Of a stretch of 64,000 nucleotides of DNA, positions 1-64,000 are shown one piece after another. The stretch spans positions 6,710 through 70,709 of the forward strand of contig JAGXOA010000008.1 of NCBI GenBank assembly GCA_019894715.1, in the 5' to 3' direction. The notes beneath the pieces are model-generated. The model did no database searches. It saw only the letters and a program-made list of their open reading frames with translations, and was not told where the DNA came from. This DNA comes from Promethearchaeota archaeon (GTDB lineage: Archaea > Asgardarchaeota > Lokiarchaeia > Sigyniarchaeales > SOKP01). Made by a program: the position numbers and the translations under genes. Positions within the stretch are counted from its first letter, which is position 1, and every line of letters starts with the position of its first letter.

Positions 1-106
1 TTGCTAATTTAGGATAAATTATAGTACCTGTAGTAATTGGAAGACTAGAAATATCTATTTTATCTAAATATTTCTCAACTGGATCAAATTTTTTGTTATT
101 TTCCAT
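1..106 (-). CDS. hypothetical protein, N-terminal part only (gene runs off the window start)
   Basis: Minus-strand ATG at 106-104 opens a frame reading MENNKKFDPVEKYLDKIDISSLPITTGTIIYPKLA... with no stop before position 1. The start overlaps the stop of the upstream 541-aa gene, an operon-like arrangement. No family recognised. Confidence 0.3.
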   Translation of the reverse strand, partial: MENNKKFDPVEKYLDKIDISSLPITTGTIIYPKLA

Positions 107-1721
107 CTAAATTTTCCCCTAGTATTTTAAATATATCTTTTTTATCAATTTTTTTTACTGGAAAATTAGTATACAAACTATCTCCTCTTAATTCATCATA
201 TTTGATTGTCGAACTAATTGGAAAAAATCCAGAATTATTTCCAATAATAGATCCTGGAAGTGCTGCTGTCTGAGCTTCAAAAGTCACATTATCTCCCATT
301 GTAGTTTCAAAATATGTTAAATTTTCTTCTCCATATACTCCATCAACTACATGATTTGTTATGTGAGAAAAAGTTCCCAAATAGCAATTTTTACCAGTAT
401 TTACATTACTATGCAAGAACGTTTCTTCAATTATTGTTCCCTTTCCTATTTTATTAGATCCAAGAAATCTAAGTTCCCAATTTATCAACCAAGGAAATGG
501 TGAACGTATAAATGCAAAAATAGGATATTTAAATAGAAAAGATTTAAAATGATAATAAAACAATGCTTTGGCATCATTATCTAGATTTCTATCAAAAATT
601 CCTTGATTAGGACCTCTTTTTTTAACATACTTATAAATAAATCTAGTATTGCAGGCTACAAAAAATAAATGTAAAAGATACATCCCAATAAATACAAGAG
701 GCAAAGTTAACAAAATTAAAATAATTTTTATGTTTAAAAAAAAGTCTAATTTAATAGAAATTAATAATAAATTAGGTTCTAAAAATCCATGAAAATATGA
801 AAAGAATAAAATACCAGGAAGGAAAAAAGAAAATCCACAAATTATCCAACCAGAAGCTATATAAATATGAAAAGCAATTCCTAATTCTTTATTTTCATCT
901 TGAAAATTATCTTTTTCTTTGATTTTTGGTTCAATTTCATTTTTAATCACTTCTTCAAAAAATATTTTTTTATTCTGAATAATTGATTTTTTATTTATTT
1001 TTTTACAAGGGCTTCCTCTGTATATACTTTCAGTTTCTAAAATTTGATTTATTTTAGTTGATGAATTGGCATCGATTATTGTATTCTTTTTTATTTTAGT
1101 ACCTGGAAGAATAACAGAATGTATTCCAATAATTACATTATCATCTATCTTAACTTTTTTTAAAATTAATTTATCTTGAATTATCATACTTGATAAAATT
1201 AAACTACCTTGTCCTAGTTTAACATTGTTTCCAATCTCTATAAATTCAGTATCAATCCATCCTTCATGGAGAGATACTTTCCCTTTTATATTAAGTCCAA
1301 ATACTTTTAGAATATATATTTCAAAACATGGAATTGAAATTTGTCTTCCAATCCAAATGGGCCATTTTTTAATAATTGCTCTAATACTCCAATAACAATA
1401 ATCCTTATCTTTCTTATTTCTATAAAAAACACCTTCTCTTGGTTTGTGCATTAAATTGGCTAGAGATAAAAATATTTTTGATATAAAGAGACTGCTAAAA
1501 AGAAGTATAATAATACCTACTACAAAGATAAAAGGAAAGAATATATAAAATTGAATTGATTCGGTTGGAAGTAATTGCCAATATCCCCAGAACATCCAAA
1601 TAGAAGGTTGAGCACCTAAAATCATAATTAATAAATATAAAATTAAATAACGGTTTTTTACAAGAGTATTTGTTGTTCTAGGACCTTGTCTCAAGGATGA
1701 TGGCGTAGAAATAGGGATCAC
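96..1721 (-). CDS. polytopic membrane protein with two hexapeptide-repeat (left-handed beta-helix, acyltransferase-like) domains
   Basis: 541-aa ORF. Hydrophobic helices (YLILYLLIMILGAQPSIWMFWGYW, FYIFFPFIFVVGIIILLFSSLFI, GWIICGFSFFLPGILFF, ILILLTLPLVFIGMYLLHLFFV) alternate with two hexapeptide-like blocks (IEIGNNVKLGQGSLI..VKIDDNVIIGIHSVILPGTKI and TMGDNVTFEAQTAALPGSIIGNNS). Confidence 0.6.
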   Translation of the reverse strand: MIPISTPSSLRQGPRTTNTLVKNRYLILYLLIMILGAQPSIWMFWGYWQLLPTESIQFYIFFPFIFVVGIIILLFSSLFISKIFLSLANLMHKPREGVFYRNKKDKDYCYWSIRAIIKKWPIWIGRQISIPCFEIYILKVFGLNIKGKVSLHEGWIDTEFIEIGNNVKLGQGSLILSSMIIQDKLILKKVKIDDNVIIGIHSVILPGTKIKKNTIIDANSSTKINQILETESIYRGSPCKKINKKSIIQNKKIFFEEVIKNEIEPKIKEKDNFQDENKELGIAFHIYIASGWIICGFSFFLPGILFFSYFHGFLEPNLLLISIKLDFFLNIKIILILLTLPLVFIGMYLLHLFFVACNTRFIYKYVKKRGPNQGIFDRNLDNDAKALFYYHFKSFLFKYPIFAFIRSPFPWLINWELRFLGSNKIGKGTIIEETFLHSNVNTGKNCYLGTFSHITNHVVDGVYGEENLTYFETTMGDNVTFEAQTAALPGSIIGNNSGFFPISSTIKYDELRGDSLYTNFPVKKIDKKDIFKILGENLDGK

Positions 1722-1831
1722 ATCAATAGTTAAATATTAAATATAATTCTCTATATATGTTTTATATTATAAAAGAGAATGAAATTAAATTTTAGTAATT
1801 CAACATAATTCAAAAAATCATTTTAAAATTC

Positions 1832-2194
1832 TCAATCAAATTCATTTTTAAAATTTTTAATTGTTTCTATATTGTTATCAGAATCTATGGTTATTGCTAA
1901 AATACTGAGCTCTTCTTCATCTTTATGTTCAGGATCCTCCATTAGAAAATAAAATTTATTTTTCTCACTATTATATCCTAATTCCATTTCACCACAATTT
2001 TTTGGTAAGATCTTTTTTAATTCTTGGGGTGCGGTTTCTACTAAAATCTTAAAAATAGAGTCTTCTATATTTCTTTGTTTTTCCCGAAACTCTCTTAACG
2101 TTGGAAAGTCAAACTCTTGAAATGAATCACCAACTTGATTATTTAGTTCATTCCATTGATTGAATAACTCTTTTAATTTACGAATTTTTGACAT
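1832..2194 (-). CDS. hypothetical acidic 120-aa protein
   Basis: Clean ORF in an otherwise stop-dense AT-rich background. No recognisable motif. Confidence 0.45.
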   Translation of the reverse strand: MSKIRKLKELFNQWNELNNQVGDSFQEFDFPTLREFREKQRNIEDSIFKILVETAPQELKKILPKNCGEMELGYNSEKNKFYFLMEDPEHKDEEELSILAITIDSDNNIETIKNFKNEFD

Positions 2195-2305
2195 GATTAT
2201 TTAATTATCACTTAAAAATTAAAATTATCTATTTATTATCACACGATATTGAGAAATTATTAAAAATAAAGTATTCTTAAATTGGATAATCGATAATTTA
2301 ATCTG

Positions 2306-2890
2306 GTGATAAAAATAAATATAAAACTTTCCAAACCTACTTTAAAAGGTTTAAAAAGCCTCGAAGAATGCATATATTACCGAAAAAGTATAAGAAATTT
2401 TAAACAGAAGGATGTAGATATCGATAAAATATCCCAAATTTTATGGGTTGCTCAAGGTTATAATAATAGCAAAAGAACAATACCTTCAGCAGGTGCTACT
2501 TATCCTTTAGAAATATATTTAACATACAAAAATAAAGGATTTTTTTATTATAATCTAATGAAAAACATATTAGAACTAAAAATAAATAAAGATTTATCTT
2601 ATGAAATAGCGAAATATGCACATTCTCAAGTATATCTTTATACTGCTCCAATAAATGTAATAATTTGTGCTGATTATTCAAGAACATGTGTAAGATATAA
2701 AGAGAAAGGAATAAGATATGTACATTTTGAAGCAGGTCATTGTGCTCAAAATATTCATTTACAAGCAGTAGCTTTAGGATTAGGTTCTGTACCTATTGGT
2801 GCATTTATTGATTATAATATAAAAGAAATATTAAGACTACCCGAAAATCTTACTCCACTTTATATAATATGTATAGGCTATCCAGAATAA
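2306..2890 (+). CDS. nitroreductase-family / SagB-type dehydrogenase domain protein
   Basis: GTG start. Motifs RKSIRNF, LWVAQGYN, RTIPSAGATYPLEIY and HFEAGHCAQNIHLQAVALGLGSVPIGAF are typical of the nitroreductase fold. Confidence 0.7.
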   Translation: MIKINIKLSKPTLKGLKSLEECIYYRKSIRNFKQKDVDIDKISQILWVAQGYNNSKRTIPSAGATYPLEIYLTYKNKGFFYYNLMKNILELKINKDLSYEIAKYAHSQVYLYTAPINVIICADYSRTCVRYKEKGIRYVHFEAGHCAQNIHLQAVALGLGSVPIGAFIDYNIKEILRLPENLTPLYIICIGYPE

Positions 2891-2942
2891 TCTAAATACA
2901 TTAATATAAAAGTAATAATTTCACTTCCTATAGTAGATAATA

Positions 2943-3683
2943 ATGTCCATCATAAAGAATATTAAAAACCAACTGAAAAAGAAAACTATTGAAGAAATAA
3001 ATAGTTTAATTATAGATTTATCAAAAAATCCAAATGAAAAGTCCAAATTTATTATAGAATATCTTATCAATAATCTTTCTCGAGAAGAATTTAACAGAAT
3101 AAAAATAAATCTATTTTATTTTATAGGTAGACTATCTAAAACAGAAAAAATTGAGAATATATTAATAGAATTTTTAATAGATCAATTCCAAATATCAGAC
3201 CAATGGGAAAGAAGGGAAATTACTAAATCACTTAGAATTATTTCTAAAAATCAACAATTAAATGAAGGAATTATCAATCAATTGGTGATATCTCTGAAAG
3301 AAGATTATATACCAATTATAAAAAATATATTGGAAATCATTCTAAATATTCAAAGTTTAAATCAAAATATGATCAATGATATTTTATTATTATCTGATCA
3401 TAGAGATCGAGATATATCGATACTAAAAAAGAAAATATTTCTAAAGTTTATACATAATGAAAAAGAACTCTTTAAATTGCTCGATAACATGGATTTTTAT
3501 GAAAAACTAAGTGAAAGAAGCTTTAGAAAAATAATTGTATCATATTTTAGCCAATTAATTGAATTAAAGCCCTTTAGAATTAGAATTGAAAATTCAAATT
3601 GGAAGGAAAGAAAAAAAGAAAATTTTCTTAAAGAATTAGACACTTTTCAAAAAATATTATCAAAGGCACCTAAATTTAGTTAA
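2943..3683 (+). CDS. hypothetical helical-repeat protein
   Basis: 246-aa ORF, Leu/Ile/Lys-rich and predicted all-helical. No specific family recognised. Confidence 0.45.
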   Translation: MSIIKNIKNQLKKKTIEEINSLIIDLSKNPNEKSKFIIEYLINNLSREEFNRIKINLFYFIGRLSKTEKIENILIEFLIDQFQISDQWERREITKSLRIISKNQQLNEGIINQLVISLKEDYIPIIKNILEIILNIQSLNQNMINDILLLSDHRDRDISILKKKIFLKFIHNEKELFKLLDNMDFYEKLSERSFRKIIVSYFSQLIELKPFRIRIENSNWKERKKENFLKELDTFQKILSKAPKFS

Positions 3684-3963
3684 ATATCATCAAAAAAAAT
3701 AATAAAAATATAAATATTTGTTATAAATTTTTATTAATAATTCTTAACACACCATCTCTTTAATAATCTCTCTTTTCTATATCTCTAATAAAACATCATA
3801 TTCAAGGTATATAAAAAAGAGATTATTAAAGAGATCAATAAAGATTAGCATTGGAATTTTGATATTATTATGAGATGATTTCCCTCATTTATGGAATAAT
3901 ATTCTCATTTCGAGAAAAATGATCATGAGCCTTCATCTATCATAGTTAGACTAAGACGACCTC

Positions 3964-4101
3964 ATGAATGGTAAAGTAGTCGGAGATGATTCCTTTGGGA
4001 ATTTATTCGATAGAGGTAACTGGTTTTGGCCTGTACGAATAAGGGATAAGATCCAAACTTCGTATGAACAAATTGTAGTAAAAAATGTTAATATTATTTA
4101 A
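3964..4101 (+). other. 45-codon micro-ORF inside Family-A copy 1 (coding status unproven)
   Basis: ATG 3964, TAA 4099-4101, reading [45 protein letters not shown]. The same frame is open with identical length in copy 2 (27016-27153). No Shine-Dalgarno-like sequence upstream. Confidence 0.3.
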
Positions 4102-4117
4102 CATTTTTACTATTTTT
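4078..4117 (+). terminator. hairpin plus T-tract at the 3' end of Family-A copy 1
   Basis: gtaaaaaatgttaa / tatta / ttaacatttttac forms a 13-bp stem with one bulged A, followed by tattttt. The identical structure occurs at 27130-27169. Confidence 0.55.
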
Positions 4118-4124
4118 GATAACC

Positions 4125-5321
4125 TTATTCTTGATTAATTTTATCATAATAAATAATATCATTAAAAATCTTTATTAATATCTTTATAATGTTTCTGGGA
4201 TTACCTTCTGACTTATTATAGATCTTCTTTAAAATACTTTTACTTAGAGGATAATATGGATTTTTGAAATCAGATAATATTTCGGAGGAATTGATTGATT
4301 TAAGAAATTTATCGATCGTAAGTTTATAGAATTTATAGATATCTTCTTCCTTAAAATTAGATAAAAATAATGGTTCTTTTAGATTATTTGATAGTTCTAT
4401 ATTCTCTTGTTTAAATAACTTTTTTATTTCATCTAAAGAATTTTTAGAATTCAAAGTAATAATTTTCTTTAAATTCTTGATATTTTGCAATTCAGAAATT
4501 TTACCTAAGATATTTTTTGCAACAATATTATCAGAAGACTCTTCTGCACCATAATACCAGCTAGAATCAAAAAAGGTTTCAATTTCTTCTTCTTCCTTCA
4601 TTAGAGTAATAATTTTATCAAAATCATCAATAAAAATAATAGTGCCTAGCTTAGAATTTTCTATCAATACTTTTAACATAGTAAAGGCATTTTTTTTATT
4701 TCTTAGATCATTCTCGACATCTAATAGGGCAAGTTCTCTTATATTCATAAGTTCTCCTAATAAATAATCTTCAGCATCTATTCTTTTATATGGATCTAGT
4801 TGATGTGAGGTTATAACATTTATAATATCATTTAAAGAATTTTTATCCCCAAAATCATCTTTCCATTTATTAAGCGCGTTACTTCTTGCTTTTTGGATAT
4901 CAGGTATCGGAAAGAATCCATACTTCTTTTCCAGACCACTCCAATTATTGCACAATTCTTGTGTAATCATTCTAAGGTTTTCTATTCCTAATTCTTCAAT
5001 AAATTCAGAATATAAGTTAAAATAGAATTTTCTGTAAATATTATCTAAGGATATATAGATAATATTAAACTTATCTTTAAGATTCATTTTAAGAGACCAA
5101 AATAAATGGGTTTTACCAACACCAATATCTCCAAGAATAGGTAAAATAAAACCCTCATTTTCAGTTACAAATTTTATTAAAGAATTTAAAAAATGTCTTC
5201 TTGAATCGACAAAATCTAATAATTCCTCTATTTCACCTGTAGCTACAAAATTATTAAATGGATTTATTTTTATTTTTAATAATTTTAAGAATTTGAGTTT
5301 TAGGTTTTCCCACAGAAGCAA
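4125..5321 (-). CDS. AAA+/ORC-Cdc6-like P-loop ATPase (archaeal-ATPase type)
   Basis: Walker A ILGDIGVGKTHLFW, Walker B IIFIDDFDKI, and a C-terminal lid-like SEGNPRNIIKILIKIF resembling the GxxR lid motif of Cdc6-like AAA+ proteins. Confidence 0.65.
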   Translation of the reverse strand: MLLWENLKLKFLKLLKIKINPFNNFVATGEIEELLDFVDSRRHFLNSLIKFVTENEGFILPILGDIGVGKTHLFWSLKMNLKDKFNIIYISLDNIYRKFYFNLYSEFIEELGIENLRMITQELCNNWSGLEKKYGFFPIPDIQKARSNALNKWKDDFGDKNSLNDIINVITSHQLDPYKRIDAEDYLLGELMNIRELALLDVENDLRNKKNAFTMLKVLIENSKLGTIIFIDDFDKIITLMKEEEEIETFFDSSWYYGAEESSDNIVAKNILGKISELQNIKNLKKIITLNSKNSLDEIKKLFKQENIELSNNLKEPLFLSNFKEEDIYKFYKLTIDKFLKSINSSEILSDFKNPYYPLSKSILKKIYNKSEGNPRNIIKILIKIFNDIIYYDKINQE

Positions 5322-5331
5322 TATAAATACC

Positions 5332-5958
5332 TCATTCTTTTATTGTCTCTATACCTATTATAATAATATATCTAATTAACTTATCTGAAACATTGACAAT
5401 GGATTCATAACTTATAGATAGATTTTCTTTTTTATTTCTTCCTATAATTAGTGTTCCATAAAAAATAGGATTACTAGATTCATCAATAACAACTCTATCT
5501 GCCACACATATTCCATTATGAATTAATGCGATAGGATTTTTCAATATTTCTCCTTTAAAAAAATCTAAATGATTCATTCCTAAATGATTTTCGTTTAATA
5601 ATAATCCTGCTGAATGAAGTAAATTAATAGTATAAGGAAAAGCATCTGAAAATCTCTCTTTATCAAATTTCTCAACTAAATCCTCTGGTATTAACACAGA
5701 ATAATCAATAGTATCTTCATCTAAATTAAATCGAAAATTCGAACTTATTGAAAATGCTTCTTTTTTATTTGCTAAAATGGATTCAAAACCTACCATTAAA
5801 CCTTTATTGATTTCAATAATATTATCATAATAAACCAATGAATCCGTAAGAATAATATTTTCATTTTTACACATAACTATTATCGAACCATTAAATTTTC
5901 CATGAGTTCTGATATTTTTAACAGAGTCATATATTATATTTTTTGTATCGAGATTCAT
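5332..5958 (-). CDS. hypothetical 208-aa protein, apparently co-transcribed with the ATPase
   Basis: Only a 10-nt gap to the downstream ATPase gene on the same strand. No motif recognised. Confidence 0.5.
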   Translation of the reverse strand: MNLDTKNIIYDSVKNIRTHGKFNGSIIVMCKNENIILTDSLVYYDNIIEINKGLMVGFESILANKKEAFSISSNFRFNLDEDTIDYSVLIPEDLVEKFDKERFSDAFPYTINLLHSAGLLLNENHLGMNHLDFFKGEILKNPIALIHNGICVADRVVIDESSNPIFYGTLIIGRNKKENLSISYESIVNVSDKLIRYIIIIGIETIKE

Positions 5959-6093
5959 TTTCAGGGTTTTTAATTTAATCGTATTTTTTTTATTTAAATA
6001 ATTCTCTAGCTTTCTGACATTAACATTTTATACTATTATTTGATATACTAGATTATTAATTATAATTTTGGTTTATAAATAATATTATCAATC

Positions 6094-7317
6094 ATGGTAA
6101 AACGAGTTCTTGATTTATCTAAATTAGACCTTTTAGAAAGAGCCTCTCAATTCATTTATTCCACAGGATTAAATGATGGTACTTCTGAATTATGTAGGAA
6201 TAACATGAAATATGGTCTAGCTCAAATGCATTTGATTCAAGAAAAATATGGATTTGATCCTACAGCAACATTTATTTCCTCTCCTGATGAAACTATTTCA
6301 AGAAATAAATTAAGATGGGATTCTGGTTATGGTTATGGAGGAAAAATCGTATGGGGTTCAGGTAAGGATAAAATTGTCTTTTTAAATACAAAACCAAATC
6401 AATGTGGTATTTTAGTAGGTGGAATAAATGAAATTATTGATCCTTATACCATTATAAAGAAAATTAACGAAATAAACCAAAAGAAAATATATCATAATGA
6501 TATTTTGTTAGATTGGGATTATGGAATAAGTAATCATTTTATTAGTTTATTTGAAACAAAATACTTATCAGATATTGAATTTCCCCCTTATATTTTTTTG
6601 ATTCATGGTTCTGCTCCTGAAATTCGAGGAGATAAATATGGTATAGGTATTTATATAGATAAATCTAAAAATCTAAAAAATATGGCAATAAAAGAATCAA
6701 CAGTGTTTGGAGATCAATATATATTGGTAGATTCAAATGCTGATAAATATTTAGAATTAAATAACAAAGCATTGGATTTTTCAAAAGATAAAAGAGAGAT
6801 CATAGCGAAAGAATTATTTGAAAATGATTTTAAAATTATATGCAATCAACATCATCAATTTTTAGAGAATTTAAATACAATTTATTTAGGTTCTAGTTGC
6901 ACAAATATAGATAGCAGGGCAGTAGAATCAAATATCTTTCCAATTGTTTTAAGAGCTGATCTCCCGGCATATCTATTTGAAGGAAAAAAAAATTTTTCAA
7001 TTACTACAATAAAAAATCAAGATTTTGTTGATAGAGCTGAGAAATATAACGTTTTAGATAGACTTCAAAATGCGAATATTTTACCTCATGGAGCAGGATA
7101 TGCTTTCCCAGATATTAAGCACGTGACTGAAGTTATAGAATATAAGGAACAAAGATATTTTGTTTTGTCTTGTAATAATAAAGCAAAAAAGATAATTCGA
7201 GACCCAAATAACGTGCAATTTGAATATCGAGGAAGGGTTATTATTCTTAAAACACTTCAATTAGATTTAGGAGGAATTATTGCAAAATTAAATCCAATAT
7301 TTAGTTTAAAATTATAG
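6094..7317 (+). CDS. divergent RtcB-like protein (RNA 3'-phosphate ligase family)
   Basis: The RtcB motif order is recognisable: WDSGYGYGGKIV (cf PDxHxGxGxxIG), KPNQCGILVGG (cf DIGCG), ISNHFISLFE (cf GNHFIE), LIHGSAPEIRG (cf HSGSRG), CNQHHQF (cf NCHHNY) and LPHGAGYAF (cf HGAGR). At 407 aa it is shorter than canonical archaeal RtcB. Confidence 0.6.
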   Translation: MVKRVLDLSKLDLLERASQFIYSTGLNDGTSELCRNNMKYGLAQMHLIQEKYGFDPTATFISSPDETISRNKLRWDSGYGYGGKIVWGSGKDKIVFLNTKPNQCGILVGGINEIIDPYTIIKKINEINQKKIYHNDILLDWDYGISNHFISLFETKYLSDIEFPPYIFLIHGSAPEIRGDKYGIGIYIDKSKNLKNMAIKESTVFGDQYILVDSNADKYLELNNKALDFSKDKREIIAKELFENDFKIICNQHHQFLENLNTIYLGSSCTNIDSRAVESNIFPIVLRADLPAYLFEGKKNFSITTIKNQDFVDRAEKYNVLDRLQNANILPHGAGYAFPDIKHVTEVIEYKEQRYFVLSCNNKAKKIIRDPNNVQFEYRGRVIILKTLQLDLGGIIAKLNPIFSLKL

Positions 7318-7374
7318 TTTGAATATTTTATTATAATATAATTCTATTTTGTGACTTTTACTAATACAAATAAT

Positions 7375-8556
7375 TTAGGAATCAAAAATTATTTGGTTCC
7401 CACAGTATCTACACGCTTTTATTTCTTTATACATTTTCTCAAGACATGGTTTATGATAATATGAATTACAATTTTCACATTGAAAAACATCATAATCTCC
7501 TAAAAATATACTATGACAATATGAACAAGACGCATCTATATTTGTGATTTTTTCTTTCCTGACAAAAATCATTTTAGTATTATTATCCTCAAGATCTTCA
7601 ATTATCTTAATTTTTTGTGTATTTTTTTCGTATTCACTAATAATTTTTACCATCGATATTGGAACTCTCAATAGAAAATAACAAAAAGGACATCGGAATA
7701 CATTATTTTTAAACTCTGTTTTTCTAGCCCATAATGCAGCGCAAGATAGATGCATAGGATGTTCACATGATGGACAATATCGTCCTTCAGAGAAGAAATC
7801 CGCAGATGTTAAAGGGGATTTATTGGAATGACATATTTGACATTTTTCTTGCACTGATCTTTGATTAGTTATCATTATTCTTATTTCCATTATGGTAGGG
7901 CGCCTAAGAGGTAATGAAATTTCGTTAAGAAGTGGAGGAATTTCTTTCTTTTTATTAGGTGAAAAGTAATCTGAAGTTTTTTTAAGATTTTTCTTAGAAG
8001 CAAATGCTTTTCCTGCATTTATTATTGCTTTAACATTACTGAAAAATCCAAATTCTCCTCCGGTGATTTTTGAAATTTTTCTCAATATGTTGTTTTGAAA
8101 ATTTTTTGATAGTCCAATTTGACAAGTATCAACAACAATACCTAATCCCTTGGCAATATCAATAATTCTATCTATTTTTTTACTTGCTTCTATTTTATTA
8201 TCACTTATAATTATAATTCTAGAAACTTTTCCGCCAATCTTTCGCATTTCTTCTACTAAAATTTGTAGAGCAAACGATATGGCATCGTGTAAAACACCAT
8301 TTCCAGAAATATGGATCTTATCTAAAGCTTTTAATAGTAATGTAGCATTGTTGGAAAAAGGGCTTAACTTTTGAGTTATCTTTCCAAAACATAAAACTGA
8401 AATCCTATCTTTTGGATCTATCAAGAACTTGTTTTGTATCAGATTTGAAACCATTTTTTTGGCGATTGATAATCTATTTGGTTTAAAATCGCTTCTTAAC
8501 ATTGATCTTGAAGAATCTATTAGTATAACTGTATCTTCTATTTTAATTTCTTCCAA
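7375..8556 (-). CDS. vWA-domain protein with two C-terminal Cys/His zinc modules (TFIIH p44/Ssl1-like architecture)
   Basis: N-terminal MIDAS VILIDSSRSMLRSDFKPNRL (the DxSxS...D-x-KPNRL signature of Ssl1/p44 and Rpn10-type vWA domains), then ITGGEF. Zn modules are CQICHS..CPSCEHPMHLSC..FRCPFC and CSYCHS..FQCENCNSYYHKPC..CRYCGN. Confidence 0.7.
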   Translation of the reverse strand: MEEIKIEDTVILIDSSRSMLRSDFKPNRLSIAKKMVSNLIQNKFLIDPKDRISVLCFGKITQKLSPFSNNATLLLKALDKIHISGNGVLHDAISFALQILVEEMRKIGGKVSRIIIISDNKIEASKKIDRIIDIAKGLGIVVDTCQIGLSKNFQNNILRKISKITGGEFGFFSNVKAIINAGKAFASKKNLKKTSDYFSPNKKKEIPPLLNEISLPLRRPTIMEIRIMITNQRSVQEKCQICHSNKSPLTSADFFSEGRYCPSCEHPMHLSCAALWARKTEFKNNVFRCPFCYFLLRVPISMVKIISEYEKNTQKIKIIEDLEDNNTKMIFVRKEKITNIDASCSYCHSIFLGDYDVFQCENCNSYYHKPCLEKMYKEIKACRYCGNQIIFDS

Positions 8557-8663
8557 TTTTTTTCTTGCCTTAAAATTTGTTTATATATGGGAGGAGGATA
8601 ATTATTATTGTTTCTATTGGTTTATATTTATTAATAAATCTCTATAAATTTTTGTATAATTCA

Positions 8664-8835
8664 AAAAAGAATTTTACTATTTAGATGAATGACATAGTTA
8701 TTCTATAAACTAACAACCTCCTATTATTTATATCTCTATAATTTCAATAAAAACATAGGTTGAAGAACCATCTTGTATTCTCTAATATCATATTAGGGAG
8801 TACGAATCTACTACCTTTAGGTAGTGATAGTTCAA
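8664..8835 (-). repeat. Family-B hairpin-ended repeat, copy B-8
   Basis: The reverse complement reads TTGAACTATCACTACCTAAAGGTAGTAGATTCGTACTCCCTAATATGATATTAGAGAATAC...GATATAAATAATAGGAGG. It is colinear with 48684-48830. It lies about 70 nt past the stop of the co-oriented peptidase gene. Confidence 0.75.
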
Positions 8836-8907
8836 ATGTTATTTTAAATATATCTTGATCTACTATGATTTAAAACTTATTTATAGAATAAAGATAAATT
8901 GATTCTA

Positions 8908-10290
8908 CTACAATATATTTTCTTTTTTTTTTAGAAAATTATATGCAAATAAAGCATATACTTTTATTGAATTTATAAAATCATTCAATTCAATTGATTC
9001 ATTACTAGCATGAGCTAATGACGCGTTACCTGGCCCAAATAAGATCGTTTTTTCACAATAATTAGAATTCCTATAGTACACAGCATCTGAACAAGCAGGA
9101 AAAAGAAAATAATATGGTTTTTGTAAATATATCTTATTGACGATGTTATAAAATAGTTTTATTTCTTCAGAATCTCTCCAATTTTTCCAATAAGATGCTT
9201 CTTTGTCTAAAAGAATATCATAATCAAAAAAGATATCATTCTCACCTTCTATTTGATCTTTCATTTTATATCCACATTCATTAATTATTCTTCTTATAGC
9301 ACTAATAATATCTTCAGTTTTTTGTAAAGGTAATAATCTAAAATCCATAGTTATCTCACATATATTAGGTATCACGTTGTCTTTTATTCCACCTTTTATG
9401 ATGGTTACGCTTTTAGTAAGTGTTGTAAATACTTTTATAAAATTTTGTATTAGAGGTTGTTCATTATAAAATTTTATAAAAGCTTGTTCATCTGGAAATG
9501 TTACCGAAACTAATTGTTTTAATTCATCTAGTGTTATTGGCGGATTTACTTTTGGGATATAGTCATCTATTTTATCAATATTATTAATAAGATCATTTAT
9601 CATATATATTGCATTCTTTCCCATAGCAGGGAAGGAAGAATGGGATGAAATACCATTAGCAATAATTCTTATCTGTAAATGGCCTCTTTCTCCAAAAATT
9701 ATTGATTTTGGAAGAGGTTTAAAGCCAGTTGGCTCTCCAATTACAGTAAAATTACAATCTATGGAATTAGAGATATTTTTAATAATCCATTCTGTACCCT
9801 CATCTCCTATTGTTTCTTCATCTGCTACACTATGTAATATTAGATTTCCATCTAATTTTATATTTAAAGATTTCAAAACCTTTAGAGAAATAATCATTGC
9901 TGCTAAACCACCTTTCATATCAGTAGATCCTCTACCATAAATATATTTGTTCCTTTTTATTTCTCCAGAGAGAGGATGATATTTCCATTCTGAAACATTT
10001 CCAGATGGTACAACGTCCATATGCCCATTAAAAATAAGATTTTTGAATTTAAAATTATTGTTTAGATAGGCTACTAGATTGGCTCGATTGTTACCGAATT
10101 TAAATATTTCATTTTTAATACCATCCTTATCTAAATAATTTTTTATTATTTTTGCTAGATTTAATTCATTTCCAGGAGGATTATAAGAATCTGTTTGTAT
10201 TAAATTTACTAAAAAATCAATAAATTCTTCTCTTTTATCGTCTATATATTCTTTTATTAATTCTTCTGTCATTTCTCTAGGATTCAACAT
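8908..10290 (-). CDS. M20-family metallopeptidase (ArgE/DapE/acetylornithine deacetylase-like)
   Basis: Motifs FNGHMDVVP, GRGSTDMKGG, HSVADEETIG and ERGH. Confidence 0.8.
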   Translation of the reverse strand: MLNPREMTEELIKEYIDDKREEFIDFLVNLIQTDSYNPPGNELNLAKIIKNYLDKDGIKNEIFKFGNNRANLVAYLNNNFKFKNLIFNGHMDVVPSGNVSEWKYHPLSGEIKRNKYIYGRGSTDMKGGLAAMIISLKVLKSLNIKLDGNLILHSVADEETIGDEGTEWIIKNISNSIDCNFTVIGEPTGFKPLPKSIIFGERGHLQIRIIANGISSHSSFPAMGKNAIYMINDLINNIDKIDDYIPKVNPPITLDELKQLVSVTFPDEQAFIKFYNEQPLIQNFIKVFTTLTKSVTIIKGGIKDNVIPNICEITMDFRLLPLQKTEDIISAIRRIINECGYKMKDQIEGENDIFFDYDILLDKEASYWKNWRDSEEIKLFYNIVNKIYLQKPYYFLFPACSDAVYYRNSNYCEKTILFGPGNASLAHASNESIELNDFINSIKVYALFAYNFLKKKENIL

Positions 10291-10439
10291 TATATCAATC
10301 TTATTTTATTTATATCAATTGATTATTTTTAAAAATTCTCTTAGGAATGTATATTTTTAATAAATTTAAAAAATTTAGGAAATTTTAATATTATTAAATT
10401 ATTTAATTAATAAAAAATAAGCTACAAATGGTTATTTGA

Positions 10440-13400
10440 TTGCTTTATCACAAAAAACAACTAAGAAATAAAATAGTTACTTGTATCGTTATTTCTATTT
10501 TTCTGATATCCAGTTTCTCAATTTTTAATTTTTCAGGAACTAATATAGAGAATAATGTTGATAGCGAAATTGATGGGCCTAATAATATATTATCTAGTGC
10601 TGCTTTTGATATTCCATTTATAGGAAGTGGAGATGATCAAGAAGGAAGACTTTATTTTGAAGAAAATTCTTCTTCATTAGGCAATAATAATGGACAATTC
10701 AATATTCCAGCGCCTGCGACAAATACATTTCTTGATTATGGAGATATGTATTTTGAATATGATGAAGATTATACAACAGAACATATAATAGAAGATCATG
10801 ATGCCTTAGGATTACCATTAGAAGATCAAATCAATTTTGGATGTACTAAACAAGGATCTGAGATGATAATAAACACTGGTACTATAGTTGGTGATTTTAA
10901 AAATGATTTATTTGGATTTGATAATAATTCATACGTAACTATTACATCAGATGGTGCAGGTGAGATTGATTTTACAATAGATTCAGACTTTTTCGGCACA
11001 TCTTTTGAAACAATAAATTACGGGACAAAGGACTTTGTTAAGGAAGAAATACTGGGATTTATTATGATTTTATCATATAATCTAACTGCTAATGCGGATT
11101 TAACAATTTCTATGTATGATGATTCTAATTCAAAATGGGTAAATGTAGTTAATCAACTTAGTCTATTAGCAGGTGGTCCAGATGAAATAAATAGATTAGT
11201 AGAAAGAATAGTAAACACAAATCTTAAATTTATTAATGGATCGGATTACAGCAATATTAATTTTCTATTTGAAGGCACTGGTACATATGATATTAGTTTA
11301 CATGAATTCAGTGTAAATGCGACTTATGCTTTTCAAGCTGATTTAGATTACCAATATCCATTAGCTTTAGAACTTGATATTAGAGGAAATAATACTCTTT
11401 TAAATGGATTTTATGCATGGATTAGAACTGTAAATTACTCTGCAGCAGAAACAACAGAATTAAACATAACACTTTATAAGTCAAATAAAAAAGTCATAAA
11501 TAGAAATAATCTTAATGCAGATGATGATGCGATTCCTAATACGCTTATATCAGATTATTCAATCTCATATGTAAACTACACAGAAGATAAAATAGATTAT
11601 TTTAAATTTGAAACAACTTTGAGATTAGATTTATATAATTATTTTATAAGAATAGATGTAAATAACTCTGATGTATATAAATTAGTTACTCTGGATTCTG
11701 ATGATGAAAGTTATGGAGACGATGAAGAAGATCATATTCTTAAAAGATATACAGGTACTTATTGGGAAAGAGTAAGAATAAATATAAATCCTGGTGTGAC
11801 ACCTTATACTACTGGATTTTTAGATGCAAGTAGTTTTAAACTTAATATAACCAGAGGTTATATGCCATCTGATTTTATTTATGATGATGTTCAAACTCAA
11901 AAAATAGATGGAATATCAGTTGAAGGTACAAATGATCCATATTTTGATTATAGTGTTGCTGATGGATATCAATGGGGCCTTGGAAAATGGAACAATACAT
12001 TTAATAATGCTATAACTAATGGAGGAAGTTCAGATTTTACTGTGACACTAACATGGAACAATAGTGAAATCATTGATTTTTACTTTGATGTCTTTTATTA
12101 TGTCAGAGCTTATTCAAAACATAATGTTGGTGCCCTTTATTCAACCTATTATAACGAAATCTCTGAATGGGCTTTCACTTTTACTGCTTCATTTAGTGGT
12201 TATACATGGGATTTTGTAGATTTATGGTTTGTCTATAATAAAAATTTTGAAAGCACATCTCTCTATACCCCACTTAATGGTACTGTAAATGCTTTAGAAG
12301 ACACTAATGGAGAACAAATTTTAAATAGCACTCATGACAAATTGATTCTTCCATATGAAATGGTAGAAGAAATTGATGGCGTCTACGAACTTAATACAAC
12401 GAGTTATAATGCTATTGATAAAGTTTATAGTTATCTTGATTATAGTGGCAATTTATGGGAAAACCAAGGTTTTATGAATGGAGATGTTATGAAAATAGGA
12501 GCGGACATAAGAGGAGATGAAAGAATAGCACCTAATAATGGTGATATTAATGCTACATTGTATTTTCCTGATGGATCTATCTATATTTATGATTTAGATT
12601 TGACAGGAACATTATCAAGTAATGGAGAAATTCTTTCATATACCTTCAATAATGACGTTTTTCTAAATGTAGATCATCCAACAACTCATAGTGGAACATA
12701 TAATCTTGGTATGATATGGAATAATGGAACCTCAATTGGATGTAAAAGTATCCCTATTTATTTTGATGAATACAATATTACCTTTGGAGATTTAACATTT
12801 AATCAAGATTTAGATTATAATCTACTAAGTCTTGAAGAAATTTCAAAAATTACAGATTTGGATTCAAGAGATCCGCAAGAATATGATTTATATCTTGCTT
12901 CAATAAATCAGACATCTAGTTTTCCTGCAGATTTCTATGCAATAAATAATTCAGAAATTAATCAAGAATATATTTATGAGAGTTATATTGGCGACTTAAC
13001 AATTAATCTTCAATCATTTTTACAAAACGAGTCAATAATAAATCCTGATGAAAATATCAAATTCAAAATTACATTAGAAAATCGGGATCCTATTATAGAT
13101 ATAAATCTTAAGGTATCAGTCGAACTTGTCTCATTATTAAATAATCAATGGATTATTGCTAATGATACTTCTCCAACTCAAGTTTTAAAACAATCTGGAG
13201 ATCCAAATGGTGATAATATCAAAGATTTTATGATAGATTTTAATATACCTATAATACAAGCAGGGGGAATTTGGGATGGCGTTAATGCACCTATCCGAAT
13301 GGGTGGTGCTAAAGCTATTGTAAAGATTTTTCTAGATGATGAAATAATTGGAATATATGAATGTCCTGATTATGCTTTACTTGTTGAAGAAACTGAGGAC

Positions 13401-14534
13401 CTTTTTGAAGGTTATATTATTTCATTAAAAAGTTCTTTATCATCTAAAGCTATAGCATTTGAAAAGATTTTTAATAGAGAAGATTGCACATATAATCCAC
13501 AAAATACTGTTATTTTATTAAATATCATAGACAAAAATTCTTTAAGCTCTTACAGCCCATTTTTATTGAATCAAACGTTAAATGAAGCAAGTAAATTTAC
13601 AGAAGTCACAATTACTCCAGAATTACCTACAAAAGGAAATGAATTTAATATCAGTTCTATTCTTACCTCTGAATTTGGTACACCTATTAGTGGTGTAGAA
13701 ATAATATGTCAATATAATAATTCAGGAATATGGACAAATATAACAGACTCACCAAAAACATCTGATTCTATAGGTTATACTAAATTTACAATAGATACAG
13801 AAGGATTGGGTATTGGAGAAAATAACATAACTATCAAACTAAAGTGGCAAGGCACAAGTCTTTATTTAAACGAAACACATGAATTAACAATAGATTTCTT
13901 TTCATTTACAGATTTACTTTTAGTTAGAGCAGGAATTCAAGGATCTACCATCGTTAGAAATAAAAAAAATTATTTACAAATAGAATTTACTAATATTGGA
14001 GATTCTATACTAAATATAACAGATATAACCCTTGATTTTACTGACTCTGGAATTATACCACCATACGAAATAGTTGAACAAAATCTAAATTTACTTTATG
14101 AACTTAGATCAGGTGAATCTACATTAGTAACGATTGAGATTGCATTTCAAAATATAGCAACTGATATATTATCTTTTAATATTTCAATTACAACTAAAAA
14201 TATTGAGACTGATTTAGAATATAGTAATAACTTGACTATAATAGCAGCTGTTTTAGACAAATCTGTATTTGAAGATATAATCAAGCTAATAATGATCCCT
14301 ATTATACTTCTTATTGGATTAATATGGGTTGCTGGATTATTATATTCATTCCGCCTAAAGAAGAAAATTGAAAAACCTGTCGAGAAAGAAGATAAAAGGA
14401 AGCCACGAAAAGGTAGGTATGTAAAAGTTTCTGAAATATCTAAGAAAACACCTCAAAAAGAAGAAAAGACACCAGAAAAGAAGAAAACTACGGACTTAGA
14501 CTCATTACTAGAAGAAGAAGGATTAGAAGATTAA
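10440..14534 (+). CDS. giant secreted/surface protein with N-terminal signal anchor and C-terminal TM anchor plus Lys-rich tail
   Basis: 1364 aa. N-terminal IVTCIVISIFLISSFSIFNF. C-terminal IKLIMIPIILLIGLIWVAGLLYSF followed by RLKKKIEKPVEKEDKRKPRKGR. Many N-x-S/T sequons. Confidence 0.7.
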   Translation: MLYHKKQLRNKIVTCIVISIFLISSFSIFNFSGTNIENNVDSEIDGPNNILSSAAFDIPFIGSGDDQEGRLYFEENSSSLGNNNGQFNIPAPATNTFLDYGDMYFEYDEDYTTEHIIEDHDALGLPLEDQINFGCTKQGSEMIINTGTIVGDFKNDLFGFDNNSYVTITSDGAGEIDFTIDSDFFGTSFETINYGTKDFVKEEILGFIMILSYNLTANADLTISMYDDSNSKWVNVVNQLSLLAGGPDEINRLVERIVNTNLKFINGSDYSNINFLFEGTGTYDISLHEFSVNATYAFQADLDYQYPLALELDIRGNNTLLNGFYAWIRTVNYSAAETTELNITLYKSNKKVINRNNLNADDDAIPNTLISDYSISYVNYTEDKIDYFKFETTLRLDLYNYFIRIDVNNSDVYKLVTLDSDDESYGDDEEDHILKRYTGTYWERVRININPGVTPYTTGFLDASSFKLNITRGYMPSDFIYDDVQTQKIDGISVEGTNDPYFDYSVADGYQWGLGKWNNTFNNAITNGGSSDFTVTLTWNNSEIIDFYFDVFYYVRAYSKHNVGALYSTYYNEISEWAFTFTASFSGYTWDFVDLWFVYNKNFESTSLYTPLNGTVNALEDTNGEQILNSTHDKLILPYEMVEEIDGVYELNTTSYNAIDKVYSYLDYSGNLWENQGFMNGDVMKIGADIRGDERIAPNNGDINATLYFPDGSIYIYDLDLTGTLSSNGEILSYTFNNDVFLNVDHPTTHSGTYNLGMIWNNGTSIGCKSIPIYFDEYNITFGDLTFNQDLDYNLLSLEEISKITDLDSRDPQEYDLYLASINQTSSFPADFYAINNSEINQEYIYESYIGDLTINLQSFLQNESIINPDENIKFKITLENRDPIIDINLKVSVELVSLLNNQWIIANDTSPTQVLKQSGDPNGDNIKDFMIDFNIPIIQAGGIWDGVNAPIRMGGAKAIVKIFLDDEIIGIYECPDYALLVEETEDLFEGYIISLKSSLSSKAIAFEKIFNREDCTYNPQNTVILLNIIDKNSLSSYSPFLLNQTLNEASKFTEVTITPELPTKGNEFNISSILTSEFGTPISGVEIICQYNNSGIWTNITDSPKTSDSIGYTKFTIDTEGLGIGENNITIKLKWQGTSLYLNETHELTIDFFSFTDLLLVRAGIQGSTIVRNKKNYLQIEFTNIGDSILNITDITLDFTDSGIIPPYEIVEQNLNLLYELRSGESTLVTIEIAFQNIATDILSFNISITTKNIETDLEYSNNLTIIAAVLDKSVFEDIIKLIMIPIILLIGLIWVAGLLYSFRLKKKIEKPVEKEDKRKPRKGRYVKVSEISKKTPQKEEKTPEKKKTTDLDSLLEEEGLED

Positions 14535-14701
14535 TCCTAATTTTTCAATTTTAACTTTATTTTTATTATTATTATTTTTTCAAAAATCTTATTTTATAGA
14601 TATTACATTAAAAAATAATTATTATTGAAATTCTCTGAATGAAATGAATTTTCTACATTATAAAATACTTTGAAATTCCGTAAAAAATAGAAAAATAAAA
14701 A

Positions 14702-15061
14702 TTATAATTTTGAAATTGATGTTAAATTTCTCTTAAGTAGACCCAAAGATGCTCTACCATCAACACCTGCAAGAGCGACCAATACAAGTTTTTTAGATCC
14801 TACTAAAACAGCAAAACCCTCTTCTAATTCAATAGTAGTGTTTTTAATTATACCTTTTTTAATATCATTCCCTAAAACATTAGAATCATTTAAAATTTGG
14901 GTACAAGCTTTTGCTATTTTTGAGTGATTCATATCTGTAAGAGTTTGTCCTATAATCACTTTTCCACTGGGATCAGCAGCTATTAATCCTTCACATTCTG
15001 GAACTAAATCCATTAATTCTGCTAATTTTTGTTCAATTACTTGTTTACTCATAATTCTCAA
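14702..15061 (-). CDS. Roadblock/LC7 (MglB-like) domain protein
   Basis: 119 aa. Family-typical pattern ..CEGLIAADPSGKVIIGQTL...GFAVLVGSKKLVLVALAG. Confidence 0.65.
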   Translation of the reverse strand: MRIMSKQVIEQKLAELMDLVPECEGLIAADPSGKVIIGQTLTDMNHSKIAKACTQILNDSNVLGNDIKKGIIKNTTIELEEGFAVLVGSKKLVLVALAGVDGRASLGLLKRNLTSISKL

Positions 15062-15211
15062 GTATCCTTTTTAGAAATTTAAAATAGTAATTTATTTAAC
15101 TTAATTATATATATCACCATAAAAAATATTAAATTTATTAAATCTTGCTAAAAAATAGGATTCAAATATTTACTGTATTTTTTATAAAACATTGATACAA
15201 TTAATTCCAAA

Positions 15212-15510
15212 TTGAACTACCACTCCCTAAAGGGGGATGGATTCCTTCTTGCTTGAAAATTATCCAAAAAGATTCTGAAGAATCTCTTTAGGTCTTACAT
15301 TATCTCCAAAAGCGTGGTTTCCCGTTGTCCCAACGATAGATGTATCATCATGTATGATTGTGTGATATATCTCTCTTTTTGCAATATTCTAATTCCTTCC
15401 TCAATTAGATTAAGGGAAGTATTTTCATCCTATCATTACAATGCTGTGTTTTTCTAATTTTTTTAAAATCATGCTTAATTCATAACTCCCATAAATGGAG
15501 GTGTTTTCTT
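15212..15510 (+). repeat. Family-B hairpin-ended repeat, copy B-15
   Basis: Starts TTGAACTACCACTCCCTAAAGGGGGATGGATTCC. Ends AACTCCCATAAATGGAGGTGTTTTCTT. The interior differs from other copies. Confidence 0.6.
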
Positions 15511-15602
15511 AAGCATTCATGATAAAAAAAAGACTTATTATTCATAATTAGGATTGATTTCTAACAAAAACAAAAAGAGCTTAAAAGAGAAAGATGAATG
15601 AA

Positions 15603-15887
15603 TTATTTTAAGATAATGAGAATCAAATTGGCTTCTAAAGCAATCATTATTTCTCCTTTTCCAGTTTCTAACCGAATGAACTTTAATGATCCTTCTTTTA
15701 AAGCTGTAACAACTTGCTTTCCTTTGCCTATTAAAGATGTAACAAAAGCAGATATTTCTTCAGTCACATCTATCTCAAGATTTGATTTAATAGGAAGACC
15801 ACTTGAATCGCAAATAATAACTCCTCGTACTCCTTCCTTATCTTCAAACCTTCGGATAATAGCCTTTACTTCATTAACATCAATCAA
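15603..15887 (-). CDS. Roadblock/LC7 domain protein
   Basis: 94 aa. VRGVIICDSSGLPIKSN...ISAFVTSLIGKGKQVV...IRLETGKGEIMIA is a classic Roadblock pattern. The overlapping plus-strand ORF 15598-15918 is its shadow. Confidence 0.75.
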   Translation of the reverse strand: MIDVNEVKAIIRRFEDKEGVRGVIICDSSGLPIKSNLEIDVTEEISAFVTSLIGKGKQVVTALKEGSLKFIRLETGKGEIMIALEANLILIILK

Positions 15888-16094
15888 TTTAATTTCTCAC
15901 AATATTGTAATTATTTAATAATAATAATAATAAATTCACTCTTTAAAAATTATTGTATAACTTATTGTTTATTATTTAATCAAAACAGAGAATATGACAT
16001 ATATTATCAAATATTTCAAATGGTATTATGTTTTATTTTATTAGTTAATCAAATACATATTTTTATGAGTTGAATCATGTATGATATTTCCGAT

Positions 16095-16727
16095 TCATAA
16101 AAAATATTTTCGAAATAAATTGAATTGTTTTTCTTCTCTGACACTTGTAGCCCCCATATGTCCTGGAAATATTATAAAATTATCTGTAATTTCAGGATTA
16201 TCAATTATTTTAGTTTTGATGCTCTTAAAAATTTGTACTTGATTACCTCCTTCTATATCTGTACGACCAATACTTCTTCGAAATAATAGATCTCCAGTAA
16301 ATAAAATCCCGTCAATTTTCACATTTTTATAGCTATTTACATCATTAGAATAGAAAGATAATGATCCGGGAGAATGTCCAGGTGTTTCCAATATTTTCAG
16401 ACTAATATTACCTATGTTTATTTTTTCATTGTCTTTCAACCATTGATCTGCCTTTTTTATATTAAAAAGTCCAGAATCATATTCCTTTTTACAATACATC
16501 AGAGGAATTTCAAATTCTTTCTTTATTTTATTAACTTTAAATATATGGTCAAAATGACCGTGAGTTAGTAATAATCCAATTGGTTTTAAATCTAGATTAT
16601 CAATCTTGTTAATTATTATTTTTGAATCTCCTCCAGGATCAATAATGATGACTTCTTTAGTTAAGTCACTTCCAAAAATATAACAATTAGTACCAAGGGG
16701 ACCTACAATAAGTTTCTCTAATACCAT
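16095..16727 (-). CDS. MBL-fold metallo-hydrolase (glyoxalase II-like)
   Basis: Motifs LLLTHGHFDH, TPGHSPGS, FTGDLLF and PGH. Confidence 0.8.
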   Translation of the reverse strand: MVLEKLIVGPLGTNCYIFGSDLTKEVIIIDPGGDSKIIINKIDNLDLKPIGLLLTHGHFDHIFKVNKIKKEFEIPLMYCKKEYDSGLFNIKKADQWLKDNEKINIGNISLKILETPGHSPGSLSFYSNDVNSYKNVKIDGILFTGDLLFRRSIGRTDIEGGNQVQIFKSIKTKIIDNPEITDNFIIFPGHMGATSVREEKQFNLFRKYFL

Positions 16728-16846
16728 GATAAATATTTATTTGAAAATTATATAACAATATCTTTAAAAAGTAATATAAAGAATAAAAATTATTGAATTA
16801 CAAGTTTAATAATTATAATTTCACATTTTACAATGTTATACAAATT

Positions 16847-17635
16847 ATGAATCTAAAAGTAGCTATTGCACAAATAAAAATTCAAGATGGTAATAAAGAG
16901 AAGAATTTAGACAACGCTTTGTCTATATTAAATTTTTTAAAAAACCAACAGATAATTCCCGATATAGTTTGTTTCCCAGAATTATTTACAACTGGTTATG
17001 ATTTAGAAAATTTAAAAATGCATGCAGAAGAATTCCCTGGTGAAACATTTCATAAAATTATATCAATTTCAAAAAATAATTTTATCGTAATAGGTTCGAT
17101 AATTGAATCTAAAAATAATAAATATTTTAATACTGCTTTTATTTTAGGAAAAAATGGTCAATTATTAGGTAAATATAGGAAAGTTCATCTTTTTTCACCA
17201 ATGTTTGAAAAAGATTTTCTAACTCAAGGAAATTCTATAGGTACTTTTAAAATTTTAGAATTAAAAAATATAAAAATAGGATTGGGGATATGTTATGATC
17301 TAAGATTCCCAGAAATTTTTAGAAAAATGGCTTTAAATGGAGCCAAATTAATTATTCTTCCTTCTGAGTTTCCAATACCTAAAAGTGAGATCTGGAAAAC
17401 TTTAATCAAAGCAAGAGCAATTGAAAATCAAATATATATGATTGGAGTTAATCGAGTAGGAAAAGGAAGATCAAATTCATTTTTTGGAAACTCTATGGTG
17501 ACTAATGGTAATACTCATCAAATCCTAGGATCAACAGAAGAAATAAGGATCTTTAATTTGGATTTAACCAGCCTAAAAGAAATAAGAGGAGAACTACCTT
17601 TATTAAACGATCGTAGAAAGGATTTATACGATTAA
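16847..17635 (+). CDS. carbon-nitrogen hydrolase (nitrilase superfamily)
   Basis: Preferred ATG at 16847 (MNLKVAIAQ); the track ORF opens at 16793. Catalytic-triad context: FPELF (Glu), YRKVHLF (Lys), GLGICYDLRFPE (Cys). Confidence 0.8.
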   Translation: MNLKVAIAQIKIQDGNKEKNLDNALSILNFLKNQQIIPDIVCFPELFTTGYDLENLKMHAEEFPGETFHKIISISKNNFIVIGSIIESKNNKYFNTAFILGKNGQLLGKYRKVHLFSPMFEKDFLTQGNSIGTFKILELKNIKIGLGICYDLRFPEIFRKMALNGAKLIILPSEFPIPKSEIWKTLIKARAIENQIYMIGVNRVGKGRSNSFFGNSMVTNGNTHQILGSTEEIRIFNLDLTSLKEIRGELPLLNDRRKDLYD

Positions 17636-17693
17636 AACAAGAATTTAATTCAGAAGGAACTAGATAATTAAAAAAAGGAAAAGATATTTAGAT

Positions 17694-19088
17694 TTAATTG
17701 ATTTTATATCGTGTTTTTTTTATTATTATTATAACAAAACTCATAGTAAAGATGCTAAATAATCCTATGATTATATATAGATCAAATCCAGGAATTCCGC
17801 CTGTTGAGTGAAAATACACCATATTAGAATCATATTTCAAAATAAATAGATTTCCAGCATTTTCTCGAGTAAGTTGTGTCAAACCTGTTAAATATATATT
17901 ATCTTGAGAATCTACTCCAATACCAAATGCTACATTAATAGAACCATCTCCTAAAATATCATACCATTGAAAAATTCCGGTTTGATTATATTTTAGTAAG
18001 AAAATATTTGTAGAACCTCCATAACTGTTTGTATATCCTGTCAGATAAATATTACCATTACCATCGATAATAAAGTCTTCAAGACTCTCCATCGAACTCC
18101 CTCCCCATGTAACATTCCACTCTATATTTCCAGATAAATCGCATTTATACAAGAATGTATCCACATTAACATTATCTACAATATAGAGATACCCTGCTAT
18201 ATATAAATTATTTAAAGTATCATTAGTCATAGAGGTTGGAAGATATCCGATTAGTTCATTCCATATTTTTATGGAAATCAAAGTTCCAGATGAGTTATAT
18301 TTTAGTAAATATGGATTTAATTCCTCACCAGAGGTTACATTTGTTGATCCAGTAAGGTATAAATCTCCTAATGAATCAAATATAATACCATTTCCACTAT
18401 CACTATTACTATTGTCCCAAATTTCATCCCATTGTAAATGACCAGTTGAGTTGTATTTTAATAAAAATGTATCCGTTTCATTATTAGCCCCATAACTTTT
18501 TGTATGCCCAGTTATATATATCTCATTTGTACCGTTAATAGCTATTTTTGTTGCAAGATCTGATTGAAGACCTCCCCAAATTTCATCCCATTGTAAATGA
18601 CCTGTTGAATTGTATTTTAGAATACAAACATCAAAATTATCTGAAGTATTATTATTTAAAAATCCTACAATGTAGGTATTATTGAGTTCATCAATAACAA
18701 TATCGAGTCCTCCGTTAGTTGTTAGATTACTCCATAATCTTTCCCAAATTAATGTTCCGTTTAAATTAAATTTTAAGAAACACAAGAATTTGGTAGAATT
18801 TTCATAATAACTTTGTGTCCCTACAACATAGCTATTTCCTGTTTCATCGTTTATTATATCAGTGCCTAATTCTCCAATAAGCTTGTTGGTATTCCCCCAT
18901 AGAGTAATCCAGCCAGAATTATTAGATTGAGATGTTTTTAATTGAGATTGGTTTTCTATATGTGTACTTTCAAGATCTTTTTCAATAATATTACTTGTAT
19001 AGAAATTTGCAGTATTAAAAATTAAAAGGCTACTGAATAAAACAATACAAAGTAATAGATAATTTATTTTTTTTTTGTTAAATTTCAT
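17694..19088 (-). CDS. secreted beta-propeller-repeat protein with C-terminal TM anchor
   Basis: N-terminal signal INYLLLCIVLFSSLLIF. Repeated blades of the type (L/F)LKYNS(T/S)G.L.W...W....D....I..D...N.Y.TG. C-terminal helix LYIIIGLFSIFTMSFVIIII. Confidence 0.65.
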   Translation of the reverse strand: MKFNKKKINYLLLCIVLFSSLLIFNTANFYTSNIIEKDLESTHIENQSQLKTSQSNNSGWITLWGNTNKLIGELGTDIINDETGNSYVVGTQSYYENSTKFLCFLKFNLNGTLIWERLWSNLTTNGGLDIVIDELNNTYIVGFLNNNTSDNFDVCILKYNSTGHLQWDEIWGGLQSDLATKIAINGTNEIYITGHTKSYGANNETDTFLLKYNSTGHLQWDEIWDNSNSDSGNGIIFDSLGDLYLTGSTNVTSGEELNPYLLKYNSSGTLISIKIWNELIGYLPTSMTNDTLNNLYIAGYLYIVDNVNVDTFLYKCDLSGNIEWNVTWGGSSMESLEDFIIDGNGNIYLTGYTNSYGGSTNIFLLKYNQTGIFQWYDILGDGSINVAFGIGVDSQDNIYLTGLTQLTRENAGNLFILKYDSNMVYFHSTGGIPGFDLYIIIGLFSIFTMSFVIIIIKKTRYKIN

Positions 19089-19419
19089 TGAATTATCCTT
19101 TCAGATTTGTTTTAGTAATATAATTTTTATTTGTTTAAAAAACAAATGGCATTGTTAAAACATAGTTTTATTTTTAAAAATAAAATTTATAAAAATTCAT
19201 TTGGTTTTTTGGATTTCTTATACATTAAAAGCAAAAATTTCTATAAAAAAAATATTCAATAAATCTGCTTAACTTTATTTTCAATAATATTAAAAAATGT
19301 GAAATATGTGGGAAAAATAAGGGAAAATTTTAAAGATAAATGGCTTTGAGATAAATTTAATATCTATAGATATTTTATTCATTTAAGATTTAATACATTT
19401 TATAATTTTAATTTTTATT

Positions 19420-20787
19420 ATGAAACAGATCTTCAAAGTATTGACAGATAATAAGGATTTTTATCCAAGATTATATAAAATAGCAATCCCCATAATTATT
19501 GATTTCTTAATCTCATCTTTGGTTAATTTACTAGATGTATTTATGGTTGGAAAGTTAGGAGAGCCTGCTTTAGCGGCGGTTGGTATTGGAAGTCGGTTCT
19601 TTTTTTTATCAATTTTATTAATGGTAGGAATTGGAAGTGGAGCTGCTGTATTTACAGCTCAATATTGGGGTAAAAAAGATATTAAGAAGATTAAACCAAT
19701 CCTAGGGATTTCTCTTACATTAACCACAATAGCATCAATAATATTTAGTTTAATATCATTAATCTTACCGGCAGAAATAATGGGGTTATTTACAAACGAT
19801 CCTATTGTTATAAATTTAGGTATAGATTATATTCGTATTTTAGGTATCGGTCAAATTTTCTTTGGAATTTCAATTTCATTTTTTTCAATACTGACAAGTA
19901 CAGAAAATGTAAAATTTACAATGTCATCAACAGCTTTGGCATTGATTTTTGATACAATCATAAGTTATTTATTGATATTTGGAATAGGTATATTCCCTGA
20001 ATTAGGTGTTATAGGCGTTGCTATCGGTACTTTTTTTGGGAGATTCTTTCAACTAATTTTAATTTTATTTTTTACCTACTTTTTTAAATTACCAGCTGCA
20101 GGAAAATTAAAAGAGTTATTTTCATTTTCTTGGAGTTTATTTAGAAAGTATCTTGATAAAGCAATTCCTGTTATATTGCAACATGTAATATGGGGTTTAG
20201 GATCAATAATGTTTGTTTATGTGTATGCACAATTAAGTACTGAATCAATAGCAGCATACCAAGCAGCTGCAACAATTGAGGAAATTTGTCTCCTTTTTTT
20301 TACAGGAATTGGAATATCTGCTTCTATAATGATAGGAAATAGAATAGGAGCTAACGAAGAGAAAAAATCAATTAATTACTCTGAGAAATTCTTAGTAATA
20401 ATATATATATTATCTTTTATAATAATGCTAATATTACTTTTGGTTAAAGATATAGTAGCAGGATTATTTAATGTATCTCCATTAAGTAAATCATATATCT
20501 CAAGTATAATATTTGTTTTGTCAATAGCAATTTGGGGAAAAGCATCAAATATACTTTTTTATACTGGTATTTTAAAAGGTGGCGGAGATACAAGGTTTTG
20601 TATGATACTTGATATAGGAGGTATGTGGTTAATTGGTGTCCCCATCGCATTTATAGCTGCTTTTACATTTAATTTTCCGATACATATAATTATAGCTCTT
20701 ATCTCAATAGATGAATTTATAAAAATGATAATAGGATATAAACGATTTTTATCCAGAAAATGGATACATAATTTAACCGAAAAATAA
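19420..20787 (+). CDS. MATE-family efflux transporter
   Basis: 455 aa with about 12 hydrophobic segments. N-terminal LYKIAIPIIIDFLISSLVNLLDVFMVGKLG is typical of MATE/NorM. Confidence 0.8.
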   Translation: MKQIFKVLTDNKDFYPRLYKIAIPIIIDFLISSLVNLLDVFMVGKLGEPALAAVGIGSRFFFLSILLMVGIGSGAAVFTAQYWGKKDIKKIKPILGISLTLTTIASIIFSLISLILPAEIMGLFTNDPIVINLGIDYIRILGIGQIFFGISISFFSILTSTENVKFTMSSTALALIFDTIISYLLIFGIGIFPELGVIGVAIGTFFGRFFQLILILFFTYFFKLPAAGKLKELFSFSWSLFRKYLDKAIPVILQHVIWGLGSIMFVYVYAQLSTESIAAYQAAATIEEICLLFFTGIGISASIMIGNRIGANEEKKSINYSEKFLVIIYILSFIIMLILLLVKDIVAGLFNVSPLSKSYISSIIFVLSIAIWGKASNILFYTGILKGGGDTRFCMILDIGGMWLIGVPIAFIAAFTFNFPIHIIIALISIDEFIKMIIGYKRFLSRKWIHNLTEK

Positions 20788-20858
20788 TCCATCTTCATTT
20801 TATTCTATTTTTTAATTTGTAGTCATATATGTATGCTCATTTTCAAAAAAAAAAAAAA

Positions 20859-21515
20859 TTAGTTCAGTGATTGTAACTTTGTCTTTTTTGTAATCCTAAT
20901 AAAAATAGCAAACATTGCTCCGGCAATAAAACCACCAATGTGAGCAAAATGAGCAGTACCAGACATTCCAAAAGTTGTTAATGCATAAATAAGTTCAGTT
21001 GTGAAATATATTATCATCAGATAGTATGCTTTAAGTATTCTGGGAATTCTATTTAAAATTAATTTTAATTTTATTTTTGGAAAAAGAATTCCATAGACAG
21101 CAATCAATCCAAAAACAGCTCCAGATGCACCTAATGAGGGAATATTATAGAAAACAGGAATGAATAGAGATGCTATAGCATGAAGTAATGTTCCTGCAAT
21201 ACCTGACAAAAAGTATATAATCAGAAACCAAAAATGGCCAAGAAAATTTTCACAATTATCAGCAATAACATAAAAAAACCACATATTCATTAGTATATGG
21301 ATAATATCACCATGCATAAACATTGAAGTTATTATTGTAAGTATTTTTTTACCTTCGAAAAATTCTTTTGGTACAAAGGCAGCCTCATAGATATACATAT
21401 TTCCTGTTGGATCTGTTAACTGTATTAGAAATATAATAATATTAAAAGCTAAGATAAACAAAGCAATATATTCTTTATAAAAAGGGATTTTATCATTTTC
21501 GACTTCAAAAACCAT
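20859..21515 (-). CDS. rhomboid-family intramembrane serine protease
   Basis: Motifs HGDIIHILMNM, GASGAVFGL (catalytic Ser) and HFAHIGGF (catalytic His). Confidence 0.8.
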   Translation of the reverse strand: MVFEVENDKIPFYKEYIALFILAFNIIIFLIQLTDPTGNMYIYEAAFVPKEFFEGKKILTIITSMFMHGDIIHILMNMWFFYVIADNCENFLGHFWFLIIYFLSGIAGTLLHAIASLFIPVFYNIPSLGASGAVFGLIAVYGILFPKIKLKLILNRIPRILKAYYLMIIYFTTELIYALTTFGMSGTAHFAHIGGFIAGAMFAIFIRITKKTKLQSLN

Positions 21516-21764
21516 ATTTAAACACTTTAGAAGTATTTATATATATTAATTTAAAATTATAAACTTATTACTATATCACTTTACTTTAGTACTTAAAAAA
21601 TCTTAGATTTTAATCGTTATCTTATATATAAAGTATTTATTTTTTTTTTTAGAACTATAGCTTTTTTAGTTAAGAAAAAAAATATAAAATATGCATCTTT
21701 TTATTTAACATAAGAATAATAAAATGATTAGTCATTTTCCTTAACTAAAGATAATTATTCTACA

Positions 21765-23219
21765 ATGACAAGTAATATTTTTGGTACATCAGGTATTAGA
21801 AAGGTCTTTGTAAGCTATAGTGAATCAGATCTGATGTTCACACCTCATATGGCTTTAGATGTTGGTTTAGCCTTAGGAACATATTTGCAAAAAAAAAATC
21901 TGAATAAGAATTTGGATGAATCCACTGTAGTTATAGGGAGAGATATTAGAACTTCTGCTTTACCAATTGAATATGCACTAATATCAGGATTAATTTGTGC
22001 AGGATGCGCTGTCAAAACATTAGGAATAGTCACAACACCTACACTCGCAATGTCACTGAATATTTTAAAAGCTAATGCCGGGTGTATGATAACAGCAAGT
22101 CATAATACACCAGAATATATTGGATTAAAAGTATGGAATCCTTCAGGTATGGGTTTTACCACTAAACAAGAAGAGATAATTTCAGAAATTTATGATAAAA
22201 AGGATTTTATAAAAACTAAATGGGATCAAATCGGAAAAGTAACTGAGATCAATGATTTTAATGATACTCATATTCAAGATATCACTGAAAGGATAAAATT
22301 TAATGGAGAGAATCTGAATGTTATCGCTGATCCTGGAAATGGTTCTAGTTGTGAGATTGTTCCAAAATTATTAAGCAAATATAATATCAATATAACAACC
22401 CTTAATTCCAATATGGATGGTAAATTTCCAGGTAGACTCAGTGAACCAAGTAAAGAAAATCTTAAAAAATTATCTAATTTTATTAAAGCATCAGATAATA
22501 CTGATATTGGAATAGCCCTTGACGGGGATGCCGATCGAGTAATATTTTTAGATGGAAATGGGGAACGTGTAGATCCAATTAGATTATTAGCTTTAATGGG
22601 TAAATATTATCTTGAGAGGCAAGGAAGCGATATTATAGATATAAAAAATAAGATTATTGTTACACCAATTAATTCATCTAGTTTATTAGAGGATGTACTT
22701 TCTCCACTTGGGTGCAAGATTAATCGATGTGAAGTAGGAGATATCAAAGTGGCTATTGCTTTAAAAGAAAATAATGGTTTTCTAGGAGGAGAGAACTCAG
22801 GAACATACATATGGCCGGATATTCATTATGGACCGGATTCAATAGCAACTATTGCAAGAATTTTAAAAATGATTGTAGAGTCTAAGAAGAATTTACAAGA
22901 ATTACTGAAAGATATTCCAAAGTATCCCTTTTATAGAAAGAATATTTCTCTCAAAGATGATATTCCTTTTACGAATAAAATCAACGAAGATATCATTAAT
23001 ATTATGAAAGAAACTTTTGAAGATTTAGGTAGAAAGATTTTAAACATAAATAAAATGGACGGTGTACGTTTTGATTATGATGAGGGGTGGATTCTAATTA
23101 GACGTTCTGGAACAAGTCCATATTTAAGAATTTCTGGTGAATCAAATATAAATATAGAAAAATCAAAAGAAATCAATGAGATAACACAAGAAAAAATGAA
23201 AATTCTTAATTTGATTTAA
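21765..23219 (+). CDS. glmM: phosphohexomutase (phosphoglucosamine/phosphomannomutase)
   Basis: FGTSGIRK, active-site loop ITASHNTPEYIGLK, metal loop ALDGDADR and GGENSG. Confidence 0.8.
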   Translation: MTSNIFGTSGIRKVFVSYSESDLMFTPHMALDVGLALGTYLQKKNLNKNLDESTVVIGRDIRTSALPIEYALISGLICAGCAVKTLGIVTTPTLAMSLNILKANAGCMITASHNTPEYIGLKVWNPSGMGFTTKQEEIISEIYDKKDFIKTKWDQIGKVTEINDFNDTHIQDITERIKFNGENLNVIADPGNGSSCEIVPKLLSKYNINITTLNSNMDGKFPGRLSEPSKENLKKLSNFIKASDNTDIGIALDGDADRVIFLDGNGERVDPIRLLALMGKYYLERQGSDIIDIKNKIIVTPINSSSLLEDVLSPLGCKINRCEVGDIKVAIALKENNGFLGGENSGTYIWPDIHYGPDSIATIARILKMIVESKKNLQELLKDIPKYPFYRKNISLKDDIPFTNKINEDIINIMKETFEDLGRKILNINKMDGVRFDYDEGWILIRRSGTSPYLRISGESNINIEKSKEINEITQEKMKILNLI

Positions 23220-23272
23220 AATTCGGTATTAAACATAATAAATTTAATAAAAATATTTAAAAAATGACTCTT

Positions 23273-24337
23273 TTATTTCAATAGAATATTCCAATTTATC
23301 TGTTTTTCTACTAAATTTAAAACCATTTCAATTTCTTCTTCTTGAATACCAGGTTCAATTCTTTCCACATTCTTTAAAGTTGTGTATGTATCAAACGGAC
23401 TTAAAATAATAGGAATATTCTTTTCATTAGCTACAGTGATGACAGAAGTATCAGGTTGAATAAATCCTGTTAATATTAGAACAGAAACATTTTCATTTAG
23501 AGCTGTTATTGCTAAATCTGCTCTATCCCCTCCTGTTATAAAGGCCGCTGACTTTACTTGTCTTAGATATTTTAGTGCAGATTGAGGCCCCATTGCTCCA
23601 ATTAAATATGTTTCTACTAGATTATTCATTTTAGGCGCAGTTCCTTCATTGATTAATATTCCCCCTATAGCTTCTTTAATTTCTGAAACCCTAGGTGACC
23701 ATAATTGTAAATTCTTACCTATAACACCAATAATTGGAATATTATATCTATTGATATGATTTTTCTCGAGTTCATGTATTCTAGCAAAATATTCATAATC
23801 AATTTCATTGAAAATTATCCCTTTCATTTTTATATTTCTGTATTTAAAATATCTATCTGTAAAAAATAAATTATCAATAGCTTTATCTGATGATAGAGAT
23901 TCAATGTATACTAATTCATTAATTCCAAGAGTTTTAGCTATAGAAACATCATCTACTCCCACTCTTACATATTGTTTTACACTTTGAGCACCTTCTATTA
24001 GAATATAGTCATAATCTTTTGACCATTCATCATATGTTTCTTTTATAAGTTGTAATAATTCTTCTTTTCTTTCAGCATCAATCATATCTATGTAATAACA
24101 ATCTGGTATAGATACAGGTGATAATAAATCATACGGTAGGTTGGAAATTTCCAAACAAGATTGTAAAAAATCAATGTCTGGATCTATTTTACTTGTTAAA
24201 GGCCCTTTTGGCGTACCAATGGGTTTAAAGTATCCTACTCTTTTTCCATCTTTATGTAATTTTTGAATTATTCCTACTGAAAGGAGTGTTTTTCCTACTT
24301 TTTCAGTTAAAGAACATAAATAAATTCCCTTTGCCAT
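23273..24337 (-). CDS. phosphotransacetylase-N-terminal-like protein (BioD/CobQ-like P-loop plus DRTGG domain)
   Basis: N-terminal LTEKVGKTLLSVGI and C-terminal FITGGDRADL (DRTGG-like). It sits directly downstream of acetyl-CoA synthetase on the same strand. Confidence 0.55.
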   Translation of the reverse strand: MAKGIYLCSLTEKVGKTLLSVGIIQKLHKDGKRVGYFKPIGTPKGPLTSKIDPDIDFLQSCLEISNLPYDLLSPVSIPDCYYIDMIDAERKEELLQLIKETYDEWSKDYDYILIEGAQSVKQYVRVGVDDVSIAKTLGINELVYIESLSSDKAIDNLFFTDRYFKYRNIKMKGIIFNEIDYEYFARIHELEKNHINRYNIPIIGVIGKNLQLWSPRVSEIKEAIGGILINEGTAPKMNNLVETYLIGAMGPQSALKYLRQVKSAAFITGGDRADLAITALNENVSVLILTGFIQPDTSVITVANEKNIPIILSPFDTYTTLKNVERIEPGIQEEEIEMVLNLVEKQINWNILLK

Positions 24338-24378
24338 TTTAATCCACTATAATTGATAATTAATATCTTTATTTTTTT

Positions 24379-26571
24379 TTATATTAAAGTTTTTGGTCTA
24401 ATTTTTTTTTTACTAATAGTTATTTTAATATCAACTGCACTATATCCTTTAACAAAAGAAAGTAAAGGATTTATATCTAATTCTACAATTTCAGGAAAAT
24501 CATTAACTAATTGGGATAATTTAAGCAATACATCGATAACTGCTTTGATATCTGAAGGCTTTTCACCTCGAACTCCTTGTAAAAGAATATAGGTTTTTGT
24601 TTTTTGTAACATTTTTTTTGCATTTTCTTCACTAAATTGATATGAAAGAGCAAAAGAAACATCTTTAAGGAAATTAGCATAGATCCCTCCAGCACCAATC
24701 ATTATTATTGGTCCAAATTGAGTATCTCGAGACATTCCTAATATTAATTCTGTTACTTTTTCTTGCTCTTTATAATTAATCATTTCTTGTATTTCAACAC
24801 CATAGATTCTAGCATTCTGTGGACCATATTTCTTACAATTATTTACTATTTGAATATAAGCCTTTGAAGCCTCTTCTGGTGTGGAAATATCTAATGCAAT
24901 TCCCCCAACATCGGTTTTATGAATTATTTGAGGACTTACAACTTTCATTACAGCATTTCCGATTTTTGGTTGTATTTCCATAGCTTGTCTAGGTGTTCTA
25001 GCCAATTTTGTTTTTGGAGCCTTAATTCCATAACATTCAAAGATTTTTACAGTTTCATAACTTAATAAAACTGTTCTTTTATCATTCCTAACTTTTTTAA
25101 TAATCCTTTTAACTCGATCTGTTTTACCTTCATATTTTTTTAAATTAGATGGTAATTCTGATTGTTGTTCTACAAAATAACTTCTTTTAATCATAGTTTT
25201 TAGAGTATGAGCAGCTCTATCAGGAAATTGATAACAAGGAATTTGGTTGTTCTTAAGAAATTGTCTTCCTTCTCTAATAGATATGTCACCTATAAATGAA
25301 CAAACAATAGTTTTATCTTTAAGATATTTCGAAATTGTTTTTTGAATAAACTTAGCAGCACGACTAGGATCTGTTTGAGCTTGAGGAGTTAAAATTATTA
25401 ATGCTCCATGAGTAGTAATTTCTTCTTCTTTTTCAAGAGTCTCTGAATCATCATCATTTATACCAAAAATAGTTTTTATAGCAAAAACATATCTTTCTGG
25501 AGGAGCATCTCCGACAATATCAACAGGATTAAAGATAGCTGCTTCAGCAGGTAAATTGTTCCGTAGTGTGTGTAGGATATGATCTGAAAATTCAGATAAA
25601 ATTAAACCTTCATTAGAAAATGCATCAGTAGCTACAATTCCAGGACCTCCTGCATTTGTTATTATAGCAAATGAGTTTTTTTTTGGAATAGGTTGATAAA
25701 GAAACACCTCAGCAAAATCGAATAAATCTTGTATTGAATTTGCTCTGATAACACCACATTTTTCAAATGCTAAATCATAAGCTGTATCTGACCCTGTAAG
25801 AGATCCAGTATGGCTAGATGCGGCTCTAGCCCCAGCTTCACTAATTCCTGATTTTAATATAATAATTGGTTTTCTTCTAGCTGCTTTTGGGACTACTTTT
25901 AAAAATCTTTTTCCATCATTAATACTTTCCAAATAGCAAATAATGACTTTTGTATTATCATCTTCTGCTAGATACTCAATGAAATCTACTGCTCCAAGAT
26001 CTGCTTTGTTACCTAAACTTATATTACAGGAAAAACCATAACTTTGTCCCAATGAATAATCCAACATACCCGTTAACATAGCTCCTGATTGGGAAATCAT
26101 AGCAATTTGACCTTTTTTAGGAGTTGCATGGGCAAATGACCCATTATAAGAACTACAAATAAAACCAAGACAATTTGGTCCAACAATTCTCATATTATAT
26201 TGTTTAGCCAATTGAATGATTTTATCTTCTCTCTCAACACCTTCCCCTCCTATTTCCTTGAATCCTGCCGTTATAATTATGATACCTTTAACGCCTTTCT
26301 TACCGCATTCTTCGACAACAGGCACTACAAATTTGCTTGGTATTACAAAGATAGCAATATCTATTTCTTCTGGGACATCTGAAATATTTTTATAAGCTTT
26401 TATACCTAGTATTTCATCGTCCCGTGGATTGATAGGATATACTTTTCCAGTATATTGAGAGTTTATAACGTTCTTTATAACGGAATTACCCACTTTTCCA
26501 TCCTTTGAGCTAGCACCAATTATTGCAATACTTTTTGGGTTAAAAAATTTCGAAATATCACTTTTTTCCAT
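24379..26571 (-). CDS. acd: ADP-forming acetyl-CoA synthetase (fused alpha-beta, NDP-forming acyl-CoA synthetase)
   Basis: CoA-binding N-terminus SIAIIGASSKDGKVGN. Ligase-CoA domain GPNCLGF, SQSGAM and phospho-His loop ASSHTGSLTG. C-terminal ATP-grasp KVVSPQIIHKTDVGG. Confidence 0.85.
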   Translation of the reverse strand: MEKSDISKFFNPKSIAIIGASSKDGKVGNSVIKNVINSQYTGKVYPINPRDDEILGIKAYKNISDVPEEIDIAIFVIPSKFVVPVVEECGKKGVKGIIIITAGFKEIGGEGVEREDKIIQLAKQYNMRIVGPNCLGFICSSYNGSFAHATPKKGQIAMISQSGAMLTGMLDYSLGQSYGFSCNISLGNKADLGAVDFIEYLAEDDNTKVIICYLESINDGKRFLKVVPKAARRKPIIILKSGISEAGARAASSHTGSLTGSDTAYDLAFEKCGVIRANSIQDLFDFAEVFLYQPIPKKNSFAIITNAGGPGIVATDAFSNEGLILSEFSDHILHTLRNNLPAEAAIFNPVDIVGDAPPERYVFAIKTIFGINDDDSETLEKEEEITTHGALIILTPQAQTDPSRAAKFIQKTISKYLKDKTIVCSFIGDISIREGRQFLKNNQIPCYQFPDRAAHTLKTMIKRSYFVEQQSELPSNLKKYEGKTDRVKRIIKKVRNDKRTVLLSYETVKIFECYGIKAPKTKLARTPRQAMEIQPKIGNAVMKVVSPQIIHKTDVGGIALDISTPEEASKAYIQIVNNCKKYGPQNARIYGVEIQEMINYKEQEKVTELILGMSRDTQFGPIIMIGAGGIYANFLKDVSFALSYQFSEENAKKMLQKTKTYILLQGVRGEKPSDIKAVIDVLLKLSQLVNDFPEIVELDINPLLSFVKGYSAVDIKITISKKKIRPKTLI

Positions 26572-27015
26572 GATGGAACAAGTTATTGAGATTAAATTGA
26601 TTTATAAAATAATTATATTTTAAGATATAATAGTTATAACTATCATATAATAAAAATCTTAAATATTATTGTTTGTATTATTTCTATTATTATTATTCAT
26701 TATGAACTTTTCTCACAATCATATCATCAAAAAAAATAATAAAAATATTAATATTTGTTATAAATTTTTATTAAAATTCATTCATCGTAATAAATAGACC
26801 AATAATTAAATTATTAATAATTCTTAACACACCATCTCTTTATATAAGATCTTTTCTCTTTTCTATCTCTCTAATAAATCATATCATTAATAAAGACTAG
26901 CATTGGAATTTTAATATTATTGTAAGAGGATTTCCCTCATTTGTGGAATAATATTCTCATTTCGAGAAAAATTATCATGATCTTTTATCTGTCATAGTTA
27001 GACTGAGACGACCTA

Positions 27016-27153
27016 ATGAATGCTAAAGTAGTCGAAAACGATTCTTTTTGGAATTTATTCGATAGAGGTAACTGGTTTTGGTCTGTACAAATAAGGGACA
27101 AGATCCAAACTTCGTATGAACAAATTATAGTAAAAAATGTTAATATTATTTAA
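27016..27153 (+). other. 45-codon micro-ORF inside Family-A copy 2 (coding status unproven)
   Basis: [45 protein letters not shown]. Same length and frame as copy 1. Confidence 0.3.
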
Positions 27154-27169
27154 CATTTTTACTTTTTTT
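27130..27169 (+). terminator. hairpin plus T-tract at the 3' end of Family-A copy 2
   Basis: Same stem-loop as 4078-4110, followed by ttttttt. Confidence 0.55.
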
Positions 27170-27223
27170 GATAACCTAATCAAAGCTTAATCTTATTAAA
27201 AAAAGCAAAATTTATCAAAATAT

Positions 27224-27700
27224 ATGACAATTATTAAGGTTGCAACAAACAAAGGAGATATAAATATTAATCTTTTTGATGAAGACGCTCCAATGACAGT
27301 AGCAAGTTTTCTTTTCTTATTAAGTAAAGAATTTTATAATGGGGTTATTTTCCACAGGGTTATTGATGATTTTATAATTCAAGGAGGTGATCCATTAGGA
27401 AGAGGAACTGGTGGACCAAAAGATAAAGGAATATCTTCATTTCCATATAAAGGAAAACAAATAAATTATCCTTTTCCTGACGAATTTCAATCAAGAAAAG
27501 TCTTTAATAAACAAGGTATTTTAGCTATGGCCAATTCTGGTTCAAATACAAATGGATCTCAATTCTTTATTACTCACCTACCAACCACATGGCTAAATAA
27601 TAAACATACAATCTTTGGTGAAGTTATAAATAATACAGATCAAGATATTGTAAACTCAATTAAAAAAGGAGATAAGATCAAAGAAATTACAGTTGTCTGA
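27224..27700 (+). CDS. ppiB: cyclophilin-type peptidyl-prolyl cis-trans isomerase
   Basis: Motifs FHRVIDDFIIQGGDP, GTGGP, LAMANSGSNTNGSQFFIT and HTIFGEV. Confidence 0.9.
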   Translation: MTIIKVATNKGDININLFDEDAPMTVASFLFLLSKEFYNGVIFHRVIDDFIIQGGDPLGRGTGGPKDKGISSFPYKGKQINYPFPDEFQSRKVFNKQGILAMANSGSNTNGSQFFITHLPTTWLNNKHTIFGEVINNTDQDIVNSIKKGDKIKEITVV

Positions 27701-27815
27701 TTTTTCTATTTTTCTTTTTATTACAAATTTTCAAATTTAAGTAATATTTTTTAAAGTGTGCTTTTGTATTTATTTTAGATATATATCTAAAATAAACACA
27801 AAAATTCTATTCATT

Positions 27816-29132
27816 ATGAACCAAAACACTAAGGATTTAATTGATATTGCTGAGGAGAAAAATAAGATTCACACACAATATGAAACTGTTATTTCTTCTC
27901 TTAGAGAAGAAATAAATAGATTAAAAAATATCATAAAAGAACAGAACATAGTAATAGAAACACAAAAAGTTAAGTCTATCGTAAAGAAAGATGATATCCC
28001 TTCTGATATTAAAATCCTAAAAGATTTAATTATCTCACAGAGAGAAGAATTAGTAGAAAAAGATAAGGAAATATTATTTCTACGGGAACAAATAGAAAAA
28101 TCAGATACTAAATTTTTAGATGGGAATAATCTCTCAACTAAAACTGCTTATCAGGAAGAATTATTTGGAGCAAATCAAGAAATTATGGAATTGTCTATTG
28201 ATATAGAAAATTATATTAAACAAATTGAAACTTTAAAGCAAATTATTGAAGAAAGAAACACAAATGAAGCATTAAATCAATTAACTGAAAAATTAGAATT
28301 AGTTACAAAAGAGAGAGAAAATTATAAGCTAATAAATGAAGATTTAGAAATTCATTTAAATTATATACAAAAAGAAATGGATAATCCAAATATTGAAATA
28401 AATGAAAATTCAAATAATTCCAGTGTTATTGATGAAATATTAAAAGATATAGAGGAAGAAAGAAAAATTGTTAGTGAAAAAATAGTTAATTATGAGGAAA
28501 AAATAAGTAATCTTCAAAATGATATAAATGACAGAGATAATCGATTAAATCAATTATCAGAACAATATGAAAATATAGAGAAAGAAAATAATCAATTAAA
28601 TAACCAAATTCAAGATATTCAAAAAGAAAGAAAATATGAAGAAAAAGATATATCTGAAGAAATAATTGGTCAATTAGAAAAAGAAATCAATGAGTTAAAA
28701 AATAGAATTACTCAAACAAGTTCTTCTATTAAACCAATTAACCATGATTTAATCAAATCAAAACATTTAGAGCTTGAAAATCTCCCTAAATATTATCAAT
28801 TACTCTTTTTAGAAACTCTTTTTTCAAATATAACTGAAAGTAATAGGAATGCAATTATAGATTCATTGGTAAGGAATTTAAGAAGTACTAATTCAGATAT
28901 TAGGAGATTCGCAATAAAGATTCTTAGAAATATAAAAACACAAAAAATCTTCGATGTTCTCAAAGATCTTGTTGATGATAAAGAATGGTTAATAAGATAT
29001 TATACAATAAAAGCATTAAGTGAATTTGAGCAAATTGAAAGTTTAGATAAAATCATGACGGAAATATTGAAAGATAATGATACTGATGTTAGACAATTAG
29101 CGAAAAATTATTTCATCAAAAACAATTCTTAA
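27816..29132 (+). CDS. coiled-coil protein with C-terminal HEAT/PBS-lyase-like repeats
   Basis: Preferred ATG at 27816 (MNQNTKDL). Long heptad-rich Glu/Lys/Asn region. C-terminus has NSDIRRFAIKILRNI..DKEWLIRYYTIKALSEF..DTDVRQLAKNYF. Confidence 0.6.
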   Translation: MNQNTKDLIDIAEEKNKIHTQYETVISSLREEINRLKNIIKEQNIVIETQKVKSIVKKDDIPSDIKILKDLIISQREELVEKDKEILFLREQIEKSDTKFLDGNNLSTKTAYQEELFGANQEIMELSIDIENYIKQIETLKQIIEERNTNEALNQLTEKLELVTKERENYKLINEDLEIHLNYIQKEMDNPNIEINENSNNSSVIDEILKDIEEERKIVSEKIVNYEEKISNLQNDINDRDNRLNQLSEQYENIEKENNQLNNQIQDIQKERKYEEKDISEEIIGQLEKEINELKNRITQTSSSIKPINHDLIKSKHLELENLPKYYQLLFLETLFSNITESNRNAIIDSLVRNLRSTNSDIRRFAIKILRNIKTQKIFDVLKDLVDDKEWLIRYYTIKALSEFEQIESLDKIMTEILKDNDTDVRQLAKNYFIKNNS

Positions 29133-29252
29133 ATTTATAATGTTTGCTATAAGGCTATTATTTATTCTTATTAATTATTTAAAAAAGTTTTTAAAATCAT
29201 CTTTTATTCAAATAGATTAATAAATTAGATTAATAATAATAAAATTTTTATC

Positions 29253-30056
29253 ATGAAAATTGCGGTTTCAGGCAAAGGGGGTGTAGGTAAGACCTTAGTA
29301 GCTGGTACTTTAGCAAGATTATTTGCTCAAGAAGGTTTTAAAGTTTTAGCAATAGATAATGATTCAGCTATGAACTTAAGTTATACATTGGGGATTAGTA
29401 AAGAGACAAGAGATAAAATTATTCCAATTTCTAAAATGAAGGAATTAATAAAAGAAAGAGTTACCATAGAAGGAGGTGGTCCGGGTATTTATAATATTAA
29501 TCCTAAAGTTGCCGATATCCCTGATCAATATAAAATAACTGGACCTGATGGTATTGAATTACTTGTTTTAGGTTCTATCGAAGATCCACTTACAGGTTGT
29601 CTGTGCCCTGAAAATGCTTTAATTAAATCATTATTACATAATCTACTAATAAAAAGAGATGAAATAGTTATTGTAGATTTTGAAGCAGGTTTAGAACATT
29701 TAGGTAGAGGAACCGCTAAAGGAATTGATTTAATGTTAGTTATAACTGAACCTACCCAAAAATCTCTAGAATTATCTTCAAAAATTATTGAGTTATCAAA
29801 AAAACTAGGTATCATTAATATATATCTAATAGCTAATAAAATAATTGATGATAATCAAATTACTGTAATAAATCAAAAAATGACTGATTGGGAAATACCT
29901 TTATATCATAAAATACCTTATGATAAAGAAATAGGAAAAGCAGATTTAGAAGGAATATCTCCTATAGACTTTAATCCAAATTCAAAATCTCTGAATGCAA
30001 TTAGAACTCTGTTTTATAACCTTTCCAAACTAAAAAAAGAAATATTTGATTTATAA
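29253..30056 (+). CDS. cooC: CooC-type (MinD/Mrp-class) nickel-insertion ATPase
   Basis: Deviant Walker A MKIAVSGKGGVGKT, the Cys-x-Cys metal motif TGCLCPENA, and VIVDFEAGLEHLGRG. Confidence 0.75.
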   Translation: MKIAVSGKGGVGKTLVAGTLARLFAQEGFKVLAIDNDSAMNLSYTLGISKETRDKIIPISKMKELIKERVTIEGGGPGIYNINPKVADIPDQYKITGPDGIELLVLGSIEDPLTGCLCPENALIKSLLHNLLIKRDEIVIVDFEAGLEHLGRGTAKGIDLMLVITEPTQKSLELSSKIIELSKKLGIINIYLIANKIIDDNQITVINQKMTDWEIPLYHKIPYDKEIGKADLEGISPIDFNPNSKSLNAIRTLFYNLSKLKKEIFDL

Positions 30057-30293
30057 CAAGTCTGAGATATCTAAATTTTGTTCTTTAGCAATCTGTTTCC
30101 ATTGATTAATAGAATCAATAGCATCATTTTCGTTCATGATTTCTATAGCATATCCAGCATGAACGATTACATATTTACCAACTTCTGGATCTTTAACTAA
30201 AGCAATAATTATTTTTTGATGAACTCCATCAAAATCAACTAGAGCAGAATTTCCTTCTATTTTTAAAATTTTACCAGGTATAGCTAAACACAT
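30051..30293 (-). CDS. hypC: hydrogenase maturation chaperone HypC/HupF
   Basis: 80 aa. N-terminal MCLAIPGKI with the essential Cys2, plus VHAGYAI. Confidence 0.85.
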   Translation of the reverse strand: MCLAIPGKILKIEGNSALVDFDGVHQKIIIALVKDPEVGKYVIVHAGYAIEIMNENDAIDSINQWKQIAKEQNLDISDLL

Positions 30294-30524
30294 TAATTTT
30301 CATAATCTTAAATTTAGTTATGGATAGAATAATATTTTCTTTTAAATAAAATTATTTTTCATAGAATAAAATGGCTAAAAGAATATATTTAAATCTTCTA
30401 TAATAGGTATTTAAAATTAATGATTTTATTATTTTTGAAATAATCAATACGACAAGTATCTCAAAATAACAATTTTTAAAATATAATTCTATTATATAAC
30501 TATAGGAAAGATTTTTATAAGAAT

Positions 30525-30932
30525 ATGCTAATTCACGAAGTAGGTATTTTAATAGAAAGTATACCAGTAATTTGTAGAAAATATACTAAAAGGGAAGATC
30601 CTGTGGGAATAACTAGCAAGAGCGCATTAATTTCAAGTTTAATTAATTTTGCGGAAAACTTAATATCTCCCCTTGAATATTTTGAGAGCAATAATTACAA
30701 TATTATTTTTAAAAAGAAAAAAGGGAATAATGAGCTAGAAGCCGATTTTTTTATTTATATTGTTACAAAGAAAATAAAAAATTTTGAGAAGAAATGGAAA
30801 AAAAAAATGATGATTTTACTCGAAGATATTTTAAATAAGTTTTATTCAAAATATAATATCAAAGATTATTATGAAGTATCAATTTTTTCGGATTTTAATA
30901 AGATTATTGATAATTTGATCAATAATCTTTGA
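30525..30932 (+). CDS. hypothetical 135-aa protein
   Basis: ORF upstream of the hydrogenase operon. No motif recognised. A longin/roadblock-like alpha-beta fold is only a guess. Confidence 0.4.
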   Translation: MLIHEVGILIESIPVICRKYTKREDPVGITSKSALISSLINFAENLISPLEYFESNNYNIIFKKKKGNNELEADFFIYIVTKKIKNFEKKWKKKMMILLEDILNKFYSKYNIKDYYEVSIFSDFNKIIDNLINNL

Positions 30933-31165
30933 TAAAGTAAATTCAAGAGTATAATTTTCATAATTTTACTTATTTTAATTGATTGTTTTGTTAAATTGTA
31001 ATCTATTGATTTTCTTAATACATTTATCAAATTGATCGATATTTATCATAATTATATTAAAACCTAATTTCTAAACCAATAATTTTTATTAGATGTAAAA
31101 GATACATTTTATTTAACTTATTTTTTTAAAAACAAATATTTTTTAGAAAAAAAGAAAGATGAAAA

Positions 31166-32530
31166 ATGATAAAAAATATAGAAGATAATGATAATATCGT
31201 TGAGTCTCGTGTTAAAGTTGCGTTTCTACAATCCAGTGATTGTTGGGGATGTCATCAAAGTCTTTTAAATGCACATTTAGGCCTATTACCCGTGCTTCCA
31301 GCATTAGAAATTGTCTATTGGCCATGTGTAGTTGATTTCAAATATGAATCCTTGGAAAAAAGAGAAGATGGAGAAATACTTGTAGGTTTTGTTGAAGGAA
31401 GTATGAGAACAAAACAAGATATTGAAGCCAGTAAACTAATGAGGAGAAAATGTCAGCTTATTATTGCTTTTGGTAGTTGTTCATGCTATGGAAATGTCCA
31501 TGGATTGGCAAATCAATTTAGTATAGATGATCTTAAAAATCGAAAATTCTTAGAAGTTGAGAGTATAGCAGACTATAGTAATAGAATTCCGGATGAACAT
31601 GTCCCTAGTTTTGAAAATAAAATAGTTCCTTTAGACAATGTAATAAAAGTAGACGCTTATATTTCAGGATGCCCTCCAAAACCAGAACAAATTATTAGTT
31701 CTGTATTATTTTTGTTGGGGCAGAAACCATTTCCTATGAATGTATCTGCCTTCTGTAATGAATGTTCATTAAATCAATCTGGATGTATATTAGATGAAGA
31801 AAAGATTTGTTTTGGAGCAATCACCAGTACAGGATGCACAATGAAATGTCCAGAAAATGGAAAAGCATGTGTAGGATGTATGGGTCCTGCTAGAAATGTA
31901 TCTTCAAAGATTGATAAATTAAATAAAATTACTGATGATTTGAATTCCATTAGCTCAGGAGATAAAAAAAATTTATATGAATTTTTAACATTATTCTTGA
32001 ATATTCCTCTAATGGCTGGATTTGATTTAGCTGGAGATATTTTAAAACAGATTAAAAACAAAGGAAAGGTGTCCACTCCATTAACAAATCTTCCATCAGC
32101 CATAGAAGAAGTCACTTCTAAATTATTGCAATATCTAAGAGATAATAAAAATTTCCATGAAATTTCAAATGTATGTGATACATGCTCCAGGATAATAGGA
32201 AGTAGATCGACAATGACCAAGGTAAAAAGGGATTATGAAGGTCTACCAAATTTAGAAGAATGTTTAATTGAGCAAGGATATATTTGTATGGGGCCTGTGA
32301 CTAATGCAGGATGTGGAGCTATGTGTATTAATGTTAATGCTCCCTGTTCAGGATGTTATGGACAGACTAAATGGGATGTTAATCAATCTGAAAGATTTGC
32401 TGATACAATACTCAAAAGTTTTAATGTAAGTATTTCAAAAGAAGAATTACTATCACAAGTAAAAGATCACATTGGTACTTTTGAAAAGTTTACATTAGCA
32501 TCAAATAAAGGATATAAAGGAGGAGAATAA
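31166..32530 (+). CDS. vhuG: [NiFe]-hydrogenase small subunit, group-3 (MvhG/VhuG-like), with an extra Cys-rich module
   Basis: N-terminal domain SDCWGCHQS, FGSCSCYGNVHG and SGCPP. C-terminal part has two successive 8-Cys blocks, CNEC..GC..ICFGAITSTGCTMKCPENGKACVGCMGP and CDTC..EC..YICMGPVTNAGCGAMCINVNAPCSGCYG. Confidence 0.8.
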   Translation: MIKNIEDNDNIVESRVKVAFLQSSDCWGCHQSLLNAHLGLLPVLPALEIVYWPCVVDFKYESLEKREDGEILVGFVEGSMRTKQDIEASKLMRRKCQLIIAFGSCSCYGNVHGLANQFSIDDLKNRKFLEVESIADYSNRIPDEHVPSFENKIVPLDNVIKVDAYISGCPPKPEQIISSVLFLLGQKPFPMNVSAFCNECSLNQSGCILDEEKICFGAITSTGCTMKCPENGKACVGCMGPARNVSSKIDKLNKITDDLNSISSGDKKNLYEFLTLFLNIPLMAGFDLAGDILKQIKNKGKVSTPLTNLPSAIEEVTSKLLQYLRDNKNFHEISNVCDTCSRIIGSRSTMTKVKRDYEGLPNLEECLIEQGYICMGPVTNAGCGAMCINVNAPCSGCYGQTKWDVNQSERFADTILKSFNVSISKEELLSQVKDHIGTFEKFTLASNKGYKGGE

Positions 32531-32532
32531 TA

Positions 32533-33837
32533 ATGGTTAAAGAGATAGAAGTTGAACCAATTACTAGATTAGAAGGTCATGGAGGTCTTAGAGTAGTTTT
32601 AGGAGATGATGGAAAAGTACAAGATGTTCAATTTAATATAACTTCTACAAGATTTTTTGAGAAATTTTGTGAAGGACGTTATTGTGAACATATACCAAGA
32701 ATAACAACAAGAATTTGTGGTATTTGTCCAATTCCCCATCATCTAACGCCAACTAAAGCTGTAGAAGATGCTTGGGGTGTAAAAATACCTACTCCTGCAT
32801 TAAAATTAAGACAGCTTTTAATGAATGCAAAGCAATATAGCTCCCATGTTTTACATTTCTACGCTTTAGCTGCACCTGATTTTCTATTAGGTCCTATGGC
32901 AGATCCAGCATTAAGAAATGTAGTTCATGTTATAAATAAAATGCCAGATGTGGGTGCAATGGCATTAAAAATGATGGATTTTGGTCAAAAATTATGTGCC
33001 GCTATAGGTGGAAAATCTATCCATCCCATTTCTGCAATTGTTGGTGGTATGAAGAAACCTTTAGATGAAGAAATCCGTGATAAATTTCTAAAAGAAATAG
33101 ATGAACAAATAGAATTTACAAAAAAGACTGTGGATATTGGACTAAAAATTGTAGAAGATTATTGGGATGTTGTTGCGAATGTTGGTGTAGTTCCTACATA
33201 TTATCTTGGATTAACAAAAAATGGTGTCCATGATATCTATGAAGGAGATATTCGAATTGTGAATCCAGAAGGGAATAAGATTGATTATAATGCACATAAG
33301 TATCTTGATGTTTTAGGAGAACATATACCAAAACATTCTTATGCGACTCATATGTATTATAAACCAGCAGGATATCCAGAGGGAATTTACAGAGCTAATT
33401 GCTTAGGTATGATAAATGCTGCTGATAAAATGGCAACACCATTAGCAGATGAAGCCTTAAAGGCTTTTAGAGATAAAGTAGGACCAGTCTCTCATCATAC
33501 ATTTGCTTATCATTGGGCCCGAATAATTGAAACAGTTGAGGCTATTGAACTTATAAAAAAATATCTTGAAGATCCAGATATATGTAATCCAGATTGCAAA
33601 ACACTAGATATAGAACCTAGAGAAGGTCAAGGAATAGGTGTAACAGAAGCCCCACGTGGAGTTCTTTTATATCATATATGGTCTGATGCGGAAGGAATAT
33701 GTAAAAAATTAAATTTACTTGTAGCAACAAATCATAATATAGCAGGTATAGAAAAATCTCTAATGCATGTCGCAAAACAAGTATTTGAAGATAAAATTTT
33801 AGAAAGATTAAAATTACCAGACCCTTGGATAAAATAA
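32533..33837 (+). CDS. vhuA: [NiFe(Se)]-hydrogenase large subunit lacking the C-terminal Ni-binding motif (VhuA-like)
   Basis: N-terminal ITRLEGHG and the L1 motif RICGICPIPHH. The ORF ends ...LPDPWIK without a DPCxxCxxH motif, which is supplied by the next mini-gene. Confidence 0.85.
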   Translation: MVKEIEVEPITRLEGHGGLRVVLGDDGKVQDVQFNITSTRFFEKFCEGRYCEHIPRITTRICGICPIPHHLTPTKAVEDAWGVKIPTPALKLRQLLMNAKQYSSHVLHFYALAAPDFLLGPMADPALRNVVHVINKMPDVGAMALKMMDFGQKLCAAIGGKSIHPISAIVGGMKKPLDEEIRDKFLKEIDEQIEFTKKTVDIGLKIVEDYWDVVANVGVVPTYYLGLTKNGVHDIYEGDIRIVNPEGNKIDYNAHKYLDVLGEHIPKHSYATHMYYKPAGYPEGIYRANCLGMINAADKMATPLADEALKAFRDKVGPVSHHTFAYHWARIIETVEAIELIKKYLEDPDICNPDCKTLDIEPREGQGIGVTEAPRGVLLYHIWSDAEGICKKLNLLVATNHNIAGIEKSLMHVAKQVFEDKILERLKLPDPWIK

Positions 33838-33885
33838 CTTAAATAAATAAAAAATTTTAAAAAAATTAAAAAAGTGAAATATCAA

Positions 33886-34035
33886 ATGAGTGATATACCA
33901 GAAGGAGTAATAAATCTCTTAGAAATGGTAGTTCGCTGTTATGATTGCTGACTATCGTGTGCCGCCCACATTACAGTAGTTGATGAGGATGGTAAAGAAA
34001 TTTATACTCGTAAGCTAAATGTTGGCTTAGGATGA
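33886..34035 (+). CDS. vhuU: VhuU-like selenocysteine-containing C-terminal fragment of the hydrogenase large subunit (in-frame UGA at 33949-33951)
   Basis: ATG 33886, preceded by gtga. Reads MSDIPEGVINLLEMVVRCYDC-TGA-LSCAAHITVVDEDGKEIYTRKLNVGLG, stop TGA 34033-34035. The UGA occupies the first Cys of the canonical R.YDPC.SCA.H motif. Not in the ORF track because of the UGA. Confidence 0.75.
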
Positions 34036-34054
34036 TTGTCCAATAAAAAAAATA

Positions 34055-34093
34055 GATTGGACATAACTAACCTCGCATGGGTTATAGCCAATA
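34055..34093 (+). promoter_or_regulatory. candidate SECIS stem-loop in the vhuU 3' UTR
   Basis: ATTGG-AC-ATAAC-taa-CC-tcgcat-GG-GTTAT-AG-CCAAT. Two 5-bp helices are separated by an AC/AG internal loop, with a TAA bulge, a 2-bp GC clamp and a 6-nt apical loop. It starts about 20 nt after the stop. Confidence 0.4.
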
Positions 34094-34150
34094 TAAAAAA
34101 GATTAAATAGAGAAAATAGAAAATAACAATCTAAGATGTGAAAATAAATT

Positions 34151-34660
34151 ATGATAGATTTTGAATTTAGAAAACAAGTTATGGATTACCATATGGGTTC
34201 TAATATTATCAAATATTGTTATCAATGTAGTAGATGTACAGATTATTGCCCTGTATCAAAAGTAACAAAAGATTTTTATGGTACTACTGGATATGATCCA
34301 AGACATAATATCTTAAATGCATTATTAGGATACAAAGAAGCTATTTTTTCTTCTGATCCATTAACAATCTGGGGTTGTACTGTTTGTGACACTTGTGATG
34401 AACTCTGCCCTCAAAATATAGAATTAACAGAAATATTTACTTTCTTAAAAAATGAAAGTATTACTAAAGGAGAAGGTCCTGACTATTTATATAGTCAAGC
34501 AAAAGCAATTTTTGAAAATGCAAAAGCAATACCATCACAATCCGCAATAGAAAGAAGAAGACAACAATTAGGATTGCCGGCTGTTGCTACTCCTAATGTT
34601 AAAGAAATACAAACTTTACTAAGGAATATTGGATCAGATAAAAAACTGAAAGAGGAGTAA
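34151..34660 (+). CDS. hdrC: HdrC-like 2x[4Fe-4S] ferredoxin-domain protein
   Basis: Two cluster motifs, CYQCSRCTDYCP and CTVCDTCDELCP. Immediately upstream of an HdrB-like gene. Confidence 0.7.
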   Translation: MIDFEFRKQVMDYHMGSNIIKYCYQCSRCTDYCPVSKVTKDFYGTTGYDPRHNILNALLGYKEAIFSSDPLTIWGCTVCDTCDELCPQNIELTEIFTFLKNESITKGEGPDYLYSQAKAIFENAKAIPSQSAIERRRQQLGLPAVATPNVKEIQTLLRNIGSDKKLKEE

Positions 34661-34665
34661 AAAAA

Positions 34666-35538
34666 ATGACCGAATATAAAATGTTTGAGGGTTGTACGAT
34701 TGGAAATAGAATACCATTCGTAGAAGCTGCATCCAGAAAAGTTTTTGAGATTTTAAATATTCAAACATCTCAAGCTCCTTTTTCATGTTGTCCAGATCCA
34801 ACAGGAATGAAGAGTTTTGATAATAATGCTTGGCTTACTATAGGAGCAAGGAACTTGAGCTTAGCAGAAGAAGAAGATAAGAATATTATTTCTTTATGTA
34901 ATGGATGCACTAATACATTAAGAGGTGTAAAACATCAATTAAAACATGATTCTTCTAGGAAAGAGAAAGTAAATGCAGAATTAGCTAAAATTGGGAAGGA
35001 ATATAAAGGATCTATTGATGTTAGACATTTTGTTGATGTATTAAAAGAAAAATCAGATGATATAAAAAATGCAATAACAAAGCAATTAAGCAATTTGAAG
35101 GTTGCATGTCATCCAGGATGTCATTATATGCGACCTTCTGAATGGATGGAATCTGATGATCCTATGCATCCAACGACATTAAAAGAAATAGTAACAATCT
35201 CAGGAGCAAATATAGTTGATTATGGTGTTGAAGCTCTTTGTTGTGGCTCAGCTGTTCATAATGCTTATGAAGAACATGGACTTCAGATATTAAAGGAAAA
35301 ATTAGATGCTGTTAAAAAATCAGGAGCAGATGTTATCTGCGTAAATTGTCCAGCATGTTTCCAACAATTTGATACATTACAGAGAAACGTTTCAAAGAAA
35401 TTTGAAAAAGAATATAATATTCCTATTTTATATCTCACAGAATTATTAGCTTTAGCAATGGGAATAACACCTGATGAAATTGGTTTAAAATTTCATAGAA
35501 TTCGTCTTAAATCTGTAATTGAAAAATTAGAATTGTAA
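34666..35538 (+). CDS. hdrB: HdrB-like protein with two CCG (Cys-rich) domains
   Basis: First CCG domain FSCCPDPTG..LCNGCTN. Second ACHPGCH..ALCCGSAV..VNCPACFQQF. Confidence 0.75.
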   Translation: MTEYKMFEGCTIGNRIPFVEAASRKVFEILNIQTSQAPFSCCPDPTGMKSFDNNAWLTIGARNLSLAEEEDKNIISLCNGCTNTLRGVKHQLKHDSSRKEKVNAELAKIGKEYKGSIDVRHFVDVLKEKSDDIKNAITKQLSNLKVACHPGCHYMRPSEWMESDDPMHPTTLKEIVTISGANIVDYGVEALCCGSAVHNAYEEHGLQILKEKLDAVKKSGADVICVNCPACFQQFDTLQRNVSKKFEKEYNIPILYLTELLALAMGITPDEIGLKFHRIRLKSVIEKLEL

Positions 35539-35576
35539 TATAGTAATTAAATAATATTTTATTATTTTTTTTTATT

Positions 35577-36671
35577 TTATTTCTTATAATATTTATAATA
35601 AATGTTACAATTGCCTTCTCTTGAGATCATACATGGACCTATTGGGTTTATTGGATTACATTTCTTTCTAAAAAGTTTACATTCATTTGGTTTTAATTTA
35701 CCAATCATAATTAAATGACATGAACATCCAGGAGGGATATCCCGTGATACCTCTATTTCTATTTCAAATTTCTTTTCAGCATCAAACTCATGATATTTTT
35801 CCTTTATTGCTAATCCACCATCATAAATCCTTCCTATACCACGCCAAGGAGACGATATTGAATCAAATACGTCAGAAATAATTTCTTGAGCAATGAGATT
35901 TCCTTCTGGTTTGACAACTCGAGAATATTCATTAAGAACATTATATTTTTTCTCTTTTTTCTCATTTAAAAGTAATAAAATAGCTAAAAGAACGTCATTA
36001 GGTTCAAAACCAGTTATCACATTGGGAATGTGATACCCTTGTGAGAAAATATTGTATGGTTTTAGACCAATAATAGCACTTACATGACCAGGTGATATAA
36101 ATCCATCTAAATTTAACTGAGATTGGCTAATTAATAACTCTAATGCAGCAGGTATTAGTTTATGAGCACATATTACAGAAAAATTTGATGGAGGTCCAGA
36201 TTGAATTTCATATCCGATTAAAGGAGCAGTTGTTTCAAAACCTATAGCAAAGAAAATTACTTCTTTTTTTGGATTTTCTTTAGCAATTTTAACGGCATCA
36301 TTAGGTCCATATATTATTCGAATATCTGCTCCTTTAGCTTTTAATTCTGCTAATGAAATGTTTGTCCCTGGTACTCGTATCATATCACCAAAAGTTGTAA
36401 TGATTGTATCTTTCTTCTTCGCTAATTCAATTATTTTATCTATATCCGCAGCGGGACAAACACATACAGGACATCCAGGACCACTTATAATTTCAATATT
36501 TGAGGGGAGGATAGATCTTAAACCATACTTAGAGATAGTATGTTCATGAGTTCCACATACATGCATAAATTTTACAGGTCTATCAATGTCGTTTATTATA
36601 TTATTTATTGAATTAAGTAATTTGTTTGTGAATTTTTTACTTCTTAGTATATTAATATTAGGTATATCCAT
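35577..36671 (-). CDS. hypD: hydrogenase maturation protein HypD
   Basis: Motifs MHVCGTHEH, GPGCPVCV, FAIGFETT and PGHVS, plus a C-terminal Cys cluster. Confidence 0.9.
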   Translation of the reverse strand: MDIPNINILRSKKFTNKLLNSINNIINDIDRPVKFMHVCGTHEHTISKYGLRSILPSNIEIISGPGCPVCVCPAADIDKIIELAKKKDTIITTFGDMIRVPGTNISLAELKAKGADIRIIYGPNDAVKIAKENPKKEVIFFAIGFETTAPLIGYEIQSGPPSNFSVICAHKLIPAALELLISQSQLNLDGFISPGHVSAIIGLKPYNIFSQGYHIPNVITGFEPNDVLLAILLLLNEKKEKKYNVLNEYSRVVKPEGNLIAQEIISDVFDSISSPWRGIGRIYDGGLAIKEKYHEFDAEKKFEIEIEVSRDIPPGCSCHLIMIGKLKPNECKLFRKKCNPINPIGPCMISREGNCNIYYKYYKK

Positions 36672-36695
36672 AATTTTTTTCTCCTTTAGATTATA

Positions 36696-37745
36696 TTAAC
36701 AGATTCTTGGAATGGGTTCTCCAATAGGCATATCTATATATCTAGTTCCGCCTACAATTGTTTTCAATAATACATTTTTAGGATTGTCTACTTTTACGAC
36801 ACCAATTATTTCCGCCTCGTTACCTATTTTTGTTTCTTTTATCTTTTCTAATATCCTTTCAGAATGATTAGAATCTACTGCTAAAAGAGCTCTTCCTTCA
36901 CATGCTATATTATAAGGATCTAGTCCAAGCATATCACAAATTGCTTGAACTTGTCTTTTAATTGGTATTTTTTCTTCTTCAATATGTATGCTAAGATTAT
37001 TTTTTTTTGCCCAATCATTTAGAGCACCAGCAATTCCTCCTCTTGTTGGGTCCTTCATAGAATGTACATAATTATTTTGAATTTCATTTTTTATTGAATC
37101 TATTATTGGAGATAACAAAGCTATATCTGATTGAAGATCCGTTGATATATCAAATCCTTCTCTTGTTGCCATGAGAGCTGTTCCATGATCCCCAATGGAT
37201 CCTGTTAATATGATTTTATCACCTACTTTAAGATTCTTATCCTCAATTTTTATACTTTTATTTCTTATTCCTATTCCTGTTGTGGTTATTATTATTTCGT
37301 TTAATGTTCCTCGAGGCATAACTTTTGTATCCCCGGCTATTATAGCAATATTAGCTCTTGCTGCTGTTTTATTAAAAGAATTAACAATTTTATCTAATTT
37401 TTGTAATTCAAATCCTTCTTCAATAATATAGCATGAAGTTAATGCTATGGGTTTCCCACCCATCATTAGAATATCATTTACAGTACCACATATACTTAAT
37501 TGTCCTAAGTCTCCCCCTGGGAAAAAAATAGGAGAAATAGTATGACCATCTGATGTGATAATTAATTCTTTATCATAATTCTCCAAAGGGATTGTAGCAC
37601 CATCATCTAATTCTCCTACACCTATTCCATTATTTATATTTTTAAGGGATATATTTTGAGTTATAAAATTAATTAGTTCTTCTTGTAATATACCACCAGC
37701 TCCATGAGCTAATCTAATAACTTTTAAACTCTCTTTTTCACTCAT
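36696..37745 (-). CDS. hypE: hydrogenase maturation protein HypE
   Basis: PurM-like fold. HGAGG, DPTRGG and the C-terminal PRIC motif. Confidence 0.9.
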   Translation of the reverse strand: MSEKESLKVIRLAHGAGGILQEELINFITQNISLKNINNGIGVGELDDGATIPLENYDKELIITSDGHTISPIFFPGGDLGQLSICGTVNDILMMGGKPIALTSCYIIEEGFELQKLDKIVNSFNKTAARANIAIIAGDTKVMPRGTLNEIIITTTGIGIRNKSIKIEDKNLKVGDKIILTGSIGDHGTALMATREGFDISTDLQSDIALLSPIIDSIKNEIQNNYVHSMKDPTRGGIAGALNDWAKKNNLSIHIEEEKIPIKRQVQAICDMLGLDPYNIACEGRALLAVDSNHSERILEKIKETKIGNEAEIIGVVKVDNPKNVLLKTIVGGTRYIDMPIGEPIPRIC

Positions 37746-37925
37746 AATTAATTGTAAGTAAAAAAATTTAAAAGAATTTAGGAAATAATTTATTTATACC
37801 TAGTTAAAAAAGAAAAGATTTTTATCGATCTCATAATAAAAATTTAGATCTTATTTTAATGTAATATGATTTGTTATTGGTTAAAATAAATTTATTTTAA
37901 TAGTTTAAGAATTTTTTATATTTGA

Positions 37926-40325
37926 ATGAGAAACAAAACAATTGAAATTAATATAATAGGAATCGTTCAAGGAGTAGGATTTCGTCCTCTTTTATTTAAT
38001 TTAGCTAGAGAGCTTAATTTAATGGGATTTATCCAAAATAATGGAAATCTTGGAGTTAAATTAGTATTACAAGGAAAACATCAGAGTTTAAATGAATTTT
38101 TTAAACTATTAAAAGAGAGAAAACCAGAAATCTCTTATATCGAAAAAATAATACAAAATGAATTGGATACTGATATCATTTATAATGATTTAAAGATAAA
38201 AGAAAGCCAGAAGAAAAGTGGATTGAGTTTAACTCTTCCTCCAGATATTTCTATATGTAGGAAATGTTTAGAGGAAATCCAAAATAATAAATTTGAAAGG
38301 TACTATAATTATCCATTTATAGCTTGTTCTAAATGTGGACCTCGATATTCCACAGTGATAGAACTTCCCTATGATAGAGAACGCACTACTATGAATTACT
38401 TCCCTTTTTGTAATTCATGTTATAGAGAGTATAAGGATCCTAACAATCGTCGATTTCATGCTCAAACTTTTGCTTGTAAGATATGTGGTCCAAATTATAA
38501 GCTCTATAATGATGAATTTGAAATTATACAAGAAAGTTCAATTGAGAAAATATTATATGAAACTGCTAAAAGGCTAAAATTAGGTCAAATAGGTGCTATA
38601 AAAGGGATTGGTGGAGTTCATCTTATAGCTCTTGCAAATAATGATGAAATAGTCACTAAATTACGGAAAAGAAAAGTAAAACGTAAGAATAAGCCATTTG
38701 CATTAATGATTCCAGACATAAATATAATTGATGAAGATTTTATAGTTTCTCAAAAGGAAAAGGAAATTATTGAATCATTTAGGCGACCAATAGTACTTTT
38801 AAAAAATAAGCAAAATATCTCTCATCATAATATTAGCGAAAAAGTTGCTCCAGGACTGAATAACATAGGATTCATGCTCCCTTATATGGGGATTCATTAT
38901 CTTCTTTTTAATTTCATAGGAAGAATACCAATTATATACACGAGTGGAAATCCAACAGATATTCCTATGGGTATAAACAACGAAGATATATTTGGTCAAC
39001 TTCATGGAATTGCGGACTTCTTTTTACTACATAATAGAGATATAAATCAGCGTATAGATGATAGTGTACTAAGAATTCATAATAATAAAGTAAAATTAAT
39101 AAGAAGATCAAGAGGGTATGTTCCAGAATATATTACTATGCCTTTTAAATCAAATATTACTGGAGCTCTTGCTACGGGTCCCGAATTAGGAGTATCAGGA
39201 GCTATTCTAAGATTAAATCGTATATTCCCCACTCAATATATTGGAAATATAAAAAATTTAGAAACATTCAATTTTTTAGAAGAATCTCTTTTTCATATGA
39301 AAAAATTACTTCAAATTAAGGATAAAGAACTAAAATTCATTGTTTCAGATGCCCATCCAAATTTTATAACTACAAATTATGCCCAAAAATTATCTGATCA
39401 ATTTTCTATTCCTTTATATAAAATTCAACATCATTATGCCCATATACTAAGTTTAATGATAGAAAATAGGATTAACTGTAATGAAAGAATTATAGGTATT
39501 AGTACTGATGGTATTGGTTATGGAGATGATGGAAATATATGGGGTGGAGAAATATTATCATGCACTTATAATGATTATATTAGATTAGGACACTTAGAAT
39601 ATCAACCTATGATTGGAGGAGATAGATGTACTAAATTTCCTGGAAGAATGGCAGCTTCTATTATTTTAAAAAATTATGAAATAACCGATGCAAAAAGGAT
39701 TTTTAAAAAGATTAATTTAGCGAAGGATTTAGAATATAAGGAAACAGAGTTAAATACTTTAATTTCCCAATTTGAGAAAGAAGATTTTTCATTTTCTAAA
39801 AAACATATTCCATTAACAAGTTCAACAGGTAGAATATTTGATACCGTGTCCTACTTATTAGGTGCTTGTTTTATTAAAACTTATAGAGGGGAACCAGCTA
39901 TGAGATTAGAAAGTCTTGCTTCTAAAGGTAATCCAAAAAATATAGATCTTTCTATCAGTTATGAAAATAAAAATAAATTAACAATAATAAACACGTCTCA
40001 ACTCATTGCTGATATAATTAGTCTTGTAGAAAATAATATTGGTCGAAAAAAGGACATAGCTGCTAAATTTCAAACCACTCTAGCTGATATTTTTGCAGAG
40101 ATTGCAATTAATAAAGCAGAGAAATTAAATATAAAAAAAGTAGGTTTATCAGGAGGAGTTGCATATAATTATAATTTTAATCAAGTCCTTAAGAAAAGGA
40201 TTAGTGATGCTGGATTAGAATACTTAGAACACAATATAATTCCTCCTGGAGATGGAGGTATTAGCATTGGTCAATTAGTAGGAGGTTTGGCAAAACATTT
40301 AGACAAAGGATCGAAAGATAATTAG
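37926..40325 (+). CDS. hypF: carbamoyltransferase HypF
   Basis: Acylphosphatase VQGVGFRP. Two Zn-finger pairs, CRKC..CSKCGPRYS and CNSC..CKICGPNY. YrdC-like KGIGGVHL. Kae1-like C-terminus ending GGISIGQ. Confidence 0.9.
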   Translation: MRNKTIEINIIGIVQGVGFRPLLFNLARELNLMGFIQNNGNLGVKLVLQGKHQSLNEFFKLLKERKPEISYIEKIIQNELDTDIIYNDLKIKESQKKSGLSLTLPPDISICRKCLEEIQNNKFERYYNYPFIACSKCGPRYSTVIELPYDRERTTMNYFPFCNSCYREYKDPNNRRFHAQTFACKICGPNYKLYNDEFEIIQESSIEKILYETAKRLKLGQIGAIKGIGGVHLIALANNDEIVTKLRKRKVKRKNKPFALMIPDINIIDEDFIVSQKEKEIIESFRRPIVLLKNKQNISHHNISEKVAPGLNNIGFMLPYMGIHYLLFNFIGRIPIIYTSGNPTDIPMGINNEDIFGQLHGIADFFLLHNRDINQRIDDSVLRIHNNKVKLIRRSRGYVPEYITMPFKSNITGALATGPELGVSGAILRLNRIFPTQYIGNIKNLETFNFLEESLFHMKKLLQIKDKELKFIVSDAHPNFITTNYAQKLSDQFSIPLYKIQHHYAHILSLMIENRINCNERIIGISTDGIGYGDDGNIWGGEILSCTYNDYIRLGHLEYQPMIGGDRCTKFPGRMAASIILKNYEITDAKRIFKKINLAKDLEYKETELNTLISQFEKEDFSFSKKHIPLTSSTGRIFDTVSYLLGACFIKTYRGEPAMRLESLASKGNPKNIDLSISYENKNKLTIINTSQLIADIISLVENNIGRKKDIAAKFQTTLADIFAEIAINKAEKLNIKKVGLSGGVAYNYNFNQVLKKRISDAGLEYLEHNIIPPGDGGISIGQLVGGLAKHLDKGSKDN

Positions 40326-40342
40326 TGCGTACAAGCCATTCT

Positions 40343-40666
40343 CTAATGGAAAAAAAAAGGATATTGGATTGCACAGCGCATAATCCGTTCCTTGAGCATA
40401 GTCTTGGCAGGGTGAGTGCTATATATCTCATTAAGCTTCAATTTGTTGTAAATATTCCGTTTCACGTGCGCTTTGGACTCTCTTGAAAAATCTAACAAGG
40501 ATAACTGACCAGTACTTAGTTTATCAAGAAACAGAGTAAGGTAGGTATTTTCCAGCTCTCGAAAGGCAATCATTCGCTCCTTGATACGTTGGTATATACC
40601 ATTCTTATCCAGATTGTTTGGAATCAACGATACGGTTCGAGTAATGATAGGTGGGGCAGACGTCAT
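40343..40666 (-). pseudogene. tnpB: truncated tnpB (only ~107 N-terminal codons; RuvC-like part and omega-RNA region absent)
   Basis: MTSAPPIITRTVSLIPNNLDKNGIYQRIKERMIAFRELENTYL... resembles TnpB/OrfB N-termini. The ORF ends right after an A9 run, 18 nt from the hypF stop codon. Confidence 0.55.
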
Positions 40667-40776
40667 CGGGAAAAGATAGAAGAATTTTTATATATATAAA
40701 ACAATGGACATGAATCTATTTAAACCATGGGAAGGTCAAGATTTTTTAAATTTCATAATGTTGAGATTTGTAAGAT

Positions 40777-41373
40777 TCAAGCGTCCTTCATTAATTTTTT
40801 TCCCGAGCACCTCATTCGATACAATTTCCCACTAAATGGATGGATGATGGCCACCAAGTCATCTACCATCTCACTTTCTGGACTTTTTTTATCCAATTCA
40901 TGCAAGTAATTGACAGAGACGTTAAATTCTGCTAAATAATTTTGCAAATATTCAAATCCAAACCTAGTGAGCCAGTCCTTATACGTCAGCAGGACATGCG
41001 AAAAACAATTTTTTCTCGCATCTCGCACCATTTTCCACAGATTTTTCCGGCGGATATTCAATCCTGAAGCTACGTCCTTGTAAACATGATTTACCTTTAG
41101 ACCGATTTTTTTTGCATGCTCTTTGAGTTGTTCCACTTGCCGTTCCAAGTCACCTCGCTTGGATTGTTTGTGTGAGGAAACTCTTTCATAAATGACGCAG
41201 GTGTTTTTAAAACTTGAATGAGGATGAGATATTTCTTGTTTATAGGAATTCTTAAGTATTAATCGCTTGATTTCGAGAACAGGAAATCGTCGATGACCTC
41301 CCAGAGTTCTTACGCAAGTAATTTTTCGCTTTTTTTCCCATCGACGTAGAGTCTTGATGCACACTCCAAGCAT
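40777..41373 (-). CDS. tnpA: IS607-type serine recombinase transposase (MerR-like HTH plus resolvase catalytic domain)
   Basis: HTH LGVCIKTLRRWEKKRKI and catalytic VIYERVSSHKQ..DLERQ. The homologous frame continues upstream (..YIIGITAL before the first Met) without a canonical start codon. Confidence 0.8.
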   Translation of the reverse strand: MLGVCIKTLRRWEKKRKITCVRTLGGHRRFPVLEIKRLILKNSYKQEISHPHSSFKNTCVIYERVSSHKQSKRGDLERQVEQLKEHAKKIGLKVNHVYKDVASGLNIRRKNLWKMVRDARKNCFSHVLLTYKDWLTRFGFEYLQNYLAEFNVSVNYLHELDKKSPESEMVDDLVAIIHPFSGKLYRMRCSGKKLMKDA

Positions 41374-41771
41374 GAGGGCTGTAATTCCAATGATATATAT
41401 AAAGAAAAAGATTTAATAAGAAGATTTAAAGTTTTGAATTATCTGCGTCGTATATCCATTTAAATAGTGTCCAGATTCGTCTATAATTTCGGAAACTATG
41501 ATTTACCCAGCTTCTTGGACTATATCATTTAAAAAAGCATTTGAAGTGCTTTATTATTTTTTTGAGAAAGGAGATAAAGCTCCATGGATCACATGGCAGG
41601 AAAATTGATTACTACCAAAATAATTTGAAGATTTCATCAATTTATGTTTCTTAAAGTAGTTTTATTGTATAATAAAATATCATGGGTTCAAAAGCTTTAT
41701 TTTAAAAATCAAAAAAATAAAATCTTTTGAAAAATTATAAATAATAAAAAATAATAAGAAGGTATTTATTT

Positions 41772-42593
41772 TTGACATTAACAAAGCGTATTATTCCTTG
41801 CCTAGATGTCACAAAAGGAAGGGTTGTAAAAGGAATTAAATTTCTTGAATTAAAAGATGCTGGAGATGCTGTACAATTAGGAAAATTTTATGATGAACAG
41901 GGTGCAGATGAACTTGTATTTTTAGATATCACTGCTTCTTCTGATAAACGAAAAATCTTAATAGATTTGGTAGAAAGAACTAGTGAACAAGTTTTTATTC
42001 CTTTTACTGTTGGAGGAGGCATACGTACTGTTAAAGATATAAAAGAAATTTTACGAGCAGGGGCAGATAAAGTCTCTCTAAACACATCTGCTGTCAAGAA
42101 TCCCAATGTTATTAGAGAAGGTGCAAAAATATTTGGATCTCAATGTATTGTAACTGCAATTGATGCAAAAAGAGTATATATTAATTCTCCTGAAGAAGCA
42201 AAAGATAAAATAATTATAAAATTACAAAATAAAGAAAAATATTGTTATTGGGAAGTATACATACACGGAGGAAGAACTCCTACAGGAAAAGATGCAATTC
42301 AATGGGGAATAGATGCTCAGAATTTAGGCAGTGGTGAGATATTACTAACTTCAATGGATATGGATGGAGTAAAAGAAGGTTATGATTTAGAACTTACAAA
42401 AGCATTTAATGAAAAATTAAGTGTACCAATCATAGCATCAGGAGGTGCAGGGAACCCTCAACATATAATAGAGGCTTTTACAAAAGGAAAAGCCGATGCT
42501 GCATTAGCGGCTTCTATATTTCACTTTGGAGAATATACAATTGAAGAAGTTAAAAATTTATGTCAAAAAGAAGGAATTCCTATGAGGATATAA
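41772..42593 (+). CDS. hisF: imidazole glycerol phosphate synthase cyclase subunit HisF
   Basis: TTG start. Motifs [26 protein letters not shown] and ASGGAG. Confidence 0.9.
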
Positions 42594-42596
42594 AAT

Positions 42597-43226
42597 ATGA
42601 CATTCTATATTGCGATAATTGATTATGAAATGGGTAATCTGAAGAGTATTACTAAATTAATACAACATTTAGGAGCTAAAAGCATTATTACATCAAATCA
42701 TAAGGAGATTTTTAACGCTAATGGAGTAATATTACCTGGTGTAGGTGCATTTGGAGACGCTATGGAGCAATTAAGAAAGAAAAATCTTATTTCTGCTATT
42801 AATCGTTTAAAGGAAGATAATAAACCTCTATTTGGAATATGTCTTGGTCAGCAACTATTATTTTCAAAAAGTCTAGAAATGGGTGAACATGAAGGATTGG
42901 ATCTGATAAAAGGTTCAGTTATACCTTTTGATCTGAAAAAGGTAGATAAAGTTCCTCAAATTGGCTGGAATTCTGTTAATTTTATAAATAATGATCATTA
43001 TCTAACAAAAAATATTCCTAATAATTCCTATTTTTATTTTGTCCATAGTTTTTATGTAAATCCAGAGAATAGAAATGATATAATAGGAATTACTAAATAT
43101 GGCGAAATTGAGTTTAGTTCTATAGTATTTAAAGATAATATTGTTGCGACACAATTCCATCCAGAAAAATCTAGTAAACATGGAATAATGATGTATCAGA
43201 ATTTTATAGATTATTGTAAGAAATAG
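42597..43226 (+). CDS. hisH: imidazole glycerol phosphate synthase glutaminase subunit HisH
   Basis: IAIIDYEMGNLKS, the nucleophile-elbow GICLGQQLL, and QFHPEKS. Confidence 0.9.
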   Translation: MTFYIAIIDYEMGNLKSITKLIQHLGAKSIITSNHKEIFNANGVILPGVGAFGDAMEQLRKKNLISAINRLKEDNKPLFGICLGQQLLFSKSLEMGEHEGLDLIKGSVIPFDLKKVDKVPQIGWNSVNFINNDHYLTKNIPNNSYFYFVHSFYVNPENRNDIIGITKYGEIEFSSIVFKDNIVATQFHPEKSSKHGIMMYQNFIDYCKK

Positions 43227-43321
43227 ACTATTTTTTTCCTTGTTTTTCAAACCTATTAACATGTAAGAAATAAAATTCAAAATCTGGATTATTTGAATAT
43301 TAATTATTAATAAGAAATCTA

Positions 43322-44842
43322 CTAAGTACGGGAAGTCTTAATTGAATTTTCCAAATTACTCAATTTATTTATTGATTTTAATGGATAGATTCCATTTAAA
43401 CAAGCTTTACATAATCCTGTATTAAGATTTATTGCTTTCTCTAAATCTTCAATAGTTTGATATAGTAAGGAATCTGCACCTATAATTTCTTTAATTTTTT
43501 CTACATATTCAGTTATACCATACTGTTTTAAACATCTTCCAGCAATAAGTTCATCACATGTTGGAAAATCTATACCCATATAACATGCACTAACAACAGG
43601 AGGGCAACTAATTCTAACATTAACAGATTTTGCACCTGCATCTTTGATTAAGGAAATGATTTGTTTTGTAGTTGTGCCTCTTACTATTGAATCATCTATT
43701 AAAATTACATCTTTTCCTTCAATTACACTTCTAATAGGATTTAATTTCTCATGTACAGCTGTGTTTCTTTTTTTCTGACCAGGCATTATAAAGGTTCGCC
43801 ATACATATCTATTTTTCATTAATCCTTCCACATATGGGATTCCTGCTTGTTTTGAATATCCGACAGCAGAACTTCTTCCGGAATCAGGCACAGGTACAAT
43901 TATGGCATTTTCTTTAAATTGAAGATTTTTTAAAAGTGGATCTTGTCTTGCTAGATTTTGTCCCATTCTATATCTTGCTTTAGCGACCGAGATCCCATCA
44001 ATTACTGAATCCGGTCGAGCAAAATAAACAAATTCAAATTGACATAGAGCTGTTTTTTCTGAATAAATTTGTAATTCTGAATGTATATCTTTTTGATGAC
44101 TCAGATGAACAATTTCCCCAGGTTTCACATCCCTCAGAAAGGTAGCACCAACAGCATCGAGAGCACATGATTCTGACGCAATAAAATAAAGGTTGCGTTT
44201 TTCAGTTTTTTTCTCTCCAATACAAAGAGGTTTAAATCCTAAAGGATCTCTAATAGCATAAATATCTCCCTCAGAAGTTAAAATTATAAATGAATATGAA
44301 CCATCTAAGAATTTACTTGCTGTTTTTATAATTTCTGGCCAGCTTTCTGTACCTAAAGATATAGAAGCCATTAATTGTGCAATAACTTCCGTATCAGTAT
44401 TGGTAATAAAAATTCTCCCCATATCTTCCATTTCTTTTTTTATTTCTTCAAAATTTGGAATAGTTCCATTAAAGGCAAATGAGAATTCAATTTCATTATT
44501 TTTAAAATGATAAGGTTGAATATAATTTTGAGATGAAAAGCCTTCAGAGCCAGTTGTAGCATATCTATTATGACCGATTCCTATATTTCCCCAATATCGA
44601 GAAAGAATCTTATCGTTTAAAACTTTAGATACTAAACCCTTCCTTTTATATGTATTAATCTTTCCTCCGGTTTTGAGAATTGATATTCCAGATGATTCCT
44701 GTCCACGATGTTGGAGTGCAATTAGTCCAGTATAAAGGATCTGGGAAACAGAGAATCCTATATCATCACAAGTTACACCAAAAACAGCACAATGCTCTTT
44801 TGGTTTATCAATTTTAGTTTTTCTACTTATAATTGGGACCAT
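43322..44842 (-). CDS. purF: amidophosphoribosyltransferase PurF
   Basis: Ntn Cys EHCAVFGV, RGQESSGI, the PRPP loop VILIDDSIVRGTT, and C-terminal Cys residues. Confidence 0.9.
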   Translation of the reverse strand: MVPIISRKTKIDKPKEHCAVFGVTCDDIGFSVSQILYTGLIALQHRGQESSGISILKTGGKINTYKRKGLVSKVLNDKILSRYWGNIGIGHNRYATTGSEGFSSQNYIQPYHFKNNEIEFSFAFNGTIPNFEEIKKEMEDMGRIFITNTDTEVIAQLMASISLGTESWPEIIKTASKFLDGSYSFIILTSEGDIYAIRDPLGFKPLCIGEKKTEKRNLYFIASESCALDAVGATFLRDVKPGEIVHLSHQKDIHSELQIYSEKTALCQFEFVYFARPDSVIDGISVAKARYRMGQNLARQDPLLKNLQFKENAIIVPVPDSGRSSAVGYSKQAGIPYVEGLMKNRYVWRTFIMPGQKKRNTAVHEKLNPIRSVIEGKDVILIDDSIVRGTTTKQIISLIKDAGAKSVNVRISCPPVVSACYMGIDFPTCDELIAGRCLKQYGITEYVEKIKEIIGADSLLYQTIEDLEKAINLNTGLCKACLNGIYPLKSINKLSNLENSIKTSRT

Positions 44843-44952
44843 TTTAGTTATCCAAAAATTAGAAAATTTACTTTAATTTCAATTTATTAAAATAATTTAT
44901 AATTTTAAAAATTAGCTTAATATTTTATTAATAACTTTTCAGTTTAAAGTGA

Positions 44953-45627
44953 TTAAATATAACAAATAATAATAAAACGCTTGCTTTTGTAATTCTTATA
45001 GGAGGAAAAAGCAATCGATTTGGTAGTGATAAAGGATTATATGAAATAAATAAAAAGTCTATTATATCATACCAATTAGATATTTTAGAAGAATTTAATC
45101 ATAATATTTTTTTAGGAGCACATTCTTTCAAACAAGTCCAAAATTATATAGATAAAATAAGTTATGGAAAACTGACAGGATTCATTCTAGATGATTATCA
45201 AATAACTCCAGATAAAAAATTAAGAACTCCAATGATAGGATTATATTCTAGTTTAAAAGAATTAAATAAATTAGGATATAAACGTCAATTCACTATTTCA
45301 TGTGATATGCCCTTTATTAAACCTAAAGTAATTAGATATATGAGTTTTAATTTTAAAGAATATGATTATGTCATACCACAATGGAATAATGGCTATATAG
45401 AACCATTATTTGCTATTTATCCAATAAAAGCAACATTAAAAATGGTAGTTAATTGTTTAGAGTCAAAAAAACTAAAATTAACAAACCTATTGGACAAAAA
45501 ATCAACCAAACGATTCATATCAATAGAAAATGAGATAATTAAATATGATAATGACCTAAATACATTTATTAACATTAATAAAAAACAAGATGTTCAAATA
45601 GCGAAGAAAAAAATAAAAAAAAAATGA
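44953..45627 (+). CDS. mobA: MobA-like molybdenum cofactor guanylyltransferase; true start unclear
   Basis: The track ORF (45232-45627) holds only the C-terminal half (SCDMPFI). The same frame is open upstream to 44953 and encodes AFVILIGGKSNRFGSDKGL, the LAGGxSxRMG-type nucleotide loop. There is no ATG/GTG/TTG in that stretch. Confidence 0.55.
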   Translation, partial: LNITNNNKTLAFVILIGGKSNRFGSDKGLYEINKKSIISYQLDILEEFNHNIFLGAHSFKQVQNYIDKISYGKLTGFILDDYQITPDKKLRTPMIGLYSSLKELNKLGYKRQFTISCDMPFIKPKVIRYMSFNFKEYDYVIPQWNNGYIEPLFAIYPIKATLKMVVNCLESKKLKLTNLLDKKSTKRFISIENEIIKYDNDLNTFININKKQDVQIAKKKIKKK

Positions 45628-45629
45628 TT

Positions 45630-46139
45630 TTAATATGTCTCTTCTCTTGGAAGGACAGCACTAATTATTCCAACAGCTCCACCTGCTACTACTAAAATTA
45701 CCCCTAATCCTAAATCACCTATATTAAGGAGATATGGAAAAGTATCTTCTATAAGTGGACTATCAGACAATACAGCCATCATATAATTTATATAGATATT
45801 AGAAATAGGAATAGTAATTGCCATTAACATAATTGTACCAATTACTAATGGAAATAGAGAGAAAATAAAAATTCCTGCTCTGCTTTTTATTCCTATTAGT
45901 TGAACAAATCCAGATATAGCAAAAATTATCATAAGAATAATGACAATATAGACAACCCAAACGCCACCCATAGCCGATCCATATGAGTCTGCGCTTTCAA
46001 AAGTTTGACCTATATCTTCAAAAACACCAAGTGCTGATGCTACTGTATTAGGAGCTGTTCCGGGAAACATAGCGAAAACATATGACCCTAAGATTGTCAA
46101 TATAGCAGCTATTATTGCTAAATATTTACCTGCGCCCAA
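45630..46139 (-). CDS. small polytopic membrane protein, paralogue 1
   Basis: TTG start. 169 aa with about 5 hydrophobic segments. C-terminus GLGVILVVAGGAVGIISAVLPREETY. Paralogous to 46926-47375. Confidence 0.6.
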   Translation of the reverse strand: MGAGKYLAIIAAILTILGSYVFAMFPGTAPNTVASALGVFEDIGQTFESADSYGSAMGGVWVVYIVIILMIIFAISGFVQLIGIKSRAGIFIFSLFPLVIGTIMLMAITIPISNIYINYMMAVLSDSPLIEDTFPYLLNIGDLGLGVILVVAGGAVGIISAVLPREETY

Positions 46140-46255
46140 AATTTTTTACCTTATTAATATTGAATTATTATTAATTTATATCAAATATGTTCAATTATAA
46201 AGTTTGCTAAAAATTCTCTCTTAAAACTAAATCTAATAATTTATCATAATAACAA

Positions 46256-46845
46256 AAGAAAGCCCATTCCTTTAGGGAGGAGACAAATTTTGTTATAAAA
46301 ATTATTGCAAAAATCACTAATCGATATCATACCTTATTCTTAAATATAGGAAAATATTGATAATATCAGGGTTGATCATAGCTTACAAAAATCTTGACAA
46401 ATATCTGGACATTTTTTAAATTATTATTAGATTAGAAGGTTTTTTTATAATTTTATATATAGAAAAAAATCTATACTCATTTTATATATAAAATTTAGAA
46501 AATCAAGCTCGACTTTTTCTTTATATATGAATGTATATTATGAAGATAGCAAAAAAAAAAAATAGAATTGATAATATAAGAAAGAAATTATTATATTTTT
46601 CTCATTGGAATTAAAAATAAAGTGAAAGAGGATTTCCTTCAAATCGAGAAGAAATTATAAATTCTTTGGCTATGTCTATATGGTGTAGTCATGATCGTCC
46701 GTTGCCGATCCCTCAGGAGGTCATTTATTGATGTCCATAAATGTCCAGATTTTTTGCAACGGTAGAGAACAATTCTATAGTGTCTAAGATTCTCATTGAG
46801 GTTTAGGGACTGCAAATCCACTTCATTTAGGTATTGGTAGTTCAA
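46256..46845 (-). repeat. Family-B hairpin-ended repeat, long copy B-46 (~590 bp, with internal cargo)
   Basis: The reverse complement starts TTGAACTACCAATACCTAAATGAAGTGGATTTGCAGTCCCTAA and ends TCTCCTCCCTAAAGGAATGGGCTTTCTT. Both termini are colinear with the ~194-bp copy at 58521-58714, and about 380 bp of extra sequence lies between them. Confidence 0.7.
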
Positions 46846-46925
46846 ATTCTATTATTTCAATGAATTATATATAACTTTTTATTTAAATCAATATAAAATC
46901 CTAAAATAAAAAAAAAAATTAAAGA

Positions 46926-47375
46926 TTAATACATATCTTCTCTTGGAAGTGCAGCTGCAATAATTCCAAGGACAGCACCACCAACTATTAAGAAAAGACC
47001 TAACCCATAATCTCCAATATTTACTACAACTGGAAAAACATCTCCTATTTGGGTTTCTGACATCATAAAAATCATTGTGAGGGCAAGTTGATCCATTATT
47101 GCTATATCAGAAGCGATTCCTAATATAAAAATTATACCAACAATAAGAGGAGCAATTGCTCCAAATATGCTAGCAACTCTATATTTCATTCCTATTAATA
47201 AGAAGATTCCAGAAATTACAAAAAGCAAAGATATTATTAGCACATTATATCTCCAAAAGCCTTCTAATCCCACAAATAGAGCCATATCAGAAGTATATTG
47301 GAAATTATCACCTATATTTTGAAAAAATCCTACGCCTGAGACCGCTGTTCCTCCACCACCTAACAAAGCGAACAA
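46926..47375 (-). CDS. small polytopic membrane protein, paralogue 2 (5' end apparently degraded)
   Basis: C-terminus GLGLFLIVGGAVLGIIAAALPREDMY matches paralogue 1. Sequence homologous to paralogue 1's first helix (IISAILTILGTF) lies upstream of the TTG start, behind an in-frame TAA. Confidence 0.5.
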   Translation of the reverse strand: MFALLGGGGTAVSGVGFFQNIGDNFQYTSDMALFVGLEGFWRYNVLIISLLFVISGIFLLIGMKYRVASIFGAIAPLIVGIIFILGIASDIAIMDQLALTMIFMMSETQIGDVFPVVVNIGDYGLGLFLIVGGAVLGIIAAALPREDMY

Positions 47376-47541
47376 AAATGTTCCTAATATTGTTAAAATA
47401 GCAGAAATAATTTATTAATGTTAACCTATAATTATGTATAATTTTGCCCTAATTCAACGAAAGTAATCTTTATATATATGTTTGATTTAAATAATACATA
47501 TCACAATGACCCATGTGAAAATAAAAAAAAGATAGATCAAT

Positions 47542-48045
47542 ATGGAAAGTAATAAGTTATTGAAAAGTTTAGGAATAGGAATTATTGTTTTTATGGCACT
47601 AAATTTTATATTGCAATTAGTTTCAGCTGCTGTTGATGGCAATTTAACTCCATGGTTTGAATCATTAGATAATGCATATTCTATATTATATGCATTGTTT
47701 GGATATGTTGTTAATACTCCTACCATAGCTATATTAAATGCAGGAGTTCCCAGTATAGCACCTTTAGAGATTTTAGCATACGTAGTTTTTCCAATCATGG
47801 CAGCTGTAATAGCAGCCATAATAACAGGAAGATTTGCAGAAGAAAAGTCAACAGCGTTTGTCGCTTGGTTTTTTGTTGCTTTAATATCAGGAATAATTCT
47901 CTTTATAGGAGTTATTATTGAGATTGAGGGTGATTTTAGTGTATTATCCAACATGGATTATATAATGTTTTTAGGTTTTCCTATGATTGTGGGATTTGCC
48001 TATTCATTCATTGCAATATTCTCAAGTGAAACAAGTGTTTTTTAA
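47542..48045 (+). CDS. polytopic membrane protein
   Basis: 167 aa with 4-5 hydrophobic helices, followed by a ~15-nt T-tract at 48053-48067. Preferred over the overlapping antisense ORF 47487-47954. Confidence 0.55.
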   Translation: MESNKLLKSLGIGIIVFMALNFILQLVSAAVDGNLTPWFESLDNAYSILYALFGYVVNTPTIAILNAGVPSIAPLEILAYVVFPIMAAVIAAIITGRFAEEKSTAFVAWFFVALISGIILFIGVIIEIEGDFSVLSNMDYIMFLGFPMIVGFAYSFIAIFSSETSVF

Positions 48046-48159
48046 TTTTTTCTTTTTTTTTTTTTTTATAGAATTATTTAATATATATTCTATTATTGTT
48101 AGTTCTCTAAAATAATAATATTAAATAACCAGAAATAATAATTGAACTTGTGTAAATTT

Positions 48160-48687
48160 ATGGAATTAGAGAAAAATATAAAAATACTGATACACGAAAG
48201 AAATATTCAAAAAACTATAAAAGAAATAGCTCAAATTATAAATAAAGATTATCGAACTAAAAATCCCATATTAATATGTGTTTTAAAAGGCGCATGTATT
48301 TTTTTTGTTGATTTAATTCGTTATTTAAATATAGAAATTGAAATTGAGTTTATTGAATTATCCAGTTATGGAGCAAATATTGAAAGTTCAGAAAAAGTTA
48401 AAATAATTAAATGGTTAACATCAGATATAGAGAACAGAGAAATAATCATCATAGAGGATATTGTTGATACAGGGATTACTATAGATTTTCTCATTAACAA
48501 ACTTAGTGAATGTAATCCTTTATCTATTAAATTATGTTCATTAACAAGTAAACCAACCAAACGAAAAAAAAAAATAAAAATAGATTATATAGGATTTGAA
48601 ATTCCAGATAAATTTATTATTGGTTATGGGTTTGATTTGAATGAAAAGTATAGAAATTTAAGAGATATTTATTATATTGATGATTGA
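48160..48687 (+). CDS. hpt: hypoxanthine/guanine phosphoribosyltransferase
   Basis: Preferred ATG at 48160 (MELEKN). Motifs ILICVLKGACIFFVDL, the PRPP loop IIIIEDIVDTGITI, and IGYGFD. Confidence 0.85.
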   Translation: MELEKNIKILIHERNIQKTIKEIAQIINKDYRTKNPILICVLKGACIFFVDLIRYLNIEIEIEFIELSSYGANIESSEKVKIIKWLTSDIENREIIIIEDIVDTGITIDFLINKLSECNPLSIKLCSLTSKPTKRKKKIKIDYIGFEIPDKFIIGYGFDLNEKYRNLRDIYYIDD

Positions 48688-48880
48688 ACTACCTCTACCT
48701 AAAGGAAGTGGATTCGAACTCCCTAATATAATATTAGACAATACTGGATGGTTCTCCAACCTATGTATTTATTGGAATTATAGAGATATAAATGATAGGA
48801 GGGTGTTAATTTATAGAAGAATTATGTAATTCATCCACTCCTTAAAATAAGTGGCTTTCTTGCATATAAATGGTAAAAAG
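48684..48880 (+). repeat. Family-B hairpin-ended repeat, reference copy B-48
   Basis: TTGAAC (48684-48689) overlaps the hpt stop codon. Hairpin 1 is CTACCTCTACCTAAAGGAAGTGG and hairpin 2 is CCACTCCTTAAAATAAGTGG, followed by CTTTCTTGCATATAAATGGTAAAAAG. Confidence 0.75.
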
Positions 48881-49031
48881 AGACTTAATATCAATTTTTT
48901 GTTTCTTAATGAATTTGTTTTGAAATTTAAGACATTTATTTTTATATTATGATTCTTTCCTTAAATAGAATTAATTAGATCTAATAATTTAAAATTATAT
49001 CAATATATTAGCTTTTTATTTGGAATTCAAG

Positions 49032-50753
49032 ATGAATAATTCAATTACAATTAAAAATGGTCTTGTTTATGATCCTTTAAATGATATAAATGGCGAAAAA
49101 AAGGATATTTACATTGTTGGGGGCAAAATATCTGAAAAACTTAGCACAAACGCGAAGGTTATTGATGCTACAGGTATGATCATCTTCCCTGGAGGGGTGG
49201 ATATACATTCCCATATTGCAGGTGCAAAAGTCAACAGTGGAAGAGCTTTTAGGCCTGAGGATCATATAATAGATCCTGTCCCCAAAACAAAAACTTCTCG
49301 ATCTGGTGTAGGGTATTCTGTACCTTCAACATGGGTAACAGGATATCGTTACGCTAAATTAGGATATACTACAGTTGTAGAACCCGCAATGCCCTTATTA
49401 CAAGCTCGGCATACACATGAAGAATTCCTCTCAACACCAATAATAGATAAAGCCGCATTCCCTCTCTTTGGTAATAATTGGTATGTTATGGAATTTATTA
49501 AAGATAAAGATTGGGAAAGGTTGGCAGGGTATGTAGCTTGGATTTTAAAAGCTACTAAAGGATATGGTGTAAAAATTGTCAATCCAGGAGGAGTAGAAAA
49601 TTGGGCTTGGGGAAAAAATGTTGATACTCTTGATGATCATGTACTTCATTTTGAAGTAAGTCCTAGAGAAATACTTGAAGGATTGGGAAAAGTAAACGAA
49701 TTATTAGAGTTACCTCATCCAATCCACGTTCATGGGAATAATTTAGGACATCCCGGAAATTATAACTATAGTCTAGATATTTTTAAAGAGATGGAAAAAT
49801 TAAAAGCTAAACACGGACGTGATAATGTATTACACTATACACATTGCCAGTTTAATGCATATGGGGGATCTAATTGGAAGGATTTTTGTTCAGGTGCAAC
49901 AGAGATTGCAAAATACATTAATTCTCATCAGCATATAACAATGGATATGGGGCAAATCGTATTTGCTAAAGCAGCAACTACAACTATGACAGCTGACGGC
50001 CCATGGGAATTTGCATTACATCATATAAGTGGAATGAGCGGATGGGGCGCTAAACCCGGTGTAAAATGGATAAACGGACAAGTAGAAGGAGAATCTGGTT
50101 CAGGATTAGTACCATATTTCTTTGATCCTAAAATAGGTGTTAATGCCATTCAATGGGCAATAGGATTAGAATTAGCATTATTAATAGAGAATCCGTGGCA
50201 AATATATATGACAACAGATCATCCTAATGGAGGCCCATTTATCTATTATCCTAAAATTATTAGATGGTTAATGGATAAAAAAACAAGGGAGGATATGCTT
50301 AATAACCAAATATCTAAAAAAGCCAGTTCTCAAACTACTTTACCTAATATTGAACGAGAGTTATCTCTTAATGATATTTGTATAATGACTCGAGCAGGTC
50401 CAGCAAAATGTTTAGGTATGGAAGATCGAGGACATTTAGGATTTGACGCAATAGGAGATATATCAATATTCAAGCTTGATTTAAATGATTTAAATGGATA
50501 TAATATCGAAAAAGCTTTTTCAAACACCGAATTTACAATAAAAGACGGTCAAATAGTAGTTTATAAAGGTGATATTATTTCTAGCCCAATTGGAACAACT
50601 CTAATTTCCGAGGGAAAAATTGAAGATGAACTTTTAGATGCTACGGTAAAAGAAATTAAAAATCATTGGAGAGATCATTATAGCATTAATTTTAACAATT
50701 ATGAAATAGGAAAATACTATACTCCAAAAAGTAAAATAATAAATAATATATAA
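49032..50753 (+). CDS. fwdA: formylmethanofuran dehydrogenase subunit A (amidohydrolase-type)
   Basis: IKNGLVYDPLNDINGEKKDIYI, PGGVDIHSHIAGAKVN and HVHGNNLG. The track ORF opens at TTG 49020 and the first ATG is at 49032. Confidence 0.85.
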   Translation: MNNSITIKNGLVYDPLNDINGEKKDIYIVGGKISEKLSTNAKVIDATGMIIFPGGVDIHSHIAGAKVNSGRAFRPEDHIIDPVPKTKTSRSGVGYSVPSTWVTGYRYAKLGYTTVVEPAMPLLQARHTHEEFLSTPIIDKAAFPLFGNNWYVMEFIKDKDWERLAGYVAWILKATKGYGVKIVNPGGVENWAWGKNVDTLDDHVLHFEVSPREILEGLGKVNELLELPHPIHVHGNNLGHPGNYNYSLDIFKEMEKLKAKHGRDNVLHYTHCQFNAYGGSNWKDFCSGATEIAKYINSHQHITMDMGQIVFAKAATTTMTADGPWEFALHHISGMSGWGAKPGVKWINGQVEGESGSGLVPYFFDPKIGVNAIQWAIGLELALLIENPWQIYMTTDHPNGGPFIYYPKIIRWLMDKKTREDMLNNQISKKASSQTTLPNIERELSLNDICIMTRAGPAKCLGMEDRGHLGFDAIGDISIFKLDLNDLNGYNIEKAFSNTEFTIKDGQIVVYKGDIISSPIGTTLISEGKIEDELLDATVKEIKNHWRDHYSINFNNYEIGKYYTPKSKIINNI

Positions 50754-51002
50754 TTTTACTTAAAAAATTCAGTTACTTAGATAAATACTACTTAAATGAT
50801 AAGGATTTTATATTATTCAATCAAGAATATTATAGATATCTATATATAATGGAATTTTTTAATTGTAATAATTTATTAAATTGTAAAAAAATATTAGTTA
50901 TTTTTAATGAAAATAAATACCCAAAAATAATTTGTATTCAATAATTATTTTTTTATCAGAAGGACAAAGAAATTACAAATAAAATTATAAAATAGAGAAT
51001 TC

Positions 51003-54000
51003 ATGAAATCAAATAATATAGAAACTAATAAATCAGAGGAAATTTATCAATTAATTTTAGATAATATTGATGAATTAATTGGAATTCTTAATCCTTATAA
51101 AAAATTTAACTTCGAATTTATTAATGAAAATGTTTTTGAAAAAATTCTTAAATACACCAAGAAAGATCTTATTGGTAGATCTTTTTTCGATATTATTCAT
51201 CCAAATGATGTAAATAAAATCGAGACACTTCTGTACCAAAAAAAAGCTCTAACAAAAGAATCATTAGAAATCATATTAATTGATAATTCTAAAAAAGAAA
51301 AATGGTTTAGGATTAAAATAAGACATTTCAAAAATAAAAAAAAACAAAAAAGAACTTTTGTAAATCTTAAATCTATAGAAAAACAAAAAGATTTAGAGAA
51401 AATATTAGATGAGAGTAAAGACTCTCTAAAGGTAATAACTAATAAAATACCTGAAATTCGTTTTTGGAAATTATTTAGCCCTGAAAATTTTGAAGACGCC
51501 TTATATAGCTCATATGAAATGCTTCAAATTTTTATAGAAAATATTCCCCAATATATTTTCTGGAAAGATAAAAATCTAAACTATTTAGGATGTAATTATC
51601 ATTATGCAAAATTAATTGGAATAGATATCCCAGAAAATATTATAGGTAAAAAAGACAAAGATCTAATCTCTAATCATGATAAATTAAAAATTTTAGAAAT
51701 TAATGAAAAGAAAGTATTAGAGTCAGGAAATGCACAATCTAATGAACTAATAAAATGGAGAATAGGAACAAAAGACTCACTTTTAAAAATAAATAGAATA
51801 CCTTTATATGATTCTAATAATATTCCTGTGGGTTTATTAGTAACCTATGATGATATTACAGAATTGATTTCTAAAGAGGAGAAAATCCGTAGAGAAAGAG
51901 ATATCTTAGAAGGGTTTATGGAAACTAGTCCAGTAGGCATTATAATTATAAATAGAAATGGAATTATAACTTTCATTAATAATCAAGCCGAAAAGGTATT
52001 TAATATTAAAAAAAGTAAGGTTCTCCTAACAAATTTAAATGATCATATTTGGAGAATGTTAGATATAAATGGAAATAAGATTCCTGAAGAAAAAGAATTA
52101 TTTAATATTGTTAAAAAAACAAAATCCTCTGCATTTGATTTAAAATTTTTAATCAAGGATTATAAAAATAAAGATATTTTGATATCAGTAAATTCATCTC
52201 CTCTCTTTAATGATTCTGGAGAGTTTAATGGTTTAATTGCTACAATTGAAGATATTACAGAAAAGCAGAAAGCAAAACAAGAATTAATAGAATCTGAACA
52301 AAAATTTAGAACTATTTCTGAACAATCATTAATGGGAATAGCAATTATTCAAGAAGGTCAAATTAAATATTTAAACAAACAATTAGTTAATATCACAGGA
52401 TATAAATCTGAAGAACTAAAAAAATTAAAAAAATTTGAGTATCTTGAAATTATTCATCCAGAAGATAAGGAATTTGTTCTCAAAAAGCTAGATAGTATCC
52501 TAAATAAAGAATTAGGCGAATATCATTTCCAATTTCGAATGTATAATAATTTAAATATAATTAGATGGGTTGATAATTTTTCTACAAGAATTATTTATCA
52601 AGGAAAACCAGCAATTTTATCGACAATTATAGATTTTACGGAAAAAAAGATAGCAGAAATAAAATTAAAAGAATCTGGAGAAAAGTATAAAAATTTATTT
52701 GAAAATTCTCCAAATATGATAGCCTTATTGGATATAGAAGGTAATTTTTTAACCGCTAATGCAAAATTATTGAATTTTTTTAATTTTAAAAAAGAATATC
52801 TTGTAAATAAGAATCTTCAAACTCTTCAAAATTATATTCCTGATCACTTTGATGATTTAATTAGTAAATTTAAATTAGTGCTAAGAGAAAAATCTTTTAA
52901 TCCTTTTGATATCAGAATACAGTTAGAAAATAATAAAACTCATTGGTTAAGTATCCAAGCAAATTTAACTGACATAGAAGGGAAAAAAATAGTTCAAATT
53001 ATTATGCGAAATATTGATAATTATAAAAATTCGATAAATATCATTCATCTCAATGAACTTAGATTAGAAACTCTAAGTATTCTAAATCAAATGACAAAAG
53101 CATCTGATAAAAATTTAGTAGAATACGCACTTAATAAAGCCGTAGAACTTACTAAAAGTATTTTCGGCATATTAATCTTTCCTAAAAAAAAAGAAAATGA
53201 AATATATTTTTCTAAGATATTAAATGATGCAGATCCAAATCATTTAAACTCAAATGGCTATGATACCAAAATTCTTAAAAATATGTTAAAAGCTAAAGAT
53301 ATTATTATCAAAAATCAAGTAGATGATGATTTCTCGGTATTTGGTGATAATAATCATTTACCTTACTTAAAGATAGAGAGATTTATGATTATTCCCATCA
53401 AGGAAGAAGGAAAAACTGTAGCAATAACATGTGTGATTAACAAATCAAGAGAATATACAAACTTAGACATTAGTCAATTAACACTATTGATAGATGGTGT
53501 TTGGAAGACAATACAAAAAAAAAAATCAGAAGAAGCATTAAGACTCAGTGAAAAAAGATATCGAAGTTTACTTAATTCATCTTCAATGGGTATTATAGAA
53601 ATTAATTTACTTACTGATGATATTACTTTCATCAATCCTAGCTTATTAAAAATGCTGGGATATGAGAAGGAACACATTTCTAAAAAATTTATATTTAAGA
53701 AAATTTATTCTGAAGATATAGGGAATTTATTTAAAGATTCAGAAGAAAAAGAATTAGAATTTCGAGTCTATGATAATAAAGGAAAATTAAAATGGTTGGC
53801 GGGAAAAAGAACAAATCAATTTAATCAAAATGGTGATTTAGTTAGTTTTAGATTATGGTTAGATGATGTTACTGAAAAGAAAATGTATGAAAAACTTATA
53901 ACAGAATTAAATATCAATTTTCTTAATTTTACAACCGATATACAAGCTAATATTCAATTACTACTTGGTACTTGTGTTAATTTGTTAGGCGGAATATTAG

Positions 54001-55112
54001 CAATTCATGTTAATAAAAATGAAAAAGAAAAGAAATTCAGAATAAAAACAAATGATAATAGAACATTTTATTATTATGATTTTGAAAAATATGATAAAGA
54101 TTTATTTGTTTTTGAGTTTTTTAAGGGAGAACATGATTTTCCCCAAACAATTTTAGATATTGACAAGAGTTTATATGCAGATACAGATCCTATTATGCTA
54201 AATTATAATATAAAGAGTGGATATGGAAAATTAATTAAATCTGAGGATAAATTTAATAATGCTGTTTGTGTTTTCTTTGATCATAATCCAAATATAACTC
54301 ATGATTTTCAACTAATACTTTTTTTAATTGCAGATGCTATAGCGATAGAGCAAAGTAGATGGAAAGTTAAACAGAATCTAAAAAATCAAAATAAAATGCT
54401 TAATGAAATGAATAAGCTTAAAGTTGAATTATTTTCTAGAACATCACATGAATTAAAAACACCCCTTATATCTATTAAAGGTTTTACAGAACTTCTTTTA
54501 AAAATTCATAAATCAAAAATGGATTCTGATATGATTTCCATTATAGAGGAGATTATGGATGGGGCAAAACGCCTTGAGAAGATAATAAATATGCTTTTAG
54601 AGAGCTCGAAATTAGATCAAAATCTTCTAATTCTTAATAAAAAAGAGGATGATTTAATATTCTTATTAAGGTTTTGTGTTAATGAACTTCAAAGTTTAGC
54701 AAATCTAAGAAATCAAAAAATAAATTTAGAATTAGATGATAAACTTGTAGTAAAATTTGACAAAGAAAGAATATATGAGGTTGTATCCAATCTTCTTGTA
54801 AATGCTATAAAATATACCCCTCCAAATGGAACTATAAATGTAAAATCTGAAAGAATTAAAAATGATTATGTAATCTCGATTTCAGATACGGGAGTAGGTC
54901 TTACAGATATAGAAAAAAAACAATTATTTAAACAATTTGGTAAAATAGAAAGATATGGTCATGGTTGGGATCTTGGAATTGAAGGTACAGGATTAGGATT
55001 ATATATTTCAAAAAAAATAATTGATTTACATAATGGAAAGATATGGGCGGAATCTGAGGGAAGAAATAAGGGAAGTATTTTCAGTTTTTCTCTTCCTTAC
55101 TCAAATGATTAA
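51003..55112 (+). CDS. multi-PAS (plus GAF-like) sensor histidine kinase
   Basis: 1369 aa. Repeated PAS-type blocks (..DITE(K/L)...E..L..SE.K(F/Y)R..). HisKA H-box FSRTSHELKTPL. HATPase_c N/G boxes LLVNAIKYTP, DTGVGL and GTGLGLYISKKI. Confidence 0.85.
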   Translation: MKSNNIETNKSEEIYQLILDNIDELIGILNPYKKFNFEFINENVFEKILKYTKKDLIGRSFFDIIHPNDVNKIETLLYQKKALTKESLEIILIDNSKKEKWFRIKIRHFKNKKKQKRTFVNLKSIEKQKDLEKILDESKDSLKVITNKIPEIRFWKLFSPENFEDALYSSYEMLQIFIENIPQYIFWKDKNLNYLGCNYHYAKLIGIDIPENIIGKKDKDLISNHDKLKILEINEKKVLESGNAQSNELIKWRIGTKDSLLKINRIPLYDSNNIPVGLLVTYDDITELISKEEKIRRERDILEGFMETSPVGIIIINRNGIITFINNQAEKVFNIKKSKVLLTNLNDHIWRMLDINGNKIPEEKELFNIVKKTKSSAFDLKFLIKDYKNKDILISVNSSPLFNDSGEFNGLIATIEDITEKQKAKQELIESEQKFRTISEQSLMGIAIIQEGQIKYLNKQLVNITGYKSEELKKLKKFEYLEIIHPEDKEFVLKKLDSILNKELGEYHFQFRMYNNLNIIRWVDNFSTRIIYQGKPAILSTIIDFTEKKIAEIKLKESGEKYKNLFENSPNMIALLDIEGNFLTANAKLLNFFNFKKEYLVNKNLQTLQNYIPDHFDDLISKFKLVLREKSFNPFDIRIQLENNKTHWLSIQANLTDIEGKKIVQIIMRNIDNYKNSINIIHLNELRLETLSILNQMTKASDKNLVEYALNKAVELTKSIFGILIFPKKKENEIYFSKILNDADPNHLNSNGYDTKILKNMLKAKDIIIKNQVDDDFSVFGDNNHLPYLKIERFMIIPIKEEGKTVAITCVINKSREYTNLDISQLTLLIDGVWKTIQKKKSEEALRLSEKRYRSLLNSSSMGIIEINLLTDDITFINPSLLKMLGYEKEHISKKFIFKKIYSEDIGNLFKDSEEKELEFRVYDNKGKLKWLAGKRTNQFNQNGDLVSFRLWLDDVTEKKMYEKLITELNINFLNFTTDIQANIQLLLGTCVNLLGGILAIHVNKNEKEKKFRIKTNDNRTFYYYDFEKYDKDLFVFEFFKGEHDFPQTILDIDKSLYADTDPIMLNYNIKSGYGKLIKSEDKFNNAVCVFFDHNPNITHDFQLILFLIADAIAIEQSRWKVKQNLKNQNKMLNEMNKLKVELFSRTSHELKTPLISIKGFTELLLKIHKSKMDSDMISIIEEIMDGAKRLEKIINMLLESSKLDQNLLILNKKEDDLIFLLRFCVNELQSLANLRNQKINLELDDKLVVKFDKERIYEVVSNLLVNAIKYTPPNGTINVKSERIKNDYVISISDTGVGLTDIEKKQLFKQFGKIERYGHGWDLGIEGTGLGLYISKKIIDLHNGKIWAESEGRNKGSIFSFSLPYSND

Positions 55113-55135
55113 AAATTATTATCTTAATAATCTTT

Positions 55136-55864
55136 TCATTTTACTGGTCTTAAATTTTTACCCACACCATAATAAATGAGAAATGCAGAAACCACTAGTA
55201 GAAAAGAAGTAATCCCGCTCCATATAATCCTAAAGAGAGGATTATGCCAACTATTATAAAGAATAGCCCCATATAGATCCAAGTATTTAACTATTAATCC
55301 AATTGTGAACAATTTGTATTTTTTTTTCAAAGATGGGTGTGTTATTTTATCTTTATTTTTCAATGAAAAATAAAAACTTGGAATAATTATTGAAATAAAG
55401 ATAAAAATATACGAAGAAATCATTAAATTTGTATTAAAGTAAATAGTATAATTTTCATCTATAAATTCAATTCCTCCTGGTTGACATACGATAAGAAAAG
55501 AGGAAATGCCATATATTATCAAAATAGAAGCAATAATTTTTGAATTTGTTAAAGTATTAACAGAAGATATACTCATTATGAAAAGAACTAAAAAGATGAA
55601 ACTGAATAAGATTAAATAAAAAACAGTATAATAGAATACTTTAATCAAATTTCCAACCAATATTTCTAATGAAATTAAAGATAGAGAAATTAAATTAATT
55701 ATAAATCCAATAACCATACAAATATAAAAGGAACTTAATAACAGAGATGTTTTATCTTTTCTTCTTGAAAGAATCTTGTAAGCAATAAATGCAAACGATA
55801 AAATTGTAATCGTTTGGGGGATTAAAACGATGAATAATCTTGTCCCATCCATATAAAAACCCAT
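55136..55864 (-). CDS. polytopic membrane protein (about 7 TM)
   Basis: 242 aa, almost entirely hydrophobic segments. No family recognised. Confidence 0.5.
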   Translation of the reverse strand: MGFYMDGTRLFIVLIPQTITILSFAFIAYKILSRRKDKTSLLLSSFYICMVIGFIINLISLSLISLEILVGNLIKVFYYTVFYLILFSFIFLVLFIMSISSVNTLTNSKIIASILIIYGISSFLIVCQPGGIEFIDENYTIYFNTNLMISSYIFIFISIIIPSFYFSLKNKDKITHPSLKKKYKLFTIGLIVKYLDLYGAILYNSWHNPLFRIIWSGITSFLLVVSAFLIYYGVGKNLRPVK

Positions 55865-55992
55865 TTTCTTTTAATTCCAAATAATACTTTTATAATTTAA
55901 ATCTATCCTAGGAATTATTAATTATAAAATATAAAGATTTATTAATTCCTTTATCAAATTGTTCATAATAAAAACTAATTTATTTTAAAATA

Positions 55993-57231
55993 ATGAAACA
56001 GATTTCTGATAAAATTTATAAGAAATTTACTACAATAGATGATTTTATAGAAAAATATCATTATATTTCATTAGCAAATATTAGAAATGGGATATCACTT
56101 GATTTTAGTTTAGGTCTTGGAAACAGATCTTGTAAAATAATTCCAATACTACAATTAGCAACTCCAAAACACGCAAATATAATTAGTAATTTATTTAAAG
56201 ATGTTTATAATGGCTCATACCCATATAAGCAAATGGAGGATAAAAAACAAATAGAAAATATGATTAAAAGTGAGAATTATTTATGGTTTGTATTTAAAAC
56301 AAAAGAAAATCAATATGTCGGTTGTATAGGAATTGAATTAAATTTTGATATCAAGAAAGGATATATATTTGGATTAGTTATAAAAAAACAATTTCAAGGT
56401 ATACTTGATACTTTTACAATATGGTTGTTATTTATCTATTATATTTGGTTTTCTTATAAAAATATCATACTTATTTGGACAAGTGAGATAAGGACATTTA
56501 TTAAAAAAATCCAATTTGCTACATCTTTAATTGGATTAATACCAATTGCTTTTCTACCAAATAAGGATATATTCAATAATAAAGTGGAATCTGAATTCTT
56601 AAATATTATTTATGATAAAAAGGTTTTCAATAGATATCGAAGCAAGAGAACAATAAATATTATTAAAGAAGTAGTTTTTTATTTTGAATATTCAAAAAAG
56701 AAATACAACTTAGAATCTCCAAAAATAGAAAATCCAAAATTAAATTTAGATAAAAAGAAGATTTTAAAATTAAAAGATAAAATAACATTAAACCAATTCA
56801 TTGGTGATTATGAGATTAAAAAAATAAGAATTTCACTTATAGACAATGAGTCTTATTTTGAATTCAAATATAATTTAATAAGCAATACTATTGAAAAATT
56901 GGATTATTATGTTACTGGATTAGAACTTTTGATTTTATTGCTTAGAAAATTAAAAATGTTTATCAAAAATAATAATATTCGTTATGCTGAATGTTTTGTT
57001 TCTGCATATAATTCTATATATCAAAAAATCTTCCTCAAAGCGGGATTTGAACCAAAAGGTTACATTCCATGCTTTCTTTATAATAAAAAAAAAGATAATT
57101 TTGAAGATACTATATTATTTATTTACAATAGAGATCCAATTGACCCGTATTTAGAAAAGAGTCTAATCTATGAAACAAAAAAATTATATAAAATATCTCA
57201 AAAATGCAGTATTATTGAAATTTTAAAATAA
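55993..57231 (+). CDS. hypothetical protein with GNAT-like acetyltransferase segments
   Basis: VGCIGIELNF..GYIFGLVIKKQFQG and the C-terminal AECFVSAYNSIYQKIFLKAGFEPKG are weak GNAT-like patterns. Confidence 0.4.
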   Translation: MKQISDKIYKKFTTIDDFIEKYHYISLANIRNGISLDFSLGLGNRSCKIIPILQLATPKHANIISNLFKDVYNGSYPYKQMEDKKQIENMIKSENYLWFVFKTKENQYVGCIGIELNFDIKKGYIFGLVIKKQFQGILDTFTIWLLFIYYIWFSYKNIILIWTSEIRTFIKKIQFATSLIGLIPIAFLPNKDIFNNKVESEFLNIIYDKKVFNRYRSKRTINIIKEVVFYFEYSKKKYNLESPKIENPKLNLDKKKILKLKDKITLNQFIGDYEIKKIRISLIDNESYFEFKYNLISNTIEKLDYYVTGLELLILLLRKLKMFIKNNNIRYAECFVSAYNSIYQKIFLKAGFEPKGYIPCFLYNKKKDNFEDTILFIYNRDPIDPYLEKSLIYETKKLYKISQKCSIIEILK

Positions 57232-57284
57232 AAGATTTTTTAAATTACTTAAAAAATTAATAAGGATATTTAAAAGAAGAATAT

Positions 57285-58334
57285 TCAAATCTTATATTCA
57301 AACACAAAATATCTTCGTCTTTTTAATGCATTTAAATATTTTTTACAAAAATTAATCATTTTTTTATTATTATATTCAATGGACATCATACCATTGAGAA
57401 TTTTAAATTTATCATATTTCAATAGGTGATTCATAATTTTAAAGGACATAAATATTGCTAATCCTTTTCCTTGGTAACTTTTTTTAATGATAAACTGTTC
57501 AAAACTAATTATATCTTTAGTGATAGGATCTGTTACTGAATATCCACATCCTATAATATCATTTGAAGATTTATGTTTTATAATCCAAATATTACATGAT
57601 TCAATATTATCTATTAAATAATTATAAATTAATTGTGCATTTTTTTGAGGATTTGGAGTTATTTGAGTAAAATTAGGCATATTTGACAAATGAAGTAGTA
57701 ATATTTTTTCTCTATATAGAGATAATTCATTTTCTCTTAAATTTAGAAATTTATATTCTCTAAAATCATAATCTAAACAATTTAAATCTATTTTTATAAG
57801 GCGAAAAAAGTATGTATCCAATCTATGTTTTGGATAAAATCTATTATCCATAAATTTCTTGTAATAGTTTAAAGAATTTATAGGCCTACCAATATATGAT
57901 TTCGTATCTTCTGATTTTGCTAAAAAACCAAAACCAAAGATAATAGGAGGTATATTTATTGGTCCTTTGATAAATTTAAAATTATTTTTTTTTCCATATT
58001 TTTTTAGATTATTTATTAAAAATTGAATTCTGTTAGGGGTGTGCGTTTCAACCCCAAAAAAACCAAAATATAAATTTTCAAAATCAACATTAAAAATTAT
58101 TGTAATTCCAATGATTTTTTCATTAATTTTAAGTAAAATAGCTTTAATATTGTATTGTTTAAATGCAGCATAAAGATAGTCCCGAAATATAGAAGATTTA
58201 GAATTTTTAAATGTAAAATTTTCTGATATTGGAATACTTGTTCCTAGTTGTATTTTTTCCATGATTCTATCAACATCTTCAATAATCTCTACCTCTATTA
58301 ATGATTCTTCAATACAGCTTTCCAATATGATCAC
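57285..58334 (-). CDS. GNAT-family acetyltransferase-like protein
   Basis: The C-terminal domain has IIGCGYSV..FEQFIIKKSYQGKGLAIFM, a motif-A-like Q-x-x-G-x-G/A. Confidence 0.5.
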   Translation of the reverse strand: MIILESCIEESLIEVEIIEDVDRIMEKIQLGTSIPISENFTFKNSKSSIFRDYLYAAFKQYNIKAILLKINEKIIGITIIFNVDFENLYFGFFGVETHTPNRIQFLINNLKKYGKKNNFKFIKGPINIPPIIFGFGFLAKSEDTKSYIGRPINSLNYYKKFMDNRFYPKHRLDTYFFRLIKIDLNCLDYDFREYKFLNLRENELSLYREKILLLHLSNMPNFTQITPNPQKNAQLIYNYLIDNIESCNIWIIKHKSSNDIIGCGYSVTDPITKDIISFEQFIIKKSYQGKGLAIFMSFKIMNHLLKYDKFKILNGMMSIEYNNKKMINFCKKYLNALKRRRYFVFEYKI

Positions 58335-58520
58335 TTTGGTTTTTATTTAGATGTATTAAACTCAAATTTATATCAACTATGTATAATTATTCCTAATTTA
58401 TTTAATGAAAAATTAGACAATATAAAGAATATTTTCTGATAATATTTTAGTTTTTTTTTTAATAATAAAATATTACTAATAACCTATTGATAAAGTAGGC
58501 AAATTTTTCTCTAATAATAA

Positions 58521-58714
58521 AAGAAATTCCCTTCTTTTAGGGATGGGATGAATTTAAAAAAAAGAAATATTGTAAAAATCCTTAATTGATATCACAACCA
58601 ATTCTTAAATAGAGAAAAACATTAATTAGGGTAGAGAAATATCCTGTAGTGTCTAAGATTCTCATTAAGGTTTAGAAACTTAAAATACACTTCCTTTAGG
58701 TAGTGGTAGTTCAA
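58521..58714 (-). repeat. Family-B hairpin-ended repeat, copy B-58
   Basis: The reverse complement starts TTGAACTACCACTACCTAAAGGAAGTG..AACCTTAATGAGAATCTTAGACACTACAGG and ends CATCCCATCCCTAAAAGAAGGGAATTTCTT. It is colinear with both ends of B-46. Confidence 0.75.
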
Positions 58715-58748
58715 CAAGGAATTAAGATGGTTCTATGAAGAGCTTAAT

Positions 58749-58934
58749 ATGATATTTGGGAATAGTCAAAATAAATATTGTAAGAAAGATTATATGTTAG
58801 CTAATAGAATTCTAAATATTATGTCTGAGACATTAAGAAAGTCAGAATTTGATGATTTTCTCTTTCTCCTTACAGATACGATTAGTAAAATTGAAAATAA
58901 ATATCCTAATCTATTTAAAGAGGCTATTATATGA
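58749..58934 (+). CDS. hypothetical 61-aa protein
   Basis: ORF only. No support beyond length. Confidence 0.25.
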   Translation: MIFGNSQNKYCKKDYMLANRILNIMSETLRKSEFDDFLFLLTDTISKIENKYPNLFKEAII

Positions 58935-59031
58935 TTGAAATAATTATCTAAATAAATTATTATTGGTCTACAATTTATTTTTTATATAGAAATAACTCGT
59001 TTATATAAAGAATGGAAAAAAATGATATATA

Positions 59032-59265
59032 TTGAATTCGGTAAATAATGATAATGAAGATTTTGAAAAGCTAAAGGTTATAAAAACATATTTTTCAAAA
59101 TATTTTAGTGTACTTTCTGAAGAAATGAGAGAGAAACTACTTAAATTAAAAATTACTAAGGAAGACCTAAAATGTATTCTAAAAAGGATAGCTTTTTTGC
59201 CTGAAGATAAACAAAAAATGTTTATTGAAGAATTATCTATGGATAATGAAGAAAATGATATTTGA
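59032..59265 (+). CDS. hypothetical 77-aa acidic protein
   Basis: ORF with TTG start. No motif. Confidence 0.3.
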   Translation: MNSVNNDNEDFEKLKVIKTYFSKYFSVLSEEMREKLLKLKITKEDLKCILKRIAFLPEDKQKMFIEELSMDNEENDI

Positions 59266-59295
59266 AGTATTATATATATATGTAGAAAAATAAAT

Positions 59296-60246
59296 TTAAA
59301 TTCTTCTTTTAATATCTTTAGCTCGGCTTCTTAATGTTACTTCTGTACATTTGGCAATTTCTGCAATTTCAGCTTGAGTTTTACGCTCATTTGTTTCTTT
59401 AGCAGCCATGTAGATTACAGATGCCGCCATACCTTTTGGATCTTTTCCTGTTCTTATAAGCCCATTTTTAGTTGCAGTTATTAACATATCTACAGCTCTT
59501 TTTTGAGTTTTCATAGTTAAACCTAAATCATTTCCAAATCTATAAACAAGTTGTACTGCTGTTATTGGTTGATATTTAAGTTTCAAAATAGGTAAAATTT
59601 CTTTTACAATCATTCCAAGTGAACGTATTACTGTTCTCCTTGAGGTCATTGAAGCATCACTTACCTCTTCAAGTAGCCTAGGAAATTCATGAACTCTTAT
59701 AGCCGCATACAAGGATGCTGCGATAAATCCATCAATAGATCTACCCATTGTTAGTTTTCTCTTTGCAACTTCAGAATAGATTTTCCATGCTGTATCTCTA
59801 ATATATTCTGGTATGTTCATTTTAGAGCATAACATTTTTAATTTTGGTTTTGCCTCCCAAAAGTTCCTTTCAATACTTGATATTAATGATTGCTGAATTT
59901 TGGATAATCTTAAAAATAAGGTTTTTCCTTTTGCTCCTAATGCTTTTCCTTTTGAATCTGTTTTAGTATTAGCTATTGTCGTTCTTGGACCAAATTCTCT
60001 CCAACGAGGTTCAGTCCTCTTTCTTTTTTCAATTTCTTCAATAGTATATGCCCTTCTTTCATTTCCTACGAGATCGCGTCCCAATACCATCCCACAATTT
60101 ATACAGACAGAATCTCCATCTCTTATTTCAATTAAGGGATTATTACAACATTTTTGAGTGGCAATTTCTTCTTCCATCTTTACTTTTTTTTCGCGTAACT
60201 TTTCTCTGTAATTAGAACTCATTTCATTCATGATAAAAACCTTCAT
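59296..60246 (-). CDS. tfb: transcription initiation factor IIB (TFB)
   Basis: N-terminal Zn ribbon CCNNPLIEIRDGDSVCINCGMV, B-reader/linker and two cyclin-like repeats (..GRSIDGFIAASLYAAIR.., ..GKDPKGMAASVIYMAAK..). The start may be Met6 (MNEMSS). Confidence 0.9.
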   Translation of the reverse strand: MKVFIMNEMSSNYREKLREKKVKMEEEIATQKCCNNPLIEIRDGDSVCINCGMVLGRDLVGNERRAYTIEEIEKRKRTEPRWREFGPRTTIANTKTDSKGKALGAKGKTLFLRLSKIQQSLISSIERNFWEAKPKLKMLCSKMNIPEYIRDTAWKIYSEVAKRKLTMGRSIDGFIAASLYAAIRVHEFPRLLEEVSDASMTSRRTVIRSLGMIVKEILPILKLKYQPITAVQLVYRFGNDLGLTMKTQKRAVDMLITATKNGLIRTGKDPKGMAASVIYMAAKETNERKTQAEIAEIAKCTEVTLRSRAKDIKRRI

Positions 60247-60457
60247 TTGCTAACAATAGGATATTGTCGAATTAACAATAAAAAATTAGGAAATCAAAAA
60301 ATCTTTTATTTTTTTCCCACTAAATTCCCACTAGGATGTAAAATTATTTAGTATGATTATATATGTTCTTAGGTATTTATATCTATCTTTAAAAATTTTG
60401 TGAATTTATGGCAACTAGTTTCATGCTAAACATAAATAGATAAAGATAATAGAAGGA

Positions 60458-61813
60458 TTATTTAAGGCCAATTGTTTTAAAATTTAATTTTTTATTAAAA
60501 TCAATATAATCGTAGATTTTTCTTCCATCTATAACATTAGGAGTTTTCATGTGTTTTATAAAGAATTCAGGAGATAAATTTTTAAATTCTTCCCATTCAG
60601 TTAAAATAAACACACATTCAGAATCTTTTAATGCATCTTTAGTAGAGTTAACATAAACTATAGAATCTTTTAAATATTCCTTTGCCTCATTTATTGCCTT
60701 GGGATCATATCCTACTATATTTCCAACATTTCTTTTTATTAATTCCTTTATAACCCTAATACTTGGAGCCTCTCGCATATCACTTGTTCCAGCTTTAAAT
60801 GAAAGACCTAAAATTGTTATTTTCTTTTTAGTCAAGTCTTTAAGTAATTTTTCAGCAATATTAACGATGTGAATTGCTTGATCATCATTAATTTCTAAAA
60901 CAGCTTTTAAAATTTTTGAGTCATAATTATTTTGACTTGCCCAATTTTTTATCGCATTAACATCTTTACTAAAGCAACTTCCCCCAAATCCGGCACCAGC
61001 CCCTAAGAACCTTGAGTTTATTCGATAATCTAACCCGATTCCCTCCATAACTTGTTTTATATCTACATTAGGTATTAATTCAGCAAAATTAGCAAACTCA
61101 TTAGCAAAACTTACTTTTGTAGCTAAAAAGCAATTATTTGCATATTTTACTAGTTCTGCACTTTCTAATGATATTCTATGAATAGGACATTCATTCTGAG
61201 AAAAGTATTCTTTATAAAAAAGTTGATATGTATTTTCTAATGTATCTCCGCTTTTCTTATCATATTCGCCTATTATTATTCTATCAGGATAAAAAGTATT
61301 TTCTACTGATTTTCCTTCAGCGAGAAATTCGGGTTGCATGCATAATCCAAAATCTTTACCTATACTTTTCCCACTATTTTCGACTAAATTTACTCCAATT
61401 AGATTTCTTGATGTTCCAGGCAGAATTGTACTTCTATCTACTATCAGATGATAAGACTCTTTATCTTTTAAGGCTTTTCCTAATTGTTTTGATACATTAT
61501 CAATGTAACTTAAATCTATGCTTTTATCTTCTTTCATAGGTGTACCAACAGATATAAATGTTATATCTGTATTTTGAACTGCTTCATAATTGTCAGCTGT
61601 AACTCTTAAATTTTTTAATTCATGAGCTTTCTTTAATATTTCATCAAGACCATTTTCATAAAATGGGGACTGCCCAGAATTGATTAAATTAGCTTCTTTT
61701 TTATTAATAGTTGTTGCAATAACATTAAACCCTCTACTAGCAAAAGCAGCAGCACTTACTAATCCAACAAAGCCACATCCAGCTATTGATATCCTTGGTT
61801 TATCCATAATCAT
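60458..61813 (-). CDS. nucleotide-sugar (UDP-glucose/GDP-mannose) 6-dehydrogenase
   Basis: Rossmann ISIAGCGFVGLVSAAAFA and the catalytic Cys motif GAGFGGSCFSKD. Confidence 0.85.
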   Translation of the reverse strand: MIMDKPRISIAGCGFVGLVSAAAFASRGFNVIATTINKKEANLINSGQSPFYENGLDEILKKAHELKNLRVTADNYEAVQNTDITFISVGTPMKEDKSIDLSYIDNVSKQLGKALKDKESYHLIVDRSTILPGTSRNLIGVNLVENSGKSIGKDFGLCMQPEFLAEGKSVENTFYPDRIIIGEYDKKSGDTLENTYQLFYKEYFSQNECPIHRISLESAELVKYANNCFLATKVSFANEFANFAELIPNVDIKQVMEGIGLDYRINSRFLGAGAGFGGSCFSKDVNAIKNWASQNNYDSKILKAVLEINDDQAIHIVNIAEKLLKDLTKKKITILGLSFKAGTSDMREAPSIRVIKELIKRNVGNIVGYDPKAINEAKEYLKDSIVYVNSTKDALKDSECVFILTEWEEFKNLSPEFFIKHMKTPNVIDGRKIYDYIDFNKKLNFKTIGLK

Positions 61814-62064
61814 ATGAATATATTCTAAAAATAAAATCTTTTGAAAATATAATTAGAAATTTTAATTATATCTTTAATCAAAAAAGATCATTTTTTATCT
61901 TACAAATTTATGGTTTGATAATATAATCTTAAAAATCTATTATTTTATTAGTTAAAATTTCGTTTTTATTAATGTCTGATAACCTTAACTTTGATATTAT
62001 GGATTTCTCTTTATTTTAATAGAATAATAAAATATATTTTATATTAAATTCGGATTAACATTAT

Positions 62065-62625
62065 ATGAATGTAAAAGAAGCTATAGAAAAAAGAAGAGCA
62101 TATCGATCATTAGAACCAATACAGATTTCAGAGGATATTATAACCTCCTTTAAGGAATTAGTTCAGCTTGCTCCATCTTGTATGAATAATCAACCATGGA
62201 AATTTGTGTTTATTCAAGATAAGTCTATACTGAACCAAATTTTTACTACATTATCTCCAGGAAATAAATGGGTAGAAAATGCCTCTTTGATGATAGGTGT
62301 TTTAAGCAAACCTGAAGATGATTGTATTATAGGGAAGAGATATTATTATTTATTTGATACAGGAATTGCCACTGCCTACATTATCTTAAGAGCAACAGAA
62401 TTAGGGCTAGTAGCACATCCTATAGCAGGATTTAATGAAGAAAAAGCAAAAAACATACTCAAAGCACCTAAAGATATGAGATTAATAACGCTTATTAATA
62501 TTGGAAAAAAATCTATTAATATAAATCCTATTCTTTCCGAATCAATGAAGATGGGAGAAAATAAAAGACCTCCGAGAAAGTCACTAGATGAGATTTCTTT
62601 TAGAAATCAATATGGAAAGAATTAA
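62065..62625 (+). CDS. nitroreductase-family protein
   Basis: Motifs KRRAYRSL, APSCMNNQPWKFV and GLVAHPIAGF. Confidence 0.8.
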   Translation: MNVKEAIEKRRAYRSLEPIQISEDIITSFKELVQLAPSCMNNQPWKFVFIQDKSILNQIFTTLSPGNKWVENASLMIGVLSKPEDDCIIGKRYYYLFDTGIATAYIILRATELGLVAHPIAGFNEEKAKNILKAPKDMRLITLINIGKKSININPILSESMKMGENKRPPRKSLDEISFRNQYGKN

Positions 62626-62628
62626 AAA

Positions 62629-62680
62629 TTGAACTACCAACACCTAAAGGTAGTGGCCTTCTCGCATATAAATGGTAAAA
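62629..62680 (+). repeat. Family-B minimal copy B-62 (the two ends only)
   Basis: TTGAACTACCAACACCTAAAGGTAGTGG is joined directly to CCTTCTCGCATATAAATGGTAAAAAAA. This equals the first ~28 nt and last ~27 nt of B-48 with the ~140-nt interior missing. Confidence 0.7.
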
Positions 62681-62685
62681 AAATT

Positions 62686-64000
62686 ATGTCAAGTAAAAAA
62701 TATAATAATCTTATTAGTGAGAAAAGCCCATACTTGCTCCAACATTCAGAAAATCCTGTTAATTGGTATCCATGGGGGGACAAAGCATTTTCTAAAGCTA
62801 AAAAAGAGAATAAGCCAATCTTTCTTTCAATAGGGTATTCTACATGTCACTGGTGTCATGTTATGGCTCATGAATGTTTTGAAGATCAAGAAATGGCTAA
62901 ATTAATTAATGAAAACTTTATTTCTATAAAAGTTGATAGAGAAGAAAGACCAGATATAGATAAAATCTACATGTTAGTTTGTCAAATGTTAACTGGCTCT
63001 GGAGGATGGCCTTTAACAATAATAATGACTCCTGAAAAAAAACCATTTTTTGCAGGAACTTACTTTCCTAAGTACTCTAAATATGGACATATCGGTTTAA
63101 TGGATTTAATTCCACGAATAAATATGATCTGGCAACATCAAAAAGAAGATATCAACTTATCAATAGAGAAAATAACTAAAGCGCTTCAAAAAAATCTTAA
63201 AGAGATTCCTTCTGAAAAATTAACAAAAAATGTACTTAATACTGCATATAATCATCTTAAAAGTATTTTTGACAATGATAATGGTGGATTTGGGATAGCA
63301 CCAAAATTTCCTAGCCCTCATAATATCATATTTCTTTTACGATATTGGAATAGGACAGGAAAAAAAGAAGCATTAGATATGGTTAAAAAATCACTTGATA
63401 AGATGAAAATGGGGGGGATTTACGATCATATTGGATTTGGGTTTCATAGGTATTCAACAGATCAATATTGGCATGTTCCTCATTTCGAAAAAATGCTTTA
63501 TGATCAAGCATTAATGGCTTTAGCATATTTAGAGACATATCAAGCGACTAAGGATGAAGAATATGCTAAGATAGCAAGGGAGATATTCACATATATAGAG
63601 AGAGATATGATTTCTATAAATGGTGGATTTTTTTCTGCTGAAGATGCTGATAGCGAAGGTATTGAAGGAAAATATTATTTATGGACCAAAGAAGAAATTG
63701 ATAAAAATTTCAATAATGAAGAGATAAGGTTAATATCTGAAATATTTAATGTTAAATATGAAGGAAATTATTTAGATGAGGTATCAAGTAAGAAAAATAA
63801 GAAAAATATACTTTTCCAAAAATTTTCTATTTCAAAATTAACAAGTAAACTAAATATAGATTTAAAAGAATTTAAAACGAAATTAGAAGAAATTAGAATT
63901 AAATTATTCATGATTCGAAATAAAAGGATAAAACCATTTAGGGATGATAAAATTCTTACAGATTGGAATGGATTAGTAATAGTAGCCTTAGCGAGAGGAG
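62686..64000 (+). CDS. thioredoxin-domain protein of the DUF255/YyaL (SPATA20-like) family, 3'-partial
   Basis: ATG 62686. [33 protein letters not shown] and [11 protein letters not shown]. The frame is open to the window end. It is absent from the track because it has no stop. Confidence 0.8.

Follow-up and report, generated by a model that had tools for sequence, protein, structure and literature searches.

Probable tnpB-less, PATE-like derivatives of an IS200/IS605-family element, with a predicted omega-RNA module, in a Lokiarchaeota genome

The window analyzed here, a 64-kb stretch of Lokiarchaeota DNA, contains two plus-strand copies of a short repeated element in unrelated surroundings. 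Copy A lies between the convergent ORFs 2943-3683(+) and 4125-5321(-). Copy B is flanked by two divergent ORFs, 24379-26571(-) and 27224-27700(+), with the start codon of a cyclophilin gene 44 nt beyond its 3' end. A first-pass annotation had described the two regions as matching end to end and as an intrinsic unit repeated between unrelated flanks. Both descriptions are correct: the copies align with ~90% identity and two indels, copy B carrying a 43-nt insertion 3' of the 5' block and a 34-nt mid-element deletion relative to copy A. Identity reaches 98% over the first 54 nt and a gapless 90% over the 3' 300 nt (3834-4133 versus 26886-27185), and drops to 25-60% in the 18-20 nt of flank beyond either boundary. 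A 21-mer from the conserved core is observed twice, with none expected by chance. Element length is 444-500 nt, and the longest ORF, of 45 aa, is too short for a transposase. The left starts proposed at 3684 and 26721 were retained, whereas the right ends had been placed too early (4125 and 27177) and lie at 4127 and 27179, as the terminal oligonucleotide of the right end (RE) belongs to the element; position 4127 was chosen because this tip is common to copy A and to an intact tnpB element, L065 (ENA ERZ23499174 scaffold_9158). The features are as follows.

3684-4127, plus strand: copy A, whole element, probably of tnpB-less IS200/IS605 type and PATE-like (alignment with copies B and C; nhmmer E 7.5e-152)
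26721-27179, plus strand: copy B, whole element, with the same probable assignment (alignment with copies A and C; site empty in a sister species)
3684-3745, plus strand: left end (LE) of copy A, with subterminal palindrome TAATAAAAAT...ATTTTTATTA at 3700-3736 (95-99% identity among copies A, B and C)
26721-26782, plus strand: LE of copy B, with palindrome at 26737-26773 (alignment and folding)
3755-3834, no strand assigned: variable, dispensable internal region with an AT-rich palindrome of ~80 nt (3' half deleted in copy B; unrelated in the diverged member L066)
3869-3972, plus strand: 5' core block of copy A (AAGAGGATTTCCC...TTCTCATTTCGAGAAA...), degenerate upstream tnpB remnant (conserved in copies A, B and C and in L066)
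26924-27024, plus strand: 5' core block of copy B (conserved with L066)
3964-4101, plus strand: 45-aa ORF of copy A, pseudogene remnant of the TnpB C-terminal tail (peptide profile and tblastn)
27016-27153, plus strand: 45-aa TnpB-tail remnant ORF of copy B, identical to P0002, KGD63_00435 (ORF list and tblastn)
3973-4127, plus strand: module of copy A homologous to an omega-RNA scaffold plus RE (L065 DNA alignment; covariance model R1, 174.6 bits; covariance model R2)
27025-27179, plus strand: module of copy B homologous to an omega-RNA scaffold plus RE (R1, 162.1 bits; R2)
4075-4113, plus strand: RE subterminal hairpin of copy A (ssDNA fold -9.7 kcal/mol, z -3.36)
27129-27163, plus strand: RE hairpin of copy B (ssDNA fold -9.9 kcal/mol, z -3.51)
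4116-4127, plus strand: RE tip of copy A, conserved terminal oligonucleotide TTGATAACCTTA (identical in L065 at 4311-4322)
27168-27179, plus strand: RE tip of copy B, TTGATAACCTAA (tip comparison)

From 5' to 3', the element comprises an LE with a subterminal palindrome, variable filler, a decayed tnpB 3' end of ~45-65 codons, the RE hairpin and the terminal oligonucleotide. The core is less AT-rich than the rest, as had been noted (GC 34% versus 12-21% in the remaining element). It is not the best conserved part, however: identity among the copies is 91-93% in the core, 95-99% in the 5' block and 92-96% in the hairpin plus tip.

A search for further copies, suggested by the first-pass annotation, recovered at least five distinct ones in the host metagenome-assembled genome (MAG). 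A third DNA copy (copy C, locus L005) is found in another context. In a sister species (L050), only 197 nt separate the cyclophilin gene from the ACS gene, as against 652 nt in the window, so that the site of copy B is empty there; the window flanks of copy B add up to 149+44 nt. Short-read contigs and assemblies end inside the element, and exact look-ups of the proteins flanking copies A and C returned only contigs of the same strain, which either carry the element or break inside it. Together with the copy number and mosaic indels, the empty orthologous site and the assembly breaks reveal the copy behavior of a non-autonomous transposon; the first-pass annotation, in proposing a novel non-coding RNA (ncRNA), had named transposon-like copy behavior combined with a lack of covariation as a point against its own reading. 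A more distant relative, L066, is a diverged tnpB-less member that conserves only the LE and the stretch from core to RE. The closest GTDB relative (L007/L053) has a different synteny, and its contig stops 191-264 nt upstream of ACS. A JAB protein adjoins copy C, and a JGI scan with this protein gave only relatives of 54-58%.

Searches beyond these loci were negative within their respective scopes. Neither an intact tnpB nor a tnpA (Y1 HUH or IS607-type serine recombinase) is present in the window or in the examined contigs of the organism; exact DNA-pattern scans with the most conserved core block gave no match in genome, metagenome and viral contig collections; and blastn of the core against phages and plasmids found none. 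A concatenated six-frame peptide query likewise recovered no called ORFs overlapping other copies.

Both copies had been reported to lack an ORF, but each contains the 45-aa frame listed above. In the source MAG, the copy B ORF and three further ORFs of this kind carry the annotation hypothetical protein (KGD63_00435, _15170, _11625 and _06895), and our comparisons show these, as judged from their sequences, to be TnpB-tail pseudogene fragments. A profile of five 45-aa peptides matches residues 390-426 of the 432-aa TnpB P0136, whose gene in L065 encodes the Pfam domains OrfB_IS605 and Cas12f1-like_TNB. The same profile also matches several TnpB C-terminal fragments with the pattern ...LNADVNGALNILRKV(V/I)GDxF...DRGxWFQPVRIRD... 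In agreement, tblastn of TnpB tails against the copies gave 56-66% identity over 41 aa (E to 9e-17), a clear protein-level match revealing a pseudogene remnant, which the first-pass annotation had named among the outcomes that would refute its own reading. At the DNA level, the match between the core and L065 covers the final ~130 nt of the tnpB gene and ~25 nt downstream, both sequences ending in TTGATAACCTTA. The 5' core block upstream gives a weak TnpB alignment over the region of the RuvC-III motif, to ~3901, with in-frame stops and a deletion; it is possibly also the 5' part of the RNA.

A real small-protein gene for the 45-aa peptide would be compatible with the MAG annotation, with a frame uninterrupted in five copies, and with a pN/pS of 0.29-0.55 among copies A, B and C, a ratio based on very few changes. 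However, this peptide is the tail of a nuclease of more than 400 aa, the catalytic RuvC-III motif of which has been destroyed by stops and a deletion. Moreover, 14 of its 45 residues vary among close copies, the N-terminus of the P0004 copy is shifted, pN/pS is 0.84 against L066, and the peptide has no Pfam match. We attribute the nucleotide conservation of the ORF to the overlapping RNA and regard a protein-coding role as extremely unlikely.

The element had also been proposed as a candidate ncRNA, and its core does match a structured RNA, so that this part of the first-pass annotation is well founded. In both copies, the module gives a full-length plus-strand match to R1, a covariance model that has hits of the same extent and strand in ~48 of 65 viral loci, precisely where tnpB ends. 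R2, an independent covariance model whose training set consisted solely of 3' ends from 23 intact viral tnpB loci (MAFFT alignment), finds just two matches in the 64-kb window, at 3973-4068 (E 2.4e-6) and 27025-27120 (E 1.6e-3), and outside the window matches in L005, L066 and L065. The covariation analysis that had been recommended revealed strong covariation at the level of the clade: in an alignment of 37 loci, 88% of cells pair, versus 61% in shuffles and ~42% with slid partners, and 39 of 41 pairs show double changes, figures to be read with two caveats: the sequences were aligned to the model itself, and conserved coding sequence contributes to the model score. RNAalifold independently regains the main helices, with 21 of 24 pairs compensatory. 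Already at the level of five sequences, 11 pairs carry double changes, compared with 5.4 for shuffles, and none of 500 shuffles reaches 11. The plus-strand structure is rich in G-U pairs. Within the set of copies A, B and C alone, there is no covariation on either strand and no compensatory substitution, and several substitutions break predicted pairs, two of them in the RE hairpin of copy C; we therefore see no sign of ongoing RNA selection among these three. The P0004 copy carries an internal deletion within the core.

Scanning with Rfam 15, also recommended, gave no match in the window at gathering thresholds; on the element itself, relaxing the limit to E values up to 10 yielded only spurious miRNA models on the AT palindrome 3755-3834, with scores far short of the threshold. 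A tRNA/tmRNA scan found none. Since no Rfam model matches, the omega-RNA assignment is based on position and on homology to tnpB loci rather than on a curated family. In the IS200/IS605 TnpB family, the scaffold of the omega-RNA (reRNA) overlaps the end of the tnpB ORF and stops at the RE. By position and homology, what had been taken for a novel ncRNA class corresponds to such a TnpB omega-RNA scaffold together with the transposon RE. The second repeat family of the window showed no convincing link to the element by TnpB-tail peptides or R1.

The two ends bear on the same question. The A/T-rich, TATA-like block proposed at the 5' side is a conserved transposon LE, ~55 nt of which are also kept in L066. 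Its 10-bp palindrome occurs in all copies, and its ssDNA fold is no stabler than that of shuffles. At the 3' side, the hairpin and T-tract had been read as a terminator. The hairpin is real, with 14-15 bp and one bulge, and for copies A and B none of 200 shuffles folds as well (z is -2.1 for copy C); helix 9 shows compensatory changes relative to L066 and L065. It is the subterminal RE palindrome, followed by a tip that is conserved in the intact L065 element. This tip has the general form TTGATAACCT(T/A)A in copies A and B, L066 and L065; L066 carries the same variant as copy B, and copy C has TTGATAAGCTTA. In copy A, the convergent ORF 4125-5321(-) takes its stop codon from the last 3 nt of the tip. 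The tip is immediately preceded by two T5 runs (4103-4116), and in archaeal termination generally, T5 runs could halt RNA polymerase before a guide is transcribed.

Little speaks for a stand-alone, duplicated gene for a new class of structured ncRNA of ~400 nt with its own promoter and terminator. The absence of a matching Rfam family, the G-U-rich plus-strand structure, the A/T-rich upstream block and the 3' hairpin with T-runs would all suit such a gene. Yet its structured part is homologous to widely found tnpB 3' ends, a TnpB pseudogene remnant lies inside it, the supposed promoter and terminator are transposon ends conserved with L066 and L065, and the whole behaves as an insertion. We consider this explanation very improbable.

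The insertion junctions are less uniform than those of a strictly targeted element. The 4 nt to the left of the LE are TTAA in copy A and L066, AATC in copy B and CTAG in copy C, and strict IS200/IS605 targeting predicts insertion 3' of one common 4-6 nt target motif (TAM) next to the LE; if the LE start is set 4-5 nt later, all left flanks share (A/G)TAT. Across four junction pairs and one empty site, target duplication is absent at copies A and C and at L066, and copy B can be read as having a 5-nt repeat, AATCA, on both sides. The ends also show inverted similarity, which in copy C comprises 18 nt of perfect match and 88% over 42 nt between the left and right ends. This similarity, the possible duplication at copy B and the presence of a DDE_Tnp_1 transposase on a contig of the sister species would suit a conventional cut-and-paste MITE with terminal inverted repeats and target-site duplication, mobilized by a DDE transposase and carrying the tnpB similarity as incidental cargo. 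Against this, at most one copy in four has a duplication, the two ends differ at their extreme tips (TATCATC... versus ...GATAACCTTA), an intact tnpB element has the same right tip and hairpin geometry, and the inverted similarity arises because both ends carry similar palindromes. Given the tnpB homology and the lack of duplication at three of four copies, we rate the MITE explanation as quite unlikely. The DDE transposase of L050 was considered as a partner and rejected, as the inverted repeats of its element are unrelated.

Taken together, these results make it very likely that both copies are non-autonomous, tnpB-deleted derivatives of an IS200/IS605-family (IS1341/TnpB-type) element, of the palindrome-associated transposable element (PATE) kind. 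On the best reading of the sequence, each keeps the LE, the omega-RNA module and the RE. The element is of an already described kind rather than a new RNA class. The TnpA of IS200/IS605 elements is a Y1 HUH enzyme that recognizes the end hairpins and moves the element by a single-stranded "peel-and-paste" route. By the established biology of this family, and assuming that the partners exist, the copies would be mobilized in trans by a TnpA encoded elsewhere. Transcription through the RE, if it occurs, would yield an omega-RNA with the adjacent flank as its guide, and a TnpB encoded elsewhere could use such an RNA to re-cut the empty donor site.

That copies A and B still make a functional guide RNA is, in our view, somewhat less likely than not, and we give the same tentative weight to the alternative that these PATE-like copies are dead, immobile relics of the same tnpB-element origin, from which no usable guide RNA is transcribed and which drift neutrally. 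The latter is favored by the pair-breaking and uncompensated changes among copies A, B and C, the mosaic indels (including that within the P0004 core), a pN/pS that is not clearly below 1, the T5 runs upstream of the RE tip and the fact that tnpB was not seen nearby. Conversely, the ends and the RNA module are kept in both diverged tnpB-less subfamilies, whereas the middle is not, all copies still fit the independent model R2, and PATEs with omega-RNAs are reported to be common. The 90% identity among dispersed copies further suggests a fairly recent spread, which also argues against inert relics. A more far-reaching idea is that the tnpB-less copies are dispersed "orphan" guide-RNA genes, whose LE-to-RE transcripts would associate in trans with a TnpB encoded elsewhere, or with a nuclease-dead derivative of one, either for homing of the family or co-opted to act on neighboring genes, such as the cyclophilin gene that starts 44 nt past copy B. 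This seems improbable; if true, it would parallel, in an Asgard archaeon, the use of omega-RNAs in trans and exaptation of the TldR type.

The analysis traces what looked like a novel ncRNA to a known mechanism and documents a PATE-type element family, predicted to bear omega-RNA, in a Lokiarchaeota genome. No IS family is more common in Asgard genomes than IS200/IS605 (PMC13343696), and our literature search found no paper on Asgard MITEs or PATEs. The TnpB-clade RNA model, for which Rfam has no matching family, could serve in the annotation of elements of this type. Should the copies prove to be expressed, they would provide a system in which to study how TnpB guide RNAs are used in trans in archaea close to eukaryotes.

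Several known systems invite comparison. One is the intact L065 element, whose P0136 protein ends in the same type of tail (...GDxF...DRGxWFQPVRIR...). It shares the RNA helices, with compensatory changes, and its TTGATAACCTTA tip lies ~25 nt past the stop codon. Unlike in the copies described here, tnpB is complete in L065; the source organism has a higher GC content, and the left end of L065 could not be matched to the LE of the element. With MITEs, the element shares a small size, lack of coding capacity, multiple intergenic copies and dependence on a transposase in trans; it differs in its non-matching tips, the lack of regular target duplication and its clear descent from a tnpB element.

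A TnpB omega-RNA transcript runs past the RE into a guide of ~16-20 nt and is bound by TnpB. The module resembles these RNAs in that, by homology, it overlaps the last tnpB codons and ends at the RE (R1 and R2 match at the same position in L065 and the viral loci), and in having a plus-strand structure that covaries strongly throughout the clade; it is precisely this module that has been kept in the tnpB-less copies. In contrast to TnpB omega-RNAs, T5 runs precede the tip and may argue against read-through.

PATEs derive from IS605/IS1341 elements and were first described in Haloquadratum walsbyi, where HqIRS71 keeps part of the TnpB C-terminal coding region (PMC3119063). They "often encode omega-RNAs", on which TnpB acts in trans (Meers et al, 2023, PMC10055086). 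The present element departs from known PATEs in its Asgard (Lokiarchaeota) host with 26% GC, in sharing no sequence with the phage and plasmid sets or the scanned collections, and in a motif left of the LE that is inconsistent among the four junctions. PATEs are, in addition, said to lack inverted similarity, and the ends of this element show some. Regular target duplication is foreign to PATEs; here it is absent at three of four copies and possible at copy B. Like PATEs, it has no transposase capacity, near-terminal palindromes at both ends and a conserved 3' terminal oligonucleotide; it is multi-copy, with strain- or species-specific insertions; and it shares with them an origin by deletion of the tnpB core, which left a disrupted C-terminal remnant behind.

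The ~450-bp repeat termed Family A is a real feature of the window but not a novel class of ncRNA: it descends from a tnpB element. MAFFT aligned 3684–4133 and 26721–27185 end to end as two copies of one element, with 90% identity and no gaps over the 3′ 300 nt and 98% identity over the first 54 nt; relative to copy A, copy B carries a 43-nt insertion and a 34-nt deletion. As the first-pass annotation had described, the surroundings are unrelated, with convergent genes around copy A and divergent genes around copy B; flank identity is only 25–60% within the 18–20 nt directly beyond the element. A 21-mer of the core, the less AT-rich 3′ part, occurs twice (0 expected), and nhmmer with a three-copy profile found no third copy or fragment within the 64-kb window. 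Both copies were thought to lack ORFs, yet each encodes one of 45 aa, and the element ends lie at 4127 and 27179 rather than where they had been drawn:

3684–4127 (+), copy A of the Family A element
3964–4101, 45-aa ORF of copy A
26721–27179 (+), copy B of the Family A element
27016–27153, 45-aa ORF of copy B

The core, singled out earlier as conserved, is by substitutions the least conserved part (91–93% vs 95–99% for the 5′ block).

The link to TnpB was revealed by a HMMER search with a profile built from five 45-aa peptides. This profile matches residues 390–426, the C-terminal tail, of the 432-aa protein P0136, as well as several C-terminal fragments with the pattern ...YTSKxCS...LNADVNGALNILRKV(V/I)GDxF...DRGxWFQPVRIRD.... 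P0136 (contig L065, 3001–4299) is a TnpB, since it contains the Pfam domains OrfB_IS605 and Cas12f1-like_TNB. In tblastn, TnpB tails and element copies share 56–66% identity over 41 aa, the kind of protein-level match that the first-pass annotation had named as the mark of a pseudogene remnant. Further upstream, the similarity continues weakly through the RuvC-III motif, interrupted by in-frame stops and a deletion; given this and the tail similarity, the 45-aa ORF is a tnpB pseudogene remnant. Its pN/pS is 0.29–0.55 among copies, based on only 3–5 synonymous and 6–8.5 non-synonymous changes, and 0.84 against L066. The nucleotide alignment of the core with L065 covers the final ~130 nt of tnpB and ~25 nt downstream, both sequences terminating in the dodecamer TTGATAACCTTA (variants: ...CCTAA in copy B and L066, ...AAGCTTA in copy C). 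L066, an actin-encoding Asgard contig, carries a second, diverged tnpB-less member (~2174–2663), which has in common with copies A–C only the ~55-nt left end (LE) and the segment that runs from AAGAGGATTTCCC as far as the right tip, its middle part being unrelated to theirs. The conserved modules are therefore LE, the tnpB-3′/RNA module and the right end (RE), and the element retains all three.

Rfam, proposed earlier as a check, yielded nothing matching the element. The module has a conserved structure. RNAalifold on copies A, B and C, L066 and L065 predicted 54 pairs, 11 with compensatory changes, and 93% of cells are paired; the 11 double-change pairs compare with 5.4±1.5 in shuffled alignments (0/500 reach 11) and 1–5 with slid partners. 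The many G-U pairs indicate the + strand. R1, a covariance model covering the 155-nt module, was applied to 65 TnpB loci on viral contigs, gathered via TnpB-tail alignment; ~48 of them match at full length on the + strand, with the match beginning directly behind the ...NILRK codons. The 37-sequence alignment obtained this way has 88% of its cells paired (61% shuffled, ~42% slid), with double changes in 39/41 pairs and a covariation score of 0.505 vs 0.158. RNAalifold on these sequences recovers a two-tier 5′ hairpin, a GGCG/CGCC helix and a AGAAUAAGG...CAAACUUCU helix, with 21/24 pairs compensatory. Covariation is thus evident across the clade but absent among copies A, B and C by themselves. 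As a non-circular test, we trained a second model, R2, exclusively on the 3′ ends of 23 intact viral tnpB loci (aligned with MAFFT). Its only matches in the window are the two cores (3973–4068, E 2.4e-6; 27025–27120, E 1.6e-3), and it also matches copy C, L066 and L065. The structure is clade-wide, the element copies still fit it, and the supposedly novel ncRNA proves to be of a known kind. The omega-RNA (reRNA) of TnpB elements overlaps the tnpB end and stops at the right end (PMC10055086); because the structured RNA here does the same, its position identifies the module as a putative TnpB omega-RNA.

Some viral loci show further features. L084 has RNA-model matches at 116–260 and 1610–1746, one beyond that at its tnpB end, and L123 at 1724–1865 and 1873–2013, the second weak (E 0.45); the extra match in each contig may represent a further RNA module, either tnpB-less or in tandem. 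Many viral members (L105, L122, L120, L119, L090, L095, L125 and others) have one more covarying hairpin (alignment columns ~100–140), such as GCCUGAUUAAAUCGGGC then GGAAACUUAAAU, inserted in a loop that is only 3–5 nt long in the Lokiarchaeota copies and L065.

Palindromes lie at both element ends on the same strand. That of RE is clearly stable in copies A and B (z about −3.4 and −3.5) and weaker in copy C (z −2.1); that of LE is a 10-bp AT stem no more stable than shuffles. Their similarity accounts for an 18–42-nt inverted match between the ends, which first suggested a TIR-MITE. We rejected this identity: the extreme tips differ, target duplication is absent in three of four copies, and the RE tip and hairpin geometry are common to the intact tnpB element. 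On the same grounds, the end palindromes and RE geometry, the "TATA block" of the first-pass annotation is LE and its "terminator" the RE hairpin plus tip. Directly left of LE, where a target motif would lie, the flanks read TTAA, TTAA, AATC and CTAG; with the boundary placed 4–5 nt further in, they would end in (A/G)TAT.

Copy A occupies the entire gap between two convergent ORFs (2943–3683; 4125–5321, − strand). The stop codon of the former (3681–3683) directly adjoins the first LE base; that of the latter is the last three bases (TTA, 4125–4127) of the RE tip, so the insertion may have reshaped this protein's C-terminus. Copy A also contains an ~80-nt AT-rich imperfect palindrome (3755–3834), present in copy C and half deleted in copy B. 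With permissive Rfam settings, it matched miRNA models from animals (E 4e-5, far under gathering scores); such matches are spurious and typical for hairpins of AT-rich DNA.

The element is multi-copy and polymorphic for insertion. A single Candidatus Lokiarchaeota MAG accounts for all four database relatives of the 45-aa peptide, each annotated as a "hypothetical protein" (KGD63_00435, KGD63_15170, KGD63_11625, KGD63_06895), and one of them is identical to the copy B ORF; with copy A added, the distinct copies number at least five. On ENA contig L005 (~2667–3164), the third copy recovered as DNA, C, has a 353-aa ORF on one side and a LysE gene on the other. Copies A, B and C differ by mosaic indels, and same-strain short-read contigs repeatedly terminate within the element. 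Exact-pattern scans found no other carrier in genome, metagenome and viral collections, and phage and plasmid sets gave no match. A sister species (ACS 86% identical) retains the cyclophilin–ACS arrangement with a spacing of 197 nt vs 652 nt in the window, where the copy B flanks sum to 149+44 nt; copy B is an insertion absent from this orthologous site. At the empty site (contig L050, ~4990–5020, reverse strand), the insertion point reads TTTTTAACTGAATAACC, two small indels from the RE tip TTTTTTTGATAACC, a likeness that could reflect chance, target preference or a relic of old imprecise loss. L050 also carries a DDE_Tnp_1 transposase (233–1537, − strand; Pfam E 1.1e-7) adjoining hypC; the corresponding place in the window holds a 135-aa ORF (30525–30932), so that the two species differ by a second insertion here. 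The candidate inverted repeats around the transposase are unrelated to Family A.

The window contains a second intergenic repeat family:

8671–8835 (−), long copy
48684–48848 (+), long copy
46761–46845 (−), copy
58630–58714 (−), copy

All four share an ~85-nt block, TTGAACTACCACTACCTAAAGGAAGTGGATTCGAACTCCCTAA...TTAGACAATAC...GGTTCTC, including a T-loop-like GGATTCGAAC; the long copies are alike (~85%) over ~165–230 nt. ARAGORN and Rfam returned nothing, and there was no convincing match to TnpB-tail peptides or R1. Within a 790-nt intergenic region without ORFs (46140–46930), AAAGAGGATTTCCTTCAAATCGAGAAG (around 46620–46660) resembles a shortened Family A 5′ core block, AAGAGGATTTCCCTCA...TTTCGAGAAA, and lies ~100 nt upstream of a second-family copy ending in GGTAGTTCAA; the region may hold another transposon-derived remnant.

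Functionally, a TnpA acting in trans would mobilise Family A copies by way of single-stranded intermediates; transcription would run across the right end of the copies, and TnpB in trans might use the resulting RNA. Against current function count the uncompensated substitutions among copies A–C, the internal deletion in one copy, the T5 runs directly before the RE tip, and the finding of no partner gene (tnpB/tnpA) in the window or the examined contigs of the organism.

Among IS families in Asgard genomes, IS200/IS605 is the most frequent (PMC13343696); in the literature searched, neither MITEs nor PATEs of Asgard archaea were the subject of any paper. The anatomy of the element matches that of the palindrome-associated transposable elements (PATEs) defined in Haloquadratum walsbyi (PMC3119063). 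Both lack a transposase, have near-terminal palindromes and a conserved 3′ terminal oligonucleotide, and originate from IS605/IS1341-type elements through core deletion; PATEs make no target duplication, as in three of four copies here, and sometimes retain a disrupted C-terminal coding remnant (PMC3119063). PATEs also "often encode omega-RNAs" for use in trans (Meers et al, PMC10055086).

Follow-up and report, generated by a model that had tools for sequence, protein, structure and literature searches.

A Lokiarchaeia-specific gene pair encoding an ORC/STAND-type AAA+ ATPase and an acidic protein with two predicted barrels, with a possible role in DNA transactions

Two adjacent genes, one for a 398-aa ATPase of the ORC/STAND type and one for a 208-aa partner (p208), were found to form a true and strongly conserved two-gene unit, which is vertically inherited and specific to Lokiarchaeia. 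Both are encoded in the 64-kb stretch of DNA analysed here (the window). Their products might act together as an ATP-switched adaptor complex in housekeeping DNA transactions, rather than as part of a defence island or of an RtcB RNA-repair module; this is the explanation we tentatively favour, at a little under an even chance.

Both genes are read from the reverse strand. The p208 gene (5332..5958), which starts with ATG, is the first of the bicistron, and its stop codon is followed after a spacer of 10 nt (5322..5331) by the TTG start of the ATPase gene (4125..5321). This TTG start is supported because the N-terminal MLLxEN that follows from it is conserved family-wide. The stop codon of p208 overlaps with a Shine-Dalgarno-like GAGGT motif (AAAGAATGAGGTATTTATATTG), which is consistent with coupled translation. 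Ahead of p208, an AT-rich intergenic region of 135 bp (5959..6093) is common to p208 and a divergent RtcB-like gene and presumably holds candidate promoters of both transcription units.

The ATPase gene directly follows p208 in 69 of 70 species-level Asgard genomes, the exception being a contig end, and in 61 of the 62 measurable orthologous loci the two genes lie on the same strand with a gap of 4-39 nt. Across this core clade the two proteins are 47-88% identical, which is comparable to the products of the neighbouring genes. Moreover, the adjacency persists across four different contexts at an ATPase identity of 22-43%, with values as low as 22-30%; the pair is an operon in loci L073-L077, L083 and L085, divergent in L078-L082, L087 and L089-L093, and convergent in L071 and L072, and in lineages of the Dna2/Topo type, described below, the two genes overlap by 4 nt. 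The pair was found in Lokiarchaeia only, and none of the locus-tag prefixes seen for the core type recurs among the other types. The matches listed in a second homology search, run with a diverse ATPase alignment, all belonged to the core clade. Mirror-tree analysis did not single out p208 and the ATPase (partial r 0.23), while p208 scored highest with the RtcB-like protein (0.49) and the ATPase reached 0.48 with a HEAT-repeat neighbour.

In the core clade, the pair lies in a block composed of genes for an M20 peptidase, a vWA/zinc-finger protein, usually MetRS, the RtcB-like protein, the pair itself and the HEAT protein, with MetRS between the vWA and RtcB-like genes in most loci. This surrounding had been described as accessory-looking, a description that has to be withdrawn, since the block is a fixed, vertically inherited synteny of one clade in 70 species genomes with MetRS inside most of its copies. 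The RtcB-like neighbour in the window (6094..7317, forward strand, 407 aa) is highly divergent and was assigned from weak matches to RtcB models. Among its family, 21 of 25 members match such models, the lowest E being 1.3e-4 and the scores far under the curated cut-offs of 272-407 bits; residues C104, H148, H171, H254 and H332 are invariant and stand in an RtcB-like order in a family alignment that holds no real RtcB, and a search of PDB sequences with the family gave no match. The 407-aa protein is best regarded as a probable and very remote RtcB relative, and it does not belong to the two-gene unit. Converging on its gene is a vWA gene with RING/PHD-type zinc fingers (7375..8556, reverse strand, 393 aa), which has an Ssl1-like match and is placed there by clade-specific synteny. 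On the other side, the gene of the 246-aa HEAT-repeat protein (2943..3683, forward strand), with matches to alphaRep and to the HEAT repeats of Integrator-4, converges on the ATPase gene and is retained in 59 of the 70 core loci as well as in L075 and L076.

The original prediction had described the arrangement of the RtcB-related and vWA/zinc-finger genes correctly, but a link of the pair to these genes, which it proposed to check by co-occurrence, did not hold, as they are kept as neighbours in the window's own clade only and are lost elsewhere. The RtcB-like gene is divergent to the pair in 61 of 70 core loci. One step beyond the core clade, in L075, it lies 3 kb off with three unrelated genes between, and it is displaced likewise in L076; in all other lineages, with loci of the Dna2/Topo, lone and TIR types, both the RtcB-like and the vWA gene are absent from the neighbourhood. 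The two genes thus appear not to be functionally tied to the pair and to be its neighbours by clade-specific synteny.

Between the ATPase stop codon and the HEAT gene, repeat comparison revealed a copy of a repeat termed Family A (3684..4125), a non-coding insertion of about 440 bp and the sole local mobile feature beside the pair. A second copy occurs at 26721-27177 with 83-87% identity. The pair had been called flanked by Family A; the repeat is real and present in two copies, but only one side of the pair carries it. The copy next to the ATPase gene contains a palindrome of 80 nt (3754-3835) as well as a hairpin, which lies directly 3' of the stop codon of that gene. In L009, the one locus read directly, the orthologous ATPase–HEAT spacer is about 10 nt and lacks Family A, and a search of the 70 loci returned two short weak matches only (about 45 nt, E ~1e-4). 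Family A has no Rfam family and no significant RNA fold, and its miRNA matches were discarded, as they reflect the palindrome and not a structured RNA.

The ATPase represents a new family of ORC/STAND-type AAA+ proteins. Its Walker A (GDIGVGKTH, residues 64-72, nt 5106-5132), Walker B (IIFIDDFD, residues 228-235, nt 4617-4640) and GNPR motifs (residues 373-376, nt 4194-4205) are kept family-wide in the alignments, the most divergent branches included, and with its P-loop, its Walker B and the sensor-2 arginine of GNPR conserved, the enzyme is catalytically complete by its motifs. In addition, the N-terminal peptide MLLxEN...INPF..FV.TGEI is conserved, an SR motif precedes the P-loop, a helical insertion of about 120 residues (99-222) stands ahead of Walker B, and GNPR sits in a basic helical lid. 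The AlphaFold model (pLDDT 82.5) has the lid helices H361-371 and H375-391 at its C-terminus, with the protein ending at residue 398, and contains no winged helix after the lid. The two reading frames, the 10-nt gap, the three motifs and the lack of a recognisable DNA-binding winged helix, as originally described, were each confirmed. No effector domain and no C-terminal sensor repeats were found in the 398 residues.

Fold matches of the ATPase are all weak, with TM ~0.35-0.39. The best Foldseek match is mS29/DAP3 (8om2_W, E 8e-5; also 8d8l_W and 7pnt_X; TM ~0.38-0.39, identity 12-15%), while A. pernix ORC2 (E 7e-4), human ORC4 (E 1e-3) and Cdc6 complexes were matched within a range of 7e-4 to 4e-3 at TM ~0.35, and the top matches further include MuB, NLR resistosomes (plant NRC, G10) and RdrA. 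The best Pfam match is PF01637 (ATPase_2; E 1.6e-5, 25.3 bits, residues 41-305), which is under the gathering threshold of 33.2 bits; divergent family members score 18-23 bits against the same model. Sub-threshold matches in Pfam and NCBIfam comprise ATPase_2, AAA_16, AAA_22, IstB, TniB, DnaA/Hda, NB-ARC and NACHT, with nSTAND1 at 0.035 in Pfam, and the family also weakly matches BrxC/D. No Orc1/Cdc6 model reached E <= 1 in the NCBIfam and Pfam searches, and a search of PDB sequences with a profile of 34 family members returned no ORC or Cdc6 chain and nothing meaningful.

The partner p208 likewise founds a new family, which is acidic and predicted to consist of two Sm/SH3-like barrels. In the AlphaFold model (pLDDT 79, pTM 0.79), residues 8-89 and 138-200 form two beta-meander barrels, each half being a bent meander of five strands. 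The barrels are joined by a linker, FPYTINLLHSAGL...NHLDFFKGEILKNP (the latter at nt 5533-5574), which is highly conserved and modelled with low confidence; such a segment may fold upon partner binding. Residues D11, I26, E137, I138, D154, R155, R174, E185 and G202 are invariant in the family alignments, and the proteins are strongly acidic (median pI 4.5, net charge about -14). The original prediction that p208 matches nothing known was upheld, as Pfam, NCBIfam, PHROGs and PDB sequences gave no match and PADLOC gave noise only. Foldseek returned Sm/LSm-like proteins and small phage RNA-binding proteins at E ~1e-2, and for one barrel the superposition with Sm/LSm subunits spans about 70 columns, with probability 1.0 and a target-normalised TM of 0.5-0.64. 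The Sm-like assignment thus comes from weak fold matches to a predicted model, and sequence comparison lends it no support: a Pfam scan of 34 members at E <= 10 gave noise with no LSM-type family matched by any, and hhalign of each half against a small, approximate Sm alignment (AF-Sm1 verified) gave probabilities of 0.1-0.3%. An internal duplication is unproven, the N-half and C-half aligning at E 0.005 with a probability of only 7%. Sliding-clamp matches were spurious (TM 0.09), and an RMI1-like OB-fold was set aside, since a simple meander topology is predicted and no RMI1 is among the fold matches.

Outside the core clade, at least 8 distinct lineages have the pair flanked by a Dna2-like helicase-nuclease, which combines a Cas4-type PD-(D/E)XK nuclease with an SF1B helicase, and by archaeal TopA, a type IA topoisomerase. 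These clusters occur in two gene orders, with identities of 31-60% for the Dna2-like proteins and 43-65% for TopA. Genes for a B3_4 protein, an Fe-dependent repressor and a radical SAM protein are likewise conserved in some of these loci, and the clustering might reflect a gene order kept by descent instead of a functional tie. Dna2-like and topoisomerase IA genes are absent from the 64-kb window and, in the 70 core loci, from the range of +/-8 kb, and the link of the pair to DNA transactions is one of association.

In the adaptor complex that we tentatively favour, p208 would be an adaptor or regulatory subunit docking on the ATPase, probably via the invariant linker and the C-terminal barrel. 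It is taken as an adaptor rather than a nucleic-acid binder because of its low pI and strongly negative charge and because its conserved linker is modelled with low confidence. The ATPase might provide a nucleotide-dependent switch or a platform for oligomerisation, comparable to ORC, Cdc6, DnaC, IstB, MuB and STAND proteins, and the complex may act together with the Dna2-like nuclease-helicase and the topoisomerase in replication, repair or recombination. A few versions, paralogous or derived, would use this switch to drive an N-terminal TIR effector. A more far-reaching version is unlikely in our estimate: a hitherto unrecognised accessory replication/repair machine throughout Lokiarchaeia, in which an ORC/DAP3-like switch and an acidic double-barrel adaptor load or regulate the Dna2-like enzyme and topoisomerase IA as a functional counterpart, among the nearest archaeal relatives of eukaryotes, of the eukaryotic Dna2-Top3-accessory-subunit machinery, with at least one co-option into a TIR immune sensor.

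As a conflict or defence module, the pair would be a minimal STAND-like NTPase with p208 as its sensor, which oligomerises on detection of an invader and triggers an effector. Two divergent family members (L071 and L072) are indeed fusions of an N-terminal TIR_2 domain to the ATPase (553 and 518 aa), which retain a p208-like neighbour and have no C-terminal repeats; one of these loci lies near an LRR-TIR protein, and the fusion gives sub-threshold matches to NB-ARC (0.0014) and NACHT (0.0021), alongside the BrxC/D, resistosome and RdrA similarities of the family. STAND proteins commonly use TIR effectors, and Dap3, a relative of ORC, is counted among the STAND NTPases (PMC8195603). The fusions point towards a conflict role for at least part of the family. 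Against such a role for the pair as a whole, an effector domain is absent from the window version and nearly all others, and the locus is fixed in 70 species beside MetRS and the peptidase, with a conservation similar to that of its housekeeping neighbours. Matches in PADLOC-DB 2.0 stayed at noise level (DpdH, E 0.0078 across about 50 P-loop residues; Cas5b for p208, E 0.005), and neither viral contigs encoding the pair nor PHROGs matches were found. Typical defence genes spread by HGT, whereas this family is restricted to one archaeal class and is small, with 43 p208 clusters among 1.84 billion representatives. The defence role originally suggested is therefore improbable. An RNA-repair or RNP module, with p208 as an Sm-like RNA chaperone and the ATPase as an mS29-like RNA- or ribosome-associated NTPase working with the RtcB-like ligase, would account for the prevalent divergent arrangement, the nearby MetRS, the best fold match of the ATPase and the restriction of p208 fold matches to Sm/LSm and small phage RNA-binding proteins, and the mirror-tree value of p208 is highest with the RtcB-like protein. 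That value may, however, merely mirror physical adjacency; the RtcB-like gene is displaced or gone beyond the core clade, the acidity of p208 is unfavourable to RNA binding, and the Sm likeness comes with weak fold scores and no signal at the sequence level, which together make this module quite improbable.

The ATPase could also be an ordinary Orc1/Cdc6 paralogue, that is, a replication initiator with an accessory subunit. The ORC and Cdc6 fold matches favour this, as do the SR...L motif ahead of the P-loop and GNPR at the sensor-2 position, which we take to resemble Orc/Cdc6 motifs. However, the TM values of these fold matches are low, the best fold match is mS29/DAP3 and not ORC, and the PDB profile search recovered neither ORC nor Cdc6; with no model match and no winged helix, membership is effectively refuted, and we consider it scarcely credible. 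The original prediction had named three outcomes that would count against it, namely a pair not conserved as neighbours elsewhere, a 208-aa protein from a housekeeping family, and an ordinary Orc1/Cdc6 paralogue. None of them was found, because the genes are conserved neighbours wherever examined, p208 is a member of no known family, and the ATPase is not Orc1/Cdc6.

Lokiarchaeia include the cultured Asgard archaea that serve as models for eukaryogenesis, and an unannotated two-gene module conserved throughout the class is a concrete gap in their core biology. That the pair repeatedly clusters with an enzyme of Dna2 architecture and a type IA topoisomerase points towards genome maintenance. 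In addition, the TIR-fused versions suggest that an ORC/STAND-type switch with a separate adaptor can shift between housekeeping and immune roles, a theme that bears on how eukaryotic STAND and NLR proteins, as well as mS29/DAP3, arose. In annotation, reading an ATPase next to an unknown gene as a defence system is a tempting mistake, which is corrected here.

Among known systems, the initiator/helicase-loader AAA+ proteins (ORC, Cdc6, DnaA, DnaC, IstB, MuB, TniB) share with the ATPase an AAA+ core with a helical lid, a partner protein and weak fold and profile similarity. Moreover, they have a conserved motif with an arginine ahead of the P-loop, a sensor-2 arginine within G-x-P/A-R, and helices inserted between beta2 and Walker B, at the position of the initiator-specific motif; this insertion is far larger in the ATPase. 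In contrast to them, the ATPase lacks a winged helix, falls below threshold in all curated Orc1/Cdc6, DnaA and IstB models, and has an obligate small acidic barrel partner, which is unknown in that clade. With mS29/DAP3 and the "Dap3/CR-ATPase-like" STAND NTPases it shares a single NTPase and lid module without repeat sensor domains, but no sequence-profile match exists, and mS29 has no p208-like partner. Archaeal ATPases of the PF01637/AAA_16 type resemble it in their archaeal distribution, and some homologues carry a precomputed PF01637 label; a C-terminal wHTH (DUF234) is typical of PF01637 members but lacking in the window ATPase.

TIR-STAND and NLR-like immune NTPases have in common with the family the TIR-NTPase architecture of two members and the weak NB-ARC/NACHT similarity. 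The window ATPase differs in having neither effector nor C-terminal sensor repeats, in its stable core-genome site and in its separately encoded partner, and so does not conform to the tripartite STAND architecture of N-terminal effector, NTPase and C-terminal repeat sensor. Compared with Sm/LSm proteins, p208 has no Sm1/Sm2 motifs and no LSM Pfam match, and it is a strongly acidic tandem of two barrels. As for the eukaryotic Dna2/Sgs1(BLM)/Top3/Rmi1 resection-dissolution machinery, Top3 works with Rmi1, a small accessory subunit that is a beta-barrel of the OB-fold, whereas the p208 meander is predicted to be Sm/SH3-like and not OB-like; the clusters showed no helicase of the RecQ type, and we know of no AAA+ subunit in the eukaryotic complex. 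What the two have in common, by analogy only, is that beyond the core clade the pair is found in clusters with a nuclease-helicase of Dna2 architecture and a topoisomerase of type IA.

The 208-aa protein p208 (5332..5958, minus strand, ATG start) and the 398-aa AAA+ ATPase (4125..5321, minus strand, TTG start) are encoded in tandem on a very AT-rich contig (GC about 25%) of a Lokiarchaeota MAG, with a 10-nt spacer between them and a GAGGT motif overlapping the p208 stop codon. The TTG start of the ATPase is supported because all homologues start MLLxEN. Walker A (GDIGVGKTH), Walker B (IIFIDDFD) and GNPR were all found and are conserved, and on re-reading the sequence, the ORFs, gap and ATPase motifs were as the original prediction had described them.

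More than 120 homologue clusters were found for each of p208 and the ATPase (46-88% identity), all from Asgard MAGs, and many of these homologues carry consecutive locus tags. A scan with one genome per GTDB species gave 70 core loci, one per genome, and in 69 of these p208 is directly followed by the ATPase gene, the lone exception being a contig end; the two genes share a strand and lie 4-39 nt apart in 61 of the 62 measurable loci, so the proposed pair is kept as neighbours elsewhere. An exhaustive profile search recovered only 43 p208 clusters among 1.84 billion representatives, and the named members are all Lokiarchaeota/Promethearchaeota, strain CR_4 among them. The ATPases of divergent loci are 22-43% identical to the window ATPase (e.g., E 8e-51), with Walker A, Walker B and GNPR nearly invariant. 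The p208/ATPase family is narrow yet internally deep, and the pairing outlasts rearrangement. One p208 homologue on a JGI contig of 2.4 kb (P0241) is annotated as 393 aa, in which p208 corresponds to residues 3-206 and ~190 C-terminal residues follow; this extra C-terminus could reflect either gene fusion or an error in gene calling.

The contexts of divergent members, sampled as loci in other genomes (L handles), were sorted into four classes. In class (a) (L075/L076), the operon is accompanied by the HEAT protein, and the RtcB-like gene lies 3 kb off behind three unrelated genes. Class (b) occurs in two gene orders, namely Dna2-like, p208, ATPase (4-nt overlap) and convergent Topo IA (b1; L073/74, L077, L083, L084, L085, L094), or the ATPase and p208 transcribed divergently, with Topo IA and Dna2-like following (b2; L080-L082, L087, L089, L090). 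Class (c) (L078/79) is a lone divergent pair, while in class (d) (L071/L072) a p208-like gene is convergent with one for a TIR_2 protein, in which the ATPase homologue occupies the C-terminal ~330 residues. The pairing is kept in all four classes, and the functional unit is therefore p208 plus the ATPase. The TIR_2-ATPase fusions (L072:6635-8296 and L071:1025-2581, both minus strand), each paired with a p208-like gene, may belong to a TIR signalling system of Asgard archaea that has yet to be characterised. Within 5 kb, L072 also encodes an LRR-TIR protein and a homologue of actin, and a TPR protein adjoins in L071.

In the core loci, the gene order is M20 peptidase, vWA/Zn-finger, MetRS, RtcB-like (divergent), p208, ATPase and HEAT-repeat (convergent). 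The neighbours are kept in 52-61 of the 70 loci, the misses being mostly short contigs. MetRS lies within the block in most loci (e.g., L009:4514-6595, between the vWA and RtcB-like genes) and is missing from that position in the window and its closest relative L002, and therefore was relocated or lost there in that sub-lineage. Identity runs at about 50% in the pair, with the peptidase, vWA and RtcB-like proteins at 55-63% and the HEAT protein at about 32%. With this order held across 70 species loci and identities comparable along the block, the context of the pair is core synteny rather than an accessory island.

The RtcB-like protein (407 aa; 6094-7317, plus strand) belongs to a highly conserved family (mean column identity 77%) with five invariant Cys/His residues (C104, H148, H171, H254 and H332). 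It is only remotely RtcB-like, the top weak matches being PRK09588 and the 'release_rtcB' model TIGR03073, and the family may represent a new group of RtcB-fold enzymes in Lokiarchaeia. The vWA protein (7375-8556, minus strand) carries PHD/RING-type zinc fingers after its vWA domain and a Pfam Ssl1-like match (E 4e-10), an architecture reminiscent of TFIIH p44/Ssl1, and its synteny is kept in 57 of 70 genomes. The 246-aa HEAT-repeat protein (2943-3683, plus strand) matches designed alphaRep proteins and the HEAT repeats of Integrator subunit 4; its partial distance-matrix correlation with the ATPase is the second-highest (0.48), a value that adjacency alone may explain, and in this mirror-tree analysis p208 and the ATPase did not stand out as a pair. 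Downstream of the HEAT gene, several lineages have a DUF4350/IFT52-GIFT-like protein (L009:10807-13002, L075:10473-12074); outside these, GIFT domains are known from intraflagellar transport in eukaryotes.

The repeat said to flank the pair, Family A, is real and has a second copy (3684-4125 and 26721-27177; ~440 bp, non-coding, 83-87% identity), and is a local insertion on a single side of the pair. Both copies are terminated by a AAAATGTTAA...TTAACATTTT hairpin, and copy 1 has an additional near-perfect 80-nt palindrome (3754-3835). Only two short weak matches were found among the 70 orthologous loci, and an Rfam search and RNA folding gave no match and no significant fold. Family A looks like a MITE-like insertion.

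In line with the original prediction, p208 matched no housekeeping family, as Pfam, NCBIfam, PHROG and PDB sequences were all empty. Two five-strand beta-meanders make up its model (pLDDT 79), and the linker between them is the best-conserved stretch of the sequence yet of low confidence in the model. Fold comparison gave coherent matches only to Sm/LSm proteins and to small Sm-like or RNA-binding proteins of phages (E ~1e-2 to 3e-3), and sequence-level Sm tests were negative. p208 is strongly acidic, with a pI of 4.5 and a net charge of about -14, and charged residues make up most of its invariant positions (D11, E137, D154, R155, R174 and E185).

In the ATPase model (pLDDT 82.5), the AAA+ alpha/beta core is accompanied by a helical insertion of ~120 residues preceding Walker B and by a basic helical lid, and there is no winged helix. 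Foldseek ranked mS29/DAP3 first (8e-5), followed by A. pernix ORC2 (7e-4) and human ORC4, with HslU, TRIP13, NLR resistosomes, RdrA and MuB lower (TM only 0.3-0.4 overall). Sequence-profile matches to ATPase_2, AAA_16, AAA_22, IstB, TniB, Hda, NB-ARC and NACHT were all sub-threshold. Dap3 has been grouped with the STAND NTPases, as a relative of ORC (PMC8195603), and from this classification, the fold matches and the sub-threshold profiles, the ATPase is assigned to the ORC/STAND supergroup, where it forms a new family. The alternative that it is an ordinary Orc1/Cdc6 paralogue was rejected on the missing winged helix, the weak ORC fold matches and the absence of any Orc1/Cdc6 model match at E <= 1 in NCBIfam or Pfam, and is highly improbable.

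As read from sequence and models, p208, a predicted small acidic barrel, is obligately paired with a catalytically complete ORC/STAND-type ATPase, and the pair is stably inherited inside one archaeal class with occasional TIR fusion. In divergent lineages, it clusters recurrently with genes for a nuclease-helicase of Dna2 architecture and an archaeal type IA topoisomerase, neither of which was found in the window or the 70 core loci. p208 might bind the ATPase as an adaptor or regulator, the ATPase might act as a nucleotide-dependent switch or assembly platform, and the physiological arena might be DNA replication, repair or recombination. This account of the module is a realistic but tentative one, and its DNA-specific part is more tentative still. 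The defence system suggested originally is unlikely, with no PADLOC match beyond noise, no PHROG match and no viral contigs. An RNA module linked to the RtcB-like gene is quite unlikely, as the adjacency of the RtcB-like gene, like that of the vWA gene, is clade-specific; the accessory, defence or RNA-repair framing is not supported at the window locus.

p208 and the ATPase each define an unannotated family, and a literature search found no paper describing either. The kind of system favoured here, an AAA+/STAND switch with an adaptor, is already known; its partner p208, its architecture and its Lokiarchaeia-wide distribution are new.

Follow-up and report, generated by a model that had tools for sequence, protein, structure and literature searches.

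Eukaryotic vWA domains recur beside the ubiquitin machinery, as in Rpn10, p44/Ssl1, BABAM1 and the plant proteins RGLG and WAV3/SOR1. Archaea possess XPB- and XPD-like helicases, and we know of no reported archaeal counterparts of the TFIIH core subunits p44, p34, p52, p62 and p8. Within p44 itself the domain order is NTE-vWFA-eZnF-RING (PMC6422496). RING finger proteins are listed among the eukaryotic signature proteins of Asgard archaea (PMC11291895), and an Asgard E1/E2/RING-E3 cascade is active in vitro (bioRxiv 10.1101/2023.07.25.550441). Our search of the literature found no description of an Asgard vWA-RING, p44-like, Ssl1, Tfb4 or Rpn10 protein. The gene considered here encodes a vWA domain followed by two predicted zinc fingers, and its best reading, judging from sequence and predicted structure, is that it most likely specifies a vWA-tethered RING E3-like protein, so far uncharacterised, of the Asgard ubiquitin system. 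Its features are as follows, in the coordinates of the window, by which we mean the whole 64-kb stretch of DNA that was analysed:

8580..8588, minus strand: putative TATA-like box (ATATATAAA), located 24-32 nt ahead of the TTG codon, from inspection of the sequence
7375..8556, minus strand: complete vWA + two-RING gene, 393 aa, TTG start, stop included, from the ORF listing
8002..8538, minus strand: vWA domain, residues 7-185, from Pfam, the PDB profile search, AF2 and Foldseek
7852..8001, minus strand: linker, residues 186-235, with a FASKK motif and an L-x-E-I-A-x-x-L-R-R-P helix segment, both conserved
7666..7851, minus strand: zinc module 1, residues 236-297, a predicted C4HC3 RING/PHD-type finger
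7537..7665, minus strand: inter-module linker, residues 298-340, with an AF2 helix (300-311), a low-confidence stretch (313-322) and a strand (326-332)
7387..7536, minus strand: zinc module 2, residues 341-390, a predicted C4HC3 RING-type finger

The ORF is a genuine gene of Lokiarchaea and is strongly conserved. An NCBI record ('MAG: VWA domain-containing protein [Candidatus Lokiarchaeota archaeon]') is 100% identical to the 393-aa protein, which has 411 relatives (E<=1e-3) in a 90%-clustered database and 510 cluster representatives in a 50%-clustered one, so that we are dealing with a gene under selection and not with a chance ORF. The position of the start codon is common to the orthologues, in whose alignment M1 is invariant. 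The relatives form a family of ~390-aa proteins in which every named member is Asgard, and the family seems to be confined to the Asgard archaea.

Synteny around the gene is strong across 80 loci, with an M20 peptidase gene as the recurring upstream neighbour. A gap of 351 bp separates the two genes, which leaves space for a promoter of the vWA-two-RING gene's own, and the candidate TATA-like box at 8580..8588 might belong to it. A methionyl-tRNA synthetase-like gene lies downstream in one of the 80 loci, which was read individually; the other conserved neighbours are a large protein without a Pfam match, a weak Roadblock-like protein and further proteins without Pfam matches. We rejected the neighbourhood as a clue to function because the recognised neighbours in the 80 loci are neither ubiquitin nor TFIIH components. 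Within the 64-kb window there is no gene for ubiquitin, an E1, an E2 or a deubiquitinase, which we counted against a role as an E3. No paralogue of the gene was detected inside the window by tblastn, and the window holds no tRNA and no Rfam family.

The first-pass annotation had described the product as having the architecture of TFIIH p44/Ssl1, with an Ssl1/Rpn10-type vWA domain followed by two Cys-rich zinc modules. The vWA domain begins almost at the N-terminus, its first strand starting at residue 7 in the AF2 model, where strands and helices alternate at a pLDDT mostly above 90. Its MIDAS-like site is made up of D14-x-S16-x-S18 and D119, and Gly87, judged from the SGNG segment, presumably occupies the usual Thr position; all five residues are identical in 117 orthologues. 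The signature motifs that had been claimed are both present, DSSRSM at residues 14-19 and DFKPNRL at 23-29, and the claim that human p44 carries a near-identical signature also holds, since p44 (its sequence checked at 100% against PDB 28jm_E) reads DGSRTMEDQDLKPNRL in the alignment. The later GG(E/T) patch was recovered as TGGE at 165-168, aligned by HMMER with ETGGTY of p44, and the two domains share DxSR[ST]M..D[FL]KPNRL together with the TGG patch. In the linker that follows, A214 and L217 are kept in at least 90% of 24 diverse members of the family, and residues 193-205 have a pLDDT below 50.

How specific, then, is the resemblance of this domain to those of p44 and Rpn10? When the family profile was compared with the PDB, the vWA domain of Rpn10/PSMD4 came first (1.8e-18, 70 bits), ahead of p44 (2.3e-15), and a search with the single sequence returned Rpn10 of S. 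pombe as the best match. Foldseek, applied to the vWA domain alone, gave the highest TM scores to p44 (0.84-0.88) and lower ones to Rpn10 (0.80-0.84). Rpn10/PSMD4 also has D-x-S..D[FY]xP[TN]R in common with the Asgard vWA. The first rank of Rpn10 in both sequence searches, together with the fusion of some RING-less vWA relatives (P0255, P0267) to CDC48_N domains, would suit an Rpn10-like factor whose vWA docks on the proteasome or on a Cdc48-type unfoldase, working there as a receptor or as a ligase tethered in place. We nevertheless regard such a factor as highly improbable. Rpn10 scores as well against a profile of unrelated RING-less vWA proteins as against the Asgard profile (78 against 74 bits) and is no nearer to the Asgard family than to RING-less proteins of the prokaryote type. 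Its vWA is followed by ubiquitin-interacting motifs, whereas that of the Asgard protein is followed by two RING-type fingers, and a Pfam scan of the window protein at E<=10 matched no UIM family. Neither a proteasome gene nor a Cdc48 gene lies nearby, and the lid subunits contacted by Rpn10 are, to our knowledge, not known in archaea.

Similar reservations apply to p44. Pfam Ssl1 (PF04056) matches the window protein with 40.3 bits, above the gathering score of 27 and the highest among all sequences scored in the analysis, which favours an archaeal counterpart of p44, although VWA_2 (58.3 bits) and VWA (49.4 bits) both score higher. We rejected an above-threshold Ssl1 match as proof of p44 affinity because BatA-type proteins also exceed the gathering score (P0243 with 30.7 and P0217 with 29.2 bits), and Ssl1 is matched at E<=1 by 27 of 42 RING-less vWA relatives as against 16 of 24 family members. 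For the same kind of reason DSSRSM..DFKPNRL was rejected as a signature specific to p44 and Rpn10, the D[FY]xPxRL form being common among the RING-less relatives. Rpn10 and p44 obtain the same scores against the Asgard vWA profile as against the profile of other vWA proteins, and no difference appeared between the distributions of their pairwise scores with the Asgard family and with other vWA proteins (p=0.37 and 0.93). The Asgard vWA domains themselves match a profile of BatA-type and stand-alone vWA proteins with a median of 110 bits, more than either Rpn10 or p44 attains against the Asgard profile. On the other side, the seven best pairwise phmmer matches of the p44 vWA in the test set are family members, headed by the window protein (34 bits, against 23 bits for the best other vWA). 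Weighing these scores together, the vWA domain appears no nearer to p44 than ordinary prokaryotic vWA domains are, and the specific Ssl1/Rpn10 affinity that had been proposed gave way, in large part, to affinity with generic bacterial vWA families.

The generic relatives are nonetheless built differently. BatA/BatB-type and other stand-alone prokaryotic vWA proteins share DxSxS..D[FY]xPxRL and the TGG patch with the Asgard vWA, but they lack C4HC3 fingers and have N-terminal membrane segments (the BatA domain), TPR repeats or CDC48_N domains instead, whereas the Asgard protein, its vWA starting from residue 7, has neither a BatA domain nor a membrane segment at its N-terminus. BatA is the best NCBIfam match of the window protein, at 32.9 bits against a cut-off of 380.

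At full length the resemblance to p44 becomes more striking. The parts follow in the same order (vWA, Cys-rich module, C-terminal eight-ligand RING-like module) and the lengths are nearly equal, 393 aa in the Asgard protein and 395 aa in p44, as had been noticed at the outset. The top 19 PDB matches of the full-length model in Foldseek are all p44/Ssl1 chains, over ~390 columns with E 3e-16, and hhalign aligns the family with human p44 at 98.5% probability (E 2.3e-15) over 320 collinear columns from p44 residue 60. In this global alignment C291/C294/C305/C308, in the middle zinc-finger region of p44, are matched by the CPxC and CxxC pairs of module 1, and the p44 ligands C345..C385 correspond one-to-one to the eight of module 2: the RING ligands of p44 stand at 345/348/360/363/368/371/382/385 and those of module 2 at 344/347/360/363/368/371/382/385. 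Taken at face value, these matches would make the protein an archaeal counterpart, or ancestor-type, of p44/Ssl1, that is, a non-catalytic scaffold whose vWA domain binds an XPD-type helicase and regulates it, which we consider quite unlikely; just as doubtful in our view is the companion idea that its zinc modules lock onto other partners in the way that the eZnF and RING of p44 do with p34 and p62.

What weighs against both is that the collinear alignment owes its strength to the vWA domain. When the C-terminal half alone was compared with p44 220-395, hhalign returned 12%, with module 2 alone aligned and the middle region unaligned, and module 2 by itself reached 53% against the p44 RING. 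Human p44 is missing from the best 60 PDB matches of module 1, of module 2 and of the C-terminal half, and the zinc half, taken by itself, is not significantly similar to p44 and is nearer to RING-H2 E3 ligases. The superpositions of the full-length model on p44 have an rmsd above 20 A, which means that the domains are arranged unlike those of p44. The NTE of p44, which contacts XPB in TFIIH, is absent from the Asgard protein; the middle module is, by prediction, a C4HC3 finger of the binuclear kind whose eight ligands are invariant, where the p44 stretch fits a C4 finger, and in the last module His takes the fifth ligand position, which Cys holds in p44. The TFIIH C1-like character proposed for that last module survives in a ligand spacing near that of the p44 RING, but Pfam C1_4 gives no match on the window protein at E<=10 and lies outside the 25 families matched by most of the 24 members (E<=1). 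In addition, genes for XPD, XPB and other TFIIH partners (p34, p62) were absent from the 64-kb window, XPD and XPB were absent among the recognised conserved neighbours of the 80 syntenic loci, and archaeal XPD is a functional monomer. The evidence says that the resemblance to p44 is one of architecture and domain superfamily and not of specific orthology. The p44/Ssl1 architecture put forward in the first-pass annotation thus stands as regards domain order, Ssl1 score, Foldseek ranking and hhalign alignment, and fails as regards the specificity of the vWA domain and of the zinc half.

The two zinc modules are, on the pattern of their ligands, predicted binuclear eight-ligand fingers of the RING/PHD type, closest to those of E3 ligases. 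Module 1 reads C239-x2-C242-x18-C261-x2-C264-x4-H269-x2-C272-x16-C289-x2-C292 and module 2 reads C344-x2-C347-x12-C360-x2-C363-x4-H368-x2-C371-x10-C382-x2-C385, and all 16 predicted ligands are identical in the 117 orthologues. In the 24 diverse members those of module 1 are invariant, as are those of module 2 save C371 (90%). Module 1 had been taken for a RING-H2-like finger, a reading we rejected because it is C4HC3 and H266, which is not a ligand, is Arg in 115 of 117 orthologues; for module 2 the eight-ligand C/H series that had been written down was right, but its two long spacers measure x12 and x10, where x11 had been given for each. The spacing C-x2-C-x4-H-x2-C at ligands 3-6 is of the PHD type, which we counted against an E3.

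The RING domains that hold an E2 do so with an Ile after ligand 1, a Trp four residues after ligand 6 and a Pro after ligand 7. Module 1 has I241, W276 and P290 at these positions, identical in the 117 orthologues and near-invariant in the 24 members, which span down to 25% identity (W276 invariant, I241 and P290 at least 90% conserved). The best PDB match of the module 1 profile, weak at 1.6e-3, is the FANCL RING, in which all three residues align with identical ones. At the three contact positions module 2 carries Tyr, Met and Arg, so that the surface is conserved in part, and its set of relatives is much stronger: its profile found the Arkadia RING first (4.9e-10) and then RNF4, RNF165, RNF24, RCHY1, AMFR, HRD1 (synoviolin), RLIM and RNF38. 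Pfam zf-RING_2 matches 22 of the 24 diverse members (best 6.3e-8), although on the window protein alone its 19 bits stay under the GA of 27.3; the 24 members also match FANCL_C (14), Prok-RING_1 (14), zf-ANAPC11 (5) and zf-rbx1 (4).

AF2 modelled the full-length protein with a pLDDT of 83.9 and a pTM of 0.75, and the C-terminal half with a pLDDT of 86.8. A strand-strand-helix pattern surrounds the ligands in each module (strand-strand-helix-strand in module 1), with a 10-residue helix right after the His ligand, 270-279 in module 1 and 369-378 in module 2. Foldseek placed the RING1B-BMI1 two-RING fusion at the top for the C-terminal half and gave the RINGs of RNF165, RNF12 and RNF38 a probability of 0.99; every match of the zinc half was weaker than E=1e-3, which we also counted against an E3. 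RING E3s such as Arkadia/RNF111, RNF165, RNF38, RNF4 and FANCL have eight-ligand binuclear fingers with a helix after the His, as the Asgard modules do, but at ligands 3-4 the Asgard modules have C-x2-C in place of C-x-H, and the Asgard protein differs from these E3s further in carrying two fingers in tandem on one chain and no linchpin Arg, the residue that many active RINGs have right behind their last ligand. In the 117 orthologues no Arg or Lys directly follows the last ligand of either module; the residue there is Tyr (68/117) or Phe (49/117) in module 1 and Gly (117/117) in module 2. The missing linchpin Arg was likewise counted against an E3.

Could the two modules be something other than RINGs? 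They might be PHD- or C1-like fingers that bind peptide, lipid or nucleic acid, in a protein that has no ligase activity, takes no part in ubiquitin transfer and serves as a general vWA scaffold or adaptor. The C4HC3 order and the spacing of ligands 3-6 are those of PHD fingers. Pfam PHD reaches 23.0 bits on module 1 (GA 24), C1_1 and Prok-RING_1 reach 23.6 and 23.9 bits on module 2, and across the family PHD matches 21 and C1_1 18 of the 24 members; the PHD fingers of KMT2D, TAF3 and Jade-1 and the C1 domains of PKC are also among the PDB matches of the modules. On the window protein PHD and C1_1 obtain scores close to those of the RING models, all of them under their gathering scores, and this parity is a further observation that we counted against an E3. 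The lack of a linchpin Arg and of ubiquitin genes nearby would also be expected of such fingers. All the same, RING E3 domains outrank PHD and C1 domains consistently, for module 2 by 4-5 orders of magnitude in E-value, and a helix directly after the His ligand, as both modules have it, typifies RINGs and not PHD fingers. The invariant Ile/Trp/Pro trio of module 1 would, moreover, be hard to explain without an E2-like partner. For these reasons we regard PHD- or C1-like fingers as a serious possibility but an unlikely one.

We come back to the E3, and put at about an even chance that the product is a RING-type E3 ligase for ubiquitin or a ubiquitin-like protein, or else an E3-like adaptor, and that it works in the cytoplasm as part of the Asgard ubiquitin system. 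In such a protein the N-terminal vWA domain would be a protein-binding module that chooses the partner or substrate, probably via the MIDAS-like face of D14, S16, S18 and D119, and the two C4HC3 fingers would together form a RING tandem. Since module 1 keeps the Ile/Trp/Pro surface by which known RINGs hold E2~ubiquitin, it is probably the finger on which the E2 docks. Module 2, with its better overall RING-H2 similarity and less canonical E2 surface, may support it or serve as the second RING, in the manner of heterodimeric RING pairs.

The small RING E3 of archaeal/Asgard E1-E2-E3 operons shares with the Asgard vWA protein a RING-type finger and a ubiquitin setting, but it is short and lies inside ubiquitin/ESCRT clusters, whereas the vWA protein is larger, has two fingers and is encoded away from such clusters (PMC5654768; bioRxiv 10.1101/2023.07.25.550441). 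The family thus offers a concrete protein with which to ask whether Asgard ubiquitylation uses substrate-adaptor E3s beyond the small operon-encoded RING. It bears as well on the diversification of eukaryotic RING E3 ligases as a part of eukaryogenesis. The first-pass annotation had supposed that it would be of the eukaryotic-signature type; we see in it a useful lead instead of a new eukaryotic signature protein.

A second question for which the family supplies a concrete protein is whether p44 descended from a vWA-RING ligase. Here we can offer a speculation that we hold to be rather improbable, namely that the family still shows what the ancestor of p44 as a TFIIH core subunit, and by way of p44 that of p34, was like, the ancestor having been a vWA-RING-RING ubiquitin ligase. 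In that event one of the zinc sites in the first finger would have disappeared in the eukaryotic stem lineage, leaving the C4 eZnF, and the His of the second finger would have become Cys, giving a C4C4 RING, with the protein recruited as an XPD scaffold. If this were true, the non-helicase core of TFIIH would have an archaeal root, and such an ancestor would explain the E3 activity that yeast Ssl1 reportedly has.

In functional logic the Asgard protein can also be compared with the plant E3s RGLG and WAV3/SOR1, which unite a vWA domain and a RING on one polypeptide and are likened to it here by domain layout alone (PMC12647413, PMC11047095, PMC5924906). The plant proteins differ from it in having a single RING, and further in the domain order of WAV3 and in the copine-type vWA of RGLG.

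The vWA-RING gene lies in AT-rich sequence (G+C of the window, ~21-33%) and is real and strongly selected. The protein it encodes has a 100% identical counterpart at NCBI, an entry named 'MAG: VWA domain-containing protein [Candidatus Lokiarchaeota archaeon]' and nothing more, and a 90%-clustered protein database yields 411 relatives for it at E<=1e-3. The best 120 of these share 57-81% identity with it at full-length coverage; almost all measure 388-400 aa, with only a few truncated or slightly longer. Among 1.8 billion cluster representatives there were 510 matches, with full-length ones down to ~25-30% identity. All family members that carry a source name are Asgard: the protein matches are labeled Lokiarchaeota or Promethearchaeota or come from Thor-, Hod- and Hel-labeled MAGs, and the genome loci add Hermod- and Odin-labeled MAGs and one 'Nanopelagicaceae' MAG, evidently mislabeled. 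We do not trust these labels for fine taxonomy because differently labeled MAGs share the same level of identity and the same gene order. Our literature search found no description of an Asgard vWA-RING, p44-like, Ssl1, Tfb4 or Rpn10-like protein, an entry in the asCOG supplementary tables being possible, and what emerges is an uncharacterized, apparently Asgard-restricted family with a vWA domain and a tandem pair of C4HC3 RING fingers. Eukaryotic proteins combining vWA and RING include the plant ligases RGLG and WAV3/SOR1, and p44/Ssl1 itself. RING fingers in general are already among the Asgard eukaryotic signature proteins (PMC11291895).

The anatomy of the protein is as follows, with ligands taken from alignment A1, whose 24 members were chosen to span the diversity of the family and in which at least five subfamilies are discernible.

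7375..8556, minus strand: vWA-RING gene, 393 aa, TTG start
Residues 8-170: vWA domain (Pfam VWA_2 58.3, VWA 49.4 and Ssl1 40.3 bits)
Residues 236-297: module 1, ligands C239, C242, C261, C264, H269, C272, C289, C292
Residues 341-390: module 2, ligands C344, C347, C360, C363, H368, C371, C382, C385

Across the 24 members all 16 ligands are invariant except C371 (90%), as is W276, and conservation of I241 and P290 is 90% or higher. The ligands, these three residues and MIDAS-type D14, S16, S18 and D119 show no variation among 117 close orthologs. The first-pass annotation had read the first zinc module as RING-H2, but H266 of the window protein is Arg in 115 of the 117 orthologs, which makes module 1, like module 2, C4HC3. 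The full-length AlphaFold2 model, built with the family alignment, is confident (pLDDT 83.9, pTM 0.75; low only at residues 193-205 and 313-322) and has a vWA fold of alternating beta and alpha elements and a strand-strand-helix-strand arrangement around each ligand set; the C-terminal half modeled separately reached pLDDT 86.8. The window holds no paralog of the gene. Two relatives, P0122 and P0123 (45% and 48% identical to the window protein), may be paralogs of one MAG, given their nearby accessions (MHA1730627.1 and MHA1729673.1, ~1000 apart). Three longer variants of 619-686 aa, P0161, P0166 (both Helarchaeota-labeled) and P0174, have a vWA domain, a single C4HC3 module and ~350 extra residues without a Pfam match.

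A p44-like architecture had been claimed for this protein, and it is borne out by structure and profile comparison alike. In a Foldseek search of the PDB with the full model, places 1-19 were all p44/Ssl1 chains (~390 columns, E down to 3e-16), and hhalign aligned the family with human p44 (a sequence 100% identical to PDB chain 28jm_E) at a probability of 98.5% and E of 2.3e-15 over 320 collinear columns, covering p44 residues 60-390. The eight module 2 ligands fall on p44 C345, C348, C360, C363, C368, C371, C382 and C385, and C261-P-x-C264 and C289-P-x-C292 of module 1 are matched with C291/C294 and C305/C308, apart from which the middle zinc-finger region of p44 has no cysteine pair. The domain order of p44 is NTE-vWFA-eZnF-RING (PMC6422496). 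The family suggests a hypothesis on how p44 arose that can be tested, namely that p44 descends from such a vWA-RING protein and that its eZnF is the remnant of one module 1 zinc site, which we consider improbable. For the vWA domain alone Foldseek TM-scores were 0.84-0.88 with p44 and 0.80-0.84 with Rpn10. Among solved structures the single sequence best matched S. pombe Rpn10 vWA (4.4e-7) and human p44 (1.5e-6), and the family profile human Rpn10 (1.8e-18), p44 (2.3e-15), bacterial vWA 4rck (2.3e-11) and BatB (1.8e-8).

Is the likeness of the vWA domain to p44 and Rpn10 specific? Its DSSRSM..DFKPNRL signature had been taken as a mark of these proteins, but the equivalent motif, DxSxS..D[FYL]xP[NST]R[LF], occurs in many relatives that lack zinc modules, including P0243, which has a BatA N-terminal domain. 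The window protein does match Pfam Ssl1, as had been anticipated, but so do BatA-type P0243 (30.7 bits) and P0217 (29.2), which pass the gathering score too; at E<=1 Ssl1 matched 16 of the 24 family members (best 4e-10, the window protein) and 27 of 42 RING-less relatives (best 7.9e-8), the latter being the nearest such relatives, without taxonomic assignment, a composition that also qualifies the HMM scores and Mann-Whitney tests that follow. Of two HMMs, one built from the 24 Asgard vWA domains and the other from these 42 unassigned domains, the former scored human Rpn10, S. pombe Rpn10 and human p44 at 74, 68 and 53 bits and the latter at 78, 75 and 51 bits, and the Asgard domains themselves scored a median of 110 bits against the latter. 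Pairwise phmmer scores did not differ between the Asgard and the unassigned sets (Mann-Whitney p = 0.27 for p44, 0.37 and 0.93 for the two Rpn10 proteins); the only residual p44 signal was that its seven best phmmer matches are family members, the window protein first (34 bits vs 23). BatA was also the best NCBIfam match of the window protein. Together, these motif, Ssl1, HMM, phmmer and NCBIfam controls indicate that the vWA domain is, judged by sequence, one of a broad clade holding BatA-type, Rpn10 and p44 domains, with no demonstrable special tie to its eukaryotic members. That the window protein is an Rpn10-like proteasome or Cdc48 adaptor, to which the Rpn10 matches would lend themselves, is very improbable in our estimation. 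Two RING-less relatives, P0255 and P0267, are fused to a CDC48_N domain, and such vWA-Cdc48 fusions might be relevant to the clade's Rpn10-like branch.

The zinc half points elsewhere. The module 2 profile retrieved from the PDB Arkadia (4.9e-10), then RNF4, RNF165, RNF24, RCHY1, AMFR, synoviolin, RLIM and RNF38, with PHD and C1 domains trailing these RING-H2 E3 ligases by 4-5 orders of magnitude and p44 absent from the best 60 matches. Module 1 gave weaker matches, to the FANCL RING (1.6e-3), then SLX1, listerin and EL5; I241, W276 and P290 pair with identical FANCL residues. The profile of the whole C-terminal half again found RING E3 ligases and did not retrieve p44. Foldseek with the model of this half returned nothing below E=1e-3, its best matches being a RING1B-BMI1 two-RING fusion (6e-3) and RNF165 (probability 0.99), with p44/Ssl1 at 1.2e-2 (probability 0.6-0.8). 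Against p44 220-395 hhalign gave the half a probability of 12%, aligning module 2 alone, and gave module 2 by itself 53%; it is thus the vWA domain that carries the collinear p44 alignment. The TFIIH C1-like C-terminus suggested by the first-pass annotation did not hold, since Pfam C1_4 had no match to the window protein at E<=10, and it lay outside the 25 most-matched families over the 24 members. Those families included zf-RING_2 (22/24 members), PHD (21/24), C1_1 (18/24), zf-RING-like (17/24), FANCL_C and Prok-RING_1 (14/24 each) and zf-ANAPC11 (5/24). The ligand spacing common to p44 and the window protein is real, yet it is also generic PHD/C4HC3 spacing. The fingers are RING-superfamily domains with E3 ligases as their closest recognizable relatives. 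Of the p44/Ssl1 interpretation, architecture and superfamily stand and specificity does not, and on present evidence the window protein is not an archaeal TFIIH subunit; a p44-like helicase scaffold, which the collinear alignment would favor, strikes us as distinctly improbable.

The gene lies in a block of conserved order found in 80 Asgard loci.

6094-7317, plus strand: 407-aa protein without a Pfam match, convergent with the vWA-RING gene; 62/80 loci, identity 56-84%
8908-10290, minus strand: M20/M25/M40 peptidase, immediately upstream of the vWA-RING gene on the same strand; ~72/80 loci
10440-14534, plus strand: 1364-aa protein without a Pfam match; 66/80 loci, identity ~29-69%
14702-15061, minus strand: Roadblock/LC7-like 119-aa protein (20.3 bits, gathering score 23); 62/80 loci

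The gap between the peptidase and vWA-RING genes is usually 18-150 bp (351 bp in the window), and from the short gaps the two are possibly co-transcribed in relatives. The 1364-aa protein evolves faster than its neighbors, given its low identity; by eye it has one hydrophobic segment at the N-terminus, another close to the C-terminal end and a tail rich in Lys, and is perhaps a surface protein. Among Asgard eukaryotic signature proteins, those with a Roadblock domain form an established class. The vWA-RING gene and the homolog of the 407-aa protein stand ~2.1 kb apart in most of the 80 loci, and in locus L007 this gap (9180-11343) holds a 686-aa ORF reading as methionyl-tRNA synthetase on the same strand; the gap is only ~55 bp in the window (7318-7374) and in locus L001, so the synthetase-like gene is missing there. 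No ubiquitin or TFIIH components are among the recognizable neighbors in the block. XPD/XPB and ubiquitin E1/E2, companions that the earlier interpretation had brought into play, were searched for within the 64-kb window and none was found, nor were ubiquitin or JAB genes.

We predict, at about an even chance, that the window protein is a vWA-tethered RING E3-like protein. Both fingers are intact, with eight RING-type ligands each, and the invariant Ile/Trp/Pro trio of module 1 sits at the positions where RINGs such as those of Cbl and FANCL contact their E2; the vWA domain keeps a conserved partial MIDAS. Module 1 would dock E2~ubiquitin, module 2 would support it, as in RING heterodimers, and the vWA domain would select a partner or substrate. 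The in vitro activity of Asgard E1/E2/RING-E3 cascades (bioRxiv 10.1101/2023.07.25.550441) makes such a setting plausible. Counting against it are the absence of the linchpin Arg from both modules, the PHD-like ligand spacing, the fact that every finger model falls below its Pfam threshold on the single sequence, and the lack of genomic linkage to ubiquitin genes. That the modules are instead PHD/C1-like binding fingers without ligase activity would suit this spacing, but not the lead of RING ligases over PHD and C1 domains in the module 2 search, and we regard it as unlikely, if worth keeping in mind. As a predicted E3-like family, these proteins offer experiments on Asgard ubiquitin biology a good starting point.

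Elsewhere in the window lie genes for hydrogenase, Hdr-like and Hyp proteins, an ADP-forming acyl-CoA synthetase, and histidine and purine biosynthesis enzymes.

31166-40325: NiFe-hydrogenase small-/large-subunit-like genes, ferredoxin, HdrB-like CCG protein, HypD, an AIR-synthase-family gene (which we take to be HypE) and HypF
40777-41373, minus strand: serine recombinase (Resolvase domain, MerR-type HTH), adjoining the histidine-biosynthesis genes
51003-55112, plus strand: 1369-aa sensor histidine kinase with many PAS domains and one GAF domain
59296-60246, minus strand: TFB/TFIIB homolog

The TFB/TFIIB homolog is the sole general-transcription-factor gene in the window and is unlinked to the vWA-RING gene. 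The recombinase may mark a mobile-element remnant, and the hydrogenase cluster fits a hydrogen-dependent Lokiarchaeal metabolism.

Follow-up and report, generated by a model that had tools for sequence, protein, structure and literature searches.

ISDra2 is a TnpB element that possesses an omega RNA (reRNA). In characterised TnpB elements, the scaffold of such a guide RNA is encoded by the 3' end of the gene together with the right end (RE) of the element (bioRxiv 10.1101/2023.11.30.569447; PMC10691335). Omega RNAs that stand alone and act in trans have already been described, as have PATEs, which often encode omega RNAs (Altae-Tran et al. 2021, summarised in PMC10691335; Meers et al., bioRxiv 10.1101/2023.03.14.532601). 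As for the ends of the parent transposons, elements of the IS200/IS605 and IS607 types are described as having no terminal inverted repeats (PMC6188088; PMC10691335), and inverted terminal repeats are possessed by TnpB transposons that are linked to a DDE transposase (PMC10691335).

The repeated element of ~450 bases considered here, Family A, was found in a stretch of 64,000 nucleotides, referred to as the window, that has a G+C content of 25-30% and is part of a contig of 71.7 kb, from a MAG named 'Candidatus Lokiarchaeota archaeon' (locus tags KGD63_). Family A is most probably a gene-less, PATE-like, non-autonomous derivative of a TnpB insertion sequence that keeps a standalone omega-RNA scaffold, which would be used in trans. 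Gene-less TnpB derivatives that bear omega RNAs are already known; the Lokiarchaeota example and its scaffold are new.

Copies 1 (3684-4125) and 2 (26721-27177) of Family A lie in the window (Table 1). Copy 1 lies between two convergent genes and occupies the entire space from one stop codon (3681-3683) to the other (4125-4127), and copy 2 sits between two divergent genes, one for an ADP-forming acetyl-CoA synthetase (ACS) and the other for a cyclophilin. The flanks differ, without any relation, at every Family A copy, and the only ORFs that fall wholly inside the element are of 45 aa or less. No tRNA gene was found in the 64-kb window. Sequence identical to the window is present in ENA and Logan assemblies, where contigs tend to end within the 3' part of the element, as is expected because the element is a repeat. 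Scans for exact 20-mers in GTDB genomes and JGI metagenomes returned chance matches only, in G+C-rich DNA, and no match to the element was found in the viral contigs that were scanned.

The two copies can be aligned from end to end at ~90% identity, and over the 3' 300 nt the alignment is gap-free at 90% identity. The left end (LE) of copy 2 is 98% identical to that of copy 1, and homology between the copies stops at the end of the RE (27177). The first-pass annotation had proposed that the 5' block and the 3' core are retained and that the middle is dispensable, in agreement with the copy alignments. It had also described copy 2 as having ~45 nt of extra sequence. The segment is indeed there, at 43 nt, but the polarity was wrong, as evidenced by a fuller copy from the same MAG (copy 4; L020 9557-10054). 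Copy 4 has both variable segments, and thus both indels are deletions, one of 43 nt in copy 1 and one of 33 nt in copy 2. The segment lost from copy 1 lay between direct repeats of TTATTA(A/T)AATT. The 33 nt lost from copy 2 account for the missing right arm of the copy 1 inverted repeat, an absence that had been noted correctly; the perfect 18-bp form of that repeat (3754-3771/3818-3835) is peculiar to copy 1. Divergence among the Family A copies is 7-9%, and is distributed across the whole core.

Table 1. Parts of Family A copies 1 and 2, in coordinates of the window.
Feature	Coordinates	Strand	Remarks
Copy 2, left junction ATATC	26721..26725	+	target/TAM-like motif, or first bases of the element
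Copy 2, left end (LE)	26726..26773	+	tip ATCAAAAAAAAT and subterminal palindrome
Copy 2, LE palindrome arms	26737-26746 / 26764-26773	+	TAATAAAAAT / ATTTTTATTA
Copy 2, 43-nt segment	26775..26817	+	in copies 2 and 4, deleted from copy 1 (alignments)
Copy 2, variable middle section	26818..26885	+	not conserved in L022
Copy 2, 33-nt deletion (as compared to copies 1 and 4)	~26888/26889		takes out the right inverted-repeat arm
Copy 2, upstream conserved module	26886..27015	+	conserved in L022
Copy 2, 45-codon frame (KGD63_00435)	27016..27153	+	codons 4-44 (27025-27147) are a TnpB-tail relic
Copy 2, predicted omega-RNA-like scaffold	27031..27165	+	six helices; covariation
Copy 2, scaffold helices	27031-27063 (inner 27040-27055), 27066-27084, 27085-27117 (inner 27096-27106), 27127-27165
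Copy 2, right end (RE)	27127..27177	+	palindrome AGTAAAAAATGTTAA / TTAACATTTTTACT and tip TTTTTTTGATAACCT
Copy 2, candidate guide flank	27178..27197	+	AATCAAAGCTTAATCTTATT; placed from the known omega-RNA layout
Copy 1, whole	3684..4125	+
Copy 1, left junction ATATC	3684-3688	+
Copy 1, predicted LE hairpin	3700-3736	+
Copy 1, upstream conserved module	3834-3963	+
Copy 1, 45-codon frame (KGD63_00350)	3964-4101	+
Copy 1, scaffold helices	3979-4113	+
Copy 1, predicted RE hairpin	4075-4113	+
Copy 1, RE tip	4114-4125	+
Copy 1, candidate guide flank	4126-4145		placed from the known omega-RNA layout

The origin of the element can be read from its 45-codon frame. The peptides of copy 1, copy 2, and P0002 were combined into a profile, which gave 14 matches at E<=0.001 among 1.84 billion representative proteins. 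Several of these are fragments of transposon nucleases that end ...ESYTS.CSSLD...GSNY.LNADVNGALNILRKVVGDDFI..LSDRGYWFQPVRIRD.FQTSHEQFLLK.VNIS*, and six (P0124, P0127, P0128, P0131, P0133, and P0134) carry ...NADVNGALNILRKVVGDDFI..LSDRGYWFQPVRIRD.FQTSHEQFLLK.VNIS*. Two of the matches are named 'transposase' or 'putative transposase' by their source, and P0124 and P0134 match Pfam PF07282 (Cas12f1-like TNB) and NCBIfam NF040570 (guided_TnpB; RNA-guided endonuclease TnpB). The latter profile ends with ...NILRK, one residue ahead of the part that is retained in the element. Since the frame matches TnpB C-termini beyond the end of this profile, it represents a relic of the non-catalytic tail of TnpB. 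By tblastn, P0124 matches copy 1 at 66% identity over 41 aa (3973-4095, E 9e-13), and TnpB tails match the corresponding codons of copy 2 at 44-57% identity over 41 aa. The TnpB homology of the element is confined to these 41 codons, and the DNA of the element also matches the 3' end of tnpB in a TnpB-linked locus (L019). The ATG of the frame is unlikely to be the original tnpB start, as it aligns with an internal Leu of ...NILRK in the L019 comparison. A PDB sequence search with the TnpB fragment gave nothing informative.

Neither a transposase nor TnpA or TnpB was found among the window ORFs that were scanned (37 of the 52 of at least 100 aa), and a search of the window and of 142 kb of related loci did not reveal an intact tnpB or tnpA gene. 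Likewise, apart from the tail matches, tblastn revealed no TnpB-like sequence in either the window or the loci fetched for comparison.

The tail and the RE are also the part of the element for which an RNA structure is predicted. An RNA alignment was made of three Family A copies, a gene-less element from another Asgard contig (L022, described below), and the true tnpB 3' end of L019, and it yields six helices on the + strand, with 42 pairs and 94% of cells paired. Pairs changed on both sides number 12, as compared to 4.4 ± 1.5 in shuffles (0/500 reach 12) and 1-5 in slid controls, for a covariation that covers three lineages and a structure that was derived from the same alignment. For instance, one 6-bp stem reads GAUUCC/GGAAUU, GAUUUU/AAAAUC, and GACUUC/GAAGUU in the three lineages, while the residues that it encodes vary (SFG, FIQ, and FIR). 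The many G-U pairs point to the + strand as the RNA strand. Such compensatory base changes were what the first-pass annotation had suggested looking for, and they favour the RNA model; the predicted structure suggests that conservation in the tail and right end acts on the RNA. No match at the gathering level was found in Rfam (including IS605-orfB and RAGATH-type motifs) for the window, L019, L020, or L022, and at E<10 the only matches were spurious, microRNA-like ones to the copy 1 inverted repeat. No additional copies turned up within 142 kb when a covariance model of the scaffold was used as the query. Runs of T5-T7 are present 8 nt ahead of the right boundary of the element, and these sequences may end archaeal transcription ahead of the guide.

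Upstream of the tail relic lies a conserved module of 130 nt. The module holds an invariant 21-mer, AAGAGGATTTCCCTCATTTGT (GATTTCCCTCATTT at 26929-26942 in copy 2), and a hairpin of the form TTCTC-ATTTC-GAGAA (26954-26968). It has 6 compensatory pairs, as compared to 2.0 ± 1.2 in shuffles. The module has no Rfam match, is conserved in L022, and is absent from L019, the single TnpB-linked locus. Decayed TnpB coding DNA was considered as its source and set aside, since the module has no similarity to the tnpB DNA of L019. The idea that the module or the middle section derives from a transposase or from the N-terminus of TnpB was set aside as well, because the three + strand frames of the 5' half gave no Pfam match.

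A gene-less element of like build is present in L022 (9671-10161), on another Asgard contig that also bears an actin gene. It is 73% identical to Family A over the 3' 254 nt, and shares the left tip, a middle that is not conserved, the module (with AAGAGGATTTCCCTCATTTGT and TTCTC-loop-GAGAA), the TnpB tail, the hairpin, and the TTGATAACCT tip. Within the MAG itself, at least five Family A copies are recognised by ORF calls across four contigs, two of them known from their ORFs only. The point at which the upstream sequence joins the TnpB tail is the same in all copies, and thus the deleted form itself has multiplied. Evidence for mobility is also provided by the closest relative available, L008, which comes from the same sample set and has an ACS protein that is 87% identical. 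Here, the spacer between the ACS and cyclophilin genes is 197 nt long and the element is absent. The L008 flanks align with those of the window after removal of ~451 nt, at a diverged site where the junction is placed to ~15 nt at best. Target-site duplication was considered and is not established, either at the insertions or at this single, diverged empty site, from which no clean target motif could be read either.

Both ends of Family A are predicted to form hairpins, in A+T-rich DNA, in copy 1 and equivalently in copies 2 and 4. What the first-pass annotation called the '5' block' is the left end of the transposon, with a hairpin resembling that of the RE, and what it called a 'terminator hairpin' corresponds to the subterminal RE palindrome. 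When the predicted LE and RE hairpins are aligned, they are alike in direct orientation, and such a likeness of the modelled palindromes is the IS200/IS605 pattern. The left tip, TATCAAAA..., and the right tip, ...TTGATAACCT, are both conserved in the distant L022. The right tip GATAAC(C)T is common to Family A and L022, and the TnpB-linked L019 terminates in CGATAAC-TAA. In 4/4 independent insertions, the motif RTATY, i.e. (A/G)TAT(C/T), directly precedes ATCAAAA, and the elements end ...GATAA(C/G)CT.

The ends are also similar in inverted orientation, which raises the alternative that the parent was a transposon with terminal inverted repeats and a DDE transposase, for example from the IS630-linked TnpB branch, rather than an element with a Y1 transposase, in which case Family A would be a TA-flanked MITE. 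In copy 4 the inverted similarity is 18/18 at the tips and 50/57 overall, a score that 0/1000 shuffles reach, and in the other copies p is ~0.001-0.007. DDE-associated TnpB transposons have inverted terminal repeats, and a TA is found before T(C/T)ATCAAAA in 4/4 insertions, with TA or TTA after GATAA(C/G)C. However, the palindromes match almost as well directly, with direct and inverted scores of 20 versus 23 in copy 1 and of 22 versus 26 in copy 2. The outermost 4-5 bases are unlike (ATATC versus AGGTT), the perfect 18-bp tip match is confined to copy 4, and the position of the TA at the right end varies. A DDE parent is unlikely. Much of the inverted similarity follows from the presence of two like palindromes, and the parent transposase may thus have been of either class. 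A common TnpB origin would also be compatible with the copies being inert debris that are immobile, yield no useful RNA, and resemble one another through youth only. Copies 1 and 2 do have deletions of their own, TnpB and TnpA were not found nearby, T-runs lie ahead of the right boundary, and divergence is spread throughout the core. Such a fate is possible but is judged the less probable one, as another Asgard lineage has retained the gene-less build and the module at 73% identity, its helices showing compensatory changes, and as one common deletion junction marks a deleted form that multiplied. Some copies, including those with internal deletions such as copies 1 and 2, may nonetheless be dead.

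Two further readings do without the TnpB derivative, one being that the 45-codon frame is a genuine small-protein gene. As first reported for copies 1 and 2, the frame starts with an ATG and has its stop within the terminal hairpin (on the 3' arm), and copy 4 has it open with an ATG as well; the MAG annotation lists it as a gene, and the ORF from a distant element, P0125, has an ATG at the equivalent position. Upon recounting, the 10 nucleotide differences between copies 1 and 2 again give 7 amino-acid changes, divergence is again lower in the frame (7.2%) than in the 115 nt 5' of it (~10%), and a minus-strand frame is open in both copies, as had been stated. Against a protein, the differences are spread evenly over codon positions 1/2/3, with no excess at third positions (4/3/3 for copy 1 versus copy 2, and 12/8/9 for copy 1 versus L022, with 11-14/8-9/8-9 across the three Family A copies in that comparison), and pN/pS, at 0.25-1.0, is not below the values for the other five frames. 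The earlier view that the substitution ratio gives no sign of purifying selection is thus upheld. The suggestion that a frame of this length is in itself notable is not, since an ATG ORF of at least 45 codons arises in 13-17% of dinucleotide shuffles of the element; over the same stretch, open runs of 40-54 codons occur in four of the six frames. Moreover, P0002 and P0137, both from the same MAG, conserve the nucleotides yet break the frame. In P0002, the conserved C-terminal 35 residues follow an unrelated N-terminus of 24 residues, and in P0137 the frame is shifted within the last six codons. In P0125, the stop is read through. A type I toxin or leader peptide was also considered and rejected, as the peptide has no hydrophobic character and the genes on either side of copy 1 converge. 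With the peptide corresponding merely to a non-catalytic TnpB tail, a small-protein gene is highly improbable, and the frame is, on comparison of the sequences, a fossil of the TnpB tail that is still open in some copies only because these are young and the stretch is relatively G+C-rich. The second reading, an ordinary chromosomal family of small-RNA genes that was duplicated in the genome and has no relation to transposons, would accommodate a structured RNA backed by covariation and located at intergenic sites. Homology to tnpB 3' ends, transposon-like ends, the empty orthologous site in the closest relative, and unrelated flanks at every copy leave this reading with next to no credibility.

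The preferred explanation thus remains a gene-less derivative of a TnpB element that retains the guide-RNA scaffold. The sequences demonstrate that Family A descends from a TnpB element, has lost the genes while keeping both ends and a structured RNA region, has multiplied in the genome, and is present or absent between relatives. By this account, an internal deletion would have taken out the nuclease gene and any transposase gene, leaving the LE with its hairpin, a variable spacer, the conserved module, the last 41 codons of tnpB, and the RE with its hairpin. The element would be moved, now or formerly, in trans by a transposase encoded elsewhere. By analogy with the known biology of such elements, the + strand would be transcribed, and the transcript would be used in trans by a TnpB that is likewise encoded elsewhere. 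The guide would be taken from the right flank, and RTATY to the left of the element would be a TAM-like motif.

A more far-reaching, and improbable, proposal is that the gene-less elements are a self-standing Asgard family of guide-RNA genes rather than mere deletion debris. The 130-nt module, which two lineages of only 73% identity have in common, might then be dedicated to expression or processing, or be an extension of the scaffold. If this were true, the additional guides that the elements provide would go to a protein encoded at another locus, either a TnpB or a nuclease-dead TnpB-like regulator, and the elements would represent a dispersed guide repertoire without arrays in Asgard archaea.

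For annotation, the immediate consequence is the removal of a false small-protein lead, as at least five 'hypothetical proteins' of the MAG are relics of the TnpB tail, namely KGD63_00350 (copy 1), KGD63_00435 (copy 2), KGD63_06895 (P0002), KGD63_08670 (P0137), and KGD63_15170 (P0123, the ORF of copy 4). In addition, the predicted scaffold represents an uncatalogued omega-RNA family in Lokiarchaeota, for which a first structure model is provided, and the definition of scaffold and boundary could aid in finding the cognate nuclease and its target motif. Asgard archaea are the closest prokaryotic relatives of eukaryotes and a lineage relevant to the origin of Fanzors, the eukaryotic relatives of TnpB, and transposon derivatives that lack genes and retain a guide RNA have multiplied in them.

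Of the systems already described, Family A is most readily compared to the PATE-like elements of the IS200/IS605 type, with which it shares the lack of an inner protein gene, multiple dispersed copies, and the retention of both palindrome-bearing ends and of a guide-RNA scaffold region; as with PATEs, the nuclease and the transposase would presumably act in trans. Unlike the PATEs and standalone omega RNAs described to date, Family A is found in an Asgard (Lokiarchaeota) archaeon and has a scaffold without an Rfam match, and unlike described PATEs it has the extra 130-nt, apparently structured module 5' of the tail relic and ends that are also similar in inverted orientation. The resemblance to omega RNAs of the ISDra2 type lies in the layout, where the structured RNA overlaps the 3' end of the tnpB frame and the RE (bioRxiv 10.1101/2023.11.30.569447) and the structured region of Family A adjoins the transposon boundary. 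In the case of Family A, however, tnpB is reduced to 41 codons, T-runs are present just ahead of the boundary, and the scaffold has no sequence similarity to characterised omega RNAs. A last comparison is with the MITEs of TnpB transposons with terminal inverted repeats and a DDE transposase of the IS630-linked kind (PMC10691335), which Family A resembles in being short, gene-less, and multi-copy, and in having ends with inverted similarity and a TA beside both. It differs from these MITEs in that the outermost bases are asymmetric, no duplication is demonstrated, and the inverted similarity consists mostly of two like palindromes.

That Family A, the gene-less derivative of a TnpB transposon, is repeated in its genome is indicated independently by other assemblies. 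In three contigs from independent ENA and Logan assemblies of the same genome (L004, L005 and L006, corresponding to window positions 27014-27223), the sequence breaks within the 3' end of the element, at a point that precedes the cyclophilin gene by 90 or 164 nt, as would be expected of a repeated sequence. The perfect 18-bp inverted repeat (window 3754-3835) is confined to copy 1 of the family; in copies 2 and 4, the latter lying on another contig of the same metagenome-assembled genome (L020), the left arm is imperfect and 6 nt longer than in copy 1. It is this inverted repeat of copy 1 that accounts for the sole Rfam matches at E<10, which are microRNA-like and spurious.

The window contains a second repeat family, Family B, that comprises two subfamilies distinguished by their downstream part. 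After TGAACTAC, the invariant sequence with which every copy starts, come a hairpin, whose loop is TAAA(G) and whose arms covary (CTACC/GGTAG, CTCCC/GGGGG, CGGCC/GACCG), and then TGGATT. Family B has no match in Rfam, and represents one of two things: a structured RNA, or a terminus belonging to a different mobile element. In a parallel assembly, the contig L016 ends in an unusually G+C-rich stretch about 1 kb past the 3' end of the window, which may be a diverged or ancestral member of the family.

Family B copies and eukaryote-like signature genes adjoining other Family A-like elements
Feature	Location	Strand	Remark
Family B copy	window 8671-8835	(-)	second repeat family
Family B copy	window 48684-48848	(+)	second repeat family
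Family B copy	window 46761-46845	(-)	second repeat family
Family B copy	window 58630-58714	(-)	second repeat family
Family B copy	window about 15212-15245	(+)	second repeat family
Family B copy	L016 about 12850-12978		second repeat family
G+C-rich stretch	L016 12830-12978		opens with Family B motif GTGAACTACACACGGCCTAAAGACCGTGG...
ThiF(E1)-UQ_con(E2)-JAB cluster and gelsolin gene	L020 5667-8397 and 16639-17637		adjoin copy 4
Actin gene	L022 7059-8594		adjoins L022 element

A stretch of 54 nt at window 15111-15164, beginning ATATCACCATAAAAAAT, is 70-74% identical to the left end of Family A. It may be a left end standing alone, or the resemblance may have arisen by chance, the DNA being A+T-rich. 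A Family B copy sits 50 nt downstream of this stretch.

The eukaryote-like signature genes beside copy 4 and beside the distant gene-less element on L022, a contig of another Asgard lineage, are consistent with an Asgard origin of all these contigs. The contig of the closest relative (L008) carries at its end an IS4-like DDE_Tnp_1 transposase gene (233-1537), which is unrelated to Family A.

Among the proteins with a TnpB C-terminal tail that were matched by the profile of the Family A 45-aa peptides, P0131 is the 99-aa product of a chimeric ORF on a 547-nt ENA contig, in which an HTH-like N-terminus (MKAYEVLNLLRVSRPTLTNYVKQ), resembling that of an IS607-type TnpA or an accessory HTH protein, is joined directly to approximately the last 77 residues of TnpB. 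This arrangement suggests a further internal-deletion derivative, in a related element.
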